Source: an uncultured Candidatus Saccharibacteria bacterium (GTDB lineage Bacteria; Patescibacteriota; 4484-211; JAGQKX01). Taken from it: a DNA stretch of 64,000 nucleotides. The position numbers and the translations under genes are program-made. The notes under the pieces were generated by a model. That model did not search any database. It had not been told where the DNA came from and was given only the letters and a program-made list of their open reading frames with translations. This document shows positions 1 through 64,000 of the stretch, one piece after another (position 1 is the stretch's first letter; each line of letters opens with the position of its first letter). Where the stretch lies: assembly GCA_964392315.1 (NCBI GenBank), contig CAYMOT010000002.1, positions 139,637 through 203,636 of the forward strand. Direction: 5' to 3'.

Positions 1-1
1 A

Positions 2-964
2 GGAAAACGTTATTCATTGCACGAAGGTATCGTCCAAGTTCCAGGTATTGCAGTTAACAATAATGCTGACATTCCTCGCTATCGTGCGGGGAATCTCAAG
101 CTTGTGTTTGGTGTCGTGTTTTCGCTGGACAAAGAGTCAGTAGATGAGCTTAACGCGCTGCAGCAAACGGAATACGATTTTTCAAAAATGAACGGACTTA
201 AATATGGATTGAGCGGAGCCGTTGAACAACTTGCGTACTATCATGATGTTTTGCATACATATGCAGATGATTTGCAATTAGTTCGTTCTCGCGCAGACTA
301 TGAAAATCTGGCCGGCAAGATAGGAATGCTTCTGCACTTAGAAGGGATAGATTATATTTCAGATATTTCCTTACTTGAATCGTTTTATAAAATGGGAGTG
401 CGAAGTGTCGCAATGACGTGGAGAAATAAAAATATTTTTGCTTCGGGAAATAATGTGGAAGGTGGTTTGACCGATGTAGGAAGAGAATTGATAGCAAAGA
501 CACGAGAACTCGATATGGTTTTTGATCTGGCACACGCTAATCCACAGACGTTTTGGGATGCAATGGAAGCTATTGATTTTCCTTTCATGGTCTCGCATAC
601 ACTCGTCAATGCGATTAAAGAAAACTCACGCAATCTCACAGACGATCAGATAAAGGCAGTGGCTCAGCGAGGTGGGGTCATCGGTATTGCGACAATCCCT
701 GATTATATGACTGGCGATTCAATGGATGATTATGTTGACCAGTTTGACTATATCTTGAAATTGGTCGGAGAGGATCATGTTGCGTTTGGTACTGACTTTG
801 ACGGGTTGGTCGATCCGACTGATCGTTTTGTGCAGGGATTTGAAGACGCGTCAATGTATCAAAATGTGTTACAGGCTTTTGACAAACGAGGTTTCTCAGA
901 ATCCACTATTGAGAAGATCGCGTATAAAAACGCTGAGCGGTTAATCTTGTCAGCGCTTTCCTAG
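2..964 (+). CDS. Membrane dipeptidase (peptidase M19 family), 5'-partial. The frame is open to the window start.
   Basis: C-terminal motif GEDHVAFGTDFDG matches the M19 'G.DHVG.GSDFDG' signature; VSHTLVNAIKENSRNLTDDQIKA..GGVIGI matches the M19 core. The N-terminal HxD motif is absent, so the gene starts upstream of the window. Confidence 0.7.
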   Translation, partial: GKRYSLHEGIVQVPGIAVNNNADIPRYRAGNLKLVFGVVFSLDKESVDELNALQQTEYDFSKMNGLKYGLSGAVEQLAYYHDVLHTYADDLQLVRSRADYENLAGKIGMLLHLEGIDYISDISLLESFYKMGVRSVAMTWRNKNIFASGNNVEGGLTDVGRELIAKTRELDMVFDLAHANPQTFWDAMEAIDFPFMVSHTLVNAIKENSRNLTDDQIKAVAQRGGVIGIATIPDYMTGDSMDDYVDQFDYILKLVGEDHVAFGTDFDGLVDPTDRFVQGFEDASMYQNVLQAFDKRGFSESTIEKIAYKNAERLILSALS

Positions 965-969
965 GTTCT

Positions 970-1881
970 ATGATTATAGATGTGCATACTCACGTTGGAT
1001 TTAATGCGAAGCGTGCATTTAACGGTATTCACCCGTTCTGCCAATCAGCTCAGGATTTGGTGCGGAAGATGGACCAGTTTGGCATTGATACAGCAGTCAC
1101 TTTTCCCTTCGAGCCTACTCTATATGATGACCCGAAAGATTACTACACCCTTATTCCAACAGGCTTAATGGAGTATCCGTATCAATATGAAAATCGGCTT
1201 CTCATAGATCAAGTGAAAAAATTTGGCAAGGATCGTTTGATTCCGTTTGCATGCGTCGATCCACTACGAGAGGTTGATAAACAAGCAGCACAATTACGAG
1301 CATGGGCAGAAGAGGGTTTAATTCGTGGTTTTAAAATTCACACAAAAAGTATGCAAGCAGATGGTAGAACTATGATTAATTCGCCATTTGCTGCTATTGC
1401 GGAAGAGTTCAAGCTGTCAATGCTGTTTCACACCTATATGCAAGAGGTTGCGCACCCGCTGCATGTGATGGAGTTTGTAAAAAACCATTCAAGCATCCAT
1501 GTGTGTATTGCGCATGGCGGTGGGTTTATTCAAGAGTTTTATGATGAGCTGGAGAAAGTAAACCCACAGAATTTTTTCATTGACCTCTCCCCTACTACAG
1601 CACTCCTAACTTTTATCCGGAAAGAATCAAAAGAACGGGGATTTACGGTGTTAGATCTGCCGTATGAAAACCCACAAGAAGTTGTCCAGCAGATGGTAAA
1701 GAACTATGGGGAATATATTGTGTTTGGGACTGATGAGCCGTTCACCACCTACATTAATGATTTAGAAGGTGGGTCGATCATATCGGATATGGGAAAAGAG
1801 TTAGAGATATTTAGATCGCTGTCTACAGAAGATTTTGAAAAAGTAACTGACAGTAACCCGAGACGGTTTTTGCATCTTTAA
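970..1881 (+). CDS. Amidohydrolase-family metal-dependent hydrolase (TIM barrel)
   Basis: N-terminal IIDVHTHVGFN (the HxH metal-binding start typical of amidohydrolase 2); 303 aa; lies 5 nt after the dipeptidase stop, so likely in an operon with it. Confidence 0.55.
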   Translation: MIIDVHTHVGFNAKRAFNGIHPFCQSAQDLVRKMDQFGIDTAVTFPFEPTLYDDPKDYYTLIPTGLMEYPYQYENRLLIDQVKKFGKDRLIPFACVDPLREVDKQAAQLRAWAEEGLIRGFKIHTKSMQADGRTMINSPFAAIAEEFKLSMLFHTYMQEVAHPLHVMEFVKNHSSIHVCIAHGGGFIQEFYDELEKVNPQNFFIDLSPTTALLTFIRKESKERGFTVLDLPYENPQEVVQQMVKNYGEYIVFGTDEPFTTYINDLEGGSIISDMGKELEIFRSLSTEDFEKVTDSNPRRFLHL

Positions 1882-1936
1882 GTTCAGGAAGATGGAGAGA
1901 AACAGGAGCCGGTTCGGCCGGCCCCTGTTTGGGTTA

Positions 1937-3484
1937 CTACTTGCGCCAATTGGCGCGTTTTTTCATCCAGTTGACGATGCCTTCAAGCTCCGAAGGCTCT
2001 TTTTCGATGGCGATTGGATGGAGTCTCCACCCGCCGAGAACCATATCGAGTTGCGAGCTGACAAACCCTCGCAGGAAACACTGTCCAGCAGGGCTGGACA
2101 GGAGCGTAGCAGCATCTGTCTCGAGGGCTGCCTGCTTCTCTCGAAGCGTGGCGCGTTCAGGGTCTACTTCCGATCGTGCTCCTGCGACCGCTTGCTGAAC
2201 TGCTTCGCGGGTTGGGGCTTTCTTTAGTGCACTGAGCAGGCGAGGATTTAGTTGTTGCACTTCTTTCTCAGCCCACCGACGCAGTAGGTCTTCGTCTTCT
2301 GGCGCCTCCAAGTCGACTTGCTCGCGAATCGCTTTTGCCCGGTGACTTTGCTCTTCAGCGAGCTTGTTCCACGCCTCGTACATTTCAAGCAATCGGTTGA
2401 CAGTAGGAGCGGCCCAGTCTGGCGTCCAAAAGTACTTGAGATGATTAGACGGATGAAGGACGTACGTCACATCCTTCGGAAGCCCGAGTGGATCTGCAAG
2501 CAGGTCCCACAGCTGTTCGATTTCGGCACGACGCTCAGCGGATTCGTCATCATCGAGCAGGTACGTCACCATCGAGGTCCCGCTGATGTGATGGACCAAT
2601 TCGCCGCCTGACCGAGCGAGCTGTGCCATCACCGGCAGCACGACATAAGCCGTTGTGTCAAGAATTGCTCCACTCATACGAAATAAGTCGGGTTTCTCAC
2701 CCGGCTTACTAAGAATCTCCGCAATGTACTGCATGAGCTGGAGCGCGATTTTCGACAGTAGTTCTGTCGGTATCTGCGGTCCTCCGTGGTAGCGCGTCCG
2801 GATCGGGCCAACGTCTCGTAAGGGCCGGCGTACACCTTGTTCCACCCACTCGTAAAAGTGGCGAGGCAGATGTTGGGCGATCAGTGCAAGTGCCTCCGGG
2901 AGTTTATCCCATGACAGCAGAAACTCACTCGCACTTATCGGATTAGCGTGCGGGAAGGCATAGCGTAGCATACTGTAGTGATACTGCGCAGGCGTCTGCG
3001 CATGCACCGCAAGCAGCCCTGGTGGAACGATTCTTTCAAGCTGGCAAGCCACTTCCCATTGCATGCCTCCCTTTGAGGCAAGTCCGACGATGGGGTTGGG
3101 CAATACCGAACCCATCATACCGCTCCAAACACCGAGCAATTCTTCCCACTGCTGTTGCAAGCGTGCAGTGAGTAGAAAACCGGGTTGGAACGTGTAGGGT
3201 GGCTTAGCCCAGATTGCCGCAGGACCGATAACCTGCCCATCGTGGCTGACGATAAGGCTCGCGCCGTCATAGGTCAACGTGTCGACAGGGTATGCACCGT
3301 CGCCAGCGGGGGTGAACTCGTGCTGAATGAAATCCAGCCCGTGGCCACCTAACGCTGCAAGAACGGCTAGCCGCTGGCTGTTTTGTGTGCCAATATGAGA
3401 TGAGGTCCCGATTGGGACACCACCATCCAAAGCTTCTCGTAGTCGGTTGAGGGGATCATTGCCTCTTACTATTGTGAAAGCCAT
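1937..3484 (-). CDS. Hypothetical 515-aa protein, GC-rich; paralog of the 6808-8241 gene (unknown family, HHISGTSM motif)
   Basis: Longest ORF in a visibly GC-rich segment. GGAGG Shine-Dalgarno 7 nt upstream of the ATG at 3484. Ala/Arg/Leu/Pro/Trp-rich composition unlike neighbouring proteins. N-terminus MAFTIVRGNDPLNRLREAL aligns with MPINFVNGSQITLRESLEF of the 6808 gene; shared ..YAFPH.. and ..SGTSM.. blocks. Confidence 0.7.
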   Translation of the reverse strand: MAFTIVRGNDPLNRLREALDGGVPIGTSSHIGTQNSQRLAVLAALGGHGLDFIQHEFTPAGDGAYPVDTLTYDGASLIVSHDGQVIGPAAIWAKPPYTFQPGFLLTARLQQQWEELLGVWSGMMGSVLPNPIVGLASKGGMQWEVACQLERIVPPGLLAVHAQTPAQYHYSMLRYAFPHANPISASEFLLSWDKLPEALALIAQHLPRHFYEWVEQGVRRPLRDVGPIRTRYHGGPQIPTELLSKIALQLMQYIAEILSKPGEKPDLFRMSGAILDTTAYVVLPVMAQLARSGGELVHHISGTSMVTYLLDDDESAERRAEIEQLWDLLADPLGLPKDVTYVLHPSNHLKYFWTPDWAAPTVNRLLEMYEAWNKLAEEQSHRAKAIREQVDLEAPEDEDLLRRWAEKEVQQLNPRLLSALKKAPTREAVQQAVAGARSEVDPERATLREKQAALETDAATLLSSPAGQCFLRGFVSSQLDMVLGGWRLHPIAIEKEPSELEGIVNWMKKRANWRK

Positions 3485-3802
3485 CGTAACCTCCGTTTAC
3501 AGAAATTTGAAGGGGCGTGCTTCGAATACATCCGTGTCAGGGGATGACACAAGAAACAATAAACCGCGGAAGCAGCACGGTCGTGTTCCTTATCGGTTTT
3601 CGTGACGATGCACGTCGGATCCTGCGGGGAAACGCATTGATTCCTCAATCGTTGGCGTTTAATCCGATAGAGAAGAGATAGTGTTGGGTACTATCATTTG
3701 GAGAGATATGTGCAGGTGGTGGGGATTCTAAGCGAACTTAGGAGGAGGAGAGGGGAAAAAGAGAGGAAGGTACAAAGGGGAAAGGAGTTAATAAGCGTTC
3801 AT

Positions 3803-3838
3803 TTACATATTTGTACTATTTGCATATTTGCTTATTTT
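3803..3838 (+). promoter_or_regulatory. Copy of the TTGTAC-TATTTG promoter-like motif (-35 TTGTAC, 16-nt spacer, -10 TATTTT) with no plus-strand gene downstream
   Basis: ATTTGTACTATTTGCATATTTGCTTATTTT. It lies between two minus-strand genes, so it is either an antisense/sRNA promoter or a protein-binding site used in either orientation. Confidence 0.3.
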
Positions 3839-3904
3839 CTCCTCCCCCACTTATACCGATTCCTCGTAAGTTGTTAATGTTCCTGACAAAGAGGCAGTGG
3901 ATTT

Positions 3905-6016
3905 TTAGATGAGCGTTTGCTCAAGATATGCATTGCCGGTTGATCCGTTGAAGTAAAGCGTGTAGAGCAGCGGGAATCCTAAAAAGCTCAAAAAACGATT
4001 ATGTTTCCCTTGTTGTGGCCTATAAAATTCTTCGAGTACATTAACAACAGCAGTTTTTTCGTTATTGCTCTGTTGCATGATTGCATCCAGGTAAGGTGTT
4101 TCATTGATTGATTGCTGTAATCTCGAGAATGTCATTGGTGTTTCTTGAATTAACTCTTCGACAAGTGCATCGCGTTTGGCAGGCGATAATTCATGCTGAT
4201 ATACCTCAACCATCAGTTCGTGTAAATTGGTGCTATCCGAATTTATGCCTTCGAGACGATGCACTGGGTTACGCTCTAGATACATTGATTGCAGTAGCGA
4301 TGGATAGCGTTTATACAGAGTGAGCGCAATGTCAAATAAAATGCATCCACTCACAAACTCGCCATTATAATCCTCTATCAACTCAATTACCTTTTGTCCG
4401 TTATCGTAGGTTAAGTAAATATTATTTCCTTTTTCCAGAACAGAATATGCTTCTGAACCTGAATGATGTGTCAGAACATATTTCAAGATATCGTGAGAAA
4501 GTGCTTTTACTACAGGGCTTGATTCAAGTGTCAACTCGTCAAGTGGGTACCCAAGATCCTCTAACATTTTGAAATACGTGTCGTAATTGATACGGTTGAT
4601 CACATGGTATTCATCAATCATTGCAGTACGTTCGATGCGGAGCGTAGGATTTAGCTTTGTAATAACATCGATTACATAATTTGCGATGAGTACTCCTGCA
4701 CGTTGGGATAAGCCTTCGTTTCTGTCTGCATGCACGTGTGCGGTCTCGATGTTCATGGCGGTATGACTCAACGCCAATTGTTTCACTACTTCACTTTCCT
4801 CAAGTCCTGTTTGTGGAAGTTTTGTATTCCAATCGACCGGGAAATATTCTTTTATAGTACCGGTGCGCATAACAACGCTTCCGGACCGGATTTTTTGGGT
4901 GGCAAACCACTCCTGTAGGTTGTTCGCCGGTAGTATTTTGCCGGTAGATCCTTTTTTGTTAAGCATCTCTTCAAACTCATTCGTGCTTTGAAAGGAAGTA
5001 GTAATGTCCGTTGGAATCAACAATACGATATCTTTCTGCCCTATTTGTAGCTGTGTAGATTGGAAAGGCGTTGCAGAATGACCGCCCAGTGAATAGTCAT
5101 TGTGCTCAGGAGAAATGACATGGGTAAGTTTTTTGGTAAAAAAATCTTCTGCGCTTTTGGGAGAAAGTTGCACTATACTTGCATTTCCAATGAGCACGGT
5201 CTTGACATATCGTATGCCGTCTTTTACATATTCTTGTGCGCCGATGAATCCTATACCTTCTGCAATTTTGCGAAGATATGCATAATAATCGAGTAGCAAA
5301 TTAGATACCTCAAATGGGTATTGTGTCAAAAAACGCTCGTACACGTCTGCCAATTCTTTGATCTCAGGTCGGGATTCTTGTGAATCTCCATTATTCGTGA
5401 ATACGCAGGCAACGATATTATCGGTTTTGTTTTTGTATACTGCTATGTAATTAGCGTTTATTTCACGCCTGCCTTCAGTATTACTTTCAGAGTGGACAGG
5501 TAAGTATTCAGTAGTATAGCCTCTATCGACGCCGCGCTCGTTAATTGCCATAAGAAATCTGTGAAAGTCTTTGCACTGCCGATATGTCGTTTCCGCATCT
5601 AAGATGGCATCCTCATCGTTTTGTTCTTTTAGAACTGCATCCAATCCCATGATTCTGGAAAAATGGCCAAATTCATCCCGGATCTCATGCTTTTGTGCGG
5701 TTTCTTTATCAGTAAGACAAAGCTCGTTAAAGGGTGTACCAAATTCCAATAGCGCAGAGATTTCGCTTTTGATCTCTTCGGTATAGGGCTGATTTAGTTC
5801 TAGCTGTGAAAAGATAGTCTCTAACGTAACTGAAGCGCCATTTTTGGCACTTTCTGCGAGGATCATGAGTTCTGCTTTGGTTAGCTCATAAAATTGTTGT
5901 TGTTTATTAAGGGGTAAGGCATAAAAGATATCGACATCTAAGCCTTTAAAGTCGAGCACGAGCTGTGCTACCCCCTGAGGCAGGGTGTGAGTTTTGTTTG
6001 CTATTACATTTTCCAT
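3905..6016 (-). CDS. Hypothetical 703-aa protein (AT-rich; no recognisable domain)
   Basis: Long intact ORF with Lys/Asn/Ile/Glu-rich composition typical of the host. A perfect TATAAT lies ~23 nt upstream of the ATG. No SD. It sits 40 nt downstream of a minus-strand tRNA, so co-transcription is possible. Confidence 0.65.
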   Translation of the reverse strand: MENVIANKTHTLPQGVAQLVLDFKGLDVDIFYALPLNKQQQFYELTKAELMILAESAKNGASVTLETIFSQLELNQPYTEEIKSEISALLEFGTPFNELCLTDKETAQKHEIRDEFGHFSRIMGLDAVLKEQNDEDAILDAETTYRQCKDFHRFLMAINERGVDRGYTTEYLPVHSESNTEGRREINANYIAVYKNKTDNIVACVFTNNGDSQESRPEIKELADVYERFLTQYPFEVSNLLLDYYAYLRKIAEGIGFIGAQEYVKDGIRYVKTVLIGNASIVQLSPKSAEDFFTKKLTHVISPEHNDYSLGGHSATPFQSTQLQIGQKDIVLLIPTDITTSFQSTNEFEEMLNKKGSTGKILPANNLQEWFATQKIRSGSVVMRTGTIKEYFPVDWNTKLPQTGLEESEVVKQLALSHTAMNIETAHVHADRNEGLSQRAGVLIANYVIDVITKLNPTLRIERTAMIDEYHVINRINYDTYFKMLEDLGYPLDELTLESSPVVKALSHDILKYVLTHHSGSEAYSVLEKGNNIYLTYDNGQKVIELIEDYNGEFVSGCILFDIALTLYKRYPSLLQSMYLERNPVHRLEGINSDSTNLHELMVEVYQHELSPAKRDALVEELIQETPMTFSRLQQSINETPYLDAIMQQSNNEKTAVVNVLEEFYRPQQGKHNRFLSFLGFPLLYTLYFNGSTGNAYLEQTLI

Positions 6017-6056
6017 TTGCTTATTTGTTTGTTTGCATATTATAAATTTGTTGACT

Positions 6057-6133
6057 TGGCTCCCCGGGAAGGATTCGAACCTCCAACCAACTGCTAAGAA
6101 TACAGCCGCTCTGTCCTATTGAGCTACCAGGGA
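6057..6133 (-). tRNA. tRNA, anticodon read as TCT (Arg); atypical anticodon loop (AUUCUUA, U at position 37)
   Basis: Cloverleaf folded by hand. Acceptor TCCCTGG/CCGGGGA, D stem GCTC/GAGC, T arm GGAGG-TTCGAAT-CCTTC, encoded CCA. The anticodon stem GCTGT/GCAGT needs two G-U pairs. Confidence 0.6.
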
Positions 6134-6142
6134 TATAAATAA

Positions 6143-6190
6143 ACCTCCGGTGAGGGAGGTTCTGGTTCTTTTTTTATTTTTTTAATTTAA
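6143..6190. terminator. Intrinsic terminator hairpin ACCTCC-GGTGAG-GGAGGT followed by a T-run (bidirectional context)
   Basis: Perfect 6-bp stem plus TTCTGGTTCTTTTTTTATTTTTT on the plus strand; A-rich on the other side. Confidence 0.55.
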
Positions 6191-6526
6191 TTTTAGCGAG
6201 AACCCCCTATACCGTCTTTGTGATCCAGAGGACCATAAAGAAAAAAGTAATGAGACCAATAAGCATATGCTTGCTGGCCTGGGGGGTACGATAATTTGTT
6301 GTTGCTAAAATTTGGGTCATACGTCGGCTTTCTCTTATAACAGAAATTTGGCAAATCTGTCAACAGGTTTTTTGACAGAGTTAGAATACTTGTGGTATAT
6401 ACGTGTTTCATGGAAACGTCCTTATCGAGTATACAACCAAAGCGTTGGCACCAATATTATGGTTACCGGTTTACCGCGGGAGGTCTTTTCATGTTCTAAA
6501 TCCATATACAAATAAATAAACGAAGT

Positions 6527-6556
6527 ATGTTGCCTCCCGAACGGGAGGTTTTTTTG
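6527..6556 (+). terminator. Intrinsic terminator CCTCCC-GAAC-GGGAGG + TTTTTTT
   Basis: GC hairpin immediately followed by 7 T; 12 nt after the stop of the small ORF 6312-6515. Confidence 0.55.
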
Positions 6557-6637
6557 TATATGGGCACATTAACAACTAAAGTATAAAGACGGGTCACGTG
6601 TAAATTATCCGGTACAAATATTTCTTTTTGCATGTTT

Positions 6638-6681
6638 TCATTTGCTTAATTGTACTATTTGCATTATTTGCTTATTAATTT
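6638..6681 (+). promoter_or_regulatory. Sigma70-like promoter carrying the recurrent TTGTAC-TATTTG motif (-35 TTGTAC, 17-nt spacer, -10 TATTAA)
   Basis: TTGTACtatttgcattatttgctTATTAA lies ~125 nt upstream of the SD-supported start at 6808. The same motif recurs in >=10 intergenic regions. Confidence 0.5.
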
Positions 6682-6807
6682 TTGCCTGTCCCCTCTTTGT
6701 AACCCCTCTATCCTCGTTTTTATAAAGCCACTTTCCTCTTGTGGCAAAACCGCCCGGTTTTACAAATCCTCGCTTGTTTGGGAGCACACGTAAAAAGGAG
6801 TAGATCA

Positions 6808-8241
6808 ATGCCAATCAATTTTGTAAATGGTTCTCAGATTACACTGAGAGAAAGTTTGGAGTTTAACGGCCGCGGCTCTCGAACGCCGCATCCCGGTTGG
6901 GAGAATACGATGACCACGATTCTTGCCCAACTTGGGGTACCTATTGAATTGTGTTGGGAAGTGCGTGCAGATCTGAAAGGGTATCGCGTGACACATCTTG
7001 GCGGTCATCGCATATCGCAGGACGACGCGAAGTGTGGTCCGTGGGCGCAGTTTGATGTGGTGAAGTGGGCAACGGTCAGGGCCACCTTACCTGGCAGTGT
7101 TCAATCGGTCGTTTCAACCTGCTGTACGCCGTTTCAAGCACACATGGCACTAGCAAAAGCAGCGTTTCCGCACATACAAACATCGGCTGATCTGTACCTT
7201 CGTCACGGCGAATTGGTGCAAAAAGCGCTAGATGTGCTTGCTCATAGTAGGTTTCGTGAGCATTTTGCGAAATATGTAGACGGCCAAGGGTATCTGCATC
7301 CAATCTACCAGGCACATGGTAATACCGTGTATTACCAGGGAAACCAAAAGGTGCACGCCCCACACCTGGAAGGCGGGTATATGAGACTCCTTGAGTTTGT
7401 GAAGGCGTCACAGAAGCACGGCGCCCAGGTTGCCTATCCCGCTTGGGGAGTGCTTCCTGATGCGCGGATTCTATGTCTACTGGATATGGTGGTGTATGCA
7501 CTGAGTGGGAATATTGACCACGTGTATGCGTGGTCGGGCACGTCGATGATGCAATACATCCTCAAAGAAGCTGATTCACAGCGGTGGCGAGAGATTGTGT
7601 CAGGGATGTATGACTTGGTGCGGCAACGTGCTTTGCCGGAGTTACCACGAGTATTAGATTTCACGCTAATACCTACGTTGGGTTTGGGTGATCTGGCTGT
7701 GACAGATGCAAGCATGGCGCAAGCAGTTAATACCCAACTGTGTCAGTTAAATGTTGCGGGAGTACGTGAGGAGCGGACAGACAAAGTTGGTTTGCAGCAA
7801 ATGGCGCGTGATGATGCGTATGCATTCTTGGCGCACATTGCTTTGTCCCTGGAGCCAAACGCGTGCACTGAGATTGCTCAGATGCTTGATGACGGCAATT
7901 GGCAAGGTGCCGGCGGCAAAGCTTCGGCATTGATATCTCTGCGCAGCAAAAAGCAGCACGTATGTGATCGGCATGTGGTTGAGGCTGAGTTAGGAGAACT
8001 GCTGCGAGATAACACCGGAAGATTTGTCCTTGCCAATCAACCGGCAGTAGATGCGCTGGCGTATGCAAACGGTACGCGATTGCACCTGTTGGTGGGTGTT
8101 TTGGATATTCCGGCAGGTAAGTTTGATTCGTATCGGGCGCGATTGGCAAACATCGCGTCGAGAGGGCAACGTAAAAATACTTCTCAAGAAGATGGTCCTC
8201 TCTTGCCCTATTTCAATAGAGCTGGGTGGATGCTAGAGTAA
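6808..8241 (+). CDS. Hypothetical 477-aa protein, GC-rich; paralog of the 1937-3484 gene
   Basis: AAAGGAG SD 8 nt upstream of the ATG at 6808 (the ORF track start at 6739 is probably too early). N-terminus and the internal AFPH / AWSGTSM blocks align with the 515-aa protein. GC-rich. Confidence 0.7.
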   Translation: MPINFVNGSQITLRESLEFNGRGSRTPHPGWENTMTTILAQLGVPIELCWEVRADLKGYRVTHLGGHRISQDDAKCGPWAQFDVVKWATVRATLPGSVQSVVSTCCTPFQAHMALAKAAFPHIQTSADLYLRHGELVQKALDVLAHSRFREHFAKYVDGQGYLHPIYQAHGNTVYYQGNQKVHAPHLEGGYMRLLEFVKASQKHGAQVAYPAWGVLPDARILCLLDMVVYALSGNIDHVYAWSGTSMMQYILKEADSQRWREIVSGMYDLVRQRALPELPRVLDFTLIPTLGLGDLAVTDASMAQAVNTQLCQLNVAGVREERTDKVGLQQMARDDAYAFLAHIALSLEPNACTEIAQMLDDGNWQGAGGKASALISLRSKKQHVCDRHVVEAELGELLRDNTGRFVLANQPAVDALAYANGTRLHLLVGVLDIPAGKFDSYRARLANIASRGQRKNTSQEDGPLLPYFNRAGWMLE

Positions 8242-8250
8242 ATAGGAGGT

Positions 8251-8293
8251 ATAAAAAAAAGCCGGCCGCCCACAAGGGGCGTCCGGCTTTTTG
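8251..8293. terminator. Bidirectional intrinsic terminator (A-run, AGCCGGCCGCCC-ACAA-GGGGCGTCCGGCT hairpin, T-run)
   Basis: Sits between convergent genes (6808-8241 + and 8365-8754 -). GC-rich stem flanked by A8 and T5. Confidence 0.6.
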
Positions 8294-8364
8294 CGATTAG
8301 AGCGACATCATGTACGCAAGTCGCTCCATCTGGTATTCCAATTCAGCCGCACACTCACGACATG

Positions 8365-8754
8365 TCAGACCTCCTCGTTGAAAACATAACCGAGCCATTG
8401 CAGCACGGGGCGGACATACTTGCCGCCGCAGTCGAGCCAGATAACCGAACAGCTCGCGACATCGAAAATGCCAAGAGCCACTTCCTGCTTCTGGACGACT
8501 GTTCCTTCCTGGTAGCCCATTTGCTTCAGGGCCTCGATCACGGTCGGGGTGACCGACACGCGATTAATCAAGATGGCGCCATATCCGCGTCGCTGGTATT
8601 CTTCGGTACCTTGGAAGTACCTTACCCAGTGTTCGATAGCGATTTTGGCGCTTTCCACATCCGCGCCGAACGAATATTGCCGTCCTTCTACGAAGGTGAA
8701 GCCGGACGTTAACCTCAGCCAGTACTCGCCGAGCGTCATGGTGGGGATTGTCAT
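8365..8754 (-). CDS. Hypothetical 129-aa protein, possibly a GNAT-fold acetyltransferase
   Basis: GGAGGTG SD 5 nt upstream of the ATG at 8754. The ATGA overlap with the upstream 181-aa gene means translational coupling. QRRGYGAIL resembles GNAT motif A (Q/R-x-x-G-x-G/A). Confidence 0.45.
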   Translation of the reverse strand: MTIPTMTLGEYWLRLTSGFTFVEGRQYSFGADVESAKIAIEHWVRYFQGTEEYQRRGYGAILINRVSVTPTVIEALKQMGYQEGTVVQKQEVALGIFDVASCSVIWLDCGGKYVRPVLQWLGYVFNEEV

Positions 8755-9296
8755 TTCCCACCTCCGACGACCGCACCGCAGCGGATGCAATAATCACGCA
8801 ATACGGCTTTATCGTTGACGAGATCTCCGAGTCGACGCGTACCGTGGTTGTGTTCACACTTCGCGTATGTCCAATAGGGTTGATCGAGAATGTTCCAACC
8901 CACGCGGGCGTACATGAAGGTCTTATAGTGAAGTACGCAAGGCGCCCACGGTATCGTTCCTTCCGGGCATACCGTAAAGGTTGCATAGTGCTCGTGGGAT
9001 ACCCGAGTCACTCTTGATATCCCTTCACTGTGCGCACGAAGTACAGCTGACGTCCACCCTGTGGGGACGTAGGTGGGGATGCGCGAAGACATGCCGAACC
9101 AATATACGCTCTTATCACCCTCAAAAATAGCAACAAGAGTTGTTGCATCGACCGAAAGCGCAATGTAATACGACATGACCTGCTCTTTTTCGATGCCGAG
9201 AATTTCTGCAACCTCGGACAGTTTGTTCCAACCCCATTTACCGAACTTGAAGGGTTGGATGTTCGGAAACCGATAAACCGCTGGTGCTACTATCAT
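8751..9296 (-). CDS. Hypothetical 181-aa protein with a C-terminal Cys/His cluster (CEHNH..CIRCG)
   Basis: AAGGAAGG SD upstream of the ATG at 9296 (ORF track start 9347 is probably too early). GC-rich. Its stop overlaps the start of the 129-aa gene. Confidence 0.45.
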   Translation of the reverse strand: MIVAPAVYRFPNIQPFKFGKWGWNKLSEVAEILGIEKEQVMSYYIALSVDATTLVAIFEGDKSVYWFGMSSRIPTYVPTGWTSAVLRAHSEGISRVTRVSHEHYATFTVCPEGTIPWAPCVLHYKTFMYARVGWNILDQPYWTYAKCEHNHGTRRLGDLVNDKAVLRDYCIRCGAVVGGGK

Positions 9297-9767
9297 ACTT
9301 TCCTTCCTTTTCAAGGATGCCTTAGGAAAGATTCGTTTAACGCCCATCGGCGTTCTGATCTGAATTGTGCATACCCTAGATGCAACGGGCCAAATCAGCC
9401 CGTGGTGTCTCCGTGAGACGAGTGAAGCTGAACATTGGGTTACTTCATCTAAGAAGTTCTAAACTGGGTGTTTAGAGCAATGCAGCAAGTTATATGGCTT
9501 GTTTTCTTTTGGTGGGAACCTAAAAAAACAAAGGTGTGAGGGGTATTGTGACATATATGCAGGGAGGCATATGTTTGTCTGGGAAGCGTCAGGTAGGGAG
9601 CCTGATTTTGCAAACGTGTGCAGTGCTTCTAATTGGTCGTAAAGACCGTAAAGCGGGGAGTCTTGGGAGAGGAGAGGAAGATAGGAAAGTACAAATAAGC
9701 AGATAAGCAAATACTATAGGACCAGCTTGGTTAAGTAAGGATCTGATTGATAAGGGTATTGAAACAT

Positions 9768-9796
9768 GAAAAAAGCCACCTTTTCCAAGGGTGGCT
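9768..9796 (-). terminator. Intrinsic terminator for the 458-aa gene (GCCACC-CTTGGAAAA-GGTGGC + T-run on the minus strand)
   Basis: Hairpin 40 nt after the stop at 9836, followed on the minus strand by TTTTTT. Confidence 0.6.
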
Positions 9797-9835
9797 CTGC
9801 GAATCGCCCGGCTGGGCCGAGCGACTCATAAATGG

Positions 9836-11212
9836 TTACTTCTTGCTTGTCAATGCGTCAAGCCAATTGGCCAAACGCTCCATCCATCGTGGAATGGGGA
9901 ATCTCATTCCCACCAACTCATCGAATTGAGAGGCAGTAACGGCTTTGGCCAACGCACGACGGATCGCGTTTCGGAAACGCAGTGCACGGATGTGAGATCT
10001 GCTCCAAGGTTGTATCTCAAATCGGGGTCTTTCACCGGGATGCCAGATTACTCCGACAGCAACACCGTCGTCTTTGTTTCCAAAGAGATCGAAGCCGTAC
10101 TGTGTACCGGCGTATTCCCCCATCCAGCGCTCGAAGCGCTCTCCTGTTCTGTTCTCCTCGTTAGGCAGGTTCTCCAGGATCGCCTCCACGATGTGCCGGC
10201 AAAGGTGTAGCGTTTCCACTGGACCATAGGGTTCAATTCCCTTCCAATCTCGTCGTGAGAATGAACGGAACACCTGAACAGTCCTTTTTGGATACTTACC
10301 CTGATTATTGGAGATTACTGTATTGCAAAATCCAACATATTCGAGAGCAGGGTTTTCCAAAAAAAGTCTGTCCACTAGCCAATACAGAATTCTCGGCAGT
10401 TCTTGTGTACCTCCAGATGGCGCGAGGAAGACGTGGGTAACAGGAAGATGCTCCATGGAATCTTGAATCGACGTGGGAGTGAAATGGTTCTTGAAGAAGA
10501 AAGTCTCAAGTGTACCCGTAATCCCTAATTCAGTCGATAAACCTGTATCCAGGTCAACACCATGATACCGGTCATCATCATCAAGGAGCTGCACGATCAA
10601 CCCAAATGGACCCGTTACCGGTCCATAATGTTGCCAATAACTGCCATTGGCTGAAGTCACCTTCCAGAAGACACGATTGATTGGCTCGACGCGTGTCTCC
10701 AGGTACGGGAATAGTTGTCGAACCAATTCACCTTGATCATGTTCGTAGGTAACCGGGATCATCCCTTTAGGCAGCCTAGGACGAGCGTATCGGTCTCCAA
10801 CCTTTAGGGCTTGGATACTTCCACCCTTTGGATCTCGGGCCATCATCCAATCGCCACCCCAGTCATAGAGTTCTTCGAGTCGACCTGTTTCTAACAGGTG
10901 GTTGTAGATATCAAAGAACTCTTGTGAAGTCATTGGCCAGCCCGTGGATGCGACTTGGACATTCCAGAAGTGTCCGATGAACGGACTTGTCCGAACGAGC
11001 TCATCGATTTGGGTGGGTATTGCTTTTAAGGCGTCCAATTTGGACATTGGAGCTGATCTCAGAAACCTCCCATCATAGGCTGCAAACGCCTCAAATTGCT
11101 CTTTCCACCAAATGTGAGAAATACCCACCGATATCCACGGTATCCTCAGATTGGTGGGCTTACCCGGTCTTACTTCGATGTACGGCTTACGTGAAACCAT
11201 CCCACTCGTCAT
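9836..11212 (-). CDS. Hypothetical 458-aa protein (GC-rich, Trp-rich, LLDDDDRYHGVDLDTGL acidic block)
   Basis: Long intact ORF in the GC-rich block. ATGA start/stop overlap with the upstream 98-aa gene. Dedicated terminator downstream. No domain recognised. Confidence 0.6.
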   Translation of the reverse strand: MTSGMVSRKPYIEVRPGKPTNLRIPWISVGISHIWWKEQFEAFAAYDGRFLRSAPMSKLDALKAIPTQIDELVRTSPFIGHFWNVQVASTGWPMTSQEFFDIYNHLLETGRLEELYDWGGDWMMARDPKGGSIQALKVGDRYARPRLPKGMIPVTYEHDQGELVRQLFPYLETRVEPINRVFWKVTSANGSYWQHYGPVTGPFGLIVQLLDDDDRYHGVDLDTGLSTELGITGTLETFFFKNHFTPTSIQDSMEHLPVTHVFLAPSGGTQELPRILYWLVDRLFLENPALEYVGFCNTVISNNQGKYPKRTVQVFRSFSRRDWKGIEPYGPVETLHLCRHIVEAILENLPNEENRTGERFERWMGEYAGTQYGFDLFGNKDDGVAVGVIWHPGERPRFEIQPWSRSHIRALRFRNAIRRALAKAVTASQFDELVGMRFPIPRWMERLANWLDALTSKK

Positions 11213-11505
11213 GACGCCACCTCCGCATGTCCGTTGCCAAGACGCAGTTGTTCGCGGACGATTTCCAGAACGTCATCGCGGACTGATGCCGTATAGGCAT
11301 CAACCCGGAAATAGAGCCCTGAGATATCGATCGTAACAAAGTTGCCATCAAGGCCTATGCGTACCGGAACAGAGGGCACTTTTAGGGGAACCGTGATCTC
11401 AGCATCCAGATCAAGCAGAGCGAGAACTTCCTCGCGACCGAACAAAACGGCCCACTTCGAATGGCCGTTTATTCCAACGGAAATAAAACGTTTGTTTGTA
11501 TTCAC
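11209..11505 (-). CDS. Hypothetical 98-aa protein (GTG start), first gene of a coupled pair with the 458-aa gene
   Basis: AAGGAG SD 6 nt upstream of the GTG at 11505. Its stop overlaps the ATG of the 458-aa gene. Confidence 0.45.
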   Translation of the reverse strand: MNTNKRFISVGINGHSKWAVLFGREEVLALLDLDAEITVPLKVPSVPVRIGLDGNFVTIDISGLYFRVDAYTASVRDDVLEIVREQLRLGNGHAEVAS

Positions 11506-12365
11506 AACATTCTCCTTACATCATCTTCTAAAGGAAAACACGTTGGCGTTCCCAGCTTCCCGGGCTGAGGGTTTTTGAACACAGTTTGATGCAACTATGC
11601 GTCGCATCGAGGACAGGCTAAAAGCGGATGCATGTAAAACCAAAATCACGCATCACACTATCCTCTCGTCTTAACCCAGTCGTCAGTAAAACGACCTGGA
11701 TTTTGAAGACTTCTCGTGTTGTCGTCACGAGCATTAAATGGACCGTTTCCATCGGGTGATGGAAATCCTACTAGGAGATTCGGCCATTCCTCACGGCCAC
11801 GGACTCGCCACGTATGACGAGCCGTTCGCAGTTGATCCAAAACTGCTTTTGGAGCTGACTGACACATCAGCTTTTTGTATGAGGGGAATTGCAGGCGCAT
11901 GCACGGTAGCCCATGCATGGCAAATATGCGGGGACAGAACTTGAATGGTGAATTCAAGGTGTTTTCTTCAATACCAGTCGGGAGACAGGTAAGGAAAAAA
12001 CGAGGGTTTTTGGTAGGAGTTTTGTCAACCTAACTGACAGGGTGGTCAGTATAACGGTTGTATTGAATCATTTGATTGGGAGTCAAATGTGTCTTTGATA
12101 GACGTATTCAATTAGAGGAATTGAAAAAGGGTGGGGGTCGAAAGAGAGAGGAAAGGTATACTTTGTGTTTTTGCCAAGAATCAACTTGATCCATGGGTTA
12201 TTAGTTAATTAACAAAGTGCACGTTTCCTCCATCTTAAGTACCTTGATCCTTTCTAGTCCTACTTTCCCTATTCCCTCATACATAATATATATAGATTGT
12301 TAATGAACGGAAAATATGGTGCGAATTATACGCGTAAATTACATATATGTAAATACTATGGGACC

Positions 12366-12930
12366 AATATGTCATTTAAAAAATGTTATAGAAAGATACT
12401 GTAGTGTATGCAGCAAAAAGCCCTCCGCATCTCCCCCATAGTTTGGAGTTGCGAAGGGCAGCTATTAGGCCAATATAGTACATGGCCTTTTTAAGTCCCG
12501 AAGGACTCGAACTATTTTCTTGGCTGGCTCTACACCGTAGCCCCAAGAGCGCCGTTCGAAGGCTGAGGAGTCCGCTACCCTTACACATGTAAGGACGGCT
12601 GAAGATCTGTTACCAGACCTTTTGTTTTGGTACGCACAAGTCGTACCCTCCGCTACTCACCTGCCCTCTTTCGATCTCGCAGGTTGCCGTATGACTTGAG
12701 TAGCCGCATAGGCTGTATTGGTGAGTATTATGATAATTCTTTTGGTTCAGGAAGTGCCGAGGGGCAGGCGATTCCAGGCACCTACCCCTCAAACATCCGT
12801 CCTCCGGTGATTCACGCCTCGCTTCGTGAACATTTATGCCTTCATGTACAACACATCTAGAGTAATAAGCTAATAATCAAATAATCCAATAAACAAATAT
12901 ACAAATAAATTGAAAGGCCTATAAACGAAT
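12366..12930 (+). ncRNA. Candidate large structured non-coding RNA of unknown class
   Basis: ORF-free 1.3 kb gap. GC-rich island (12400-12860) inside AT-rich DNA. Nested perfect helices (GCTACTC..CCTGC..GCAGG..GAGTAGC) and a pseudoknot-like GTGCC/GAGGGG..GGCAC..CCCCTC arrangement. An upstream AAATACTATGGGACC promoter-like motif and a downstream CCTCCC hairpin terminator (12932-12968) bracket it. tRNA-Leu follows. Confidence 0.3.
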
Positions 12931-12931
12931 G

Positions 12932-12968
12932 AACCTCCCTTTTGTGGGAGGTTGTGTATTTGTTTCTT
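12932..12968 (+). terminator. Intrinsic terminator CCTCCC-TTTTGT-GGGAGG + T-rich tail
   Basis: Perfect 6-bp GC stem followed by TTGTGTATTTGTTTCTTT. Same hairpin family as 6143 and 6527. Confidence 0.5.
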
Positions 12969-13236
12969 TGATTTATAAAACAAACCTCCCTATGAATAAT
13001 TGCCAATAATGACAAAAAGCATAGTATCCTGGTGCTTGGTCCAGGATGTGGAGATCTGAGAGTTGGTTGCGAAACAGCTGTACATACTAATGTGGACTAT
13101 AACGTTATTTAATATGTCCGTCAATGGGAGGTTATAATATATAAATACACCAATAATCTAATAGTCGAGTAGCCTAAATAGTAAAAATAATAATAATCAT
13201 AATCATATAAATAATAAAGATAGGCACCTATCAATC

Positions 13237-13280
13237 GATTTGCTTATTTGTACTATTTGTAGTATTTGTTTATTACTCAG
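13237..13280 (+). promoter_or_regulatory. Sigma70-like promoter for tRNA-Leu (-35 TTGTAC, 17-nt spacer, -10 TATTAC, 5-6 nt to the tRNA 5' end)
   Basis: TTGCTTATTTGTACtatttgtagtatttgttTATTACtcagG, where the final G is tRNA position 1. Confidence 0.55.
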
Positions 13281-13365
13281 GCCGGTGTGGTGAAATTGGC
13301 AGACACGCTTGGTTTAGGACCAAGTGCCGAAAGGCTTGGGGGTTCAAGTCCCTCCACCGGCACCA
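13281..13365 (+). tRNA. tRNA-Leu (anticodon TAG), class II with a long variable arm
   Basis: Hand-folded. Acceptor GCCGGTG/CACCGGC, 3-bp D stem, anticodon arm CTTGG-TTTAGGA-CCAAG, 13-nt variable arm, T arm GGGGG-TTCAAGT-CCCTC, A73, encoded CCA. Confidence 0.85.
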
Positions 13366-13432
13366 CAAAAAATAATTTCAAATAATCAAATATACAAATA
13401 AGCAAATAGAAAGAGGGTAATTTTCGAATACG

Positions 13433-14587
13433 TTACTTCTGATACACCGAGACGTTGTCGATGAAGGCGGTGTTTGCTTTTCCATCACCATCCAGATAAA
13501 ACTGGATGCGGGTGCTCTTAACCAAATTGCTTGAAGGTGTGTAAGAGAACGCCTTGGTTCCTACATAATTCTTCTCAACGGTGCCCACGATTTGACCGGA
13601 GATCCAGTTGCCTTGCTCGTCATATTCGTCCATATACATACCCATACTCGCTCCTTTTATACCTATGGTGTTAGCGAAGAACGCAATCTGGTGTGTCGAC
13701 GTTGCTGCGAAAGCAAGTGCTTCGCTACGTACATATGCGTTTCGCTTCTTTGCCGTTGTTGTAATTTTCAAAGCATTCTTGGGCTCAGGATACTGTCCGT
13801 TATTTTTGGTATCAATCACCGATCCCGCCATGTCAGGCCATTTTTGAGCTCCTTGATTAAAGGTATCACTCCACTGTGGCGTTAGCTTAGTGGTATCTAA
13901 TACGTGTTGGACAGGCAAAACTGAGGTTCCTTTATTTACTGCATAAGAAACGTGCTCTTCTAGGTCACTAATTCGGGTCACGTATTCGTTGTTAGCCTGA
14001 AAATCTGTTTGTATGTCATGATAGACGAGGATAAGCCATGCATTTGTCGCATGAGCCTCATCAATCCAAGCTTGTACTTGTTGGACACTGACTCCGCGTT
14101 CAATTGATTTTACTTGCAGTACGTAAAACGCATACGGCCATGCATTTAAATTATCTCTATCCCAAAAACCTCGAGCCGCGTTGTAATGTCGATTAACATG
14201 AACCAAAGATCGCATATCATATGCGCCATACGGAAAAGCAAATGTGTTGATCGTAAGGCCTTTGCCTTCCAAAAAGGTTTTGGACCCGACAATTTCCTGC
14301 CGTACCGCATCGTCAGATAACGTAGGAATCTCGCGGTGTGTTAACGAGTGGCTGCCGATCTCCCAACCGGCCGCTTGTAATGTTTTAATTTGATTCCAGG
14401 TCATGTAACCTTGATCACCGGTGTGAGATTTTGTGACATATGCGGTGCCTTGGACGTTATGCGCTTGCATGATCGGAAAAGCTTCATCATATGTAGAAGC
14501 GTATCCGTCATCAAACGTAAACGAAACATACCCGCGCATCGCAGTTTGTGCAACTGCTGTGCTCGGTACAAACGTACTGAGTAGCAT
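13433..14587 (-). CDS. Polysaccharide deacetylase (NodB homology domain) with a C-terminal beta-rich extension
   Basis: FTFDDGY and HSLTH motifs (NodB motifs 1 and 2); N-terminal signal-like segment; 384 aa. Confidence 0.65.
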   Translation of the reverse strand: MLLSTFVPSTAVAQTAMRGYVSFTFDDGYASTYDEAFPIMQAHNVQGTAYVTKSHTGDQGYMTWNQIKTLQAAGWEIGSHSLTHREIPTLSDDAVRQEIVGSKTFLEGKGLTINTFAFPYGAYDMRSLVHVNRHYNAARGFWDRDNLNAWPYAFYVLQVKSIERGVSVQQVQAWIDEAHATNAWLILVYHDIQTDFQANNEYVTRISDLEEHVSYAVNKGTSVLPVQHVLDTTKLTPQWSDTFNQGAQKWPDMAGSVIDTKNNGQYPEPKNALKITTTAKKRNAYVRSEALAFAATSTHQIAFFANTIGIKGASMGMYMDEYDEQGNWISGQIVGTVEKNYVGTKAFSYTPSSNLVKSTRIQFYLDGDGKANTAFIDNVSVYQK

Positions 14588-14634
14588 GGTCGCTATAAAT
14601 TGAATAAGTATGGTAAGTATGAGTTTTTGGTGTT

Positions 14635-15294
14635 TCAGTTTGTTTGTGCATCACTTGATACTATGCGTTCAAGTGTAGCGCGTACTGCAAAACGTTGTTC
14701 TGACAAGCGTCCTTCACATGTGACCAATGTAAGGATTGGTGCTTCAGTTTGGTAAAACACTGATACATTACTCGGTGTCGTTAATTCTTGATCCGTAACG
14801 CGGTAATAAGCGACTGCTGTATCAGTGTGCAGGATTATAACATCACCTGGCTTGAGGTGTTTGATAGGTCTGAATGCGTCTGCTCTGTCATGGCCAAACA
14901 AACCGACGTTTCCTATTTTGTCATTTACTAATGCAGTTCCTTGCGCGTAATTGGCCACCTTATCGACCACTGGCCAGGTGCCGTCTGCGAGTGGAACTTC
15001 GACTACTGGTAGATCCATAGTAAGTACGGGGATTACCAGGCGCGTTGGTGCCTCGGGTTCCAATTCATTTTGTTGGACAATTTCTGCTTGCTCAGCTATG
15101 GGTAACTCGCGTGCTTCTACGGGATGTACGTGCCTGTTCAATGCAGTTCGTACCCCAATAACCCAGTCTTCAAACAAAATCCCCATCCCACTTCGTATAA
15201 ACAAGTTATACCCCTGCACCGCTGTAAATGCAGTCAGTCCTATGACGAGCAGTATTGATGTATGTTTTGCAATCAAGTTTTTTAAGTGATGCAT
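14635..15294 (-). CDS. Sortase-family transpeptidase
   Basis: N-terminal TM segment; catalytic TLVTC motif (LTLVTCEG); a conserved His (LFGHDRA) and Arg near the C-terminus. Confidence 0.7.
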   Translation of the reverse strand: MHHLKNLIAKHTSILLVIGLTAFTAVQGYNLFIRSGMGILFEDWVIGVRTALNRHVHPVEARELPIAEQAEIVQQNELEPEAPTRLVIPVLTMDLPVVEVPLADGTWPVVDKVANYAQGTALVNDKIGNVGLFGHDRADAFRPIKHLKPGDVIILHTDTAVAYYRVTDQELTTPSNVSVFYQTEAPILTLVTCEGRLSEQRFAVRATLERIVSSDAQTN

Positions 15295-15350
15295 ACACCA
15301 GGATCAATCGGTTAAAAAATAGACCGACGACCCTAGTCTATAAACCACCG

Positions 15351-15543
15351 TTATGACCGACGATTGCGCATATAACGGCTAACCATTGCAACAGTCAACA
15401 TTACGCTGACCGCGTTTACTGCCAAAAGACCAACGAGTACGCCGGTATTGGCGTGGTTTAAGAATGCTACTGCAGTAGCTGCAGTTACCGGTAATGTAGT
15501 AGCTGAGCTAAGTACTGCGCCTTGTGTATAGTTTTGCATAATT
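15351..15543 (-). CDS. Small hydrophobic 64-aa protein (hypothetical)
   Basis: ORF MQNYTQGAVLSSATTLPVTAATAVAFLNHANTGVLVGLLAVNAVSVMLTVAMVSRYMRNRRS with one predicted TM helix, directly after the GT2 gene stop. No SD check was possible. Confidence 0.25.
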
Positions 15544-15552
15544 TTCACCCCC

Positions 15553-16809
15553 TTAAGAATTTGAGGTACGAGTGCCCCAAGAGGCGGTATACCCCATAAG
15601 ACCAAATGTCTTGAGTCCTTTTTTGTATACATTTGTCATCACAGGTGGAATGACTGTTGTGTAGAGAAAAAATACGTATGACCCAAGCATTACAATGCTC
15701 AGGATCATGGAGTACACTGTCTCTGGAATGAGCGTTAAGCGTAGGATCCAGTCCCCTAAGTCAGCGTCAGCATATCGCTTCAGTACGAATATATGAAAAA
15801 GCGTGCCAATAACAAACTGAGACAATGCCAGTAACACGATGATTCTAATTGATATCTCACTCGCACTGCCGGATGCATCCAAAACAAATGATGCAGCAAT
15901 GAGTGCTATCGTACTAAGAAAAAGTACATGACCGATGATATCTTGCAAAACTGCCGCAAAATAATTGCCTTCTGAACGCACGACATGTAGTCCCCAGTAG
16001 GTCCACCGCACACGTTGACGCCATAGTTGTGAAAGCTTTGTTGGTACGTCTGTCCATGCTGAGGCATGCGGTACGATAAGCACGTTCCAGCCCCACTTTT
16101 TCATGCGTGCAGTGATGTCATAATCTTCGATAAGATTTGCTTCACTAAAGCCCTTAACTTCTTTTATCGCGTGATACCGGAACGCAGTAAACATTCCCTG
16201 CATAACAAGCGGGCCATGGTAAAAGCCATTGTCAGCGACCTTACTAATCGAAAATCCGTGATATTCAAGTGCTTGCAAACGGGTCAAGATATTGTGGTTT
16301 TTGTTCGAAACACGCGCTGTCGTAGAAGCTGCCCCTATGGTGCTTGAGCTAAATAATCCTTGTACCAATAGTTCAACGGTATGTTCATTGATTCTCACGT
16401 CATCATCACACGTGATAATGATTTCAGGAAGACGGTTTGCGTAGTGTTGGGCGATAAAGTCGATGCCCGCGTTTATTGCGCCAGGTTTTCGTCGATTCTG
16501 TGGAAGTCTGATGTAATGCGCCCTGTCGCAATTTTCTCCGAGTTCTTTGATGTGCTGAAGTATTTTGCCAGATTGACCGCTAAAGCTTCCGCCATCATCA
16601 ACAACTACCACATGCATCTGAATGGTATTAGCAAGGAGGGAGGTAATAAGCTCATAAATAGCTGGTGTAGGATTTAGGGTTGGAATCACTGCGACACCGA
16701 AAAACCCCTCGGGTAAGGTAACCAAGTTTATATTTTGTTTGCGTGGAACGAAGAAATTTTTACCAGCATGGTACCATTTTTTTAATACTACAGGCTCAGC
16801 GTGTGTCAT
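15553..16809 (-). CDS. Family 2 glycosyltransferase (membrane-anchored, PgaC/cellulose-synthase-like)
   Basis: VVVVDDGGS and ITCDDDV (DxD-type) motifs; C-terminal multi-TM region; 418 aa. Confidence 0.65.
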   Translation of the reverse strand: MTHAEPVVLKKWYHAGKNFFVPRKQNINLVTLPEGFFGVAVIPTLNPTPAIYELITSLLANTIQMHVVVVDDGGSFSGQSGKILQHIKELGENCDRAHYIRLPQNRRKPGAINAGIDFIAQHYANRLPEIIITCDDDVRINEHTVELLVQGLFSSSTIGAASTTARVSNKNHNILTRLQALEYHGFSISKVADNGFYHGPLVMQGMFTAFRYHAIKEVKGFSEANLIEDYDITARMKKWGWNVLIVPHASAWTDVPTKLSQLWRQRVRWTYWGLHVVRSEGNYFAAVLQDIIGHVLFLSTIALIAASFVLDASGSASEISIRIIVLLALSQFVIGTLFHIFVLKRYADADLGDWILRLTLIPETVYSMILSIVMLGSYVFFLYTTVIPPVMTNVYKKGLKTFGLMGYTASWGTRTSNS

Positions 16810-16877
16810 GGCCGTGTATTATAGGCAAAAACCACTTATTTGTCAATACTATAGGTATATATTCGGGGTTGAGATTT

Positions 16878-17516
16878 TTAGAGCTGGGATTTAATTTGCT
16901 CCATTATTGAAGCAACATGGGTACGCCATCCACCATGTGTTTGAGCACTTTGCGGAGTATATAGCTGTTCTATTTGTGCAGGGGTCACGCGGCCATTCTT
17001 GATGTAATTTTCGCAGAGTCCCTGCCCTACTCGTTCAATTGCGTGATCCCAGTTTTCGAATACTGCACCGCTTGATTTACCCGAGTAAATTGCCCACCCA
17101 AATGCATTGAACGATCCGCGGGGAATTATTCGTCCATATCCTGACTCTTTACCCGCAATTGCGGGTAAAAGAGCCCAGTCCATTGGACATGCGTCAGCAA
17201 CGCGGATAAACGTCTCTGCATGACCAGCCATGGGTGAATTCTGTGCGATAAGAAATTTTTCTAATACATACGGGCGTTTGTCATTATCACCTTCGGTAAA
17301 TCCAAAAATGCTGCTTACTTTTGGAATAGCTGCAAAATAACCAGATTTAGTAGTGCTGGACGCTTCTGTCTGATTAGCCCCGCCAGAATGTCGCTGCCAA
17401 ATTCCATACACTAATACACCAGAAACAAGTATTGCTCCAAAAAACCAAACACTCAGCGCATAGAGACCAAGAGGCATATGAATTAACCGGAAAGTTTTGA
17501 AGGGAGTGCGTATCAT
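16878..17516 (-). CDS. Glucosaminidase-domain (FlgJ-C / N-acetylglucosaminidase-like) peptidoglycan hydrolase
   Basis: N-terminal TM. LLPAIAGKESGYG ... NAFGW block typical of the mannosyl-glycoprotein endo-beta-N-acetylglucosaminidase domain. Confidence 0.5.
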   Translation of the reverse strand: MIRTPFKTFRLIHMPLGLYALSVWFFGAILVSGVLVYGIWQRHSGGANQTEASSTTKSGYFAAIPKVSSIFGFTEGDNDKRPYVLEKFLIAQNSPMAGHAETFIRVADACPMDWALLPAIAGKESGYGRIIPRGSFNAFGWAIYSGKSSGAVFENWDHAIERVGQGLCENYIKNGRVTPAQIEQLYTPQSAQTHGGWRTHVASIMEQIKSQL

Positions 17517-17519
17517 AGA

Positions 17520-19418
17520 CTAGCAGCCAACGCCTTCATCAAGCTGAGATGGCTGGGGTGCGCTTTGCATTTCCTGAGGGAATCCGCACGCTGACCAATA
17601 AACATAATACGTCTTCTCTTCAGTGTTACATGGTGTAAGATCTGCATACAGTGCGATTTCGTCTGTAGTGAGTGATGTAAGATATCCTTGACGATAGTCA
17701 GTAATAACACAACCATCTCTTTCCGATATTTGGGGTATCGATGCAAGATATTCGTTATTTATGGTCAGCATGTCGAGCTGTGTTGGGTATTTTCCATTGT
17801 TATCAATATAGTAAGCATTAAGTGCTGTAGAGATTTGCCCAATATCTGACATGACCATTGAATTTTCTGCATTACCCAAAAACCCTCCAAAAACCGTCTC
17901 TATGTATTCTTCAATTGGTGCACTTTCTGTGGGGATGGTGATAACGGGAGTTTGATTGATATTAGTAAACTCTGCAACAAATGAGAGATTAACCGTATCT
18001 TTTTTGACTTCGCTCTCAGCGAGCACTTTTGTAGCTCCCGCTACTAACGGTCCGTTTGGATTAAAAACAATAGGAAGAGCGGGTAAAACATCTTCATAGT
18101 TATATGCATATGAGATGACTACCTGTACTTTGCGCATAATGTAAGAATCTTCATCAATCCATGTATCAATAACAAATTGTGAGAAATCATTCAGCGACTC
18201 TTTTAAAATTGCTTGATCCTCTGGGTCCATAGGACTACCCTGTGCGTTAGCTGAGGTTGCGATAAATTGTGCCATTGTTTCGCTTGATGGCTCCATATGC
18301 AGTCGATATGCGGAGGTATTATCTGATAACTTTTCCTTTCCTGTTAGGGTTATCTCCTTTTTAACCGATTCCTGTTCATACATGGTCTGCAGGACTCCCT
18401 TCATTGATTCATAGAGTGCATCTTCTTCGGATGGTGTAATAGTCGATTCCAGCGCTGCTCTTGCTTGCGATTCAAGTTGACTTATATCTGAGTAATACCA
18501 GGTACCAGCGGGAGGCAAAAATTCCCCGAAACTACTCAGTGCACCAGTTACCGTATCCAATTGCACATACGCTTTTTCTTTTGTTGTCACAAAGTTTGCG
18601 GATATTTGACCGGTCAATTCTGCAGCGGAAGATTGCAATGCGATGTTGGTTTGCATCTTGTCTATTTCACCAGTTTCTGTGAAAGCAATATCGCCCACCG
18701 CTTTTATGTCAAATTGGCTATCCCCACTCATGATGCCGAACTGTTGTGAATCAAAGTCTACACTTGCAGAAACGTCATAATGGTACGACGAAAGCTCCGC
18801 AGTGGCTCCAAGAGCTTTGTTAATAACGTATGCTGCATCTTTTTTTGCAAAAGGCAGTAGTGGAAGAAAGTCAGCGTTTCCCGATACGACCATAGCCATT
18901 ACCGCGCCAAAGATTGCCATGACCAAGAACAACACTATGCCGGTTATGAGCTTTCTTCCCTGTACTTTCACGGTATGTGCAGGAATAAACGTATCGGTTT
19001 TCGTGAAATCTTTTGGTGGTACATCGAGGTTTGCTACTTGTTCAACATCTTTTGCGATGCCTGCATACTCATTTGGAACATCTGTTAATGGAGAAGGTGC
19101 AGGTGCAGGAGGGATCGGGGGTGATGGTGGGGCTGGTGCAACAGGTACTTCTGGTACTTCCCCCGTGGCAGGTGTTGGAATATTTCCTTGCATCTCTAGT
19201 GGTTCAGGTTGCACACTTGGGCTTGCGGTCATTTCATTAAGCGCTTGTTGGATGTCTTGTTCAGTTTGCACGGTTGATGTATCTATGGAAGCGGTCTCAC
19301 TTGTATCATTAAAGAATTTATCAAATGGGTTTGTGTGATCAACTGCAGGTTTAGTGGGCGTGTTTGGGTCTTGAGGATCCATTAGTATTAGTGTAGATGG
19401 CAGAACATGAAAAATCAA
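17520..19418 (-). CDS. Proline-rich membrane-anchored hypothetical protein (632 aa)
   Basis: PAPPSPPIPPAPAPSP low-complexity linker, a single TM (IVLFLVMAIFGAVMAMVV) and a large extracytoplasmic domain. No catalytic motif recognised. Confidence 0.5.
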   Translation of the reverse strand: MIFHVLPSTLILMDPQDPNTPTKPAVDHTNPFDKFFNDTSETASIDTSTVQTEQDIQQALNEMTASPSVQPEPLEMQGNIPTPATGEVPEVPVAPAPPSPPIPPAPAPSPLTDVPNEYAGIAKDVEQVANLDVPPKDFTKTDTFIPAHTVKVQGRKLITGIVLFLVMAIFGAVMAMVVSGNADFLPLLPFAKKDAAYVINKALGATAELSSYHYDVSASVDFDSQQFGIMSGDSQFDIKAVGDIAFTETGEIDKMQTNIALQSSAAELTGQISANFVTTKEKAYVQLDTVTGALSSFGEFLPPAGTWYYSDISQLESQARAALESTITPSEEDALYESMKGVLQTMYEQESVKKEITLTGKEKLSDNTSAYRLHMEPSSETMAQFIATSANAQGSPMDPEDQAILKESLNDFSQFVIDTWIDEDSYIMRKVQVVISYAYNYEDVLPALPIVFNPNGPLVAGATKVLAESEVKKDTVNLSFVAEFTNINQTPVITIPTESAPIEEYIETVFGGFLGNAENSMVMSDIGQISTALNAYYIDNNGKYPTQLDMLTINNEYLASIPQISERDGCVITDYRQGYLTSLTTDEIALYADLTPCNTEEKTYYVYWSACGFPQEMQSAPQPSQLDEGVGC

Positions 19419-19518
19419 GCATGGCGTGAGTAACTAAATAAGCAAATAAACAAATAACCCAATTAAATAGTATTTGTACTATTTGTCCGCCAGCTGGCGG
19501 ATTTGCTATTATCTTATT

Positions 19519-20190
19519 ATGTTTCACGTTGCCATTTTTGATCTCAATGGGACCATACTTGACGATGAGTGGTTATGGAAGCAGTCGTTTGAGCGTGTTT
19601 TCCGCAGTGAGGGAGGAAGTGGTACACCGCAAACAAGACCAGGTGTTGGTATTTTGGATAATTGGAAACATATAACATCTGGTAATTCAGAACTCAAACG
19701 ATCCGATATTGAAGTATTAGTCCGTAAGACATTGGATGATTATAGTGACCATATTGACGACGTCGCGACATTCAGAAAAGGAGTAGTAGAATATCTCCAA
19801 TTTTTGGACACGTCATCTGTAGCAATTGCATTGGCGACTTCTTCATCGGAGCGTACCTTACAAAAAATTGCACACTACTTCCCTACTCTCTTTGATGTAT
19901 TTTCGGTAGTTGTCCATGGTGATGAAGTACAAAACCGCAAACCTGCACCGGATATTTTTCTAAAAGCGCTTGAAAAAGTAAATGCCGTTTCTCAACAACA
20001 GTATACGACCCATGATTGTGTCGTGTTTGAAGACTCGAATGCAGGGGTACAAGCAGCAAAGTCTGCTAAGATGTATGTTGTGCATCTACCCAATGGCCTC
20101 GAACAATCTATCATGACTCCATCCCCTGACCTTGTTGCCAAAGATTTTACGGATAAGAGAATTTATAAGTTATTTGAAGGAGGTGCATAA
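19519..20190 (+). CDS. HAD-superfamily hydrolase (beta-phosphoglucomutase-like)
   Basis: Motif I FDLNGT (DxDGT-like, second Asp replaced by Asn); RKPAPD and FEDSNAGV motifs. Start moved to the ATG at 19519 (MFHVAIFDLNGT). A TATTAT -10 sits only ~6 nt upstream, so the mRNA may be leaderless. Confidence 0.6.
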   Translation: MFHVAIFDLNGTILDDEWLWKQSFERVFRSEGGSGTPQTRPGVGILDNWKHITSGNSELKRSDIEVLVRKTLDDYSDHIDDVATFRKGVVEYLQFLDTSSVAIALATSSSERTLQKIAHYFPTLFDVFSVVVHGDEVQNRKPAPDIFLKALEKVNAVSQQQYTTHDCVVFEDSNAGVQAAKSAKMYVVHLPNGLEQSIMTPSPDLVAKDFTDKRIYKLFEGGA

Positions 20191-20192
20191 CT

Positions 20193-20426
20193 ATGAAACT
20201 ATTTAATAGAGGTGGTGAAGGAAACATTGTGAGTTCTGGCGAAGCAAAGGATGGCTTTGGCAGAACAAGCTTTAGACGGGTTGGCAAAGATCACACTGGA
20301 AATCGTTCAGATGAGACAGCCTGGAAAGCTGAAGGGAAAATCGATCGAGAATTAGCTCAAAATCAAAGAGATGCGGAGATCGCCGCTGAATTTGATAATT
20401 ATGTGCCTCCACAAAGTAGGAGATAA
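20193..20426 (+). CDS. Small hypothetical protein (77 aa, charged)
   Basis: Strong GGAGGTG SD 7 nt upstream of the ATG; directly follows the HAD gene. Confidence 0.45.
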   Translation: MKLFNRGGEGNIVSSGEAKDGFGRTSFRRVGKDHTGNRSDETAWKAEGKIDRELAQNQRDAEIAAEFDNYVPPQSRR

Positions 20427-20508
20427 TAGTTAAGTTCAAATTTGCTCGATTTTTTTACAAGCTCAAGCCATTTGTTAATTGGTTTATTTGTACTATTTGT
20501 TTATTAAA

Positions 20509-22296
20509 TTAGTAGATCTCGAACTGCTTGAGGAGTTTTTTGTTGCCTTCTATTTGGTACTGTAACAAATCAGCATAGATGCCATCTTGGGTAGAGAGTT
20601 CCTGTGGCGAACCGATGGCTTCGACTTTCTTTTGGTTAAGAACGATAATTTTGTTCGCGTTTTGGATTGTGGAAAAACGGTGTGCAATAACAATAACCAA
20701 CCGGTCTTTGACCAGATTATTAATGGCTTCGCTCACTTCATTTTCGGACTTCGCATCAAGGCTTGATGTTGCTTCGTCGAGTATAAGAATAGGCGCATCC
20801 TTATAGATCGCACGTGCGATTTGAATACGCTGACGTTGACCGCCAGATAATTTGACTCCGCGCTCCCCTACTTCGGTATTGATTCCTTCTTTCAGTGACT
20901 CTACAAATGTCATGGCATTTGCCTTATTCAAGGCGTCTTTTACCTTTTCTTCATCCATAGACGAACCATACGCAACATTCTCCTTAATTGTTGTAGAAAA
21001 AAGTTCGTTTTCCTGAAACACGAGCGCTATGTTTTCGCGGACAAATTTGTGGGTTAGATCTGCATAACTTTTTCCATTAACCATGATTTCGCCGGTGGTA
21101 GGTTCATAGAATTTCAAAAGTAAGTTCGCAACGGTGGATTTGCCTGCTCCACTGTGTCCGACCAGGGCAACCATTTCATTTTGGTCTAGGGCAAAGGTAA
21201 CATCCTCAAGAACAGTGCCTGATTCACCATATGCAAACGAAACATTTCTAAACTCGATGTGTGGTTTCTCAACTTTTGCTATTTCTTCATTACCAGAATA
21301 TTCCTCCTTTGCATCCAGATCGAGAATTTCGAAAAACTCTTTGGAACCTGCTTCTGCCATTTGGATTTGTCCGAGAATATATGACATGCCAAATAGCGGA
21401 GAGCGTGCGCGTTCCACGAGTTGTATTAGAATGATCACGGTACCGACAGTGATTAGCCCTTCTAAAGCATTATAAAAAATTATAAGACTCGTCCCAAAGA
21501 GAATGATGTATAAGCTGGTTTCGCGTGCAAAATCGAACAGATGAAACTCATTACTTTGTTTTCGATATATTTCGTTAATATTACCCAAGTTATGAGCGAC
21601 TAAATCATATTCGTTTTTCTCGTTAGTAAATGCCTTTACTAGTTTCATATTTGAAATTACCTCCTGGATACGACCACGGGTTCGGTCTTCAATCCCGTTC
21701 TTGACGACCTCCTTAGTTCCCCAACGTTTTGTCGATATACTGCTGAGCGTCAGGTAAATAGGAAAAATAATAACCATGAGTAACGCGAGGGCGAGGTTAA
21801 AATATGCGAGGGCGCCAATAACAATAATGCCTTGTAAGAACATGGGTACGATAAAATTTGTAGCGGTGTTGATGAACTCTTGAATTGAGGTAATCCCTCG
21901 GTTCAGTTGATTTACGACTTTTCCTGAGATTTCTGAGTCATAATACGACTGCGGTAATCTAAGCGCTTTGTCATAGAATTGCTCGGTGAGATATTTGCGC
22001 ATTTTCCCCGCCAAATGGTCGCCTAGTCGTTGGCCAACAGAGCGGGTAATTAAAAAGCCAATCGTCGCTGAAAGTGAGATCCCCAATAACTTGATAAGTT
22101 GTGCATATTCTCTGGTATCGGTTCCTGCTTGTCGTATGACCTCATCTAATATTTTACCCGACAACAGCGGGGTAACTACCTCTAAGGACGTACTGACCAC
22201 TACTACAAAGGCAATTAAAGCCATGAGGTTATGGAGCGGCTTGGAAAGTTTTAAGATTTTAAAAATATTCTTCATGTAAAAATGGTGCGTAGACAT
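20509..22296 (-). CDS. ABC transporter, fused permease/ATP-binding exporter (MsbA-like)
   Basis: N-terminal 6-TM domain; Walker A GHSGAGKST; signature LSGGQRQR; Walker B ILILDEATS. Confidence 0.85.
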   Translation of the reverse strand: MSTHHFYMKNIFKILKLSKPLHNLMALIAFVVVVSTSLEVVTPLLSGKILDEVIRQAGTDTREYAQLIKLLGISLSATIGFLITRSVGQRLGDHLAGKMRKYLTEQFYDKALRLPQSYYDSEISGKVVNQLNRGITSIQEFINTATNFIVPMFLQGIIVIGALAYFNLALALLMVIIFPIYLTLSSISTKRWGTKEVVKNGIEDRTRGRIQEVISNMKLVKAFTNEKNEYDLVAHNLGNINEIYRKQSNEFHLFDFARETSLYIILFGTSLIIFYNALEGLITVGTVIILIQLVERARSPLFGMSYILGQIQMAEAGSKEFFEILDLDAKEEYSGNEEIAKVEKPHIEFRNVSFAYGESGTVLEDVTFALDQNEMVALVGHSGAGKSTVANLLLKFYEPTTGEIMVNGKSYADLTHKFVRENIALVFQENELFSTTIKENVAYGSSMDEEKVKDALNKANAMTFVESLKEGINTEVGERGVKLSGGQRQRIQIARAIYKDAPILILDEATSSLDAKSENEVSEAINNLVKDRLVIVIAHRFSTIQNANKIIVLNQKKVEAIGSPQELSTQDGIYADLLQYQIEGNKKLLKQFEIY

Positions 22297-22417
22297 CGTA
22301 AGTATACTCTATACAGTAAGTCTGTGCCTACGAAAACCACCTTCTTTTTGCTACAATACAAGACATACTCTTGCGTAGTTATCTTGCTACTTTTACATTT
22401 GCTTATTGTTAGTATTG

Positions 22418-22437
22418 GCCTGCCTTCGCAGGCAGGC
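22418..22437. repeat. GCCTGCC-TTCGC-AGGCAGGC hairpin 20 nt upstream of the tRNA-His 5' end
   Basis: Perfect 8-bp stem. A near-identical stem (CCTGCC-TGCA-GGCAGG) sits 13 nt upstream of the tRNA-Gly 5' end at 52122-52139. Confidence 0.5.
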
Positions 22438-22456
22438 ATACTTGAAAAATTTTCAT

Positions 22457-22533
22457 GGTGGGCGTAGCTCAATTGGCAGAGCATCAGTTTGTGGTACTGA
22501 GGGTTGCGGGTTCGAGTCCCGTCGCTCACCCCA
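22457..22533 (+). tRNA. tRNA-His (anticodon GTG) with an encoded G-1
   Basis: Extra 5' G pairing with C73. Anticodon arm TCAGT-TTGTGGT-ACTGA. T arm GCGGG-TTCGAGT-CCCGT. CCA encoded. Confidence 0.85.
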
Positions 22534-22632
22534 TACGATGGTTATTAGCTCCGAACGACCGAATTGCCCTTATACAGGGGCTCATCCGGTGGATCGAAAA
22601 GCTGACTTCTCTATTTATCGCACGATAGGTGC

Positions 22633-24345
22633 TTATGAGTTGGTAACTAATCGAGGGTGGTCGTGGCCGTAGGACAATCGCTCCTGTAAGTGTTTGATGT
22701 GTTTTGTGCGAATATCTTGGAGTTTGATCGCTTCTTTGGTGAATTTTTTAACAATTGAAGCGGCGTGCGAGCCTCCCAAAAAGTGCGGTAGTATCACATA
22801 GTCTGCCCCTGCATCATACAGGTCGAGTGCATGCTCTATCTGGTGTGCTACAAGGATTACCGCAGTTTTGCTCTTTCCTCTTTTTGCGGAGGAGAGAATA
22901 ATGAGATTGGTTTCAAAATCAGGGACCGTCGATACGACCAACTCACATTGATTGATCCGTAAGTCATCGAGTAGGTCAGGATCATTCGCGTCGCCAAACT
23001 CTGTTGGAATATTGCTCGTTTGCAATTTTTTTACCACATCTGGATCATGCTCAATTACCAAATAGTTTAATTCCTGCTTCATAAACAAATTAATGAAGTC
23101 GTAGCCAATTCTACTTCCACCGATCAGTATTGCATCATTAGTCTGTTTTGGAATTCTTTTTTCTCGAACCTGCTTTCGTTCGAAAATTCCTAAGTAAGGC
23201 GCTATGAATTTATAAATTCCATCCGAATATAAAATGAGATAGCTTGAGGTGAAAATGGTAACAATACCTACGAGCGTAACAATAGACAAAACCTCGGAAG
23301 AAACCTGTCCCAGTGTCACCCCTAACGCGACCAGAATCAGGGAAAACTCACTGATTTGTGCAGCCATCATACCGGTCTGAAAACTTGTCTTTTTGCGAAA
23401 ACCCAGCGCTCCCATCACAATGAGCTGCAGTAGCGGATTGCCAATAAGCACAAACACAGACAGAATGAGAGCCGGTGCAAGAATACTTAAAAAGTCACTT
23501 ACGACCATAGAGGTGCCCAATAATATAAAAAACGTGACAATAAAGAAGTCCCTAAGCGGTGCCAAACGTGCACCAATCTCGTGTCTACTAGGAAGAGTTG
23601 ACAATGCTATCCCTGCAATAAGTGCGCCGCCCTCCAGTGAAAAGCCTAAACTGGCGAAGATGGCAGATACGCACATGCCCCATGCAATCGCAAATAAGAA
23701 CAGAAGCTCTTGAGATTGTGCGACATACGTGTGTAAGTTTCTGATAACAAAATGCGAGACCAAAAAGACACCAATTGCAGCTGCAGTGCCAAGGAGTAAT
23801 GTGTTAATAAGTTCAACGCCACTTCCTTGTGAGCCGGTAATAAACGGAATGGTAAACAATAGCACAATTGCAATCAGATCTTGGAGTAAAAGCGATCCTA
23901 TCGATACTTTGACATATAATTTATCCAAATCCCCTTTGTCCGAGAGCAACTTCATGACAATCACCGTGCTCGAAAATGCAAGTGCAATACCGACATACAA
24001 TGAGGTTATCCAGTCGTAGCCTAATAGCATGCAAATAACCACCCCTACGCCACCAGTTAGGAGCACTTGACCAAATCCTGTCGCGACTGAAACAAGACCA
24101 TAATCCTTTAGAACTCTAGGATTAAGTGTCAAACCCACGCTAAACAGTAAGAATGAAATTCCAAGTTCGCTAAACAGTTTAAAAGTTTCGATGTCGCCAA
24201 ATAGATTAAGCGCAAATCGACCTATTATGAATCCAGTGAGGATATGGCCAATAATCAGCGGCTGGCGAAGTATTCGCATCAAGAATGCGACTGCAGTTGC
24301 TATCCCAATCAAAATGCTTGTTTGTGTGTATATGTTTAGATCCAT
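22633..24345 (-). CDS. Monovalent cation:proton antiporter (CPA2/Kef-type) with a C-terminal RCK/TrkA-N domain
   Basis: ~12 TM N-terminal region; C-terminal Rossmann-like block IAHQIEHALDLYDAGADYVILP. Confidence 0.7.
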   Translation of the reverse strand: MDLNIYTQTSILIGIATAVAFLMRILRQPLIIGHILTGFIIGRFALNLFGDIETFKLFSELGISFLLFSVGLTLNPRVLKDYGLVSVATGFGQVLLTGGVGVVICMLLGYDWITSLYVGIALAFSSTVIVMKLLSDKGDLDKLYVKVSIGSLLLQDLIAIVLLFTIPFITGSQGSGVELINTLLLGTAAAIGVFLVSHFVIRNLHTYVAQSQELLFLFAIAWGMCVSAIFASLGFSLEGGALIAGIALSTLPSRHEIGARLAPLRDFFIVTFFILLGTSMVVSDFLSILAPALILSVFVLIGNPLLQLIVMGALGFRKKTSFQTGMMAAQISEFSLILVALGVTLGQVSSEVLSIVTLVGIVTIFTSSYLILYSDGIYKFIAPYLGIFERKQVREKRIPKQTNDAILIGGSRIGYDFINLFMKQELNYLVIEHDPDVVKKLQTSNIPTEFGDANDPDLLDDLRINQCELVVSTVPDFETNLIILSSAKRGKSKTAVILVAHQIEHALDLYDAGADYVILPHFLGGSHAASIVKKFTKEAIKLQDIRTKHIKHLQERLSYGHDHPRLVTNS

Positions 24346-24350
24346 AAAAA

Positions 24351-25079
24351 TTACGAGAAGTGTGCAGCATCATCCTCTGGTTGATAGCCCAACTCACGTT
24401 GTGCGCTGCTGATATCCCAGTAGCGGCCGGTATTTGCGGAGATTGCGTAATAAATACCAAATGGTACTTTTGTTTCGAGGGACTTTTCTACCATTTGAAC
24501 GAGATCTCTATGGCTCAGCCAGATTTTCATCATCCGCGGGTCTTTTGTGGGGTCGTTTTCTGGTGTCACCAGTCCAATTCGCAAACAAATAGTATGCATA
24601 CCAAAATTTTCGAAATACTGCCGTGCGAGCGCTTCGCCGAATGCTTTGCTTGTACCATAATAGCTATCGGGACGAATGGGATCATTCACCGATATCTGGT
24701 GTGGATTCTCTTCCAAATGGAGCGAGCGTGGGTTGCCTTCATACGCGCCAGTAATATGCGTAGAGCTTGCGTAAATGATTACAGAAACGTCGTATTCCCG
24801 AGCTGCTTCAAGTATGTTTTTTGTACCTACAATATTGTTTTTTAAAACCGAATCCCAGCTGGCAGAGACACGTGAATCACCTGCAAGATGAATAACGGCT
24901 TCAGGCCGAACTTTTTTGAAAACTGCTTCTACCGCTGCTGCCTCTGATATATCCATTTTTAAATACCTGTTTGTCTCTTCACCACTTCTTCCCGTCCCAA
25001 TGACGTCATGTTCATCTGATAATGCTTGTGTCAGTATAGTGCCGATGATTCCGTTTGAACCAGTAATTAGTAGTTTCAT
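24351..25079 (-). CDS. NAD-dependent epimerase/dehydratase (extended SDR)
   Basis: MKLLITGSNGIIG glycine-rich NAD-binding start. YxxxK-type context (YGTSKAFGE). Start placed at MKLL (25079) to avoid overlap with the ATPase gene. Confidence 0.6.
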   Translation of the reverse strand: MKLLITGSNGIIGTILTQALSDEHDVIGTGRSGEETNRYLKMDISEAAAVEAVFKKVRPEAVIHLAGDSRVSASWDSVLKNNIVGTKNILEAAREYDVSVIIYASSTHITGAYEGNPRSLHLEENPHQISVNDPIRPDSYYGTSKAFGEALARQYFENFGMHTICLRIGLVTPENDPTKDPRMMKIWLSHRDLVQMVEKSLETKVPFGIYYAISANTGRYWDISSAQRELGYQPEDDAAHFS

Positions 25080-25084
25080 AATAA

Positions 25085-27757
25085 TTATGCCGAAGGTATG
25101 TATTTTTCTAACACAGGTACGTGCAAATCCAACCATTTTAACCCTTCTATCAGTAAAATACCGCTGGCAGAAAAGAGGAATACAAGCATCCAGTCAAGGG
25201 GTGTGAGTCCCACAGTATCAAATATTTGTCTTCCAAGTGGCGTGTAAATGGTAAAAAGTTGACCGATAAAACCTATACCAACAGCTAACCATAACATGAA
25301 ATTTGAGGAAAGCTGCTCAAGATTTAATGTATGCTTCGAACGGATCGAGAATACGAGCATAAGCTCGAATACGACGCTGGCGGTGAAAACCAAAGTCCGA
25401 ACCTCTTCTATGGGTAGTTTCCATACATTTAGTGCCAAAATATATAATCCAAACATCACTACAAACCCTACAGTTCCAACATATGCAGCGTATCCAGCAG
25501 TACGACTGGTAATTTCTTCGGTACCTTTGTAAGGTTTTTGTTTCATGCTGTCCTTCTCCGCCTTATCCCCACTGAGTGTAAGTGCTGGGAGGGCATCAGT
25601 AGCAAGGTTGATCCACAGGATTTGCAATGGCAAGAGTGGAATGGGCAATCTGAACAAGATGGCAGAAAAAACAAACGCGATACCATAAAAATTCGCACTG
25701 ACCAAATAGCGGATGACCTTTTTAATATTATAAAAGATACGTCTCCCCTCTTCTATTCCTTTGACTATAGATGCGAAGTTGTCGTCTAAGAGTACCATGT
25801 CTGCAACTTCTTTACTTAGGTCTGTGCCAGAGCCAGCCGCAATTCCGATATCTGCACGTTTGATTGCAGGGGCGTCATTTACCCCATCTCCCGTCATGGC
25901 AACTAAGTGTCCCTCCTTTTGCAATACCTCCAGAATTCGTAGTTTGTGCTGTGGAGAAACGCGTGCAAATATGTTAACCGTGTTTGCCGCCTCCAAGAAT
26001 GCTGCGTCATCCAATTGATCAAGCTCTGGACCGGTAAGTGATCGTTCTGAAACGAGACCGATTTTCTCTGCAATTGCACGGGCAGTCTTCTCGTGGTCTC
26101 CGGTCAGCATAATAACGCGTACTCCAGCGCTGTAGCACGTTTGTATTGCAGCAGTGACTTCTTCACGGGGAGGATCATACATCGCGACAAGACCAGTTAA
26201 CTCAAGCCCTTTTAATTCCTTAACGACATTAGCTTCATGATGCGCGACTGCGAGTACACGTAGTCCTTCTTTTGATAGGTGATTAATAAATCGTGTTGCT
26301 TTTTCCTGCTGCTCGGTATCGAGGTTTGTCATAGACAATACAACCTCAGGAGCACCTTTTACTATTGTTTGCATGCTGTGTCCTCGGTCCACGACTACTG
26401 CCATATATTTTTGGTCAGAATTAAAAGGGACCTCGTCAGTCCGCTGTGCTCGCTTTCGTATTCCGTGTGCAGCAATTTTTTGGACTTTTTCCAACGCAAC
26501 GGCAAATGCGCGTTCGGTTGGGTCTCCTACATCCACTGTTGCATCAGAGCATAATGCTCCATATTCGATAACGCGGATTGCATCTTCCTGTCCCATTTTT
26601 TGTGCAAGATGCGCAAATTCTGCACTGAGTACCTCGTCGTATGATAGCGTCCCTTCGAGGTTATAACCATTGCCTGAGATAGTGTATACGCCGCTTGTTG
26701 GCACAAATACATGGGAAATGGTCATTTGGTTGTGCGTAATGGTGCCTGTTTTATCGGTACAAATAATATCTGTGCCGCCGAGGGTTTCTGCGGTAGACAA
26801 TTTACGCACCAGGACATTGACCATGGCCATGCGCCTAATACCGATAGCGAGGGTGATTGTTACGACAATTGGTAATCCTTCAGGGATTGCGGAAACTGCG
26901 AGAGAAATTGCCAATATTATCATTTCATTGAGAGATTGTTGCGTGTATATGCCGAGCAGTACCCCAGGTATGACTACGGCGACACATATAAGGCCAAGCA
27001 TACGTCCAAGTTTTTGCATCGCTTTTTGTAATGGTGTTTGCTCGTTCACCGTTTCCTGGATTTGGTCTGCAATTTTGCCCATCTCAGTTTTTGCACCTAT
27101 ACTTACCACTACCGCTTGCCCATGTCCGCGAGTTATTAAAGATCCAGAAAAGAGCATATTAGTGCGATCTGCGAGTGCGGTGGTTTCCGGTAATTCGCCT
27201 GCTGATTTTTGTACTGGCACCGATTCTCCAGTGAGAAGTGATTCATCTGCCATGAGGGAATATGCTGAGATAATGCGTGCGTCCGCAGTCATTTTTTTGC
27301 CCTCCTCAAGGACTAGGATATCGCCAGGTACAATGTACTTTGCTTGAATAATTTGCTCTTTCCCCTCTCTTATTACTCGAGCCTCGATGATTTCAATCTC
27401 CTTGAGTGAGGCTAGTGATTGCTCTGCTTTGTATTCCTGAACAAATCCAAGTATCCCGTTGATGATGACGATAGTCAGGATAGCAATTGCATCAATATGT
27501 TCTCCAATGGCATATGAAAATATTCCTGCACCAATAAGTAAAAGCACCAAAAAACTTGTAAATTGGGAAATAATAAGTGACAAAACAGAAAACGATTTTT
27601 CTTTTTTTATTTCATTGGGACCAAACGTCCGTTGTCGTTCTTCAACACTTTTAGCGTCGAGTCCGTTTTCCGACGTGTTCAATGAATGGTACACCTGTTC
27701 CAGTGATGGAACGTGGGGATTTGATATGAGCGTTGTTATCGATGGCAGTGTCGACAT
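25085..27757 (-). CDS. P-type cation-transporting ATPase (type II, Ca2+/Mg2+-like)
   Basis: Phosphorylation motif CTDKTGTIT; TGES; hinge motif TGDGVNDAPAIKRADIGIA; 10 predicted TM; 890 aa. Confidence 0.85.
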   Translation of the reverse strand: MSTLPSITTLISNPHVPSLEQVYHSLNTSENGLDAKSVEERQRTFGPNEIKKEKSFSVLSLIISQFTSFLVLLLIGAGIFSYAIGEHIDAIAILTIVIINGILGFVQEYKAEQSLASLKEIEIIEARVIREGKEQIIQAKYIVPGDILVLEEGKKMTADARIISAYSLMADESLLTGESVPVQKSAGELPETTALADRTNMLFSGSLITRGHGQAVVVSIGAKTEMGKIADQIQETVNEQTPLQKAMQKLGRMLGLICVAVVIPGVLLGIYTQQSLNEMIILAISLAVSAIPEGLPIVVTITLAIGIRRMAMVNVLVRKLSTAETLGGTDIICTDKTGTITHNQMTISHVFVPTSGVYTISGNGYNLEGTLSYDEVLSAEFAHLAQKMGQEDAIRVIEYGALCSDATVDVGDPTERAFAVALEKVQKIAAHGIRKRAQRTDEVPFNSDQKYMAVVVDRGHSMQTIVKGAPEVVLSMTNLDTEQQEKATRFINHLSKEGLRVLAVAHHEANVVKELKGLELTGLVAMYDPPREEVTAAIQTCYSAGVRVIMLTGDHEKTARAIAEKIGLVSERSLTGPELDQLDDAAFLEAANTVNIFARVSPQHKLRILEVLQKEGHLVAMTGDGVNDAPAIKRADIGIAAGSGTDLSKEVADMVLLDDNFASIVKGIEEGRRIFYNIKKVIRYLVSANFYGIAFVFSAILFRLPIPLLPLQILWINLATDALPALTLSGDKAEKDSMKQKPYKGTEEITSRTAGYAAYVGTVGFVVMFGLYILALNVWKLPIEEVRTLVFTASVVFELMLVFSIRSKHTLNLEQLSSNFMLWLAVGIGFIGQLFTIYTPLGRQIFDTVGLTPLDWMLVFLFSASGILLIEGLKWLDLHVPVLEKYIPSA

Positions 27758-27832
27758 GCAATTTGATTGTATAATAGTCTTTAATTAGATGTCAGTAGAC
27801 AGCTATGAACAAATAACTTTTTACGGTAATCA

Positions 27833-28678
27833 ATGAATCCATCTTTTCAAATTAACAAAGAAAAAGGGTTGGCTTTTTTCCCCCGTCTCGAGAATCGGTT
27901 TGGTATTTGTAACGCGGTGACTTGGGATAATGTGACCTGGGGTAACATGAACGATGGGTTCGCAAGTTCTGAAGAAGATGTGCATCGAATAAAGATCAAT
28001 GACCAAAAACTCGCTGAACATATGCACGTTTCACGCGTTCTTGCATCAAAAACTCCGGTTGATGCAACAATATCGTGTATTGATGACGCAGCTGCAAATT
28101 ACTTGTTACGTGACGAATTATTTCCACCTCAGGAATTAAAAATGAACATGATATCTGCAAACGCAGTCGTGCTAACCGCTCGAGGCGTTTCGGTTATATT
28201 TGCCCCACGTGACTGTGCACTAGTAAGTATTGTGCACCCTTCATGGAACGGTACATTGCTTATGCACATCGGTGCACATATGATTTTTCAGAATTTACAC
28301 AGTAACTCACTGCTTTTTCTACAAAACCTTCTACCCTACCCTATTGCTGAATGTGAAGGATTTATTACACCACACATCTGTGCGCAGCATTATACAATTG
28401 ATGAAAACGCCTACCGGAGATTTATAGCACATCATAAAAACGTTGGAGAATTCTTGAAACAATCACATGATGAGCGATACCACTTTGACTACATTGGTTA
28501 TATGAAACAAGAACTATCTCAAAGATTCAAGTTAGAAATATGGCATGACAGTGGGGTTTGCAATTATGAGTCTGCACAGCGGGGTAACCTGTTTTCGAAA
28601 AAGTTGACTGACAATAATCCTGAGACATTTCCTAAGGCGGGTTTTAACGTCGGATTTGCATTAGCAGCTGTGAGCTGA
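27833..28678 (+). CDS. Hypothetical protein, possibly a divergent YfiH/DUF152 (laccase-domain/LACC1) family member
   Basis: APRDCALV and MHIGAHMIF loosely resemble the TADCLPV / HAGWRG motifs of YfiH; 281 aa. Weak. Confidence 0.35.
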
Positions 28679-28688
28679 CAGTCACTGT

Positions 28689-29804
28689 ATGGATATTCAT
28701 ACATATATTATTCAACTTGATCAAACACATTCTTTTCGAGAGTATTTAGCGCAATTTACTCAAACACCGTATCCAGGTATTTTTAGGAACGAGCATGTTG
28801 TTTTGCATGTTAAGCCCGAAAAACCATTGCTTGTTATTTTTAATAGCGTTACTGCGGCGGGAAAAGACACGATTATGCAGGCATTGATAGACCGGGGAAT
28901 TGCGATAAAGGCAAAGACCGCAACTACACGTGCACGTCGTGAGAATGAGCCATTGGATCATTATGTTTGGATGCGCGCGCAAAGAAGTGACGAGTCATTT
29001 GCTGATTATCAACAGCACTTAATTGACGAATACGAGCTCATCGAGACTGATGTACATCATGGAAATGTCTATGGCCTTCCGAAGCAAAGTCTTTATGGAG
29101 CTGAAGACCACCAAGTATTGATCATTCAGAATGAGCCGAATGGTGCGAAAACGCTCAAGCAAAAACTATCGGACGATTTTAATATCATAATATTGTTTAT
29201 CGTCCCAGATTCGTGGCAGCAAATGTACGAGCGTATGACCCGAAAGCAGGAAGGTAGAGATAATATTGAAACGAGAATTGAAGATTCGCTGCGCTGGATG
29301 GAGCAAGAAAAACAACTCGCGAATTTTGTAGTGCTTAACACTGAGCAGACTATAAGTGCAGATAGTAATACAAAGACAGGATTAGACATAGTCATCAGAA
29401 GTATCACACAGTTACTTGACGACCTCGTCAAAAATCTAGATAGCCATTTGACAAAGGAGCAGTACAAAGTATTACATGAAAAGGCAACGGAAGCGCCGTT
29501 CTCCGGCAAATTTATAAATCATCATGAAGATGGTATGTATACCTGTGTTGCATGTGGTAACGAATTATTTTCATCACAAACAAAGTTTGAGTCAGGTAGT
29601 GGATGGCCGAGTTTCTATGATATTGCATACGAAAAATCTGTTAGAATTCAAGAAGATGCGAGCTATGGCATGCATAGATTAGAAGTGGTATGTGCACGAT
29701 GCGGGGGACACTTGGGACATGTGTTCGACGATGGTCCGAACCCTACGGGCAAGCGATATTGTATTAATTCGTGTGTATTAGATTTTAAAAAAAACGATGA
29801 ATAA
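28689..29804 (+). CDS. Fusion protein: guanylate-kinase-like P-loop domain + peptide methionine sulfoxide reductase MsrB
   Basis: N-terminal half: SVTAAGKDT (P-loop-like) and [10 protein letters not shown] (Gmk 'TTR..R..E' motif). C-terminal half: MsrB signature CVACGNELF ... GSGWPSF ... [16 protein letters not shown] with both CxxC zinc pairs. Confidence 0.65.
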
Positions 29805-30834
29805 GTCACGATCTTTTTTCTATTTTCTGCTTATAGCGGTTTGTATACTATCAGTCTATGTTTTTCGTGATTTCATATCGGTTGCGCTCCTTGCACTTAT
29901 TGTCGGCTATATGCTTCAGCCTGTGTATAGTTATTTCTATAAAAAAAGGGAATGGGGGCCGGGTCTGTCCACCGTTCTTACTTTTTCTTTCTTACTCCTT
30001 GTAATTATAGTGCCGCTCTTAATCGTGTTTCAGCTGACCATGGTGCAACTCACCCAAATCAATGAGGACCTCAAGTCGTTCCAATTGCCTCAAGATGTTA
30101 CGCTAGATACAACAATCGCACGCATAAACTCAGTTCTTGAGACAGTTCCCTTCCTTGAATATGAACTGACACCTGATACTTTGTCTGCTACGATACAAGG
30201 CGGTATTTCATCGATTGCCGACACATTTGCCCGAAACGCTCTATCTATAAGCAATGCATCTATTCGGATTGTCACTGAGCTTATATTCTTTATAGTTTTT
30301 GTGCTCACTTTTATTCCCAATTATGCCAAGATCACAAAGTATATTAGTAAACTAAGTCCGTTGAGCAATGATATTGATCGGTTGTATCTTACTCGCATAG
30401 CAGGAATGTCGTCCGCCATGGTAAAAGGTAGTGTTGTTGTTGCATTAACGCAGTCAATCCTTACGGGATTTCTCCTGTGGCTCTTTGGCGTTCCGTATGT
30501 TTTCTTCTTGTCACTTTTGACATTTGTACTTTGTGTAATGCCCTTTGGAAGTGGTGTTGTACTAATACCTACGGGCATTATCTTTTTGGCATTAGGAGAT
30601 ATCGCCAAAGGTCTTGCGTTGATCCTTATCTACTTTTTTGTCATTAGTAATATTGACAATTTCCTGCGGCCAATGCTTGCGTCAAAGGATTCGTCAGTAC
30701 ACCCGGTACTCCTTATGGTTGGTGTAGTTGCTGGAATTAGTGTATTTGGTTTTTGGGGCTTTATTTATGGCCCACTTGTGGCAATAATACTAATAACAAC
30801 CTTAGAGGTATACCTAAAAGAGTTTGCAAACTAA
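29797..30834 (+). CDS. AI-2E family transporter (PerM/UPF0118) membrane protein
   Basis: ~8 TM helices; 345 aa; hydrophobic profile and a conserved Gly/Pro-rich C-terminal half typical of this family. Confidence 0.5.
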
Positions 30835-30836
30835 CT

Positions 30837-31214
30837 ATGTCTACAAATCAACGTGTTCTAATAATTGAAGACGAACATGCAATAGCTGAGGCGTTAAAGC
30901 TTCAATTAACCAAAGAAGGATATGAAATAGAAGTGGTGTATGATGGCCGTGAAGCGGTTGCAACGCTTATGTTGCAGCGGCATGACCTCGTACTCTTAGA
31001 CCTAATTATGCCCGGTGAAGACGGTATCGCAATTTTGGAAAAACTCCATGATGCCGCGATAAGTGTGCCGGTAATCGTGACGTCAAATTTGAGCAAAGAG
31101 GAGATACGCCAAAAGGCAATGGACCTCGGAGCAATAGATTTTATAGTGAAATCTGACACCACACTCGAGCAAATCACCGACCGAATCAAAATGTTCTTTG
31201 AGAAGGGAACATAA
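30837..31214 (+). CDS. Response regulator, receiver domain only (CheY-like)
   Basis: VLIIEDEHAIAEAL .. LVLLDLIMPGEDG (phospho-acceptor Asp) .. KSD. No output domain. Start placed at MSTNQRV (30837). Confidence 0.75.
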   Translation: MSTNQRVLIIEDEHAIAEALKLQLTKEGYEIEVVYDGREAVATLMLQRHDLVLLDLIMPGEDGIAILEKLHDAAISVPVIVTSNLSKEEIRQKAMDLGAIDFIVKSDTTLEQITDRIKMFFEKGT

Positions 31215-31224
31215 GACACATCCG

Positions 31225-32856
31225 ATGTTTTCTGCCCTAAGTCTTAAATATAAATTGCTGCTTCCGGTGTTCCTTTTGGGGATATTCTCCAGTGTCGTTT
31301 TGCTCGTCCTCCTGTATTTTGTTCGTTCAGAAATTCCAGATTCAAATATTATCCTTCTCTTTCGTGACGAGTTGACTCGTTTAATAACTATTACGATCGT
31401 CGTTGTTGTAGGAGTATCGACTGTTTTTATAGTGTTGGCGTACCTGTATAGCAGGGATGTAGTACGAAACATACAAGAAATCCAGCGAACATTAAACGCG
31501 GTTGCAGCCGGAAACCTACAAGAAAAAGTCGAGTCCATGGGTTCCGACGAGTTCGGGATTCTTGCTCATAAAATTAATGAAGTGATCACTGAGCTCATTA
31601 TCTCAAATGCGGCACTTACTCAAAGGACACAAGAATATGGAAAGGCACTTAAACAATTAGGAGAGAAGAATGATTCATTAGAGGAAATGCGCTTGCAGAC
31701 TGAGACGATCCTCAATGATCTAAAACATAAGACGAACACACTGCAAGCAGAGAATGCTAAGAATGCCGCCGTAATTGCCAATATTGGAGACGGTCTCATA
31801 ATTACTGATTCTCAAAGGAGAATTACACTTGTTAATGCGGCGGCAGAGCACATTCTTGGTTATTCCGCTCAGGAGCTTGAAGGAGTTATTTGGCCAGAGG
31901 AAAAGTGCGTGGTCACTGATGAGTTTGGTCACAAGGTATTACCTGATAGTCTTCCCATAGTTCGAGCATTGCGATTGCAAGAGACACAAAAAACAACGCT
32001 TGCAAATGCGTACTACTACACAAGAAAGAATGGAACCAAATTTCCGGTAGCCATCACTGCCTCCCCTATTATTATTGATGAAGAAGTCACTGGCGTAATT
32101 ATTGTATTTAGAGATATTACCAATGATAAAGAAGTTGATAAGGCAAAGTCTGAATTTGTCTCGCTTGCCTCCCATCAATTACGGACGCCGTTAACATCAA
32201 TTAATTGGTACACAGAGATGTTGTTAGCAGGTGACGCAGGGCAGACAAATGACAAGCAGCTTAAATATTTGTCAGAAATTTACCGAGGGAGCCAACGCAT
32301 GGTTAATCTCGTAAATTCCCTTTTGAATGCATCGCGTATCGAGCTTGGAACGCTTAAAGTCCTACCAGAAAAAATAAACCTTCGACATGTAACCGACAGC
32401 GTATTAAACGAATTAGCTCCAATGATTGATGAAAAAAAGCTCTCTATTGAAACAGAGTATAAAGATATTCCAGAGATAGATCTGGATCCAAATTTGATCC
32501 GTGTTGTATTCCAAAACATTATTTCTAATGCAGTGATTTATACCCCTGACAAGGGGTCAATCGCAGTAACAATTGAACCGTCAACAGACCACGCGTTGGT
32601 AAAAGTACAGGATACCGGTTATGGTATTCCGGAGAACCAAAAAGATAAAATCTTTACAAAACTATTCCGCGCTGACAATGTACAACAGATGGATACGAAT
32701 GGCAGTGGTCTCGGTCTCTACATTTCGCGGTCAATCATCGAGCAGATGGGTGGGCAAATTTGGTTTGAATCGGAACAAAACAAGGGTTCTGCTTTCTATA
32801 TAAAGGTTCCCTATACGGGCATGCATGAAAAATTAGGTACCAAAGGTTTGGAGTAG
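31225..32856 (+). CDS. Sensor histidine kinase (TM + HAMP + PAS + HisKA + HATPase_c)
   Basis: H-box SHQLRTPLTSI, N-box, G-boxes DTGYGIP and GSGLGLYISRSII. Two N-terminal TM segments. Confidence 0.8.
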   Translation: MFSALSLKYKLLLPVFLLGIFSSVVLLVLLYFVRSEIPDSNIILLFRDELTRLITITIVVVVGVSTVFIVLAYLYSRDVVRNIQEIQRTLNAVAAGNLQEKVESMGSDEFGILAHKINEVITELIISNAALTQRTQEYGKALKQLGEKNDSLEEMRLQTETILNDLKHKTNTLQAENAKNAAVIANIGDGLIITDSQRRITLVNAAAEHILGYSAQELEGVIWPEEKCVVTDEFGHKVLPDSLPIVRALRLQETQKTTLANAYYYTRKNGTKFPVAITASPIIIDEEVTGVIIVFRDITNDKEVDKAKSEFVSLASHQLRTPLTSINWYTEMLLAGDAGQTNDKQLKYLSEIYRGSQRMVNLVNSLLNASRIELGTLKVLPEKINLRHVTDSVLNELAPMIDEKKLSIETEYKDIPEIDLDPNLIRVVFQNIISNAVIYTPDKGSIAVTIEPSTDHALVKVQDTGYGIPENQKDKIFTKLFRADNVQQMDTNGSGLGLYISRSIIEQMGGQIWFESEQNKGSAFYIKVPYTGMHEKLGTKGLE

Positions 32857-32879
32857 CGTGTGGTACACTATGGGGAGGT

Positions 32880-33251
32880 ATGAATGAGCAAACGTTAATA
32901 CTACTAGTTGAAGATGAACAGTCACTTCGTGAAGTCATTGCAGAAAAACTTCAACATGAAGGTTTTGCTGTTGTAGAAGCAGGAAATGGCCAGGAAGGAT
33001 TGGATATTGCCCTGGCTCGTCATCCAAATCTTATTTTGCTAGATATCGTTATGCCAGTGATGAATGGCTTAGAAATGCTTAAAAAACTTCGCGAGGACGA
33101 GTGGGGTGCGCATGTACCGGTTATTCTATTAACCAATGTCAATGATGTTGGAAAAGAGTTTGAATCTATGGAAATGGGAGCATTCGGATATTTGGTAAAA
33201 TCAAACTGGAAGATTGACGATATAATCACCAAGATTAGGGAGACGTTATAA
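32880..33251 (+). CDS. Response regulator, receiver domain only
   Basis: ILLVEDEQSLREVI .. LILLDIVMPVMNG .. 123 aa, no output domain. Confidence 0.75.
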   Translation: MNEQTLILLVEDEQSLREVIAEKLQHEGFAVVEAGNGQEGLDIALARHPNLILLDIVMPVMNGLEMLKKLREDEWGAHVPVILLTNVNDVGKEFESMEMGAFGYLVKSNWKIDDIITKIRETL

Positions 33252-33258
33252 AGACTTT

Positions 33259-33660
33259 ATGGATGAATCTACTAACAACACTCAATATGATGAGAGTAGC
33301 GGCTTTCACCATACTCATCAGCATACTGTATCTCCACGGAAACAATCCTCAGGGGATTCATGGTTTGGTCTCGTATTGATTGCACTTGGCGCAATTTTCC
33401 TCTTGAATACCTTTGACATTATCCCCTGGGAAGTGTGGACCCAAGTATGGAGGTTCTGGCCGCTTCTTCTGGTATTCTGGGGACTGCAGACACTCCTTGG
33501 CAAATCTATGATTGCTCATGGAGTAATGGTCTTGTTTGTGGCAATCGTTCTCTTTTTTGTCGGATTGTATGTGCTCTCCGAATTTCATGAAGGCGTGCGA
33601 AGTTGGAGCGAGCAGAATTTTAATTGGTTGCCCCAGGTGGAGTTGTTTAAAATGCCGTAA
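33259..33660 (+). CDS. Small membrane protein (3-4 TM), hypothetical
   Basis: 133 aa; His-rich N-terminus then hydrophobic helices. Directly follows the second response regulator. Confidence 0.45.
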   Translation: MDESTNNTQYDESSGFHHTHQHTVSPRKQSSGDSWFGLVLIALGAIFLLNTFDIIPWEVWTQVWRFWPLLLVFWGLQTLLGKSMIAHGVMVLFVAIVLFFVGLYVLSEFHEGVRSWSEQNFNWLPQVELFKMP

Positions 33661-33662
33661 GC

Positions 33663-34511
33663 ATGCTCAAGATATTTTGTCCTGGTACTCCCCTATCTAC
33701 AAAACCACCCACATTTTTTAACGGACTTTCAGAGGTAGCGCATTTAGGTCTGGATGGTGAGGAAATTCAATTCGGAAAGGGTTTCTTCATAAAAGATAAT
33801 CAAACTGATGAAATTCGAAAGAAAATTCAGGAGCTCGCTTTAGAGGTGACGATTCATGGTCCTTATTTTATAAACCTTAATGCACGCGAGCGGCAGAAAT
33901 ATCATGCGAGTATTAGCTATATTGTCAAAGCTGCCAAAATTGGACATGCACTGGGAGCACGATCGGTCTGTTTTCACCCGGCGTATCGTTTTGATAATAC
34001 TTCACAGGAATTAATAAAGACTGTTCGAGAAGCACTGACAGAAATTAACGATACTATAGAACAAGAAGGATGGGCAATCGATGTGCGCCCTGAATCAGGC
34101 GGGAAAAAGTCCCAATTTGGCACGTTAGACGAACTCATATCAGTCACAAAGGATTTCTCTCATGTTAAACCTTGTGTCGATTTTGCGCATCATATGGCAG
34201 TGAGTGGTGGGAAATTGAATAATTATGCAGCATTTTCTGGAATGCTTGACGCTATAAAGCAAGGATTGGGTGCAGAAGCATTAGAACAGATGCATATTCA
34301 TGCTGGATCAGTTGCATTTAATAAAAAGGGTGAGCTACATGCACTTGCTTTGGATGATCCTGAGTCCCTATTTAATTACCAAGAATTGATACAAGCATTA
34401 GTTTCATATAATGTAAGCGGTTGGGTAAGTGTAGAAACGCCCGATGTTGAGCGAAGCGCGCTCATGTTTAAAAAAGTGTATGAAGAAGCGTTGCGTAAAG
34501 GGGCAATTTAG
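33663..34511 (+). CDS. nfo: AP endonuclease family 2 (endonuclease IV-like, xylose-isomerase TIM barrel)
   Basis: TIHGPYFINLNA matches the Nfo 'HAPYLINL' motif; CVDFAHH matches the 'CLDTCH' metal-binding motif. Confidence 0.55.
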   Translation: MLKIFCPGTPLSTKPPTFFNGLSEVAHLGLDGEEIQFGKGFFIKDNQTDEIRKKIQELALEVTIHGPYFINLNARERQKYHASISYIVKAAKIGHALGARSVCFHPAYRFDNTSQELIKTVREALTEINDTIEQEGWAIDVRPESGGKKSQFGTLDELISVTKDFSHVKPCVDFAHHMAVSGGKLNNYAAFSGMLDAIKQGLGAEALEQMHIHAGSVAFNKKGELHALALDDPESLFNYQELIQALVSYNVSGWVSVETPDVERSALMFKKVYEEALRKGAI

Positions 34512-34549
34512 TATTTACTCAGTCCCTGTCTATATCCTATACTCGTTAT

Positions 34550-35410
34550 ATGCCCCATACTGTAGTGCACATACGGAAAGCCTCTGGTGAGCTGGTTCCC
34601 TACAACCCACAAAAGATAAAAGAATCGCTCAAACGAGCACAGGTCGATATACCCACTATCAATGTAATTCTAGAAAAACTGGATCCTTTTGTGCAGGAAG
34701 AGATGACAACAAAAGAGGTATATGACAAAGTACATGCACTGCTAAAAGACGTAGATCGTCCCAAGGCATCGACATACAATCTGAAGCAAGCGATTATGGA
34801 ATTAGGTCCTACCGGCTATCCCTTTGAAAAGTTTATGTCAGGCGTGCTTTCGCACCTTGGCTATCTTACAGAATTAAACCAGGTTCTTGCAGGAAGATGC
34901 ATAACGCATGAAACAGATATTATTGCCACTAAAGCAGGTGTGCGCTACATGATTGAGGCAAAATATCACAACAGTGCGGGATCAAAAACAGACGCACAGG
35001 TAGTCTTATATACACAGGCACGTTTTGAGGATATATGTGCAGCCTGGGATCAACAACGAAAAGCAGAACACGAGCTGCACCGGGTATGGCTTATTACGAA
35101 CACCAAGCTGACAACTGACGCGAGATACTATGCAGAGTGTGTAGGTATGCACGTTTCATCGTGGGATTATCCGGAAGGGTTTAGCATTCGCGAACTCATC
35201 ACCCAAAGTGGCACGTATCCAATAACGTCCCTTTTATCCCTTGAAGAGGATCAACGTCAGGTACTACTGGGAATGGACAAGGTTTTGTGTACCGATGTGT
35301 TGGCTCTTTCGAAAGAGACAGTAGAAGCGAATAATCTCGAGACTGTGGTACATGAGGCTCAGGCACTCTGTGCATTGGCAGGCGTAAAACAATCATCCGA
35401 TGAACGCTAA
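34550..35410 (+). CDS. ATP-cone domain fused to a restriction-endonuclease-fold (Mrr-cat-like) domain; hypothetical
   Basis: N-terminal VVHIRKASGELVPYNPQKIKESLKRAQ resembles an ATP-cone. Central block ETDIIATKAGVRYMIEAKYH resembles PD-(D/E)xK / Mrr-cat. Confidence 0.45.
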   Translation: MPHTVVHIRKASGELVPYNPQKIKESLKRAQVDIPTINVILEKLDPFVQEEMTTKEVYDKVHALLKDVDRPKASTYNLKQAIMELGPTGYPFEKFMSGVLSHLGYLTELNQVLAGRCITHETDIIATKAGVRYMIEAKYHNSAGSKTDAQVVLYTQARFEDICAAWDQQRKAEHELHRVWLITNTKLTTDARYYAECVGMHVSSWDYPEGFSIRELITQSGTYPITSLLSLEEDQRQVLLGMDKVLCTDVLALSKETVEANNLETVVHEAQALCALAGVKQSSDER

Positions 35411-35414
35411 TTAA

Positions 35415-37214
35415 CTAGAGCGAGTCAAATGTAATTTTCTCCTCAGGTTCTTTCGTTTGTAATTTATATAGTTTCTCGTACAGCCCTTTTTGCGCAAGTA
35501 ATGCACGATGACTACCCTGTTCTACAATTTTGCCGTTTTTCATGACGACGATAACATCTGCATGTATAACGGTGGCCAACCGATGAGAAATGATTATTGT
35601 CGTACGATCTTTCATGAGCCGCTGCATCGCTTCTTGTATAAGTCGTTCATTTTCTGCATCAAGTGAGCTTGTTGCCTCGTCAAATATGATAATCGGAGGA
35701 TTTTTGAGTAGTGCTTGTGCAATTGCCAAACGCTGTTTTTGCCCACCAGAGAGCCGTACGCCTCTTTCGCCAATCTCAGTATCAAGCTTATCCGGTAGTT
35801 TATTAACAAATTCAGTCATGTTGGAAAGTTGCACAACACGTTCAATATCATCTGTGGTTGCTTTTGGATTTACGAATTTTAGATTGTTCTTAATGGTGTC
35901 GGAAAGCACAAACGGATCCTGAAATACGATGGCGATATGTTTACGAAGTGACGTGAGGTCATAATGAGTAATAGGCGTATCATCGATAGTGATTACTCCG
36001 GTTTGTGGCACATACAATCCCGCAATTAGTTTTGTGAGGGTCGTCTTACCCGATCCACTGGGGCCAACGAGTGCGACTGTGCTTCCCGGTTGAATTTCAA
36101 GTGATATGTTGGAAAGCACATTTCTGGTCTCGTTATACGCATACGAAACATTTGAGAATGAAATTGCTCCCTTCAAATTTCGCGCGATTACTTCTCCGGT
36201 AAAATCTGATGATTCCTTCGGTTCATCAAGGACCTCAAAGAGTCGTTTTATGTTAATTGAAGCTTCTTTAAAATCTAACTGCATATATAAAATTCTGCGA
36301 ATTGGTGTAAGCAAATTTGTGCTTAAAGCAGAAACGAGCGCAAGATCACCAAGGGATAAATTGTCATAAAATATAAGATACGCGGCTAATATTGTTGAAA
36401 TGACCAGTACGGTATCAGAGACTTGTCCTGCCAACCCGCCCCAGAACTGCCGACGCTTGTTTTGTTCTTTGTAATAATGTAAACCCTCTAGCTGAAACTT
36501 TTTTACCTTCGAAAGAATTGACGCGGGAAAACTGTTAACTTTTGTTGATTCAATACTGTTAAATGCTTCGATTAGCTTTCCTCCTGCCTTTTCTTCCATT
36601 TCTACTTTCTTCGGTGAATAGGTAGTAATTGCATTCATCGCAAGTTGGAAGAAAAGTGCATAAAGAGGCGCAGCAATAAGAATTACAATTAAGATTCTAT
36701 AATCAAGCTGGATAAGGATGGAGATAGAAAGTGTAGCGGTTACGAGCGGTGTCAAAATATCCATACTATAGTCAATGACCAAATCGCACAAAAAACTAAC
36801 ACCACCACGAAGCTTTTGGGTAATTTCGCCTACTGTAGTCCTATGAAAAAAGGATTGTTTGAGTGCAAAAAGACTTTCAGATGTACTTTGTACTAAGTCA
36901 ATATGAATTTCTTTTTTCCATGTATATGCATAATGATTACGGAGTGAACTTACGAGAGTTTGAGCGCCAAGGATAACAAAATAAATAACACCTATAACAA
37001 AGACATCTTTGAATGCTTCGGAATTTGATGGATTCTCAGCAATCGTATCTACGAGATGCTTATATACAAAACTTGGTAGTACATCAATTGTTCCTAATAT
37101 TACAGTAAAAATTACAATTACAACTATTTTTGTTCTATGCGGACGTACCAATGAGAATGAGCGAAGAATTTCTTTCACTTCTTCATCGTAATTCTTTTGG
37201 TAGTTACGGGTCAA
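35415..37214 (-). CDS. ABC transporter, fused permease/ATP-binding exporter
   Basis: Walker A GPSGSGKTT; signature LSGGQKQR; Walker B IIIFDEATS; N-terminal 6 TM. Confidence 0.85.
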   Translation of the reverse strand: MTRNYQKNYDEEVKEILRSFSLVRPHRTKIVVIVIFTVILGTIDVLPSFVYKHLVDTIAENPSNSEAFKDVFVIGVIYFVILGAQTLVSSLRNHYAYTWKKEIHIDLVQSTSESLFALKQSFFHRTTVGEITQKLRGGVSFLCDLVIDYSMDILTPLVTATLSISILIQLDYRILIVILIAAPLYALFFQLAMNAITTYSPKKVEMEEKAGGKLIEAFNSIESTKVNSFPASILSKVKKFQLEGLHYYKEQNKRRQFWGGLAGQVSDTVLVISTILAAYLIFYDNLSLGDLALVSALSTNLLTPIRRILYMQLDFKEASINIKRLFEVLDEPKESSDFTGEVIARNLKGAISFSNVSYAYNETRNVLSNISLEIQPGSTVALVGPSGSGKTTLTKLIAGLYVPQTGVITIDDTPITHYDLTSLRKHIAIVFQDPFVLSDTIKNNLKFVNPKATTDDIERVVQLSNMTEFVNKLPDKLDTEIGERGVRLSGGQKQRLAIAQALLKNPPIIIFDEATSSLDAENERLIQEAMQRLMKDRTTIIISHRLATVIHADVIVVMKNGKIVEQGSHRALLAQKGLYEKLYKLQTKEPEEKITFDSL

Positions 37215-37252
37215 TCATTGAAGCGATACTACTTTGAAGGTACAATCATCCA

Positions 37253-38260
37253 ATGTCTGAGCATAAGAATAATACGTACGAGGAAATTTGGGACACTTTG
37301 CAGAAATCAGAAACCATATTTATCCCTTTACATGTAAGTCCCGATCCTGATTCATTTGGCAGTGCTTTGGCTTCAACTATTTTACTTAAAAATTTGGGCA
37401 AAACGGTAACACTAATTTCTGCAGATCAGCCGCCAAAAGCCACTACTCTTGAAAAATTGGAAAATGTTCTAATTAAAGATCCGAGTGAAGTTGATTTAAG
37501 CAAATATGATGTGCTGCTCATTCAGGATTTAAGTGATTATGCACGAATATCTAAGAATAAAATTGAGATTCCGGCTTCGTGCACCATGATTAATATAGAT
37601 CACCATCAGGATAATAAAATTTTTGGTAATCTGAACTACGTAGACTTACAGGCCCATTCTACTGCGGAAATTCTCTTCGATTTGTATTCTAAGGTCGGTG
37701 CCAAAATTACCTATGAAGTCGCCTTAAGTTTGTTCTATGGAGTAGTTTCTGATACCGGATGGTTTGCTTATTCAGTTACACCCAAAACACTTGAGATTGC
37801 AAGCAAACTCGTGTCATATGGGATTGACACTCGATTAGTTCAATACGATTTAAGCACAATAACGTATAAACAGTTAAAATTTTATGGATTGGTATATGCT
37901 AATACACGTATTGATGAAGAATTAAATTTTGCTTACTCCTTTATTTCATACCAACAATTAGTCGAACTCGGTATAGATGGTGATAGACAAGCAACTATAG
38001 GTGATTTAACTAAAATGTATAAATATGTAACAGAACCAAATATTAAATTTGGGATTGTTATAAAAGAGTCAGAACCAGGTAAATTTAAGGCATCACTAAG
38101 AACGCAGGAGAGTGGTACCTTTAATGTCGCAAATATTGCTTCTAAAGTAAGTAATACAGGAGGAGGGCATGTCATGTCAGCAGGTTTTATGATAATGGCT
38201 AATTCTTTTGATGAGATACTCGAGCGTGTGCGTGAAGCTGTCAGATCTGTGAGTGATTAG
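37253..38260 (+). CDS. DHH/DHHA1 phosphoesterase (NrnA-like nanoRNase / pAp phosphatase)
   Basis: Motifs HVSPDPDSFGSALA, NIDHHQDN (DHH) and GGGH (DHHA1). Confidence 0.7.
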   Translation: MSEHKNNTYEEIWDTLQKSETIFIPLHVSPDPDSFGSALASTILLKNLGKTVTLISADQPPKATTLEKLENVLIKDPSEVDLSKYDVLLIQDLSDYARISKNKIEIPASCTMINIDHHQDNKIFGNLNYVDLQAHSTAEILFDLYSKVGAKITYEVALSLFYGVVSDTGWFAYSVTPKTLEIASKLVSYGIDTRLVQYDLSTITYKQLKFYGLVYANTRIDEELNFAYSFISYQQLVELGIDGDRQATIGDLTKMYKYVTEPNIKFGIVIKESEPGKFKASLRTQESGTFNVANIASKVSNTGGGHVMSAGFMIMANSFDEILERVREAVRSVSD

Positions 38261-38776
38261 TTACTTTTTCCTATCCATCAATACATACAATCCAATCACG
38301 ATCAGAATTATTGGCCAGAGTCTGCCAATATCAAAAAAGCGGAAGAATCCGAAATTCTTAAGAAATAGCCAGCTTCCAAGAAGAATAAGAATTACACCAA
38401 GCCAGTTTGTTCCTGAATTTGAAGTTGGTGTTGGGGTTTGCGTAGGTGCCGATTGAGGCTTTTCTTCGTCCTTAAACTCTTGTTCAATTTTGCTTTTCAC
38501 TTCCTGGTATTTATTACCCATTTCCTGGAAACCTTCTCGCATAGTTGCCTCACCGATTGTTTGTGCGGAACTGGTAGCACCTGGAATAACGAGCCACAAA
38601 ATTACATAGAGAATAATTCCGGATCCCGTAGCAAATGCCAATACAATAAATATAATCCTGACGACTGATGGATCAATATCAAAATACTCTCCGATTCCTC
38701 CACATACCCCTGCAATGACTTGATTTGTTGCCGACCGTCTTAAGGTTTTGTTAGGCATACAGGTATTATAACTCAA
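38261..38776 (-). CDS. PspC-domain membrane protein
   Basis: LRRSATNQVIAGVCGGIGEYFDIDPSVVRIIFIVLAF is the PspC signature; 2-3 TM. Confidence 0.65.
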   Translation of the reverse strand: MSYNTCMPNKTLRRSATNQVIAGVCGGIGEYFDIDPSVVRIIFIVLAFATGSGIILYVILWLVIPGATSSAQTIGEATMREGFQEMGNKYQEVKSKIEQEFKDEEKPQSAPTQTPTPTSNSGTNWLGVILILLGSWLFLKNFGFFRFFDIGRLWPIILIVIGLYVLMDRKK

Positions 38777-39339
38777 TTGTAAACATTTGAATCATTCAGT
38801 TCTTCAACCTCCGCATTCATGAATACGTCTTGTACGTCATCGTGCTCTTCCAATGCATCAGCCAAATTAAGGAGCTGCTCGGTAATTTTTTTGTCCTCAA
38901 CATGAATGGTAAATGCAGGATTCTCGGGATCATCTCCAAAGACATATGCTGCGGATCCAGCACTTCCTAATGTACCATTATGTTTGCTAAAGATATTTCT
39001 AATTTCCGCTACTGCCCTGTTACGGTTATCGGTCAATGTTTTCACCAGAAACGCCACCCCTCCCGGGCCGTATCCTTCATAGGTAATTTCTTCCAATGGT
39101 CCCGTATCCAATTCGCCGGTACCGAGTTTGATGGCTTTATCAATTCGGTCTTTGGGTAGATTAAACTTACGTGCCTGTTCGATTGCGGATGCAAGTGTTG
39201 GATTAAACGCGGGGTCGCCTCCCCCACTTCGGGCTGCATAGGTGATTTGACGTGCGAGCTTAGTGAATACTTTTGCTTTCTTCGCATCATTCAGACCTTT
39301 CTGTCTTTTGATTTGAGCCCAATGAGAATGTCCAGCCAT
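38773..39339 (-). CDS. YebC/PmpR-family transcriptional regulator (shorter than typical)
   Basis: MAGHSHWAQIKRQKG N-terminus is the YebC hallmark. ATGA-type overlap with pspC. About 188 aa versus the usual ~240. Confidence 0.65.
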   Translation of the reverse strand: MAGHSHWAQIKRQKGLNDAKKAKVFTKLARQITYAARSGGGDPAFNPTLASAIEQARKFNLPKDRIDKAIKLGTGELDTGPLEEITYEGYGPGGVAFLVKTLTDNRNRAVAEIRNIFSKHNGTLGSAGSAAYVFGDDPENPAFTIHVEDKKITEQLLNLADALEEHDDVQDVFMNAEVEELNDSNVYN

Positions 39340-39421
39340 TGGAATAATGATAGTATAAATAGACAAATAATCAAATAATACAAATCTGGCACTATTTCTT
39401 ACTTACGACTTAGAACTTATT

Positions 39422-40099
39422 TTGTTATACTACCAAGGTATGAAAGAACGTTGGGGAATTTTAGCTGCTGGTGTTATAGTAATCATTTTTGCATACTCCC
39501 TCTTTAGTAAAGGTGGGTTTGACGGAGGAGATGTGAATAGTGCAATCGACACAGACACTACAACTCCAACATCAACCACCATGAAACAGTATCCAAGTGC
39601 TCCAGCAATGATGTTAGAAGATGGCGTTGACTATAAAGCCCTATTAAAAACCACTAAAGGGGAGATAACGATTGATTTGTATGAGACACAAACTCCTATC
39701 ACTGTGAATAATTTTGTGTTTCTTGCCCAAGACGGTTATTACGAAAATGTACCCATACATAGAATAATCAAAAACTTCATGATTCAAACAGGTGACCCGA
39801 CGGGTACAGGGCGTGGAAATCCTGGGTACCAATTTGAAGATGAACTTTTTGAAGGTGAATATACCCGAGGTGTTGTTGCGATGGCTAATGCTGGACCTGA
39901 TACGAACGGAAGTCAGTTTTTTATTATGCACCAAGATTTTGCGCTTCAAAAGAATTATGTCATCTTTGGACAAGTAGTTGAAGGGATTGAGGTTGTAGAT
40001 GCCTTAGCAGATACTCCGGTTCAAGCAAATCAATTTGGTGAGATGTCCATACCTACAGAAAAAGTATTCATCGAATCTGTCGAAATAACTAAAGCGTAG
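39422..40099 (+). CDS. Cyclophilin-type peptidyl-prolyl cis-trans isomerase with an N-terminal membrane anchor
   Basis: HRIIKNFMIQTGDPTGTG, GVVAMANAGPDTNGSQFFI; N-terminal TM. Confidence 0.8.
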   Translation: MLYYQGMKERWGILAAGVIVIIFAYSLFSKGGFDGGDVNSAIDTDTTTPTSTTMKQYPSAPAMMLEDGVDYKALLKTTKGEITIDLYETQTPITVNNFVFLAQDGYYENVPIHRIIKNFMIQTGDPTGTGRGNPGYQFEDELFEGEYTRGVVAMANAGPDTNGSQFFIMHQDFALQKNYVIFGQVVEGIEVVDALADTPVQANQFGEMSIPTEKVFIESVEITKA

Positions 40100-40141
40100 T
40101 GTTTTGCCCCTTAGCCTTTCTGCATGCTAAAATTCATGTAT

Positions 40142-40218
40142 GCCCCAGTAGCTCAGTAGGATAGAGCAACTCCCTTCTAAGGAGTAGGTCAGAGGTTCGA
40201 CTCCTCTCTGGGGTACCA
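40142..40218 (+). tRNA. tRNA-Arg (anticodon TCT), canonical
   Basis: Anticodon arm ACTCC-CTTCTAA-GGAGT; D stem GCTC/GAGC; T arm AGAGG-TTCGACT-CCTCT; A73; CCA encoded. Confidence 0.85.
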
Positions 40219-40219
40219 C

Positions 40220-41509
40220 CTATAGTCCTTCTTGTCTTCTCAGAAGCTCGAAGGCTTCTTCGCGACGGCATAATTTCGCAATATCTTCAGGGTGAGTGAG
40301 AAGGTGTTCTACAATACCTTCTTGTCTTCCGCCTTTGACCAGTATCAGGTCACCTGGTTGAAGTAGTGCTTTAGTTGTTTCAAAGGCTTCTTTGTTGGTT
40401 GCAGTGACATGAATGTGATCGTGTGCAAGGCCTCTTTCCAATAGCCTCGGCAGTGTGAATTCTTTAACGAGCGAACCATTTAAGACGACTTCGTCGAACC
40501 CTACCCCATATAGGCTATCTGCAAGCTCGTGGTGAGATATTTCACTAAAACTTCCCTGCTCTAATAGTGCTCCAATAACCGCGATTTTACGTTTTGCTGG
40601 TATTTCTTTTACGAGATCCAGTATAACCGCCATTGAATTAGCATTTGCATTATACGAGCTATCCAAAATTGTTGTGCCATTAATCCCTTCAAAAATACTT
40701 GATCGACTCGGTGGAAGTTCAAATGTATCAAACGGTGTTGGTAGCGGGATATTCCTGATTTGGGCTAAGGTAAGAGCGGCAAGTATGCTATATCCAAATT
40801 CTTTCGGGAGTACATAACGAAAATGATACGTTTCTCCGTGTATTGTAAATTGCGTGCCGTTTGTAGAAAGTGCATATTTCTCTACTGCATTTATTGATAC
40901 AGGATGTACGCGTGCTGAAGTGCGCTCACACTGCTTCATGAGCCGTGGATCGTCGCCATTTACTATGCAGTAGTCAGAAGTATACTTAAGAAAGTTACCG
41001 AATTCGTATGAGATAGCATCTTGCACATCAGAAAATTCAGAATTTTGCAGACGAGTTTCAAAATTCATTGCATGCGTGCGTGCTGTGTTAAGCCAAATGG
41101 TGATGGCTGGTCTAAGCCGATTTCCCAAAAACTCACCTTCGTGCGGACGGTCACAGTCGGCCTCTGCAACAAATATTCTTTCCTCTGGCAAGCGATAATT
41201 GAGATTAATCAGCGCATGCCAAAATAAGTAAGGCCATTCGCGCATCCTCAATGATATGCGCTTCATGCTGAGGAGAAAAAAGGCAAGTCCGTAGGAGCTA
41301 TTTGCCTTATGAGAATAGACTGCCTGTTCACCGAGAACAGTTTCAACCAGATTTAGCGTAGAGGTTTTACCGTTTGACCCTGTTATCACAATTACTTCGG
41401 GTTTCCACCGTTTAAGTCTAATATGTGCGAAAAACCAAAAGTACGAAGCAAGAGTGAAGTGAAATTTCTTTTTGCCCCATTCCAGGATTTTCTCTAGCTG
41501 CTGTTTCAT
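40220..41509 (-). CDS. Mur ligase family protein (MurF-like)
   Basis: ITGSNGKTST P-loop of Mur ligases; 429 aa. Confidence 0.55.
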   Translation of the reverse strand: MKQQLEKILEWGKKKFHFTLASYFWFFAHIRLKRWKPEVIVITGSNGKTSTLNLVETVLGEQAVYSHKANSSYGLAFFLLSMKRISLRMREWPYLFWHALINLNYRLPEERIFVAEADCDRPHEGEFLGNRLRPAITIWLNTARTHAMNFETRLQNSEFSDVQDAISYEFGNFLKYTSDYCIVNGDDPRLMKQCERTSARVHPVSINAVEKYALSTNGTQFTIHGETYHFRYVLPKEFGYSILAALTLAQIRNIPLPTPFDTFELPPSRSSIFEGINGTTILDSSYNANANSMAVILDLVKEIPAKRKIAVIGALLEQGSFSEISHHELADSLYGVGFDEVVLNGSLVKEFTLPRLLERGLAHDHIHVTATNKEAFETTKALLQPGDLILVKGGRQEGIVEHLLTHPEDIAKLCRREEAFELLRRQEGL

Positions 41510-41524
41510 TAATAGGATTATAAT

Positions 41525-42352
41525 ATGAATACCGTTATCATAGCTATGCTTTTAGAAAAATACTCGCATTTAATGGGCAATGAGCCAAAACATAGTTACT
41601 ATTCCCCCACTAACCTATTTATCATGGACCTCAATAATGATCTGACTATTGAGAGATATGCTAAGGGGTGTTGTTTGATCCGCACTCTACCCATAAGTAA
41701 CCAAAGGGTAGTTTCGTTTGTAGGTCCGGTATCAAAAGCTATCTTCGATCGTTTTCAGGATTCACCAGATATTGTTATTGAGAGTACCGTCCCTTTCGCA
41801 CCGTTTACCGTAGACCGAGACAATGCGGAATATGTATATTCTGTAAAGGAAGTGAGCGTAATACAGGGGAAGCGGTTCGAGAATGTAAGGAGAAAGAACA
41901 ATAGATTCAATAAACAAATAAACAAATACCAAATATGCAATTTAGAAAACTCAGAAGACAAAAGTCTTAGAAGCGGCCTTTGGGAATTCTTTGAGAGGCC
42001 AATTCATTCGTCTGATATAAATGCTCAAGTTGAGGCGATGGCGTTTGAAAAGTGGCTTCTTTTTGCGGACCAGTTGCCGACAAAAGTTGTAACGGTACTA
42101 CACAACGACAAGGTTATTGGGTTTAGTGTTATTGAAGTGCTCAACAAGACACTATTGATACATTTTTTCAAAACTGAACATACTGTTGTAGGCTTGGCCG
42201 AATACTTATTTGTGGAAATTGCACGTATGCATCGGGAAGAAGTTGAATGGATTAACTTCCAACAAGATCTTGGGATTGAAGGTTTAATACAGTTCAAAAA
42301 CCATTTACAGCCTTCACTGCAATTACTCAGCTTTATTCTTGGTTCCGATTAA
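41525..42352 (+). CDS. Hypothetical protein (possible acyltransferase/GNAT-like fold, DUF2156-like)
   Basis: 275 aa; C-terminal KVIGFSVIEVLNKTLLIHFFK .. resembles the LPG-synthase C-terminal/FemAB-like fold. Weak. Confidence 0.3.
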   Translation: MNTVIIAMLLEKYSHLMGNEPKHSYYSPTNLFIMDLNNDLTIERYAKGCCLIRTLPISNQRVVSFVGPVSKAIFDRFQDSPDIVIESTVPFAPFTVDRDNAEYVYSVKEVSVIQGKRFENVRRKNNRFNKQINKYQICNLENSEDKSLRSGLWEFFERPIHSSDINAQVEAMAFEKWLLFADQLPTKVVTVLHNDKVIGFSVIEVLNKTLLIHFFKTEHTVVGLAEYLFVEIARMHREEVEWINFQQDLGIEGLIQFKNHLQPSLQLLSFILGSD

Positions 42353-43546
42353 CCGTTTAAGAGACAGCCGATTGTCATACTCCAATGACCCTACGTCAAA
42401 TAACTTGAATGCAACCCAGAAACCGATACCAACATATACAATCAGGGCGATTGCACTTACTATACCCTCCCATATCGGCAACGCTTGTAGTGTGTTTCTG
42501 CCAAGAAGGATAAGCGGTGCGGTGAAGGGGAAGAAACTCAATATGCGGGCAATAGTTCCCATCGGTTCTTGTATGATGAGCGTTATAAAATAAATCGGAA
42601 AAATCGAAACAATTATAAATATTGAAGAGAAGCTTTGTGCCTCACGGTATGTAGGCATTGCAGCACCCACACCAACCATAATTGTTGCCATGATAAGGAA
42701 TCCAGCAAAAAGATAGAATATGCCCAGGATTATGGAAATCGGATCAATGACAATTGCTGACCAGTCAATTTCAATTGGTAGTTTGTCTATTGTAAACCAT
42801 AGGATTGCTATACTACAGGTGCCAAGTACCAGTACTTGTGTCACCGTCACTCCGACAAGTCCTACAATTTTTCCCCATACTAAGTGTTTGGATGGCATAA
42901 TAGACAGCAGAATTTCGATCATGCGGGATTCTTTTTCTTCAGATACGCTCAAAAGCAGGAAGCTCGTTGACATCATCGTCAGTAAAAAGTAAAGAACAAG
43001 GATTACCGCAGGTACGACAAATTTTTCAATATCAATGATAACCTCTTCCCCATTGGCATATGTTTTTGTGTTTACCTCTAGTTGCGCGTTGTATAGTTGT
43101 ATAAGATGAGGATCTCCGATTCGTAGCAGAATGCTCTGTTGGAGTAGATTTCGCGCAACGTCATTGAATCGTCCACGTGTAACAAGCCCGGTGTCTTTGG
43201 CGTGTACTATTATTTCCTGATCTTGTGCGATGGCAGAAGGATAATAGATGAGTGCGTCTATATTGCCGCTTTTAACTTGTGAGAGCGATTGTTCATAATC
43301 GGTTACCAGGACAAATGGTGTAGCAATAAGTGTCGGATTTATGTAGCCAGATTCGTCAAATACCTCAATTGCACTCGCATTCTGTACTTGCTCTTGGATT
43401 TTTTTCTCTGCTTGCTCAGCTGTGTAACCCGAAATAAAACTAACCAAGCCGATAAATGCCGGTAAAAGCAATGTAGAAACCCAAAAAGAGGGTTTCCTCA
43501 CAATTTTTATATATTCTCGTTGTGCGACAAGTAGTAGATTGCGCAT
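42323..43546 (-). CDS. ABC-2 type transporter permease
   Basis: N-terminal TM, large extracytoplasmic loop, then 5 TM; follows the ABC ATPase gene. Confidence 0.6.
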   Translation of the reverse strand: MRNLLLVAQREYIKIVRKPSFWVSTLLLPAFIGLVSFISGYTAEQAEKKIQEQVQNASAIEVFDESGYINPTLIATPFVLVTDYEQSLSQVKSGNIDALIYYPSAIAQDQEIIVHAKDTGLVTRGRFNDVARNLLQQSILLRIGDPHLIQLYNAQLEVNTKTYANGEEVIIDIEKFVVPAVILVLYFLLTMMSTSFLLLSVSEEKESRMIEILLSIMPSKHLVWGKIVGLVGVTVTQVLVLGTCSIAILWFTIDKLPIEIDWSAIVIDPISIILGIFYLFAGFLIMATIMVGVGAAMPTYREAQSFSSIFIIVSIFPIYFITLIIQEPMGTIARILSFFPFTAPLILLGRNTLQALPIWEGIVSAIALIVYVGIGFWVAFKLFDVGSLEYDNRLSLKRLIGTKNKAE

Positions 43547-43584
43547 AATTTAATTAGTATGCAAATTTACAAACGTAGTAATTT

Positions 43585-44322
43585 TTAGGTGGTCTCCTCC
43601 TTCCTTGATACATCAACAAAGATTTCATGTAATGACTTCCCTCCGAATCCCTTTTTAATTTGATCCAATGGCCCATACAGTATTTTCTTACCTTGCTTTA
43701 TCATAAGGATTCTGTGTGCGATCTTCTCAACTTCCTCCATCTGATGTGAAATAAAAATAATGGTAGAACCTTGCTGGTTTAGTTCTAGAAGCGATTGCAT
43801 GAGGATATCCTGGTTTAAGGGGTCCAGGCCTTTTGTGGGTTCATCCAGAATCATAAGTCTTGGTTTGTTAATAATAGCGATGCCTAATTGCACTTTTTGT
43901 TGTTGACCGGAGGAGAGTCGCTTGATTTCAACATTTGCCTTATCGGCGAGTTCAACCCATTCTAAGTATTCATGGGCTCTTGTCTTTGCTTCTGCTTTGG
44001 AGAGTCCTTTTATTTGGCCAAAATATATGAGTGTCTCCAGTACTCGAGCATCTTTGTACAGCCCTCGTTCTTCGGGAAGATACCCAATCATTTGCGCCAT
44101 ATTAGTGGAAAATGGTTTATTATCAATAAGCAATGTCCCAGACGTAGGAGTGTAAATTCCCAAAAGGCATCGTACCGTGGTTGTTTTACCTGAACCGTTT
44201 GAGCCAAGAAAAGCAAAAATTTCACCTTCATTCACTTCAAATGAAAGGTCATCTACAGCAATCATATCGCCGAACCGTTTCGTAAAGTGTTCGACCTTGA
44301 TCATAAAAAGATTATATACCAC
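43585..44322 (-). CDS. ABC transporter ATP-binding protein (partner of the ABC-2 permease)
   Basis: Walker A GSNGSGKTT; signature LSSGQQQK; Walker B LMILDEPTKGLD. Confidence 0.8.
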   Translation of the reverse strand: MVYNLFMIKVEHFTKRFGDMIAVDDLSFEVNEGEIFAFLGSNGSGKTTTVRCLLGIYTPTSGTLLIDNKPFSTNMAQMIGYLPEERGLYKDARVLETLIYFGQIKGLSKAEAKTRAHEYLEWVELADKANVEIKRLSSGQQQKVQLGIAIINKPRLMILDEPTKGLDPLNQDILMQSLLELNQQGSTIIFISHQMEEVEKIAHRILMIKQGKKILYGPLDQIKKGFGGKSLHEIFVDVSRKEETT

Positions 44323-44328
44323 GTGGCG

Positions 44329-45186
44329 TCATTTTATTAAATTTGAGTTTTTAGCGGAGTGTATATAGTTATTTGCCGCAAGCCAACCATCGGGTGTTCC
44401 GCAGTCCATGTATTCTCCCGAAGGTATAAGAATTGCTATATTTTGACTTTGTGCATACGCCAACAACGGAGTCGTTAAGAGGTACTCATTAAGTATGGGA
44501 TCAGGTTGTTGTACAAAAATAAATTCAAATATGTCAGGAGTGAGCAAGTATTTACTGACATTTGCCAAATTAGAGGTTGCTTCAGTGATTACCGGCTTTT
44601 CAACAATATTTGTCATGAATTTGTATGTCGATCGCTCCTCAAATTCAACTACACCGTAGCGACTGACTGTCTCCCAGGGGATTTCTCTACACGTAATGAC
44701 ACCCTGTGCACTGGCTTCAGTAAGGAGCATATTCATTTCATTTAAGAGACTCTTGCCATTTTTATAGAAAATAAAGTCATCACCCATTAAAACTGCAAAA
44801 CGAGGTTCATCTTTAACATGTTCATAACATAGTTTGAGCGGAATGCTTGTGCCATAGGGTTTATCCGGACCAATTTCTTGCTCTACAAAGGTAAATATAA
44901 CTGACGAAATTCGTGCTAGGTGCTCTAAGTACTTTTCCTCTTTTTTGTTGCTTTCTAGATATCGGAGGGTGGTTGTGTTCTCGGTATAAAAGTCTCTAAT
45001 TTGTGTGTCGCCTTTTCGTACGACAAAAATAATCTCTTCGATTCCAGCATTAATACAATCTTCTACCACGTAGTCAATTACAGGGCGTGTAAGTATAGGA
45101 AGCATTTCCTTGTTGATCGTTGCAGTTATGGGAAGAAATCTTGTGCCGGTACCAGCGGCTGGTATTATTGCCTTTCGGATTTTCAT
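44329..45186 (-). CDS. galU: UTP--glucose-1-phosphate uridylyltransferase
   Basis: KAIIPAAGTGTRFLPITATINKEMLPI matches the GalU 'PAAGLGTRFLPATK..PKEMLP' signature. Confidence 0.75.
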   Translation of the reverse strand: MKIRKAIIPAAGTGTRFLPITATINKEMLPILTRPVIDYVVEDCINAGIEEIIFVVRKGDTQIRDFYTENTTTLRYLESNKKEEKYLEHLARISSVIFTFVEQEIGPDKPYGTSIPLKLCYEHVKDEPRFAVLMGDDFIFYKNGKSLLNEMNMLLTEASAQGVITCREIPWETVSRYGVVEFEERSTYKFMTNIVEKPVITEATSNLANVSKYLLTPDIFEFIFVQQPDPILNEYLLTTPLLAYAQSQNIAILIPSGEYMDCGTPDGWLAANNYIHSAKNSNLIK

Positions 45187-45212
45187 ATAATGAGTTTACA
45201 ATACAAGGTGAT

Positions 45213-45845
45213 ATGCAAGTACGTGCAGATTTGGTTAATACCGAATTGAAAAAGCTCTACCCAACTCCTCCATCAACGCCATTACACTATGCAACTCCGT
45301 GGGAATTGTTGGTAGCGGTTATTTTGTCAGCGCAATGTACCGATGAAAGAGTCAATATTGTCACAGCACAGCTATTCAAAAAATATAAAAACATGAGTGA
45401 TTATGCGAATGCAGACATGAGCGAATTTGAGCACGATATCATGTCTACGGGGTTCTACAAAAACAAAGCAAAAAGTGTTATTGGTGCTGCCCAGAAAATT
45501 CTGAACGACTATAATGGCGAACTTCCATCAACGCTGGAAGAATTAATTACATTGCCCGGTGTAGGAAGGAAAACAGCGAATGTAATTTTGGGTGAAATAT
45601 TTCATACACATGAAGGCATAGTGGTTGATACGCATGTGTTGAGGTTGTGTAAGAAGTTTGGCTTGAGTGAGAGTAAAAATGCTGAAACCTTAGAAAGGGA
45701 ATTAATGGAGCTTATTCCAAAAGAAGATTGGTGGGGGTTTGGGGCGCGTCTTAAGCATTACGGCCGAGATTATAGCCCGGCGAAGTTGAATACTGTGTAT
45801 GAGGATCCAATAGGACAAAAATTACTAACCGAAGGACTAATATGA
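45213..45845 (+). CDS. nth: Endonuclease III-like HhH-GPD DNA glycosylase, lacking the C-terminal Fe-S cysteine cluster
   Basis: LPGVGRKTANVIL helix-hairpin-helix + catalytic Asp region (VDTHV). AAGGTG SD upstream of the ATG at 45213. No Cx6Cx2Cx5C motif at the C-terminus. Confidence 0.65.
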   Translation: MQVRADLVNTELKKLYPTPPSTPLHYATPWELLVAVILSAQCTDERVNIVTAQLFKKYKNMSDYANADMSEFEHDIMSTGFYKNKAKSVIGAAQKILNDYNGELPSTLEELITLPGVGRKTANVILGEIFHTHEGIVVDTHVLRLCKKFGLSESKNAETLERELMELIPKEDWWGFGARLKHYGRDYSPAKLNTVYEDPIGQKLLTEGLI

Positions 45846-45871
45846 TTAGCCACTAGTCAGCTGCTAATTGT

Positions 45872-46129
45872 TTAGCTGACAGTTGATACCTCGCTCATGA
45901 CAGCTGTAATCTCGGTTAAGTCATGGCCGACAACAATTTCTTCAGATCCATCTTTTTTGGTAATTACTAAAACCGGAACGCTTTTTTGATTAGACTTCTT
46001 GATCATTTCTCCGGCAGCGTCATTATCAAGATCTACAAGTTTTTCCGTATACTCAATGTGACTAGTATCTAAATATTCCTTAATGGGAATGCAGGTTTGG
46101 CACGTGGTTGTTGTGTAGAGAGTAATCAT
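45872..46129 (-). CDS. Glutaredoxin/NrdH-like small redox protein
   Basis: 85 aa; CQTC active-site motif near the N-terminus; thioredoxin-fold pattern. Confidence 0.6.
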   Translation of the reverse strand: MITLYTTTTCQTCIPIKEYLDTSHIEYTEKLVDLDNDAAGEMIKKSNQKSVPVLVITKKDGSEEIVVGHDLTEITAVMSEVSTVS

Positions 46130-46893
46130 ACCGGTGTTCTTAGTATATAGTGATACTTTTGAAACGTAAACAATGGTGTAATATATACCTTCTGATATGG
46201 TATGAAACTAAGCTTCCGCCATTTGAGACCTCCTTTACCAATACCTACTGCATAAAAATAATCTCCGCGTTGCTCCCCAACTATGCGTACCCGTTCATAC
46301 AATTCAAAGTACCCTCCAAACGGTAAAAGAGTCCGTTGATCCCATATGACGGGTATGCGTGTTCCTTCCGGGGTTCGTACTATTAAGGTCTGTGCTGATG
46401 GTGTTACTTCAATTATTTCGCCAACTATCCATAGTTCACCGTGAAATTGTTCTCTCATGAATGGTCGGGCGGCCGGCACATGGTGTATTTGTTCATTAAG
46501 CCCAATCTGGTCTAACACAAACCCACCACTCAGTATTCCCACGATAATTGCACCGGCGACAGCCAGGAAGTTGTGTTTATACGAGAACTCATATTTTCGT
46601 ATAAATATAAGACCGCAGATGATTGCTCCAAAAGCAATTCCTAACGGAATCCAAGGAAACGTTTCAATAAATGCACGTAACCCAAATTCTCCAAACCAAA
46701 GATACCCGAGTGGTCCAATACTTCTGAGGTGTTGCGCAGCAAAATTGGTAAAAATTGTTGCTATGAGGAATAACAGTGTGATGCCCAGGCCTAAGATAAC
46801 GGTGCCAACTAAAAAGTAAGCTTTGGGTCGTATACGTACATCTTTCTGCTCAATTGTCTGCATGACCTGGTCGGTCAAATTAAGTTTATCCAT
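46126..46893 (-). CDS. Membrane protein downstream of the ECF sigma factor (putative anti-sigma factor)
   Basis: ATGA-type overlap with the sigma gene; multiple TM helices. Role is assigned by position only. Confidence 0.4.
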   Translation of the reverse strand: MDKLNLTDQVMQTIEQKDVRIRPKAYFLVGTVILGLGITLLFLIATIFTNFAAQHLRSIGPLGYLWFGEFGLRAFIETFPWIPLGIAFGAIICGLIFIRKYEFSYKHNFLAVAGAIIVGILSGGFVLDQIGLNEQIHHVPAARPFMREQFHGELWIVGEIIEVTPSAQTLIVRTPEGTRIPVIWDQRTLLPFGGYFELYERVRIVGEQRGDYFYAVGIGKGGLKWRKLSFIPYQKVYITPLFTFQKYHYILRTPV

Positions 46894-47434
46894 AGTATTC
46901 GTTAATAAGTTGCTTCAGTTGATCCTTTCCACGCAATATGCGTATACCTACTGTGCCAATGGGTATTCGTAAAATGTCGCTGATTTCTTCATAACTCCTC
47001 TCTTCCATAAAGTATAAAATAAGCACCTCACGATACTTAAAGGGAAGTGAGGCTACCAGACGCTGGATATGCTCGTCTTGCTCCATTCTTTCAAAAAGCG
47101 TGTCAACATTTACGCTCGGATCCTTCACGTCGTATGCCTCATTTGTAAGCTGCATCTGGTTTCTATGCTTTTTTATATAGTTAATCGCCTCATTATGTAC
47201 AATTCTGTATATCCAACTTGAGAACTTCTTTGATGTATCAAATCCATTAAGATTGATATATGCCTTAATAAAAGCCTGTTGTACGACATCCTTTGCTGCA
47301 TCTTCATGTTTAAGTAGATACAAAGCATATGAATAGAGCTTATGTTGATATCGCTCAACAATTTCTCGGTACAGTTCTTTGTTTGAAGTGCGAACGATCT
47401 GTGCGATCTCTTCGTCCGACTTTTGTTGGGACAT
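46886..47434 (-). CDS. RNA polymerase sigma factor, ECF (sigma-70 regions 2 and 4)
   Basis: Region 2 DVVQQAFIKAY .. SWIYRIVHNEAINYIKK and a region 4 HTH near the C-terminus; 182 aa. Confidence 0.75.
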   Translation of the reverse strand: MSQQKSDEEIAQIVRTSNKELYREIVERYQHKLYSYALYLLKHEDAAKDVVQQAFIKAYINLNGFDTSKKFSSWIYRIVHNEAINYIKKHRNQMQLTNEAYDVKDPSVNVDTLFERMEQDEHIQRLVASLPFKYREVLILYFMEERSYEEISDILRIPIGTVGIRILRGKDQLKQLINEYYG

Positions 47435-47488
47435 ATTGATGTATTACCGTCTGGTATGGTGGATTATTTCAGAGATAATTGTCTGGGG

Positions 47489-48232
47489 TTAAAATAACCT
47501 GCCTACCAAATATGCGACACCCGCTGCAGATCCACCCACTAAAAATACTTCCGCAATACATGCTAATAAATGTTCTTTGGTAACTTTCCAGCGTAGCACT
47601 GCAAGCAAAAGTAAAGCAAATACGGTAAAGAAGATTGCATAATAAAACGTGAACTCTGAGTCGCGTAGGAGTACAAACGGAATAAGTGGGATGAATCCAA
47701 AACAAATAAAAGATATAAATGTGGCAATAGCGGTGAGTAACGGACGTTCGTCTTCCGGGTTTTGCATGTCGAGTTCATACCGCATCATAAATTCAGCCCA
47801 GTATGCAGGGTTTTGTGAATACAAATGTGTTATCTGTTGTGCTTGTTCATCGGAAAATCCATGTTTCTTTAGAATGTAAATAGTTTCGTTTGTTTCGTAG
47901 TCTTTGTTATGACGTATTTCGTATTCTTCTTTCTTTTTGTGATTACGGTAGACCTTTTGTGCAGATCTTATTGACAAAAAATTCCCTAGCCCCATTGAGG
48001 TTGCATCGCCAAAGAGATTAGCAAATCCAAAAAGTAATACGGCAAGAACCGATATGTTTACCATATTCGAGTCAGATTGTGCTCCAGCAAAACCCGCAAC
48101 AACGGCGAACGTAGTGACAATGCCATCATTCCCGCCATACACTATTTCGCGTAAATAGGTGGTGAATGGATTGAGGTTGTGTTCCTGTTTTACGTGTTTG
48201 TCTATGTCTCTCTGGGTGAATCGGTGGTGCAT
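47489..48232 (-). CDS. VIT1/CCC1-family Fe/Mn transporter
   Basis: GGNDGIVTTFAVVAGFAGA signature; TM helices in the C-terminal half. Confidence 0.65.
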   Translation of the reverse strand: MHHRFTQRDIDKHVKQEHNLNPFTTYLREIVYGGNDGIVTTFAVVAGFAGAQSDSNMVNISVLAVLLFGFANLFGDATSMGLGNFLSIRSAQKVYRNHKKKEEYEIRHNKDYETNETIYILKKHGFSDEQAQQITHLYSQNPAYWAEFMMRYELDMQNPEDERPLLTAIATFISFICFGFIPLIPFVLLRDSEFTFYYAIFFTVFALLLLAVLRWKVTKEHLLACIAEVFLVGGSAAGVAYLVGRLF

Positions 48233-48247
48233 AAGAGGGGGGTCGTG

Positions 48248-48652
48248 CTACTTAATTTCGTTGACGTGCATTGTGCCGTCGATGATATATATTTTTTCAT
48301 CTACGTCCGTATTCACGGTTCCCGTAAACGTGTATGATCTATCAAAAACAAGTAACGTTATATCAATAGAATCATCAAAAGATACTTGATACGTCTGCCC
48401 GTTGGTAGTTTCTATACCGTATGCACATTCTGCGGTTTGCTGATCTCCCCTCTTAGACAAGCAGGTTAAATTGCCTGTGACTGTTTGCTCCCGCGGTTGC
48501 GGACTAAAAGTAGGAGTCGGCGGTGTGGGTTGCGGAATTTTTTCAACAGGTGAGAGATAGAGTGCATAGAGTACACTCCCTCCTACCAGAAGGAGGATAG
48601 CAATAATAAGTATAGAGACGAATTGTTTAGGCATTTTTTCTGACATACTCAC
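48248..48652 (-). CDS. Hypothetical secreted/membrane-anchored protein (134 aa)
   Basis: N-terminal TM/signal, Pro/Thr-rich linker, beta-rich C-terminal domain. Confidence 0.35.
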   Translation of the reverse strand: MSMSEKMPKQFVSILIIAILLLVGGSVLYALYLSPVEKIPQPTPPTPTFSPQPREQTVTGNLTCLSKRGDQQTAECAYGIETTNGQTYQVSFDDSIDITLLVFDRSYTFTGTVNTDVDEKIYIIDGTMHVNEIK

Positions 48653-48971
48653 AAGCGCTCCAAAAATGATTCTCTAGATCAACCGTTGTAGTGTCAACAA
48701 AATTAACCACTTCTTTTTCAAGTGCGGTTTTCTGTGTTTCTTCGTTCATACTATATGAATCACCAAGCAATGTTCCATCATCTCGTACCACTCGATGAAT
48801 AGGAATCATGTCATCGTCAATTTCCTTGAGTGCCCAAAGAATAGTATCCTCGGAGACTTCTAACCCATCTGCCATTTCCTTAACAGTCGCAACATGTCCG
48901 TATGGAATGACGGCAATGGTCTCTTTAATCTTGTGGAATTCAAGACTTCGATCCATACAAGTATTGTACAT
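48627..48971 (-). CDS. MGMT-like DNA-binding domain protein lacking the catalytic cysteine (alkyltransferase-like, ATL)
   Basis: AVIPYGHVATVKEMA ... MIPIHRVV matches the O6-alkylguanine-DNA alkyltransferase DNA-binding domain, but PCHRV is replaced by PIHRV. Confidence 0.6.
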   Translation of the reverse strand: MYNTCMDRSLEFHKIKETIAVIPYGHVATVKEMADGLEVSEDTILWALKEIDDDMIPIHRVVRDDGTLLGDSYSMNEETQKTALEKEVVNFVDTTTVDLENHFWSACEYVRKNA

Positions 48972-48990
48972 TAATTTTCATTGCCTTGTC

Positions 48991-49380
48991 TTAATGAGTA
49001 CTATTCGGTGCTAATTCTAAACAATTAGTATGATCATTAGGCAAAGATGGCCAGCGCACTGTCAAGATAACTGCGTCTTTACGCACAACATACTTATGTG
49101 CGACGCCAGGTCTTGATAAGAAATATTCATTTTCACTTATATTTACCACTTCTCCCTTTAATATAACTTGCAATTCTCCTGAAATAACCAAAGAAATGGT
49201 ATGTGCGGTTTGATTAATAGACCATGTTTCACGACTTGTCCCTTTGGGTAATTTGCTAAATTTGATTTCGACGTCCTTAGAAAAACGTATATCGGATGGT
49301 TCAATAAAATGACCGATAATCCAGCCTCTATGGCTTAGGCTTTCTTGTTCAGCATTTCCAATAACGTATTCTTGGTGCAT
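48991..49380 (-). CDS. Cupin-domain protein
   Basis: 129 aa; a two-motif cupin-like beta-barrel pattern (GEVVNISENEYFLSRPGVAHKY). Confidence 0.4.
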   Translation of the reverse strand: MHQEYVIGNAEQESLSHRGWIIGHFIEPSDIRFSKDVEIKFSKLPKGTSRETWSINQTAHTISLVISGELQVILKGEVVNISENEYFLSRPGVAHKYVVRKDAVILTVRWPSLPNDHTNCLELAPNSTH

Positions 49381-49388
49381 TTTTACTA

Positions 49389-50141
49389 TTATCGTGTAGC
49401 TCGGTAGGTAGTTAATCCAGCGTATGTTTGGTCAATGGGCATGATTTCTACATTATCGATATTTACATGAAGTGGCTGATCGATAATCCATTTAATGGTG
49501 TTTGCAATATCTTCTGGTTTGAGCATGCGTGCGTTTACGTATACCGCATTTGCTTTTTCTTGATCTCCCTTGAATCGAACAAGCGAAAATTCAGTCTCAG
49601 CTGCTCCTGGTTCTATATTTGAAATACGGATATTTGTGCCAATTAAATCTGTTCGAAGATTTCGTGAGAATTGCCGTACAAAAGCCTTTGTTGCTCCGTA
49701 GACATTACCTTTTGGATATGGAGCAATCGCGGATACAGAGCCAATGTTGACGATATGGCCGCTATTTCGTTGTTTCATTATCTCCAGTGTTAGTCGGGTA
49801 ACATAGGTGACACCTTTTATATTGGTGTTAATCATTTCTTCCCAATCGTCCAAATGTGCATCTTGTGCCAAATCAAGTCCGCGTGCAAGACCTGCATTAT
49901 TTACCAGTACATCAATATTTCTAAACTCTTCAGGAATTTCGTTGAAGAATCGTTCTACCTGCTCTCGCTGCGTGATATCAACTTGGGCAAGATATGTTTG
50001 AGTGTTCAAGATTTTCTGTAACTCTTTAAGCCGTTCTAGGCGTCGGGCAATTAATATGAGGTTGTGTCCGTCTTTTGCCAAAAGTTCAGCTGTTGCTTTG
50101 CCAAATCCTGAAGAAGCTCCGGTAATGAGGATTGTTTTCAT
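49389..50141 (-). CDS. Short-chain dehydrogenase/reductase (SDR)
   Basis: TGASSGFG cofactor motif; NNAG; catalytic YxxxK (YGATKAF). Confidence 0.8.
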   Translation of the reverse strand: MKTILITGASSGFGKATAELLAKDGHNLILIARRLERLKELQKILNTQTYLAQVDITQREQVERFFNEIPEEFRNIDVLVNNAGLARGLDLAQDAHLDDWEEMINTNIKGVTYVTRLTLEIMKQRNSGHIVNIGSVSAIAPYPKGNVYGATKAFVRQFSRNLRTDLIGTNIRISNIEPGAAETEFSLVRFKGDQEKANAVYVNARMLKPEDIANTIKWIIDQPLHVNIDNVEIMPIDQTYAGLTTYRATR

Positions 50142-50165
50142 TTAGAATGTGTTTTTATCAAGCAA

Positions 50166-50774
50166 TTACTCTCTTCCTGTAAGATTTTTGGAATTGTAAT
50201 TATTAGTTACGAACTCATACCACCACCATTCTTGTGGGTTAGAATCTTTCATCTTCAGGATAATGGTTTTTGCGGACTCAGTATAAAATTTTGGTACGGT
50301 CATCGCCTGTTTATCGTCAAACCATCGCTGTGCTAATTTGTTTCCTTGCCATCCAAGAACCCATTCTTGATACATTTGTTCGACCAGATCAGCATCTTTC
50401 GCACATTGTGCCGTTAATGTATCTCTTTTTTCGTATTCAATTATTAGTTTATGCAAATCAGATCCAAAGTCGAAACCGGCAAAAGTATCCGTAATAGCTT
50501 TTTCCTCGTCAGGTTTGGAATAGTTTTTTTGGATAAAGTCGAAATCTCCTGTTCGTGCCTCTGGTAAATCATGAAGATTAGCCATAGCCATTGCTCGCAT
50601 TCCTTCTTCGTGTGATAGATTTTCCATTCTTGCAATAGAGTAAGCGATAATTGCAGTATGATGGCTGTGTGAAGCAACTGTATCAAAAGTATTACCAAGA
50701 TTTCGTTTGTGTGTTCGCGGCATTTGCATAAGCATGCCGGCTTGTTGAATGAAGAAGAGGATGCGTTTGTTCAT
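50166..50774 (-). CDS. HD-domain phosphohydrolase (YfbR-like 5'-nucleotidase family)
   Basis: HSHHTAIIA ... HDLPEARTGD (H..HD...D metal-binding pattern). Confidence 0.55.
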   Translation of the reverse strand: MNKRILFFIQQAGMLMQMPRTHKRNLGNTFDTVASHSHHTAIIAYSIARMENLSHEEGMRAMAMANLHDLPEARTGDFDFIQKNYSKPDEEKAITDTFAGFDFGSDLHKLIIEYEKRDTLTAQCAKDADLVEQMYQEWVLGWQGNKLAQRWFDDKQAMTVPKFYTESAKTIILKMKDSNPQEWWWYEFVTNNYNSKNLTGRE

Positions 50775-50829
50775 TATTATAGAGCAATTATGCTAAGATT
50801 ATAACATTAATTTAAAGGAGGCGATTATA

Positions 50830-51120
50830 ATGTCAGAAAGACAAAGCTCTGATGTTGAATTCGTAGCTGCAAGATTTGATGCGCAAAATTTGGCTGATAA
50901 GCTTCAGTTAAGATTACCTAATGTGCAAATAGAAGTTGTCGAAACTGAAGGACTTAATGGAACCGAAATAACTATTGTAATCCCAGACGAGATCATGGTT
51001 ACCTATGGTGCCTCAAATGCGCGAGAATTACTAGGTATTCTTGAAAAAATCCAGGTTGATGACAAACAATTAGCAAAAAATGAATTGGGGGATTCTTCGG
51101 AAAACGGTGAGAACGAATAG
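50830..51120 (+). CDS. Small acidic hypothetical protein (96 aa)
   Basis: Strong AAAGGAGG SD 8 nt upstream of the ATG. Confidence 0.45.
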   Translation: MSERQSSDVEFVAARFDAQNLADKLQLRLPNVQIEVVETEGLNGTEITIVIPDEIMVTYGASNARELLGILEKIQVDDKQLAKNELGDSSENGENE

Positions 51121-51319
51121 TTGTTTATATAATTGCTCTTTCTAGCTACGTACGAACTTGTAGTGACTTCTGTGGTTATTACATAAACCATAAAAATTGG
51201 TATGGATCTAACTTCTTGTCATTCGAAAATCGTTTTAGTGAGAAAGGATGACACGAAATAGTCTTGCAGGTGGTGAACACCTGTAAACCACCTGCTATCA
51301 CTTGTCAGGTGGTTTCACT

Positions 51320-52033
51320 TTATTCATGTTTCTTATATCTCAGCCAAACACAATCTTTGTCTAAGCGCTGTACACTTAGCAATCTAAAATTCTTAATATC
51401 AAGTTCTATTGTGTTTCTTTCAAACAGAGATGGTGCCTTGCTCTGATTAATGGCAATCGGTGTAAGCAGTAGACTTATTTCATCAATCAAGTCTTGTTCG
51501 AGGATTGAACCATTAATAATTCCTCCCCCTTCAAGTACTATTTTCTCTATACCAAAAAGTTCCTTTGTTTTCTTAAATAATCTCAAAAAATCTATTGAAT
51601 CGTCTCCTCCAAACACATATGAAATATTCTTTTCTCGCAAATAGGCTAAATATTCCTGTGGAGTTGAATAATTAACTACGATAATTAGATTAACATTTTG
51701 ATCAACGTTTGAGAGATTTATAAAGTTGTCTTTCCAACGCAATACACCCTTTGTGTCAATGGCAAAAGCATGGAATTTGCTGTCGTGAGAAATTAAGAAG
51801 TCTTCGTGATCAGATGTTTGAGAGAGTGTTGGTAGCGGTGTATTTTTCGTTTCAGCAAACATTTCCATGGTCACACGACCAAACATGTATGCCTTGGTTT
51901 CTAGTTCGTCCTCAGTATGTGTATACAGATCAAAGTAATCCATTAGAATATCTTCACCGGTAGCTGAAGTGATTTTGCCGTCAATTGTCGTCATCATGTG
52001 ACAAATGATATATGGTCGTTCTATTTTTGACAT
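51320..52033 (-). CDS. RibD C-terminal domain / dihydrofolate-reductase-like reductase
   Basis: YIICHMMTTIDGKI N-terminus and EGGGIINGSIL glycine motif. Confidence 0.6.
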   Translation of the reverse strand: MSKIERPYIICHMMTTIDGKITSATGEDILMDYFDLYTHTEDELETKAYMFGRVTMEMFAETKNTPLPTLSQTSDHEDFLISHDSKFHAFAIDTKGVLRWKDNFINLSNVDQNVNLIIVVNYSTPQEYLAYLREKNISYVFGGDDSIDFLRLFKKTKELFGIEKIVLEGGGIINGSILEQDLIDEISLLLTPIAINQSKAPSLFERNTIELDIKNFRLLSVQRLDKDCVWLRYKKHE

Positions 52034-52036
52034 TAG

Positions 52037-52111
52037 TGGAGCGGGATACGGGAATCGAACCCGTCACTTCACCTTGGAAGGGTGATGTTTGAGCCACTAA
52101 ACTAATCCCGC
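52037..52111 (-). tRNA. tRNA-Gly (anticodon TCC)
   Basis: Acceptor GCGGGAT/ATCCCGC; anticodon arm TCACC-CTTCCAA-GGTGA; T arm ACGGG-TTCGATT-CCCGT; U73; CCA encoded. Confidence 0.85.
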
Positions 52112-52121
52112 GTATGAGCAT

Positions 52122-52139
52122 ACGCCTGCCTGCACAGGC
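52122..52139. repeat. CCTGCC-TGCA-GGCAGG hairpin 13 nt upstream (minus strand) of the tRNA-Gly 5' end
   Basis: Same stem sequence as the tRNA-His-associated hairpin. Both are followed by (G/A)TA(T/C) before the tRNA. Confidence 0.5.
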
Positions 52140-52170
52140 AGGTAAATAATCAAATCAATTATAACAAAAG

Positions 52171-52869
52171 TTATAGCACTTCATCGGGATAAATTGCTTG
52201 TGTATAGATCTCTGTTTGCTTTCGAACTTTTGGCTCTGTAACTTTGGCAACAGCATATCCAAATACAAATCCTCCAATATGTGCCCACCAGGCAACTCCT
52301 GAGTTCGCTGAAGTGCCAGTTAGGCTGGCTGCACCATTAAACACCTGCGTAATAAACCAGAATGCCAATACAATTCTGGATGAAAGTCGTGCATTAAAAA
52401 AGAAAAAAATACTGGGGATCAAAGTGTGGATCTTGTGGCGTGGAAACCGGACAGCATAAAATCCCAAAACAGCCGCAATAGCGCCGCTTGCACCAAGTAT
52501 AGGAATAATCTGCCCGATCAAAAAAACATATTGTGTAATACCAGCGACAATACCTCCAATAATAAAGAACAGTAAAAATTTTACGTGCCCCAAAGCGCCC
52601 TCTACATTATCGCCAAATATACGCAAAAACCACATATTCGATAAAAAATGCATAAGTCCACCATGCAAAAAAATAGAAGTGATGAATGTATACAAGGTTT
52701 CTGGTTGAGAAAATTCTATATAGCCGGGAACAAGCGCCCATTTACTCAGGAAGCCAGTTATATCAGTGCTGAAAAACTCGAATACGAGAATAACTGTACA
52801 CACACCAATGATGAGATAAGTCACCAATGGGGTGATACCCGATGGCTGGTCGTCATTAAGCGGGAGCAT
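52171..52869 (-). CDS. Rhomboid-family intramembrane serine protease
   Basis: GASGAIAAVLG (GxSG catalytic Ser); a downstream His in a TM helix (AHIGGFVFGY); 6 TM. Confidence 0.75.
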   Translation of the reverse strand: MLPLNDDQPSGITPLVTYLIIGVCTVILVFEFFSTDITGFLSKWALVPGYIEFSQPETLYTFITSIFLHGGLMHFLSNMWFLRIFGDNVEGALGHVKFLLFFIIGGIVAGITQYVFLIGQIIPILGASGAIAAVLGFYAVRFPRHKIHTLIPSIFFFFNARLSSRIVLAFWFITQVFNGAASLTGTSANSGVAWWAHIGGFVFGYAVAKVTEPKVRKQTEIYTQAIYPDEVL

Positions 52870-52941
52870 GGGTTAAGTATAGGAGTAATGATGTAATGAA
52901 TAAATAAGCAAATAGGCAAATAAGCGAATACTTTGTTTTTA

Positions 52942-53748
52942 TTAATCCTTCAATGAAAGTTGGTTATCATTAATGGTGAGGAAACCTTCTCGTTCGAGGT
53001 TTGAAAGAATCGAATGTAGCCGAGGTGCATCTGTGGATAACCGTTTGGTTAACTCATTATATGACATATATTTTTCATGAATTAGCATGCGAAGAATTGC
53101 CCCTCTCATCTGGCGGTCTGAACCTTCAAACCGTGTTTGCTTGGTGTAGTGTTTACTCTTGCGGTTAGGATTGGGATGAAGTTTTTTGAGGTATGCACCG
53201 TAATCCATTAATGCGTAGTACCATTCGCGTGGACATTTTGTATCCATCGTTTCTTCGATAAGAGGAAGTATATCTCTGTCATATACACGGTCACTATCAG
53301 CAAAGAAATGATGAATAAATACGGTGCGGATATTGGTTTCTATTACGACGGCCGGTTCATTGAATGCAAACGCCACTATTGCAGCGGCAGTATACGGGCC
53401 GATTCCTGGTAGTGTCTGTAATGTGTCCTGATCCCAGGGTAATTGGTCATTAAAACGTGTATGTACTTGTTGTGCTGCTTTGTGAAGGTATAGCGCACGC
53501 CTGTTATATCCCAAACCTTGCCAATACCGTAACACTTTTGCCTGGTTTGCTTGAGCCAAAGTTTTAAAGTCAGGGAAATGATTAATAAAAGCCGTATATT
53601 TAGGCGTTACCCTATCAGTTTGGGTTTGCTGCAACATGAATTCTGATACGAGGATTGAATAGGGATCAGTTGTCTCTCGCCAGGGAAACGAGCGTTTCTG
53701 TATTGAATAAAAATCGAGTACTAGCTTTCGAAATTCGCGTATATCCAT
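52942..53748 (-). CDS. A/G-specific adenine glycosylase-like HhH-GPD protein (MutY-like), without the Fe-S cysteine cluster
   Basis: LPGIGPYTAAAIVAFAFNEP HhH-GPD block and conserved Asp region. Only one Cys in the C-terminal half. Start placed at MDIREF (53748). Confidence 0.55.
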   Translation of the reverse strand: MDIREFRKLVLDFYSIQKRSFPWRETTDPYSILVSEFMLQQTQTDRVTPKYTAFINHFPDFKTLAQANQAKVLRYWQGLGYNRRALYLHKAAQQVHTRFNDQLPWDQDTLQTLPGIGPYTAAAIVAFAFNEPAVVIETNIRTVFIHHFFADSDRVYDRDILPLIEETMDTKCPREWYYALMDYGAYLKKLHPNPNRKSKHYTKQTRFEGSDRQMRGAILRMLIHEKYMSYNELTKRLSTDAPRLHSILSNLEREGFLTINDNQLSLKD

Positions 53749-53803
53749 GCACACGTTTGTACCAGATACGAACTGACTGCAAAAGAATCGCTTATTTGCA
53801 TGC

Positions 53804-54244
53804 TTATATCCACAATGCAAATATAAGACCCGCAATAGTCAATGCGAATAACCAATAACCGTTTTCTATTGCCCAGAGTTTCATATTTCCCCCTTCGAAT
53901 AATTTATTCGTAAAACTAGTTGTTGCAGAAACAAGCCAGACTCCAAAGCCTACCCCTTTTCCTACGAATATCGCATCAAGAAACGTCATCGGTATATTCG
54001 GAAAAAAATAACTTGCAGCCAAGCTCACGCCAAGACCAACAACGAGCGACATTACTACTGCATTAATGAAAGCAATGCCGTATGTCTTGGGCAAGTCTCC
54101 ACTATTTGCAATCTGCTCTTCTGTTTTACCCACTAATACCATCCACTGCTTACCAAAAATTGGCCCATACCATAATGCACCGATTATCATACTAATAACT
54201 GCAGATATGATGAGTGCAAGAAAATTAATATCGATTCCAAACAT
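53804..54244 (-). CDS. Small membrane protein (DUF1761-like), hypothetical
   Basis: 146 aa, 4 TM; GALWYGPIFGKQW motif. Confidence 0.4.
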   Translation of the reverse strand: MFGIDINFLALIISAVISMIIGALWYGPIFGKQWMVLVGKTEEQIANSGDLPKTYGIAFINAVVMSLVVGLGVSLAASYFFPNIPMTFLDAIFVGKGVGFGVWLVSATTSFTNKLFEGGNMKLWAIENGYWLFALTIAGLIFALWI

Positions 54245-54264
54245 AAAGAATCACCTCCCAAAGC

Positions 54265-55827
54265 CTATTCATATCGTAATGCGTTGAGTGCTGATATTTT
54301 AGTAGCACGACGAGCCGGATAGAGTCCAGTAAATATTCCCACGAATAAAGAAAGCAACCCAATGACCAGAATAAGTGAATTGGGGATATACGATACATCG
54401 ATATACCCACCACCTTGTGACCATGAGAATATGCTGAGAATAATATTGATCATAAGTCCGCCGATGGCTCCAAATAATAAACCAGATAATCCACCAAATA
54501 TGCCCATTAATAAAGATTCCGTGAGAAACAGATCTTTTATTTCATGTGATTTCATCCCCATGGCTTTCATAAAACCTACCTCACGAGTACGCTCTAAAAG
54601 GGAAACGGTAAGAGTATTGAACATACCAAGTGCTGCAATTATGACTGCAACAAAGCCTACAATTGCCAAAACAAGCCGAAGAGTTCCAAATAGGCTGTCT
54701 ATTTGTGAAACAGTGTCTATAACAGAGGTTGTCATAAAGCCTTGAGCCTCGATGTGTTGGCGTACAGTTGGTACATTTACTTCGTCGTCGACGATAACCT
54801 TGATCTGTGAGAAATTAGCTATTCCAATCCCTCGTAAATCGATAAATGGTACATAAAAAAACGGAGAATCATTCTCTGCGCTTACACCTACCACGGTATA
54901 TGTAGTAGGTATTGTCTCTATTCTCTCATCTATACTATTTAACAAACTTCCAACTACAATAAAGGAAACTTCGAATGTCTTACCAATTGCCGTATCTTCA
55001 GTAAGTCCTAATGAGTCCAGAAATGCTTTATTAATCACGGCCTCTTTTACTGCAGTATTCGAAAGGGGTAGTATAGAGACGATTTCTTCTTGGGTTGCCG
55101 TGGGATCAATCTCTGTTATGTCCACGGTGTCTGTTTTTTCAGCCAAAACAATTTCCTCTGTAGGTGTTGAAAACACATCACTTTCAAAAGAGGACCCTAC
55201 AGTCATTTTAATGGCTGATTCCTCTAAATAGGATCGTGTTACACCATACACTGCTATGTCAGAGTTAGAATTTTCGTAAGTAACCCGCCCAACAATAGCG
55301 ATTTGGGGTAGGCTCTTTTCTACATGAGGAATCTTGTTAAAAAGCGAGATACTTTCTTCGGTCAGTTTCGTATTACTGCCTATTTGCGGGGAGACATTAA
55401 TTTGTTTAAGTTCTTCTAAACGAGCTACTCGGCTAATGACCAATTCTTGTAATCCGTATCCGATAGATTGCAGCAGCACTATTGCGCCAACCCCGACTGC
55501 CATACCGCCGACGGTAATAAACGTACGGGTTTTCTTTGCAATCATGTTCTTTATCGCCAGGTCTATTAAGTTAATACGATTTATTGTTACCTGACTTCTT
55601 CTATTAAATGACACTAATCGAAGGTATATGCGCTCAACCGCAGCGTGCAACGGGTTGCGAATGAAGGGTGGTAATAAACGATTGTTCACGATCCATTCCA
55701 TACCATTATGTAGTAAATACACTGCTAACAACATAGAAAAGCTAATATATGACATGGCTGCTTTTGGATATCCTAAGAAAAAGGTTCTTATTGAGTTTTT
55801 ACCTTCCCGTTTATCTTTTTGCTTCAT
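54265..55827 (-). CDS. ABC transporter permease, FtsX/MacB type (large periplasmic domain + 4 TM)
   Basis: Single N-terminal TM, ~250-aa extracytoplasmic domain, C-terminal FtsX 3-TM bundle. ATGA overlap with the ATPase gene. Confidence 0.75.
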   Translation of the reverse strand: MKQKDKREGKNSIRTFFLGYPKAAMSYISFSMLLAVYLLHNGMEWIVNNRLLPPFIRNPLHAAVERIYLRLVSFNRRSQVTINRINLIDLAIKNMIAKKTRTFITVGGMAVGVGAIVLLQSIGYGLQELVISRVARLEELKQINVSPQIGSNTKLTEESISLFNKIPHVEKSLPQIAIVGRVTYENSNSDIAVYGVTRSYLEESAIKMTVGSSFESDVFSTPTEEIVLAEKTDTVDITEIDPTATQEEIVSILPLSNTAVKEAVINKAFLDSLGLTEDTAIGKTFEVSFIVVGSLLNSIDERIETIPTTYTVVGVSAENDSPFFYVPFIDLRGIGIANFSQIKVIVDDEVNVPTVRQHIEAQGFMTTSVIDTVSQIDSLFGTLRLVLAIVGFVAVIIAALGMFNTLTVSLLERTREVGFMKAMGMKSHEIKDLFLTESLLMGIFGGLSGLLFGAIGGLMINIILSIFSWSQGGGYIDVSYIPNSLILVIGLLSLFVGIFTGLYPARRATKISALNALRYE

Positions 55828-56585
55828 GCTGCATTTACTCCCACTCCCCTCTTTAACTTTACCTCACTGAGCAAATTATCTTTTGCTTTGCCCTCTAGAA
55901 TATCGGTTACTTTGCCGTCCATGATGCGAATCACTGATTTTGCAAATCGTACATATTCCAAGTCGTGAGTTACCATTACGATAGTTCTTTTTTCCTGGGT
56001 ATTTAGATCCTGCAGGATTTGCATGACCGTCTGTCCTGAATTATAGTCAAGGTTACCCGTTGGCTCATCTGCAATAATAATTTCAGGATTATTGATTAAG
56101 GCACGTGCCATCGCGATTCTTTGTTGTTGTCCAGAGGAAAGCTCTGTAGGCTTGTATCCGGCCCAGTCAGTCATTGAAACTTTTTCCAATAGAGCCTGTG
56201 CCTTTTGAATAGATTCATTTTTTTCTCTCCCTAGTAATAATAGCGGAAAAGCGACATTTTCGATGACACTCAGTGATTTAATCCAGTTTGGTTGCTGATA
56301 TACCATACCAACGAGTTGTTTCCTGAGAACTGCACGGTCATCTTCTGTGCGGTATGAATAAATATCTTCACCTACAATACTCACCGTTCCTGAGCTTGGC
56401 TCTTCGAGTCCAAGCATTATATGAAGCAGTGTTGATTTACCTGATCCTGATGGGCCAGATACAATAACAAAGTCTCCATCGTGCACATCAAACGTTACGC
56501 CCTTTAGAATCTGAACATCCTGGTTACCGACTCTAAAAGATTTCTTTACATTCACTACCGATATTATTGTTGATTTTTGCGTCAT
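55824..56585 (-). CDS. ABC transporter ATP-binding protein (MacB/LolD-like)
   Basis: Walker A GPSGSGKST; signature LSSGQQQR; Walker B IIIADEPTGNLD. Overlaps both neighbours by 4 nt. Confidence 0.85.
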   Translation of the reverse strand: MTQKSTIISVVNVKKSFRVGNQDVQILKGVTFDVHDGDFVIVSGPSGSGKSTLLHIMLGLEEPSSGTVSIVGEDIYSYRTEDDRAVLRKQLVGMVYQQPNWIKSLSVIENVAFPLLLLGREKNESIQKAQALLEKVSMTDWAGYKPTELSSGQQQRIAMARALINNPEIIIADEPTGNLDYNSGQTVMQILQDLNTQEKRTIVMVTHDLEYVRFAKSVIRIMDGKVTDILEGKAKDNLLSEVKLKRGVGVNAA

Positions 56586-59500
56586 CTTTGTAAAAATTTA
56601 AATACTTGTTGCAAATTACTAATAACTAAATCAAGCGCATTCGCGGTGGCTTTCGGGGTAATAGCTACCGTATCTATTGAGTAGCCTGCGTTGCCTGCAC
56701 TATCCTCTGAGACCGTGCGCACATGATATACCTTTGATGGGGTGAGGTTAGAGATTGTCACGCTATGGTTTGTAGTTAAGCTTTCGTCTTTTTGAGTCTT
56801 CTGCGCATATGTGGTACCAGTTCCTTCCCCATATTCTATTTGTGAGGTAGACAATTCATCGGTTTCCCAGGTTATGATGATTTGAGCCAGCGGTGTTTGA
56901 TTGTTTGGAAGTTGCTGAATGGTGCTATCTACTTTCAAATTGATTGTTCGGGGTGCGCGTGTATCTGTAGACGTGGTAAACGATTGAGGATCAGATGATG
57001 CTTCGTTCCCATACTGATCAATACCTTTCACCAGAAGAGTATAGGCGGTGTTTGGCAATAGCGCAGTTATAAGCTGCTCATGACCACCTTTTGTCCTCGT
57101 TAAATTAACCTGATCTAATGTAGCTGTAGCATTACCGCTTGGATGGTAGGTGAGCACCGATGTTGTTTCAACATTTGTCTCCCATGAAATAAGCATGCTG
57201 GGTTGAGCGGTACCGCGTACTTCTTGCATTGTTACATTTGTGATGCGTGGTCGGGGTATTGTACTGAATTCAAGAATTGTTCCCTCATACTCAAAATCAT
57301 CGGAGTCAATTGGGTCAATTCGGTAGCTATATTGTGTGCCGTCTTCAAGATTATCGAGTACTACCGTATAGGTTGATTCAAGTATGGATGTCTCAACTTC
57401 TTTTTCAGTACTGAGAGCAATCCCTTTTCCGTAGCGGATGGTAGCACCTTTTGCATTGATGCTGGTGAATTGGACTAATGCGGAAGATAAGGTTGTGTTT
57501 GGAACCGATACTGATTTGACGGTTGGAGCAGGATTTGTTTCGAAGGTTAATTCATCGGAAGCACCTGCATTTCCGTCTTCATCGGTCCATTTTGCGACAA
57601 CAAAATAGCGTGTGCCTGGGGTCAAGTTATTAAGGGTCAGTGTGTGCACTTTTGTTTGTGTGGAATTTGACGGTTCTTCTTCGAAGTAGTCGTTGCTTGC
57701 CAAACCATATTGAATTCGCGTATCTGAGTCACGGTCGGTTGTCCAGGATATGGTTGCTTTACGTGTAGTAATTTCGGTTACTGATGGTTCTGTAACTAAT
57801 AAAGCAGGTTCGGTATAACGTCCATCGGGATACAGGGATACCGGTTGTGTGTCAGCACCGCAGTTATTAGCGTTGTCACACGCTCTGACCTTGTAATAAT
57901 GTGTAGTTTGTTCCAAATTTGTACCGATATAGGCAATACCATTTGTTGAGGATGCCAATTCGTATTCGGAATTGTCTGTGGAAACATACACCTCATATTT
58001 AGCAACGTTTTCATCATTGGATGGAGGTTCCCAAGAAAGTGCAAGTTTCCATGATTCTGTAGTCTTGACTGATACATCAGCAATTTCCACGTTCAATGGT
58101 AACCCGGGAGCAGGAGTGTCAACGGTAAAAACGACCTCAGCTTTCGCTCCATAATTTATGTTTCCTACATTGTCGCGTGCAACAAGATACAAGATGTTCT
58201 CTTGGGGTTGATTGGCGTATGCATCAATTGGTAGTGAAGTCACGCCTGGTGCCGTAAAAGTACAGGTTGCACTAGAGGGCAATGTATTAATGGTGTAGCA
58301 GTAGCGGATTTCATTTTGAGTTCCCGAAAATGTCTCTGGTGGTTCCCAAGTAAATGAAAATGCGTTCTCTTGACTGATACCTGTTGGAGAAACAGAAAGA
58401 TTGCGTGGTGCAGTGGGGGCTTCACCTGCATAATAAAACGAGACTTGTATAGTCGACGCTGACACATTTCCAGCATTGTCTACCGTTCTTAAGAAGAACA
58501 AGTTTGCGTTCTCTTGATACGCTACGTCAGAGAGGGTTATTGACGTATCCGTAATAGTATCCGACCAGTCGCTGAATGTACCGGTCAGTGCTCCTGTCTT
58601 GTATTGATAACCCGCAACCTGAGATCCTACGTCAGAGCCCGCGGTTGACCAGAAGAATGTAAATTCGTTTGTCCCGGAGTAACCAGAAGGAGATACTGAT
58701 AATCCGTCGGGATTTGTTGGGGCTGAGGCATCATACTTATAGATAAATGGATACCAAACGGTGCTCACATTTTGTGCGTTATCTTTCGCTTGGATTCTGA
58801 GGTGATAGGTTGCACCACTCACTAAATTAGACGGTGTGAATGTTGTGCCTGTCTGGAATATGGTATAGGCTGTTTCAGGTGTAGCATTGCTATCGGTCCC
58901 AAAATAGACATAATATCCTGCTATTCCTGAACCTCCCGAATCGGTAGAACCACCAATTGTTTCAGCCGTTGGCCAGGTAAACTGAGGTGAAGGATGCGGA
59001 TACCACGTGTTTGTCGTAATACTGGTGCCACCAGCACCTGACAGTGCGGTTAAAGTAGTAGGTTCTGATGGATCGTCGGTATCAGATGTCGCAGTGATCT
59101 CAACCGATGTAAGTTCTGTCTGTTCTGAACCGTTTCCTGACAAGACGGCTTGCCACATAATTCCACCTCCACTTGCATTAAATGAATCTATTGCATTAGT
59201 TACGGTGGCTGCGTCATTTGATTGCAACGTGGATGCAGATATTTCCCATGAATCACCATCCCAGTAATACCAAGTACTGCCGCTGTTTGCGGATAATCGA
59301 TACGTAATGGTACCTTCGGGGCTGCCAGGTAACGTTTCATTAAAGTCCTCCCAGTTTTTAATATCTTCCATGAAGACTGCCGTGGTAGGTGACACCGTTT
59401 GAGCAGTGGTTGCGTAGGGGGAAGTAGTAAAACTGGATCGTGCAATATTGCTTATTCGTATCTCATCAAGCATTCCGTCAAAATAGTACTGTCCTGTGCC

Positions 59501-62500
59501 AGAACTTGAAATACCTTTTGATAACCCGATAAATAATTCTTGTGTATTGTCAGGTATAGTCAAAGTCTTTGCAGTACTTCCCACATTCGATCCGTCAATA
59601 AATAATTCCATTGTGGTTCCGTCATACCGTGCGGCGACATGGTGCCAATCTGTATTGTGAGTATTGGTTGATGACTGCACATAGCCATTGTTACCATATG
59701 ACCAGACCATTGCATCACTGTTTGCGGTATTTCCGGTACCAACGTATAGTTTTCCTTTATGCACGGTCATTGACTTTATTTCTTCAACAGTCGAATCGAG
59801 CCAGCTCTCATTAATACCATCTCCTCCGATATGCATCCACGATGACCCGTCATATTTCCATACTTCAGCATCTCCTGCGCTTGCACCTAATCCTGCATAG
59901 AGATCACCGTTATAAACTCCTAATGCCCCAACCCATTCATAATTGTTAGCATCAAGCCAGCCTTGATTGTCTGCACCATCGCTATCACCAGCAATTTTTG
60001 TCCATGAAGGTGTGCCGTTACAATCATCACATAGCCATACTTCTGCATCATTGTTAGGTGCACCGCCGCCAGTTGAGCCAAGGCCTGCCACTAACTTATC
60101 ATTCCAAATCGCTAAATCAGGAATATCTTCATAAATAGTATTCCAACTGCTATACAGTCCGCTGCCTCCTACTTGTGTCCAGTTTGTGCCACTTCCACTA
60201 TAACGATATACTCGAGCCTGGTTAGTAGAATTGCCTATGCCAACATATAACGTTTCCTTATGTACAACCATTGATGTAACATTTCTAAAAGGAGTTGCTC
60301 CCCAGTTACCAGATGCAGTACCTCCTATTTGTGTCCATGATGGTGATACCCCGTCGCAACCGGTACATTCCCATACATCAGCATCTCCTGACCCGTTGTT
60401 ACCAGTACCTGCATATAATTTGTCATTAGCTACAGCCAAAGAAGAAACTGTTTCTATGTTGGTACTCCACCCAGCGCCATCACCTCCGACTATAGTCCAA
60501 CCAGGATTGTCGAATCGCCAAACTTCAGCGTCTTGGCTCGTAGTAACACCAAGTCCGACATACAATTTGTTTTTGTAATTAACCATATAAACAACTGATT
60601 CATGTGTGTCGATACCCCAACTACCATTCACTCCTTGACCACCAACAATAGACCAATATCCTGTATTTGGATCCTGTTCCCATACAGTTGCATCTCCAGC
60701 AGTATTCATCCCTGTTCCAATATAAAGTTTTCCTCCGACCGTGGCAGAAGATTCAACAGAGTCGATGTTGTATTGTCCCCAGCTTTTATTTACGTACTTA
60801 CCGCCAATTCGACTGCTTCCCCAGTTTGGGGTGTTGTCACAGGAAGTACATTTCCAAAAATGTCCCTCGGTTGTATTGGTAAGTCCTGCATATACTGTGG
60901 TGTCATCAACGACTAATGTTCGTATACTATTGTGAGTTGCATTCCATGTGTTTGTCCCTGCTTGATTATCTCCACCTACACGATTCCATGAACCGTCATA
61001 CCGATACACCTCGTCATCTCCATTTGCTGAACTACCCGTACCCACATATAAGGTACCCCCATTATTCCTAATACTATAGATTCCTTCCTTATCAATTCCA
61101 AAATGAGTCGCATTACCAATCTGTGTCCATCCAGCGGTATCACTGCATGTAGCTGAGGTATCACAACTCCAGACATTTGCATCAGCATTTGCAGTAATAC
61201 CCGTTCCTACAAACACTGTATTTCCATTAGAGGTTAATGACAGAACATATTCAGCAGACCCCCAGCTTTGTCCTCCCGCACCAGTGCCATCGCCTCCACG
61301 TTTTGTCCAGGTCGCAGACCCTGGTGTTGTACAACTTGCAGTACAATGCCACACTTCTCCATCACCTGCTCCTGATCCTAGACCAACTATGGGATTAGTC
61401 CCAATGATTGCTAACGAATATGCCACTTCAAATCCCGAGCTCCATCCACGTGCAGTACCAGAGAAACCACCAAGTCTGCTTCCGTTCCAGTTAGGGCTTG
61501 TTTCGCAATTAGTACAGACCCATACCTGACCCATATTACCTCCTGTACCTAACCCAGCCCACAAGGTAGTCCCACTTACCGCAAGTGAATACACACCATT
61601 AAACGCGTTACCTGCCCATCCAGAATTAAGTCCGTCTCCCCCGATTTTTGCCCATGATCCTGATTTAAATCGCCATACATCACCATCGTTAGTACCAGTT
61701 CCAAGTCCAGCATAGAGAACATCGGTGCCGTTTGTTGCAAGACTGAGTACTGCTTCATACGCATTTGTACTAATTTCGTTGTTCCAGCTTGAGTTAATAC
61801 CACTACCTGCGATTTGTGTCCAAAGTCCTGAAGAGGTGTTGTATTCCCATACTTCGGCATCATTGGTGCTGCCACCCAAACCTACGTAAATATTCGAACC
61901 CATTTTTACACTCGCAAAAACATTTTGCTTCCCATTCTGTCCCCAACTGCGATTCACTTTTGCAGCATTGTTTGCCAGCATGTCGTACCCTGCTTGTTGA
62001 GTCCAGAGTGTTGAGTTTGCATTCGCAAGCTCGTAGGTAACTTTTCCTGTTTCGTTGTCAAAGTAAAGTTTATAGGATCCTTTATTTACAATGGTTTGAG
62101 GACCTTGGGTGGCACCGGCACTGAAACCAGAATCAAACTTAGCCCATGCTTCAATAGTGTTGGACTGTGTAAGGGAGAGAGCTTCCGAATCAGCTATTTG
62201 TATTTTTGAAGTTGTTCCATCAAAATCACCTGCATTATTTAATGAACCAGTTGTATAGGCTAATCCAGTTTGTGCAGTTGTATGACCATGGGATGATGAA
62301 TCTGTTGGATTTCCTGAGCTTTCATCGAGATGAAGGAGTAATTTTGTATTGGCATCACTGGTGTAATTCCTTACCTTTAACCGTGCACCTGTTCCTGTTA
62401 CTTCGATTTGGTTGGCATCCGATACATTATACTCGCCGGGTGTCGCAAAATCCCAAACTTCGTTCACGTCACCAGCTGCATTAATATCCCCAAAAATGCC

Positions 62501-62614
62501 AATGAGTACTGCATACATTCCTGCAATAGCCCCTACGAAAATCGCAATAATCAGGACGATATCGAGCTCCCATTCGGGCAATGTGACTTTATTTTTCAAG
62601 AAGAATAATTTCAT
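56582..62614 (-). CDS. Giant (2010 aa) N-terminally membrane-anchored surface protein. It has two LamG/concanavalin-like modules, >=14 tandem ~50-aa YxGxG...DAxVW repeats and C-terminal fibronectin-III-like domains.
   Basis: Single intact 6-kb ORF. N-terminal TM IVLIIAIFVGAIAGMYAVLIGIF. Repeats such as KLYVGLGVTTSQDAEVWRF, TLYAGLGTGTNDGDVWRF, KLYAGTGNNGSGDADVWEC. A recurring W-x-C-T-x-C-x-T-P-x-W after alternate repeats. A second LamG-like block (WHHVAARYDGTTMELFIDGS). A Thr/Ser-rich Ig/FN3-like C-terminal third. Confidence 0.8.
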   Translation of the reverse strand: MKLFFLKNKVTLPEWELDIVLIIAIFVGAIAGMYAVLIGIFGDINAAGDVNEVWDFATPGEYNVSDANQIEVTGTGARLKVRNYTSDANTKLLLHLDESSGNPTDSSSHGHTTAQTGLAYTTGSLNNAGDFDGTTSKIQIADSEALSLTQSNTIEAWAKFDSGFSAGATQGPQTIVNKGSYKLYFDNETGKVTYELANANSTLWTQQAGYDMLANNAAKVNRSWGQNGKQNVFASVKMGSNIYVGLGGSTNDAEVWEYNTSSGLWTQIAGSGINSSWNNEISTNAYEAVLSLATNGTDVLYAGLGTGTNDGDVWRFKSGSWAKIGGDGLNSGWAGNAFNGVYSLAVSGTTLWAGLGTGGNMGQVWVCTNCETSPNWNGSRLGGFSGTARGWSSGFEVAYSLAIIGTNPIVGLGSGAGDGEVWHCTASCTTPGSATWTKRGGDGTGAGGQSWGSAEYVLSLTSNGNTVFVGTGITANADANVWSCDTSATCSDTAGWTQIGNATHFGIDKEGIYSIRNNGGTLYVGTGSSANGDDEVYRYDGSWNRVGGDNQAGTNTWNATHNSIRTLVVDDTTVYAGLTNTTEGHFWKCTSCDNTPNWGSSRIGGKYVNKSWGQYNIDSVESSATVGGKLYIGTGMNTAGDATVWEQDPNTGYWSIVGGQGVNGSWGIDTHESVVYMVNYKNKLYVGLGVTTSQDAEVWRFDNPGWTIVGGDGAGWSTNIETVSSLAVANDKLYAGTGNNGSGDADVWECTGCDGVSPSWTQIGGTASGNWGATPFRNVTSMVVHKETLYVGIGNSTNQARVYRYSGSGTNWTQVGGSGLYSSWNTIYEDIPDLAIWNDKLVAGLGSTGGGAPNNDAEVWLCDDCNGTPSWTKIAGDSDGADNQGWLDANNYEWVGALGVYNGDLYAGLGASAGDAEVWKYDGSSWMHIGGDGINESWLDSTVEEIKSMTVHKGKLYVGTGNTANSDAMVWSYGNNGYVQSSTNTHNTDWHHVAARYDGTTMELFIDGSNVGSTAKTLTIPDNTQELFIGLSKGISSSGTGQYYFDGMLDEIRISNIARSSFTTSPYATTAQTVSPTTAVFMEDIKNWEDFNETLPGSPEGTITYRLSANSGSTWYYWDGDSWEISASTLQSNDAATVTNAIDSFNASGGGIMWQAVLSGNGSEQTELTSVEITATSDTDDPSEPTTLTALSGAGGTSITTNTWYPHPSPQFTWPTAETIGGSTDSGGSGIAGYYVYFGTDSNATPETAYTIFQTGTTFTPSNLVSGATYHLRIQAKDNAQNVSTVWYPFIYKYDASAPTNPDGLSVSPSGYSGTNEFTFFWSTAGSDVGSQVAGYQYKTGALTGTFSDWSDTITDTSITLSDVAYQENANLFFLRTVDNAGNVSASTIQVSFYYAGEAPTAPRNLSVSPTGISQENAFSFTWEPPETFSGTQNEIRYCYTINTLPSSATCTFTAPGVTSLPIDAYANQPQENILYLVARDNVGNINYGAKAEVVFTVDTPAPGLPLNVEIADVSVKTTESWKLALSWEPPSNDENVAKYEVYVSTDNSEYELASSTNGIAYIGTNLEQTTHYYKVRACDNANNCGADTQPVSLYPDGRYTEPALLVTEPSVTEITTRKATISWTTDRDSDTRIQYGLASNDYFEEEPSNSTQTKVHTLTLNNLTPGTRYFVVAKWTDEDGNAGASDELTFETNPAPTVKSVSVPNTTLSSALVQFTSINAKGATIRYGKGIALSTEKEVETSILESTYTVVLDNLEDGTQYSYRIDPIDSDDFEYEGTILEFSTIPRPRITNVTMQEVRGTAQPSMLISWETNVETTSVLTYHPSGNATATLDQVNLTRTKGGHEQLITALLPNTAYTLLVKGIDQYGNEASSDPQSFTTSTDTRAPRTINLKVDSTIQQLPNNQTPLAQIIITWETDELSTSQIEYGEGTGTTYAQKTQKDESLTTNHSVTISNLTPSKVYHVRTVSEDSAGNAGYSIDTVAITPKATANALDLVISNLQQVFKFLQR

Positions 62615-62713
62615 TTTATAAATAGGTACATGCGGTAATATTCCTATAATAGCCGCTTATGTACCGAACTTCAACAAGCGGCACCTACTATACTATAGAT
62701 GTATACTTACCAA

Positions 62714-64000
62714 ATGGAAAATACTATTCTTCCCACCGTTCTTGTTATTTTTGGTGCAACCGGTGACCTGATGGCGCGTATGGTTGCTCCCGCACTGCTT
62801 CAATTACTGCAAAAAAACAAACTACCGGAACAATTTAGAATAATCGCGTTTTCTCGAAGAGATTTTGATGATCAGATGTATCGGGAATACTTACTCGAAA
62901 AAATGCACCACATTAAAAGCATACCCGTTGATGTAGATGCATCACCTCTTTTATCCACCATCACGTATCACAAAGGTACATTTGATAGTATCGAAAGCTA
63001 TAGAAATCTCTCATTATCATTGTCTGATAATGACACATTATGGAATATTTGTGCCAATAAACTTTTCTATTTACCTATTCCTCCTGAATATTATCCCGTT
63101 GTTTTGGAGAACTTATCAGCGAGTGGGCTTACTGATCCCTGTGGAATTGATGAAGGCTGGACACGGGTGTTGGTCGAAAAACCCTTTGGGAAGAATCTCG
63201 AATCAGCATTAAAACTTGAGGAACAATTAAAAAGGTTATTTCAGGAAGAGCAAATTTATAGGATTGATCATTATCTTGCCAAAGAGACTGTACAAAACAT
63301 CTTGTCTTTTCGTTTTTCCAATAGAATTTTTGAACCCGCACTCCATAAAGACTATGTTGCAAAAATTCATCTTCGTCTAAATGAAACATTGGGCTTAGAT
63401 GACAGAGGAGATTTTTTCGATGGACTGGGCTCGCTACGTGATGTGGGGGCTAATCATTTATTGCAGGTTGCAGCGTTATTAATGATGGATAAACCACGTG
63501 CGTTTGATGCAGCGGGTATTCGAGAATCAAGAGCAAAGTTTTTGCAATCCATTGTTGAGCCAACCAGGCAATCGATTCCTAAAAATACAAAAAGAGGACA
63601 ATATAAAGGTTATACACAAATAGAAGGAGTATCTCCTCACTCACAAACTGAAACCTACTTCTGTATAGAATTGGCTTCATTACAACAACGATGGCATGGT
63701 GTACCGATTATTCTCGAGGGTGGCAAAAAGCGACCGTTAGAACAAAAAGACGTAACGATATTTTATCAGGCTCCAATACCCAGCTATATCCCACCTGACG
63801 AAACTGACGTACAGGACTTTGTAAGATTTGATCTGACCGATAAAGAAAGGATTGAGTTATCTTTGATGTTTCGTCAGCCGTCGCACGAGACCGCCTTCCA
63901 AAGAAACACCCTCCATTATCATACCTATGGTAATACAGAAAGAAATGAACGCTTGGAAGAATATGAATTTGTACTATTGGACGCTATTAGAGGAGATCAG
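62714..64000 (+). CDS. zwf: Glucose-6-phosphate 1-dehydrogenase, 3'-partial (runs off the window)
   Basis: VLVIFGATGDLMARM NADP motif; RIDHYLAKE (the G6PD 'RIDHYLGKE' signature); no stop before position 64000. Confidence 0.85.
   Translation, partial: MENTILPTVLVIFGATGDLMARMVAPALLQLLQKNKLPEQFRIIAFSRRDFDDQMYREYLLEKMHHIKSIPVDVDASPLLSTITYHKGTFDSIESYRNLSLSLSDNDTLWNICANKLFYLPIPPEYYPVVLENLSASGLTDPCGIDEGWTRVLVEKPFGKNLESALKLEEQLKRLFQEEQIYRIDHYLAKETVQNILSFRFSNRIFEPALHKDYVAKIHLRLNETLGLDDRGDFFDGLGSLRDVGANHLLQVAALLMMDKPRAFDAAGIRESRAKFLQSIVEPTRQSIPKNTKRGQYKGYTQIEGVSPHSQTETYFCIELASLQQRWHGVPIILEGGKKRPLEQKDVTIFYQAPIPSYIPPDETDVQDFVRFDLTDKERIELSLMFRQPSHETAFQRNTLHYHTYGNTERNERLEEYEFVLLDAIRGDQ

What the first reader, a model, noticed from the sequence alone, without database searches (positions are those of the whole stretch)
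9836..11505. Coupled 98-aa + 458-aa operon of unknown function, with SD-GTG start, ATGA overlap and its own terminator
The 98-aa ORF starts at a GTG 6 nt after AAGGAG. Its stop overlaps the ATG of the 458-aa gene. The latter is followed 40 nt later by a clean intrinsic terminator (GCCACC..GGTGGC + T6). It is therefore a discrete two-gene transcription unit in the foreign GC-rich block. The 458-aa protein is Trp-rich, with an acidic LLDDDDRYHGVDLDTGL stretch and a C-terminal FPIPRW. I could not place it in a family (YcaO-like and hydrolase-like were considered and are unsupported).
Basis: seen in the sequence. Interest (0 to 1): 0.55.

Follow-up and report, generated by a model that had tools for sequence, protein, structure and literature searches.

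The report
Orphan two-gene operon, CPR island
This is a real, tightly coupled two-gene operon in a strain-variable island of a candidate-phyla-radiation bacterium; neither protein resembles anything among about 15 billion known sequences, so the anatomy is clear but the function is only a guess.

Summary
The start is AAGGAG-6 nt-GTG, and the 98-aa ORF overlaps the 458-aa ORF by ATGA. The 458-aa gene has its own GGAGGTG Shine-Dalgarno (SD) site. Two hairpins follow the stop; the second is GCCACC/GGTGGC plus U6, 40 nt downstream. Both ORFs score as coding only in their own frame. A 5-mer SD core occurs in only 5 of 45 genes in the window.

Neither protein has a homologue in any profile library, in PDB, or in two protein collections. 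The full HMMER scan covered 1.84 billion representatives. Single-sequence AlphaFold models were unusable.

The host is a Patescibacteria (CPR) bacterium. The operon lies in a 4.4-kb segment that a 93%-identical strain lacks. Its core, 9337-12459, is 99.94% identical to a copy at the same locus in a species whose flanks share only about 75-80%. That indicates recent exchange.

Transcription probably starts at a TTTACA-17-TATAAT promoter about 0.8 kb upstream and runs through a strongly structured leader (z about -10).

Function is unresolved. My best guess (about 0.3) is an accessory conflict module, toxin-antitoxin-like or defence-like. The RiPP and E1/E2 ideas have no support.

The parts
12325..12362 (-). 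Probable promoter of the operon. CCCATAGTAT box at 12362..12353, -35 TTTACA at 12353..12348, 17-nt spacer, -10 TATAAT at 12330..12325.
   Evidence: It matches 11 of 12 consensus positions. The same box-TTGACA-17-TATAAT layout precedes three other genes: the leaderless GT2 gene at 16855..16818, the L002 101-aa gene and the L014 leader. CCYATAGTAT occurs 3 times against 0.19 expected.
11506..12318 (-). About 0.8-kb non-coding, highly structured 5' leader with no convincing ORF. The predicted 5' end (12317..12309) pairs with the SD region of the 98-aa gene (11515..11507).
   Evidence: MFE is -273.5 kcal/mol and z is -10.5 and -9.8 in two runs. The opposite strand gives -3.4, and 10 coding controls of the same length give -2.2 to +1.3. 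Both halves are structured (z -5.6 and -6.9). The 9-bp helix from the 5' end to the SD has pair probability 0.98. No Rfam match at E<=10. The ORFs at 11658-11957(-) and 11738-11944(+) lack an SD and give ambiguous codon scores.
11512..11517 (-). Shine-Dalgarno AAGGAG of the 98-aa gene, 6 nt before the GTG.
   Evidence: Read directly. SD cores are rare in this genome.
11209..11505 (-). 98-aa gene with a GTG start. The product is acidic (pI 5.2), predicted beta-rich with one C-terminal helix, and has no homologues.
11218..11224 (-). Shine-Dalgarno GGAGGTG of the 458-aa gene, inside the 3' end of the 98-aa gene, 5 nt before the ATG.
9836..11212 (-). 458-aa gene whose ATG overlaps the upstream TGA as ATGA. 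The product is soluble, has no transmembrane segment or signal peptide, has pI 6.9 and 3.5% Trp, and has no homologues.
9769..9827 (-). Tandem hairpins ending the operon. A 12-bp hairpin lies at 9827..9801, followed by the intrinsic terminator GCCACC/GGUGGC (9798..9772) with U6 at 9774..9769.
   Evidence: -34.9 kcal/mol, z -4.9.
9337..12459 (.). Recently exchanged cassette: leader of the next operon, terminator, 458-aa gene, 98-aa gene, long leader and promoter. It is 99.94% identical to the copy in a second genomic background.
   Evidence: There are only 2 differences in 3123 nt against L002-L006, while the flanks fall to 45-75% amino-acid identity or are unrelated.
8363..12760 (.). Strain-variable segment holding the 129-aa and 181-aa genes and the cassette. 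A 93%-identical strain has 825 bp with other genes here instead.
   Evidence: L009 matches window 1..8362 and 12761..12961 only.

Best explanation
Shown. The pair is a genuine bicistronic operon. Translation starts from two strong SD sites and is coupled by an ATGA overlap. Transcription ends at a tandem-hairpin intrinsic terminator. It lies in a strain-variable island beside a conserved CPR-specific 477-aa gene in a Patescibacteria genome. It sits on a 3.1-kb segment that was recently exchanged between two species at the same locus. The exchange boundaries fall in short stretches of conserved non-coding DNA, which fits homologous recombination.

Inferred with fair support. Transcription starts at the promoter at 12353..12325. 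It passes through an 0.8-kb structured leader whose 5' end can mask the first SD. That suggests translation is held off until the leader is remodelled.

Inferred weakly (about 0.3). The products are cytoplasmic and made in fixed proportion. I propose they act as a two-protein accessory conflict module, with the small acidic 98-aa protein binding and restraining the large 458-aa effector. This is the logic of a toxin-antitoxin or abortive-infection-type defence pair. It would explain patchy strain distribution, recent horizontal spread and the absence of relatives.

The confidence given below refers to this functional reading. The anatomical part I hold at about 0.9.
For: Anatomy.

Coding signal. 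SD sites are rare in this genome and present at both starts.

Promoter family. Structured leader and masking of the SD.

Variable island: a close strain lacks 8363-12760, and other relatives carry different genes at this site.

Recent exchange: 2 synonymous differences in 3123 nt against flanks at 45-75% amino-acid identity.

Orphan status of both proteins.

Protein properties: no transmembrane segment or signal peptide, small partner acidic.

From general knowledge, not tested here: a small upstream gene overlapping a large downstream gene is the layout of type II toxin-antitoxin pairs such as HipB(88 aa)/HipA(440 aa). Strain-variable hot spots are enriched in defence and addiction modules.
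Against: No toxin, antitoxin or defence profile matches either protein (PADLOC, Pfam, NCBIfam).

No DNA-binding fold is recognisable in the 98-aa protein.

No recognisable defence gene lies anywhere in the island in either background.

The structure models are unusable (pLDDT 35 and 42).

CPR genomes are full of unexplained genes, so location alone is weak evidence.

The other island operons, with unrelated genes, also have structured leaders. The leader is therefore a feature of this class of genes, not specific to this pair.
Confidence: 0.3

Rival explanations
1. A lineage-specific cellular function that is not a conflict system, for example something tied to the episymbiotic lifestyle or to metabolism or cell-envelope upkeep. 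It would simply be carried in a variable region of a poorly known phylum.
For: Most genes of this island class, including the conserved 477-aa family, have no known domains. The operon shares promoter type, SD use and structured leaders with those neighbours. This suggests one co-regulated gene class rather than an independent selfish module.
Against: It is absent from a 93%-identical strain. It has no relatives even in other CPR genomes among 15 billion proteins. It was recently transferred between species. All three are unusual for a useful cellular function.
Confidence: 0.25
2. The cassette is a self-mobilising element, and the 458-aa protein (with the 98-aa helper) is a recombinase or transposase of an unrecognised kind acting on the long non-coding ends.
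For: Identity drops sharply at both ends of a 3.1-kb unit found in two backgrounds. About 0.95 kb and 0.5 kb of non-coding DNA flank the two genes.
Against: Both copies sit at the same locus next to the 477-aa gene. The boundaries lie in DNA that is homologous between the backgrounds, at the end of the conserved 9350-9645 element and in an 85%-identical 40-nt stretch at 12460-12499, so ordinary homologous recombination is sufficient. No terminal inverted repeats or target duplications were found. There is one copy per contig. No transposase or recombinase profile matches.
Confidence: 0.08
3. An RNA-protein module: the 0.8-kb structured RNA is a functional partner, as guide, scaffold or antitoxin, of the two proteins rather than a mere leader.
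For: Predicted structure is extreme and strand-specific (z about -10). The RNA and the two genes are transferred together as one unit. No known RNA family matches.
Against: Other island operons with unrelated genes also have long structured leaders (z -4 to -7), and their promoters and first transcribed bases are paralogous. All known copies are identical, so covariation cannot be tested. Compositional patchiness inflates z-scores of long windows.
Confidence: 0.1
4. One reading: a RiPP recognition element plus modifying enzyme, or an E2/E1-like conjugation pair.
For: Only the small-plus-large gene layout.
Against: No PqqD/RRE, YcaO, ThiF/E1 or UBC signal even at E<=1-10. No precursor-peptide candidate with an SD lies nearby. 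The 98-aa protein does not end in Gly-Gly. The low-confidence model predicts six strands and one helix, unlike the three-strand, three-helix RRE fold.
Confidence: 0.03
5. Non-functional or decaying ORFs, a remnant of foreign DNA that is not expressed to any purpose.
For: There are no homologues, and only two sequence variants exist, so purifying selection cannot be measured.
Against: Both reading frames are intact and identical in the 10 gene-carrying contigs shown (of 12-14 on record), from at least four run-accession series. The codon signal is frame-specific, and Cys depletion gives a protein-like composition. Two optimal SD sites, an ATGA coupling and a terminator are all retained. Both substitutions are synonymous.
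Confidence: 0.04

Closest known systems
Type II toxin-antitoxin pairs with a large toxin (HipB/HipA layout)
   Same: A small acidic upstream gene (98 aa) overlaps a large downstream gene (458 aa) for coupled translation. It is a compact unit with its own terminator, patchily distributed and horizontally transferred.
   Different: There is no sequence relationship to HipA, HipB or any other toxin or antitoxin family. No HTH, RHH or AbrB signal was found in the small protein. The long 0.8-kb leader is atypical. Toxicity is untested.
Two-gene anti-phage defence systems carried in genomic hot spots
   Same: It lies in a strain-variable slot beside a conserved anchor gene and near tRNA genes. The cargo differs between close strains. 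The cassette was recently exchanged between species.
   Different: No PADLOC model matches. No other recognisable defence gene is in the island. The host is an uncultured CPR bacterium whose phages and defences are largely unknown.
Long structured 5' leaders that mask a ribosome-binding site (riboswitch- or thermometer-like translational control)
   Same: The predicted 5' end pairs with the SD of the first gene with high probability. Folding is strong and strand-specific.
   Different: At about 810 nt it is several times longer than known riboswitches. It has no Rfam match, no ligand-binding motif, and no covariation data.
Listeria-Bacteroides repeat (Flg_new-type) domain
   Same: It is the only sub-threshold sequence match. 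Residues 346-392 resemble the repeat unit of a 1550-aa surface protein.
   Different: The E-value of 1.9e-5 sums seven near-identical repeats. Single-repeat identity is about 30% over 47 residues. Pfam reports no such domain even at E<=10 on the isolated fragment. I treat it as chance.

Membership tests
Type II toxin-antitoxin system | Small antitoxin gene immediately upstream of, and translationally coupled to, the toxin gene | tested here: met
   ATGA overlap, with 98 aa upstream of 458 aa. This layout is common and not specific.
Type II toxin-antitoxin system | Antitoxin carries a recognisable DNA-binding fold (HTH, RHH, AbrB/SpoVT, Phd/YefM) | tested here: not met
   No Pfam, NCBIfam or PDB sequence match for the 98-aa protein. 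The structure model is too poor to judge the fold.
Type II toxin-antitoxin system | Toxin belongs to a known toxin family | tested here: not met
   No match in Pfam, NCBIfam, PADLOC, PHROGs or PDB.
Type II toxin-antitoxin system | Toxin arrests growth and the antitoxin neutralises it by binding | not testable with these tools
   This needs expression experiments.
Known anti-phage defence systems (PADLOC-DB 2.0) | Match to a system protein model | tested here: not met
   0 families at E<=1 for both proteins.
RiPP cluster (RRE plus modifying enzyme) | PqqD-like recognition element, a YcaO or other tailoring-enzyme domain, and a nearby precursor peptide | tested here: not met
   No such domains. 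No SD-preceded small ORF lies nearby.
E1/E2-like conjugation pair | ThiF/E1 adenylation domain with a UBC-like or ubiquitin-like partner ending in Gly-Gly | tested here: not met
   No domain match. The 98-aa protein ends ...HAEVAS.
Insertion sequence / transposon | Transposase family match, terminal inverted repeats, target-site duplication, multiple copies | tested here: not met
   No transposase profile. No terminal repeats at 9337 or 12459. There is a single copy, at the same locus in both backgrounds.
Phage or plasmid gene families | Similarity to phage, plasmid or viral-contig sequences | tested here: not met
   No PHROG. No tblastn or blastn match in phages or plasmids. Nothing in IMG/VR.
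Rfam RNA families (for the leader) | Covariance-model match | tested here: not met
   Nothing relevant at E<=10 in 11450-12500 or 9290-9840.

The most novel reading that the evidence does not exclude
The 3.1-kb cassette is a self-contained RNA-protein system of a kind not yet described. It would consist of an about 0.8-kb highly structured RNA plus two proteins with no relatives among 15 billion sequences. It would move as one unit between CPR species and act in defence or in its own spread.
Probability: 0.1. Interest if true: 0.8.

Novelty: categorically new. Interest (0 to 1): 0.4.

Why it matters
If the pair is a working module, it defines two new protein families. It may also define a new conflict or RNA-linked system in the candidate phyla radiation, a very large and poorly understood part of bacterial diversity.

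The label 'categorically new' means only that no relationship to any known family or system could be detected by sequence, profile, structure or RNA-model searches. It does not mean that a new mechanism has been shown. The gene layout itself is ordinary, and orphan genes are common in CPR genomes.

The more general point is the contrast seen around the operon. This genome holds a small class of GC-richer genes with strong SD sites and long structured leaders. They sit among host genes that lack SD sites, a quarter of which carry leaderless-type -10 boxes. That contrast could be used to find accessory or regulated genes in CPR genomes.

Tried and rejected
Searches on the 458-aa and 98-aa proteins:
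- Pfam, NCBIfam, PHROGs and PADLOC on both proteins, and Pfam on five overlapping fragments of the 458-aa protein at E<=10: nothing.
- PDB sequence searches on the whole proteins and on halves: nothing.
- Word-indexed search of 5.8 billion clusters for both proteins: self only.
- Full HMMER against 1.84 billion representatives: self plus one repeat-inflated match, rejected.
- Pattern plus tblastn scans of GTDB genomes, JGI metagenomes and IMG/VR: nothing.
- tblastn and blastn against phages and plasmids: nothing.
- tblastn of both proteins against all fetched loci: no paralogues. Self-comparison: no internal repeats.

Structure:
- AlphaFold2 without an alignment gave pLDDT 35 (458 aa) and 42 (98 aa).
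- Foldseek of the poor 458-aa model against PDB gave best E 0.26 and TM below 0.15, which is meaningless.

Leads from memory that failed:
- A SUKH/SMI1-like reading of the motif DWGGDWMM was not backed by any profile and was dropped.
- Group II intron, IS200/605-TnpB, IS110 bridge-RNA, retron and DGR readings were considered. They were rejected for lack of RT, RuvC, zinc-finger or recombinase signals, of Rfam matches and of TR/VR repeats. The protein has only 2 Cys.

Context:
- Neighbour and island genes from both backgrounds and three relatives: no informative domain.
- A profile of the 477-aa family against PDB: nothing.
- A 22-mer from the conserved leader in metagenome and viral contigs: no match.
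- Sample accessions and topic terms in the literature: nothing useful.

Full report
**1. The observation**

The two ORFs lie on the minus strand: 98 aa at 11505..11209 and 458 aa at 11212..9836.
- AAGGAG at 11517..11512 sits 6 nt before the GTG. The TGA of the first gene overlaps the ATG of the second as ATGA.
- The second gene also has its own GGAGGTG, 5 nt before its ATG.
- After the TAA stop come two hairpins. The second is GCCACC/GGUGGC followed by six U, starting 40 nt after the stop. The 86-nt region folds at -34.9 kcal/mol (z -4.9).
- The quoted peptide motifs and the Trp richness (3.5%) are correct.

**2. Is it more than chance?**

- A 458-codon ORF never arises in shuffles, where the maximum was 213 aa. 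A 98-codon ORF often does, in 74% of shuffles. The small gene therefore needs other support.
- Both ORFs score best in their own frame out of six, under a codon model trained on host genes and under one trained on the GC-rich neighbours. Both show the coding pattern GC1>GC3>GC2.
- SD sites are rare here. Of 45 likely genes in the window, only five carry a 5-mer SD core: the 515-, 477-, 129-, 458- and 98-aa genes. Twelve of the others have a TATAAT-like box 3-13 nt before the start codon, which is the signature of leaderless mRNAs.
- The two known variants of the cassette differ at two positions. Both are third-codon positions in the 458-aa gene, and the proteins are identical.

I conclude that both genes are real.

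**3. Homology**

- Nothing matched in Pfam, NCBIfam, PHROGs, PADLOC or PDB sequences. This includes fragments searched at E<=10.
- The word-indexed search of 5.8 billion clusters returned only the proteins themselves.
- The exhaustive HMMER scan of 1.84 billion representatives returned the 458-aa protein itself plus one hit at E 1.9e-5, to a 1550-aa surface protein. That score sums seven near-identical copies of a Listeria-Bacteroides-type repeat, each about 30% identical over 47 residues. Pfam does not see the domain in the isolated fragment. I reject it.
- Scans of genome, metagenome, viral, phage and plasmid collections found nothing.
- With no alignment, AlphaFold gave pLDDT 35 and 42, and the fold search was meaningless.
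- The 458-aa protein is soluble, without a transmembrane segment or signal peptide, has pI 6.9 and no internal repeats. The 98-aa protein is acidic, with pI 5.2.

**4. Host and locus**

- The neighbouring 477-aa gene (6808-8241) has homologues. Named ones come from a Candidatus Woesebacteria MAG and, partially, from a Saccharibacteria MAG, at 43-47% identity. The host is therefore a Patescibacteria (CPR) bacterium not represented at species level in GTDB.
- The rest of the window holds ordinary bacterial genes, such as a P-type ATPase, MurF, ABC transporters, a sortase and a histidine kinase.
- In distant relatives the 477-aa gene sits in a conserved core neighbourhood with peptidase M19, HisRS and ribosomal-protein genes.
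- In close relatives the DNA beyond its 3' end is variable:
  - A strain 93% identical over window 1..8362 has 825 bp with a 154-aa and a 121-aa gene in place of window 8363..12760, then resumes at 12761.
  - An 81% relative has 383-aa and 122-aa genes there.
  - A 69% relative has 132-aa and 128-aa genes.

**5. The cassette**

- The exact 458-aa protein is on record on 12 contigs, and the 10 gene-carrying contigs shown all encode it identically, in two backgrounds.
- In the second background (L002-L006) the genes on one side are the same family but diverged. The 129-aa protein is 75% identical, the 181/172-aa protein 45%, and a fragment of the 477-aa gene 76-87% at the nucleotide level. On the other side lie six unrelated orphan genes.
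- Between 9337 and 12459 the two backgrounds differ at only 2 of 3123 positions. This is a very recent exchange between species.
- The right boundary coincides with the end of a non-coding element (9350-9645) that is conserved even in the 69% relative. The left boundary lies in a 40-nt stretch that is about 85% identical.
- No terminal repeats or target duplications were found, and both copies are at the same locus.
- Homologous recombination through conserved non-coding DNA is the simplest mechanism. Self-mobility is not needed, but it is not excluded.

**6. Transcription unit**

- The best promoter match in 8200-13500 is TTTACA-17-TATAAT at 12353..12325 on the minus strand, preceded by CCCATAGTAT.
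- The same box-TTGACA-17-TATAAT arrangement precedes the leaderless glycosyltransferase gene at 16855..16818, the 101-aa gene of L002 and the leader in L014. The three island promoters also share their first transcribed bases.
- This places the start near 12318, about 810 nt before the GTG. No convincing ORF lies in between.
- The 815-nt stretch is predicted to be exceptionally structured on the sense strand: z -10.5 and -9.8, against -3.4 for the opposite strand and -2.2 to +1.3 for 10 coding controls of the same length. In 200-nt windows z reaches -6.8.
- A 9-bp helix between the predicted 5' end and the SD region of the 98-aa gene has pair probability 0.98.
- No Rfam family matches.
- Other island operons also have structured leaders, with z of -4 to -7. 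I therefore read this as a regulatory trait of the gene class. All copies are identical, so covariation cannot be tested, and compositional patchiness may inflate the z-score of the full-length window.

**7. Function**

- Homology gives nothing, so only context and anatomy remain.
- The layout is a small acidic upstream partner, an overlapping large downstream gene and a compact unit. The pair is patchily present, was recently transferred and has no relatives. This fits an accessory conflict module, toxin-antitoxin-like or defence-like, better than the alternatives. I give it about 0.3, because every specific membership test failed and the island holds no recognisable defence gene.
- A lineage-specific cellular role gets about 0.25.
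- An RNA-protein module gets about 0.1, and a self-mobilising element about 0.08.
- The remaining 0.2 is left unassigned.

**8. Verdict**

The proteins are new families with no detectable link to any known system, but an orphan operon in a CPR genome is not surprising in itself. Interest is moderate (0.4). What raises it are the inter-species cassette exchange, the very large structured leader, and the clear split between SD-bearing island genes and SD-less host genes, a quarter of which carry leaderless-type -10 boxes.

Noticed in passing
window 9350-9645 (-); L014 5984-6303: A conserved non-coding element of about 300 nt lies upstream of the 181/129-aa genes. It is 75% identical to a relative whose core genes are only about 69% identical, and includes a perfect 28-mer. 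A two-sequence consensus fold shows 4 compensatory pairs, and z is -4.3. It has no Rfam match and no match in metagenome or viral scans. It is a candidate cis-regulatory RNA.
   Followed up: partly
whole window; L002, L012, L014, L015, L017: There are two gene classes. GC-richer genes (0.50-0.56) have strong SD sites: the 515-, 477-, 129-, 458- and 98-aa genes, plus most genes checked in the L002, L012 and L014 islands. The AT-richer host genes have no SD. Twelve of the 45 window genes, none of them SD-bearing, have a -10-like box 3-13 nt before the ATG, the leaderless type. The 477-aa family keeps AAAGGAGGTGTGAA-ATG in distant relatives, where even ribosomal-protein genes lack an SD.
   Followed up: partly
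window 12353-12362, 9711-9720, 16846-16855 (all -); L002 ~5410-5450; L014 ~6440-6480: A CCYATAGTAT box abuts the -35 hexamer of TTGACA-17-TATAAT promoters, 3 copies against 0.19 expected in the window. The copy before the 181-aa gene has a degenerate -10.
   Followed up: partly
window 9692-9713, 12864-12909, 13245-13269, 13378-13408, also ~3801-3836, 6640-6677, 20463-20506: Short arrays of an 8-nt periodic AT-rich unit (CAAATAAG and variants) recur in intergenic DNA of this genome and of related strains. Their role is unknown.
   Followed up: no
window 12461-13275 (-): The rest of the 1.8-kb gene-free stretch up to tRNA-Leu is also predicted to be strongly structured (z -8.8). It holds a bidirectional terminator-like hairpin at 12932-12953. 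A weak tmRNA-like match lies on the + strand at 12946-13156 (14 bits against a threshold of 47, E 0.0097), and ARAGORN does not confirm it.
   Followed up: partly
window 6808-8241 (+): The 477-aa protein belongs to a conserved CPR-specific family with many invariant residues (His, Cys, Asp, Trp) and no Pfam or PDB relative. It anchors the variable island in close relatives and sits next to peptidase M19 in distant ones.
   Followed up: partly
window 8297-8362: By coordinate mapping, this intergenic stretch corresponds to the last ~22 codons of the 154-aa gene of strain L009. Homologues of 135 and 132 aa occur in L002 and L014. This suggests the gene was deleted in the window's strain.
   Followed up: no
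window 1937-3484 (-): Another GC-rich (0.56), SD-bearing orphan gene of 515 aa with no domain. It lies on the far side of tRNA-Arg and is shared with the close strain L009.
   Followed up: no
window 6057-6133 (-) and 40142-40218 (+): There are two tRNA-Arg(TCT) genes in the window. One of them and tRNA-Leu(TAG) at 13281-13365 bracket the 477-aa gene and the variable island. No integrase or att-like repeat was found.
   Followed up: partly
window 56582-62614 (-): A very large ORF of 2010 aa. It was not examined.
   Followed up: no

What the first reader, a model, noticed from the sequence alone, without database searches (positions are those of the whole stretch)
12336..12968. Candidate ~560-nt structured ncRNA in a 1.3-kb ORF-free gap upstream of tRNA-Leu
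Between 11960 and 13280 there is no credible ORF, which is unusual in this dense genome. Inside it, 12400-12860 is a GC-rich island with nested perfect helices (CGCTACTC-ACCTGC-[14-nt loop]-GCAGGT-..-GAGTAGCCG), a pseudoknot-like GTGCC/GAGGGG..GGCAC..CCCCTC arrangement and a GUCC-UUCG-GGAC tetraloop hairpin. It is preceded by an AAATACTATGGGACC element (also found at 9706; -10-like TACTAT) and followed by a strong CCTCCC/GGGAGG terminator at 12932-12968, which defines a plus-strand transcription unit. It does not match tmRNA by eye (no tRNA-like 3' end with CCA). It also lacks the universal RNase P GGAAAGUCC/ACAGAAA motifs. It could be a large ornate RNA of the ROOL/GOLLD/HEARO kind; these are often tRNA-adjacent. 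It could also be a novel class.
Basis: partly seen in the sequence, partly recalled or inferred. Interest (0 to 1): 0.65.

Follow-up and report, generated by a model that had tools for sequence, protein, structure and literature searches.

The report
Opposite-strand mosaic noncoding RNA beside tRNA-Leu
The flagged GC-rich island is probably a real structured noncoding RNA, but it lies on the opposite strand, is about 445 nt long, and only its first ~105 nt are conserved in relatives, so it is an orphan small RNA fused to lineage-specific sequence, not a new large ornate RNA class.

Summary
The ORF-free gap, the GC-rich island and the helices are real, and no Rfam family matches. The strand and boundaries are wrong. 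G-U pairs, three special tetraloops (cUUCGg, GAAA, GUAA) and an intrinsic terminator (12459-12420 plus U5) exist only on the minus strand. The unit runs about 12858->12413 (~445 nt).

The "terminator" hairpin at 12932-12953 lies upstream of the RNA.

Relatives show a three-part mosaic:
- **5' module (12858-12750):** conserved in two related metagenome contigs. Two hairpins carry 6 compensatory pairs and none is broken. In those contigs the RNA ends after ~150 nt.
- **Middle (12739-12509):** found only in this lineage.
- **3' hairpins and terminator (about 12517-12413):** shared with a third lineage. From 12459 they lie in a ~3.1-kb, nearly identical recombination tract (9337-12459), and in that lineage an unrelated structured sequence precedes them.

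Best reading: an orphan small RNA gene whose working core is the 5' module, fused by recombination to variable structured sequence. Its function was not tested. Interest is moderate to low. Next to it, an 810-nt, very strongly folded leader (12318-11506) deserves its own look.

The parts
12860..12925 (-). AT-rich region of 8-nt periodic TTATTTGN units ending in TTATTACTC; likely promoter region of the RNA
   Evidence: TRF finds period 8 at 12864-12909. The same TATTTG..TTATTACTC sequence ends 2 nt before tRNA-Leu. L009 has a different AT-rich sequence of the same type, but the CTAGATG start is kept. Promoter function is inferred, not shown.
12832..12858 (-). 5' leader AGAUGYGUUGUACAUGAAGGC, nearly invariant and mostly unpaired in the predictions
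   Evidence: 21 nt identical in window, L003, L004 and L009 apart from one C/U position.
12810..12831 (-). Hairpin a: GUUCACG [AAGCGAGG] CGUGAAU
   Evidence: 7 pairs, 2 of them changed on both sides (UU..AA to AA..UU in L003). The loop differs at one position in L009.
12755..12795 (-). Hairpin b: UGUU-u-GAGGGGUAGGUG [CCUGGAAU] CGCCUGCCCCUC-GGCA
   Evidence: 16 pairs, 4 changed on both sides, 100% of cells paired. Five pair positions carry G-U that alternate with A-U or G-C in relatives; on the plus strand these would be A-C mismatches. The loop is invariant.
12509..12739 (-). Middle module, seen only in this lineage. It is closed by GAAUUAU/AUAGUUC and holds a two-hairpin arm (12704-12652, GAAA loop), a three-way junction (12651-12567, GUAA loop) and a further arm (12548-12518)
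   Evidence: MFE structures. For 12512-12712, z = -3.3 on minus and -1.6 on plus. No homologue in any fetched locus by blastn or by model R2.
12493..12508 (-). GAGUCC-UUCG-GGACUU hairpin (cUUCGg tetraloop). Homology with L016-L020 begins nearby, around 12499-12517
   Evidence: Sequence. L016 has ACCC-UUCAUU-GGG at this position.
12467..12488 (-). Hairpin AGGCCA [10 nt] UGGCCU
   Evidence: L016-L020 have AGGCCG..CGGCCU, an A-U to G-C compensatory change at 12483/12472.
12415..12459 (-). Intrinsic terminator: 10+4-bp stem GCCCUUCGCA.CUCC / GGAG.UGCGGAGGGC followed by UUUUU (12419-12415)
   Evidence: On the plus strand the stem has an extra mismatch and is preceded, not followed, by the A/U run.
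12932..12953 (.). It lies upstream of the minus-strand RNA
   Evidence: Conserved in L003, L004 and L009.
12325..12365 (-). GGTCCCATAGTATTTAC element overlapping a near-consensus sigma70-type promoter (TTTACA-17-TATAAT) that faces away from the candidate
Evidence: (11 of 12 matches, minus strand).
11506..12318 (-). Neighbouring ~810-nt ORF-poor, hairpin-dense leader of the ORFan operon (98 aa + 458 aa)
   Evidence: -273.5 kcal/mol and z = -10.5 on minus; -253.9 and z = -3.8 on plus. 20 hairpin loops. No Rfam match.
13281..13365 (+). tRNA-Leu(TAG) between 18-nt inverted repeats (13235-13252 / 13393-13410)
   Evidence: Inverted in L003/L004 relative to window and L009.

Best explanation
The island is an independently terminated noncoding RNA gene on the minus strand, about 12858->12413 (~445 nt). 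Its conserved and presumably functional core is the first ~105 nt: a nearly invariant unpaired 5' leader and two hairpins with near-invariant 8-nt loops. The rest is a recombination mosaic. It comprises a self-closed 230-nt structured module found only in this lineage, then two hairpins and an intrinsic terminator that it shares with a third lineage; from 12459 these lie in a ~3.1-kb tract exchanged with that lineage.

The most likely mode of action is that of a regulatory small RNA. It would contact RNA or protein partners through the invariant leader and loops, while the 3' part supplies termination and stability.

Shown here: the strand, the terminator, covariation in the two 5' hairpins and one 3' hairpin, and the mosaic conservation. 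Inferred: the promoter and 5' end, that the RNA is expressed, and the regulatory mechanism.
For: Strand:
- The minus strand folds 12-24 kcal/mol better than the plus strand over the same spans. 445 nt: -171.5 against -147.6. 328 nt: -121.9 against -109.8. 201 nt: -74.3 against -62.1.
- The UUCG, GAAA and GUAA loops exist only on the minus strand.
- The terminator followed by U5 exists only on the minus strand.

5' module, from a three-sequence alignment (window, L003, L009):
- 23 pairs, 98.6% of cells paired.
- 6 pairs changed on both sides; 1 of 500 shuffles reaches this.
- Slid controls pair in only 35-48% of cells.

Short form: in L003 and L009 the RNA is followed after ~20 nt by the terminator of convergent genes.

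3' hairpin: one compensatory A-U to G-C change in L016-L020.

Folding background: z = -5.5 for 12413-12740 on minus, the most extreme of the windows scored (128 background windows).

Not coding and not a known family:
- No Pfam hit for any ORF.
- No remnants of neighbouring genes by tblastn.
- No Rfam family.
Against: - Only three close relatives exist (coding DNA 76-97% identical), so covariation rests on few events.
- There are no expression data.
- The promoter is a guess: the TATTTG-type repeats occur in both orientations in this genome.
- The middle 230 nt has no homologue, so its structure rests on thermodynamics alone.
- Other noncoding regions of this ORFan-rich stretch also fold unusually well. 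A high z-score may therefore be a regional property, not a mark of this RNA.
- A conserved 5' part with replaceable 3' parts also fits a leader or a promoter-proximal element.
Confidence: 0.5

Rival explanations
1. One functional ~445-nt large structured RNA on the minus strand. The long-range helix CCGGAGGAC (12807-12799) / GUCCUUCGG (12506-12498) would tie the 5' module to the 3' end, making a new lineage-specific ornate RNA.
For: The full-length MFE and centroid agree and enclose the middle module in that helix. z = -5.9. Three extra-stable tetraloops and several multi-helix junctions are present.
Against: The two nearest relatives lack everything after about 12735. L016-L020 share only the last ~105 nt. 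The 3' strand of the long-range helix competes with the local cUUCGg hairpin. No homologue of the middle was found.
Confidence: 0.15
2. A cis-acting leader. The 5' module and structured region would control read-through of the terminator at 12459-12415 into the downstream ORFan operon, as a riboswitch, attenuator or processive antiterminator.
For: Same strand as the downstream genes 98 aa and 458 aa. A terminator lies between the RNA and the genes. Long structured leaders are a feature of this region.
Against: A near-consensus sigma70-type promoter (11 of 12) sits between the terminator and the operon. In L003 and L009 the 5' module faces convergent genes, with nothing downstream to control. 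In L016 the same terminator and operon follow an unrelated sequence. No riboswitch family matches.
Confidence: 0.12
3. No dedicated function. The sequence is a scar of repeated recombination in a hypervariable region, transcribed by accident if at all, and only looks structured.
For: Three breakpoints lie within 450 nt. The middle is an orphan. Neighbouring noncoding regions also give strongly negative z.
Against: Compensatory changes keep both 5' hairpins and one 3' hairpin. Leader and loops are nearly invariant while the 5' module as a whole is only about 88% identical in L009 and coding DNA differs by 3-24%. The strand asymmetry and special tetraloops are not expected of junk.
Confidence: 0.15
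4. One reading: a plus-strand ~560-nt RNA running from a promoter near 12350 to the terminator at 12932-12968.
For: The hairpin at 12932-12953 has a T-rich tail on the plus strand. The plus strand also folds better than shuffles, z = -3 to -4.
Against: No plus-strand promoter was found near 12350. 9 of 69 paired cells in the conserved hairpins would become A-C mismatches on the plus strand. The tetraloops read CGAA, UUUC and UUAC there. The plus strand is 12-24 kcal/mol less stable.
Confidence: 0.03
5. A very divergent housekeeping RNA (RNase P RNA, tmRNA, SRP RNA or 6S RNA) that the Rfam models miss.
For: The likely small, reduced genome is inferred, not shown. By eye, GAGGACGG (12804-12797) could pair with CCGUCCUU (12598-12591) downstream of an ACAGA, loosely like helix P4 of RNase P.
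Against: No RNase P, SRP or 6S model reaches E <= 10 on 1.5 kb with lax filters. ARAGORN finds no tmRNA. The would-be P4 3' strand sits in a stable local hairpin. L003 and L009 lack that whole region, which an essential RNA could not tolerate.
Confidence: 0.03

Closest known systems
Independently transcribed bacterial small regulatory RNAs that end in an intrinsic terminator
   Same: A noncoding unit with its own terminator. It has a conserved unpaired 5' stretch and conserved hairpin loops, variable stems with compensatory changes, and sits in an intergenic region next to a tRNA gene.
   Different: At ~445 nt it is three to four times longer than usual, through a lineage-specific structured extension. 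No target, chaperone or expression data exist, and the promoter type is unknown.
Large ornate RNAs (ROOL, GOLLD, HEARO/omega RNA, OLE)
   Same: A GC-rich, multi-junction, tetraloop-rich island in an AT-rich, ORF-free gap near a tRNA gene.
   Different: No match to any Rfam model, even at E <= 10. It is shorter, not conserved as one unit, and has no IscB/TnpB-like neighbour.
TIGR arrays of parasitic (CPR) bacteria and phages (PMC12045711)
   Same: Noncoding, hairpin-rich RNA loci next to uncharacterised proteins in the same kind of organism.
   Different: There are no tandem dual-spacer units. Hairpin loops are 3-12 nt, mostly 4-7, not the roughly 30 nt or more that a dual-spacer unit would need (my estimate from the paper's description). 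No Nop-domain protein is detected.
Long structured 5' leaders and 3' UTR-derived RNAs
   Same: Strong local folding on the gene strand and position between genes. In L016 an unrelated structured stretch follows a protein gene and uses the same terminator.
   Different: In the window the unit has its own conserved start region and is separated from the downstream operon by a terminator and a promoter.

Membership tests
ROOL / GOLLD / HEARO / OLE / raiA (large structured RNAs in Rfam) | Match to the family covariance model | tested here: not met
   cmscan of the whole window at gathering thresholds finds 5 tRNAs only. cmscan of 11900-13400 and 11300-12450 at E <= 10 lists none of these families.
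Bacterial RNase P RNA | Covariance-model match, and a P4 helix formed by the conserved GGAAAGUCC and ACAGAA..GGCUUA strands | tested here: not met
   No RNase P model at E <= 10. The motifs are absent on both strands. The nearest look-alike 3' strand lies inside a local hairpin.
tmRNA | tRNA-like acceptor and T arm plus a tag reading frame | tested here: not met
   ARAGORN reports no tmRNA. Rfam tmRNA scores 14-15 bits against a gathering score of 47. That hit is at 12946-13156 on the plus strand, mostly outside the flagged interval and wholly outside the minus-strand RNA, with no tRNA-like ends.
TIGR-Tas | Tandem repeat or stem-loop units with two spacers, next to a Nop-domain protein | tested here: not met
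   TRF finds only 8-12-nt AT-rich repeats. Neighbouring proteins have no Pfam domain. Criteria taken from PMC12045711.
Stand-alone structured small RNA gene | Intrinsic terminator at the 3' end on the RNA strand | tested here: met
   A 14-bp stem followed by U5 at 12459-12415 on the minus strand.
Stand-alone structured small RNA gene | Secondary structure maintained by compensatory substitutions in relatives | tested here: inconclusive
   Met for the 5' module (6 of 23 pairs, none broken) and for one 3' hairpin. Untestable for the 230-nt middle, which has no homologue. Only 3-4 sequences are available.
Stand-alone structured small RNA gene | Own promoter and a detectable transcript | not testable with these tools
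   Only a promoter-like AT-rich repeat shared with the tRNA-Leu upstream region. No transcriptome data.
Degraded protein gene | Translated similarity to proteins across the region | tested here: not met
   No Pfam hit for any ORF. tblastn with neighbour proteins of L003, L009 and L016 is negative. The 77-aa ORF hits only a tandem-repeat protein, through seven summed ~25-bit matches.

The most novel reading that the evidence does not exclude
The ORFan-rich stretch of this probably CPR-type genome may carry a set of long, exceptionally folded noncoding RNAs: the 445-nt unit, the adjacent 810-nt unit, and the leaders at 3485-3904 and 9348-9835. These would be swapped between lineages as modules, with a conserved 5' RNA module joined to interchangeable structured 3' modules. 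That would be a new kind of modular large RNA tied to fast-evolving genes, not an ordinary small RNA plus scars.
Probability: 0.1. Interest if true: 0.7.

Novelty: new member of a known kind. Interest (0 to 1): 0.35.

Why it matters
If the 5' module is expressed, it would be a structured regulatory RNA candidate with covariation support from a little-studied, host-dependent group of bacteria (the CPR assignment is itself inferred). It would also show how recombination hot spots beside tRNA genes can remodel an RNA gene. The practical lesson for the scan is that strand assignment by eye was wrong here. G-U asymmetry, tetraloop identity and terminator polarity are cheap checks that would have caught it.

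Tried and rejected
**Known RNA families.** Rfam at gathering thresholds on the whole window, and at E <= 10 on 11300-13400 and on L009 and L016, gave nothing but tRNA.

**RNase P by eye.** A loose P4-like pairing was rejected (see rivals).

**tmRNA.** A recurrent 14-15-bit partial hit at 12946-13156 on the plus strand is noise and lies outside the RNA.

**Searches for homologues:**
- The 458-aa neighbour matches only itself.
- Genome contigs with the deacetylase gave one 28% hit in an unrelated MAG.
- Phage and plasmid collections gave tRNA only or nothing.
- A viral contigs pattern scan gave nothing.
- The metagenome-contig scan with a three-block pattern gave a single chance hit inside a GC-rich coding region.
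- NhaA-based handles (L010-L013) carry no copy.
- Sortase and deacetylase exact look-ups returned only the source contig.

**Covariance models.** R1 (5' module) and R2 (137 nt of the middle) found no further copies. R2 scored at most 2.4 bits on L016, even with filters off.

**Protein-gene tests.** The pseudogene test was negative. AlphaFold2 on the 458-aa ORFan gave pLDDT 35 and was unusable, so no fold search was run.

**Other ideas dropped:**
- TIGR arrays, an integron attC site and a MITE: no tandem units, no long terminal repeats, no extra copies.
- A target search for the conserved leader: 5 sites at up to 3 mismatches against 2 expected, which is not significant.

Full report
**Context.** The window matches a metagenome contig (Logan ERR2586217). 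Its genes are bacterial: transporters, a Mur ligase, a histidine kinase, sortase. The named relatives of the deacetylase gene next to the finding come from candidate division WWE3 and Saccharibacteria at 34-39% identity. A CPR/Patescibacteria-type organism is therefore likely, but this is inferred from one protein. The genes to the left of the finding (98, 458, 198, 500, 703 and 515 aa) have no Pfam, PHROG or PADLOC match. The 458-aa protein matches only itself among 5.8 billion proteins.

- The gap is real. No ORF over 77 aa lies in 11958-13280, and none has a family match. The 99-aa TTG ORF at 11658-11957 has no ribosome-binding site and looks random.
- GC rises to 0.50-0.53 in 12400-12800 between AT-rich flanks.
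- The listed helices exist.
- No Rfam family matches at gathering thresholds or at E <= 10, and ARAGORN finds no tmRNA.
- Folding is far beyond chance. The 445-nt minus strand gives -171.5 kcal/mol, z = -5.9. The 328-nt 3' part gives z = -5.5, while 128 other windows of the same size average -0.27 (sd 1.2, minimum -3.9).

**The strand is the other one.**
- Over every span tested, the minus strand is 12-24 kcal/mol more stable and has the more negative z.
cUUCGg (12502-12499), GAAA (12672-12669) and GUAA (12613-12610) exist only on the minus strand.
- A classical intrinsic terminator, 10+4 bp followed by UUUUU, sits at 12459-12415 on the minus strand.
- In the conserved hairpins, five pair positions hold G-U in some genomes and A-U or G-C in others. 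On the plus strand these would be A-C mismatches.
- The promoter scan finds no plus-strand promoter near 12350.
- The CCTCCC/GGGAGG hairpin at 12932-12953 therefore lies upstream of the RNA.

**Relatives.** Three close relatives of the deacetylase gave contigs that reach the region: L003 and L004 (coding DNA 76-93% identical) and L009 (88-97%). All keep window 13055->12755 and then diverge completely.

The conserved RNA part starts at a shared CTAGATG, just after an AT-rich 8-nt periodic repeat that ends in TTATTACTC. The same sequence precedes tRNA-Leu. The part consists of:
- a 21-nt leader, invariant but for one C/U;
- hairpin a (12831-12810);
- hairpin b (12795-12755).

On the three-sequence alignment, 23 pairs are 98.6% paired. 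Six changed on both sides and none is broken in hairpin b. One of 500 shuffles reaches this, and slid controls pair in 35-48% of cells. In L003 and L009 the RNA is followed within about 20 nt by the terminator of convergent genes (103/140 aa and NhaA). There the unit is only about 150 nt long.

**The 3' end belongs to something else.** Exact look-up of the 98-aa neighbour gave contigs L016-L020. Their flanks are unrelated or about 75% identical to the window. Yet window 9337-12459 is virtually identical in them, with 2 differences in 3.1 kb and mismatches clustered at both ends. This is a recent recombination or transfer tract. It carries the terminator, the sigma70-like promoter, an 810-nt leader and the two ORFan genes.

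Homology extends at about 85% identity to roughly 12499-12517. That stretch includes the hairpin AGGCCA..UGGCCU, which is AGGCCG..CGGCCU in L016, a compensatory change. Upstream of that point L016 carries a different ~300-nt sequence after a 329-aa gene. It is also strongly folded on the same strand (z = -4.9 against -2.8). It is unrelated in sequence and in structure (model R2, at most 2.4 bits).

**The middle.** Positions 12739-12509 occur only in the window lineage. It folds better on the minus strand (z = -3.3 against -1.6 for 12512-12712). No homologue was found in any fetched locus or collection. It shows no translated similarity to neighbour genes of the relatives. The one protein hit of its 77-aa ORF is an artefact of seven summed weak matches to a tandem-repeat protein.

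**Interpretation.**
- Shown: a minus-strand unit with a terminator, a 5' module kept by compensatory change in three genomes, and a three-part mosaic.
- Inferred: the promoter, the exact 5' end and expression.

I commit to a stand-alone regulatory small RNA. Its working surface would be the invariant leader and loops. Recombination in a hypervariable, tRNA-adjacent region replaced its 3' portion in this lineage. The mechanism itself (pairing with RNA or binding a protein) is untested, and I give the whole statement about 0.5.

The main rivals are:
- one functional 445-nt RNA (0.15);
- a cis-acting leader of the ORFan operon (0.12);
- recombination scars without function (0.15).

The plus-strand model and a divergent housekeeping RNA are each about 0.03.

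**Comparison with known systems.** It behaves like a terminator-ended small RNA gene with an unusual extension. It is not a member of ROOL, GOLLD, HEARO, OLE, RNase P, tmRNA or any other Rfam family tested. It is not a TIGR array. It is thus a new, orphan member of a known general kind.

**Limits.**
- Covariation rests on three close sequences.
- The metagenome scan returned only a chance match.
- Strong folding is shared by other noncoding regions of this ORFan stretch, which weakens z-scores as evidence for this RNA in particular.

Noticed in passing
window 11506-12318 (minus strand): An ~810-nt ORF-poor stretch between a near-consensus sigma70-type promoter and the 98-aa gene folds at -273.5 kcal/mol (z = -10.5, 20 shuffles). 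The plus strand gives -253.9 (z = -3.8). It has 20 hairpin loops, many on perfect 6-9-bp stems, and a GA-rich/CU-rich long-range duplex. There is no Rfam match. It is arguably more striking than the flagged island.
   Followed up: partly
window 9337-12459; L016-L020: A ~3.1-kb block (terminator, promoter, leader, 98-aa and 458-aa ORFan genes, next leader) is virtually identical, with 2 differences, in contigs whose flanks are unrelated or ~75% identical. This is a recent recombination or transfer tract, with mismatches clustered at both ends.
   Followed up: yes
window 13235-13410; L003 3189-3320; L005-L008 contig ends: tRNA-Leu(TAG) lies between 18-nt inverted repeats and is inverted in L003/L004 relative to window and L009. 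In the 55%-identity lineage it is co-oriented with the deacetylase, and all four contigs stop at the tRNA. This suggests an inversion polymorphism or an assembly-breaking repeat.
   Followed up: partly
window 3485-3904 and 9348-9835 (minus strand): The regions upstream of the other ORFan genes are G-poor, carry CU-rich tracts and fold strongly on the gene strand (z = -6.1 and -4.7). Intergenic regions elsewhere in the window give z of about 0 to -3.
   Followed up: partly
window 9707-9723 and 12349-12365 (minus strand): A GGTCCYATAGTATTTRC element occurs twice, each at the head of a long leader. At 12349-12365 it overlaps the -35 box of the sigma70-like promoter.
   Followed up: partly
window 22419-22436 and 52125-52142: An identical-stem hairpin, CCTGCC-N6-GGCAGG, sits 15-25 nt upstream of the mature 5' ends of tRNA-His and tRNA-Gly. 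These are the only two occurrences in the window, with none expected by chance. It may be a leader or processing element.
   Followed up: partly
window 13012-13124 (minus strand): There is a sigma70-like promoter (TTGACG-17-TATAGT, 13124-13096), then a conserved hairpin ATCCTGG..CCAGGAT (13047-13026), and a U5 run a few bases after it. This could be a separate ~75-nt small RNA or the terminator of upstream transcripts. The hairpin is identical in L003, L004 and L009.
   Followed up: no
window 12864-12909, 13245-13269, 13378-13408, 9692-9713: AT-rich repeats with an 8-9-nt period (TTATTTGN / CAAATAAG) mark many intergenic regions in both orientations. Their role (promoter, protein-binding site, DNA bending) is unclear.
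   Followed up: no
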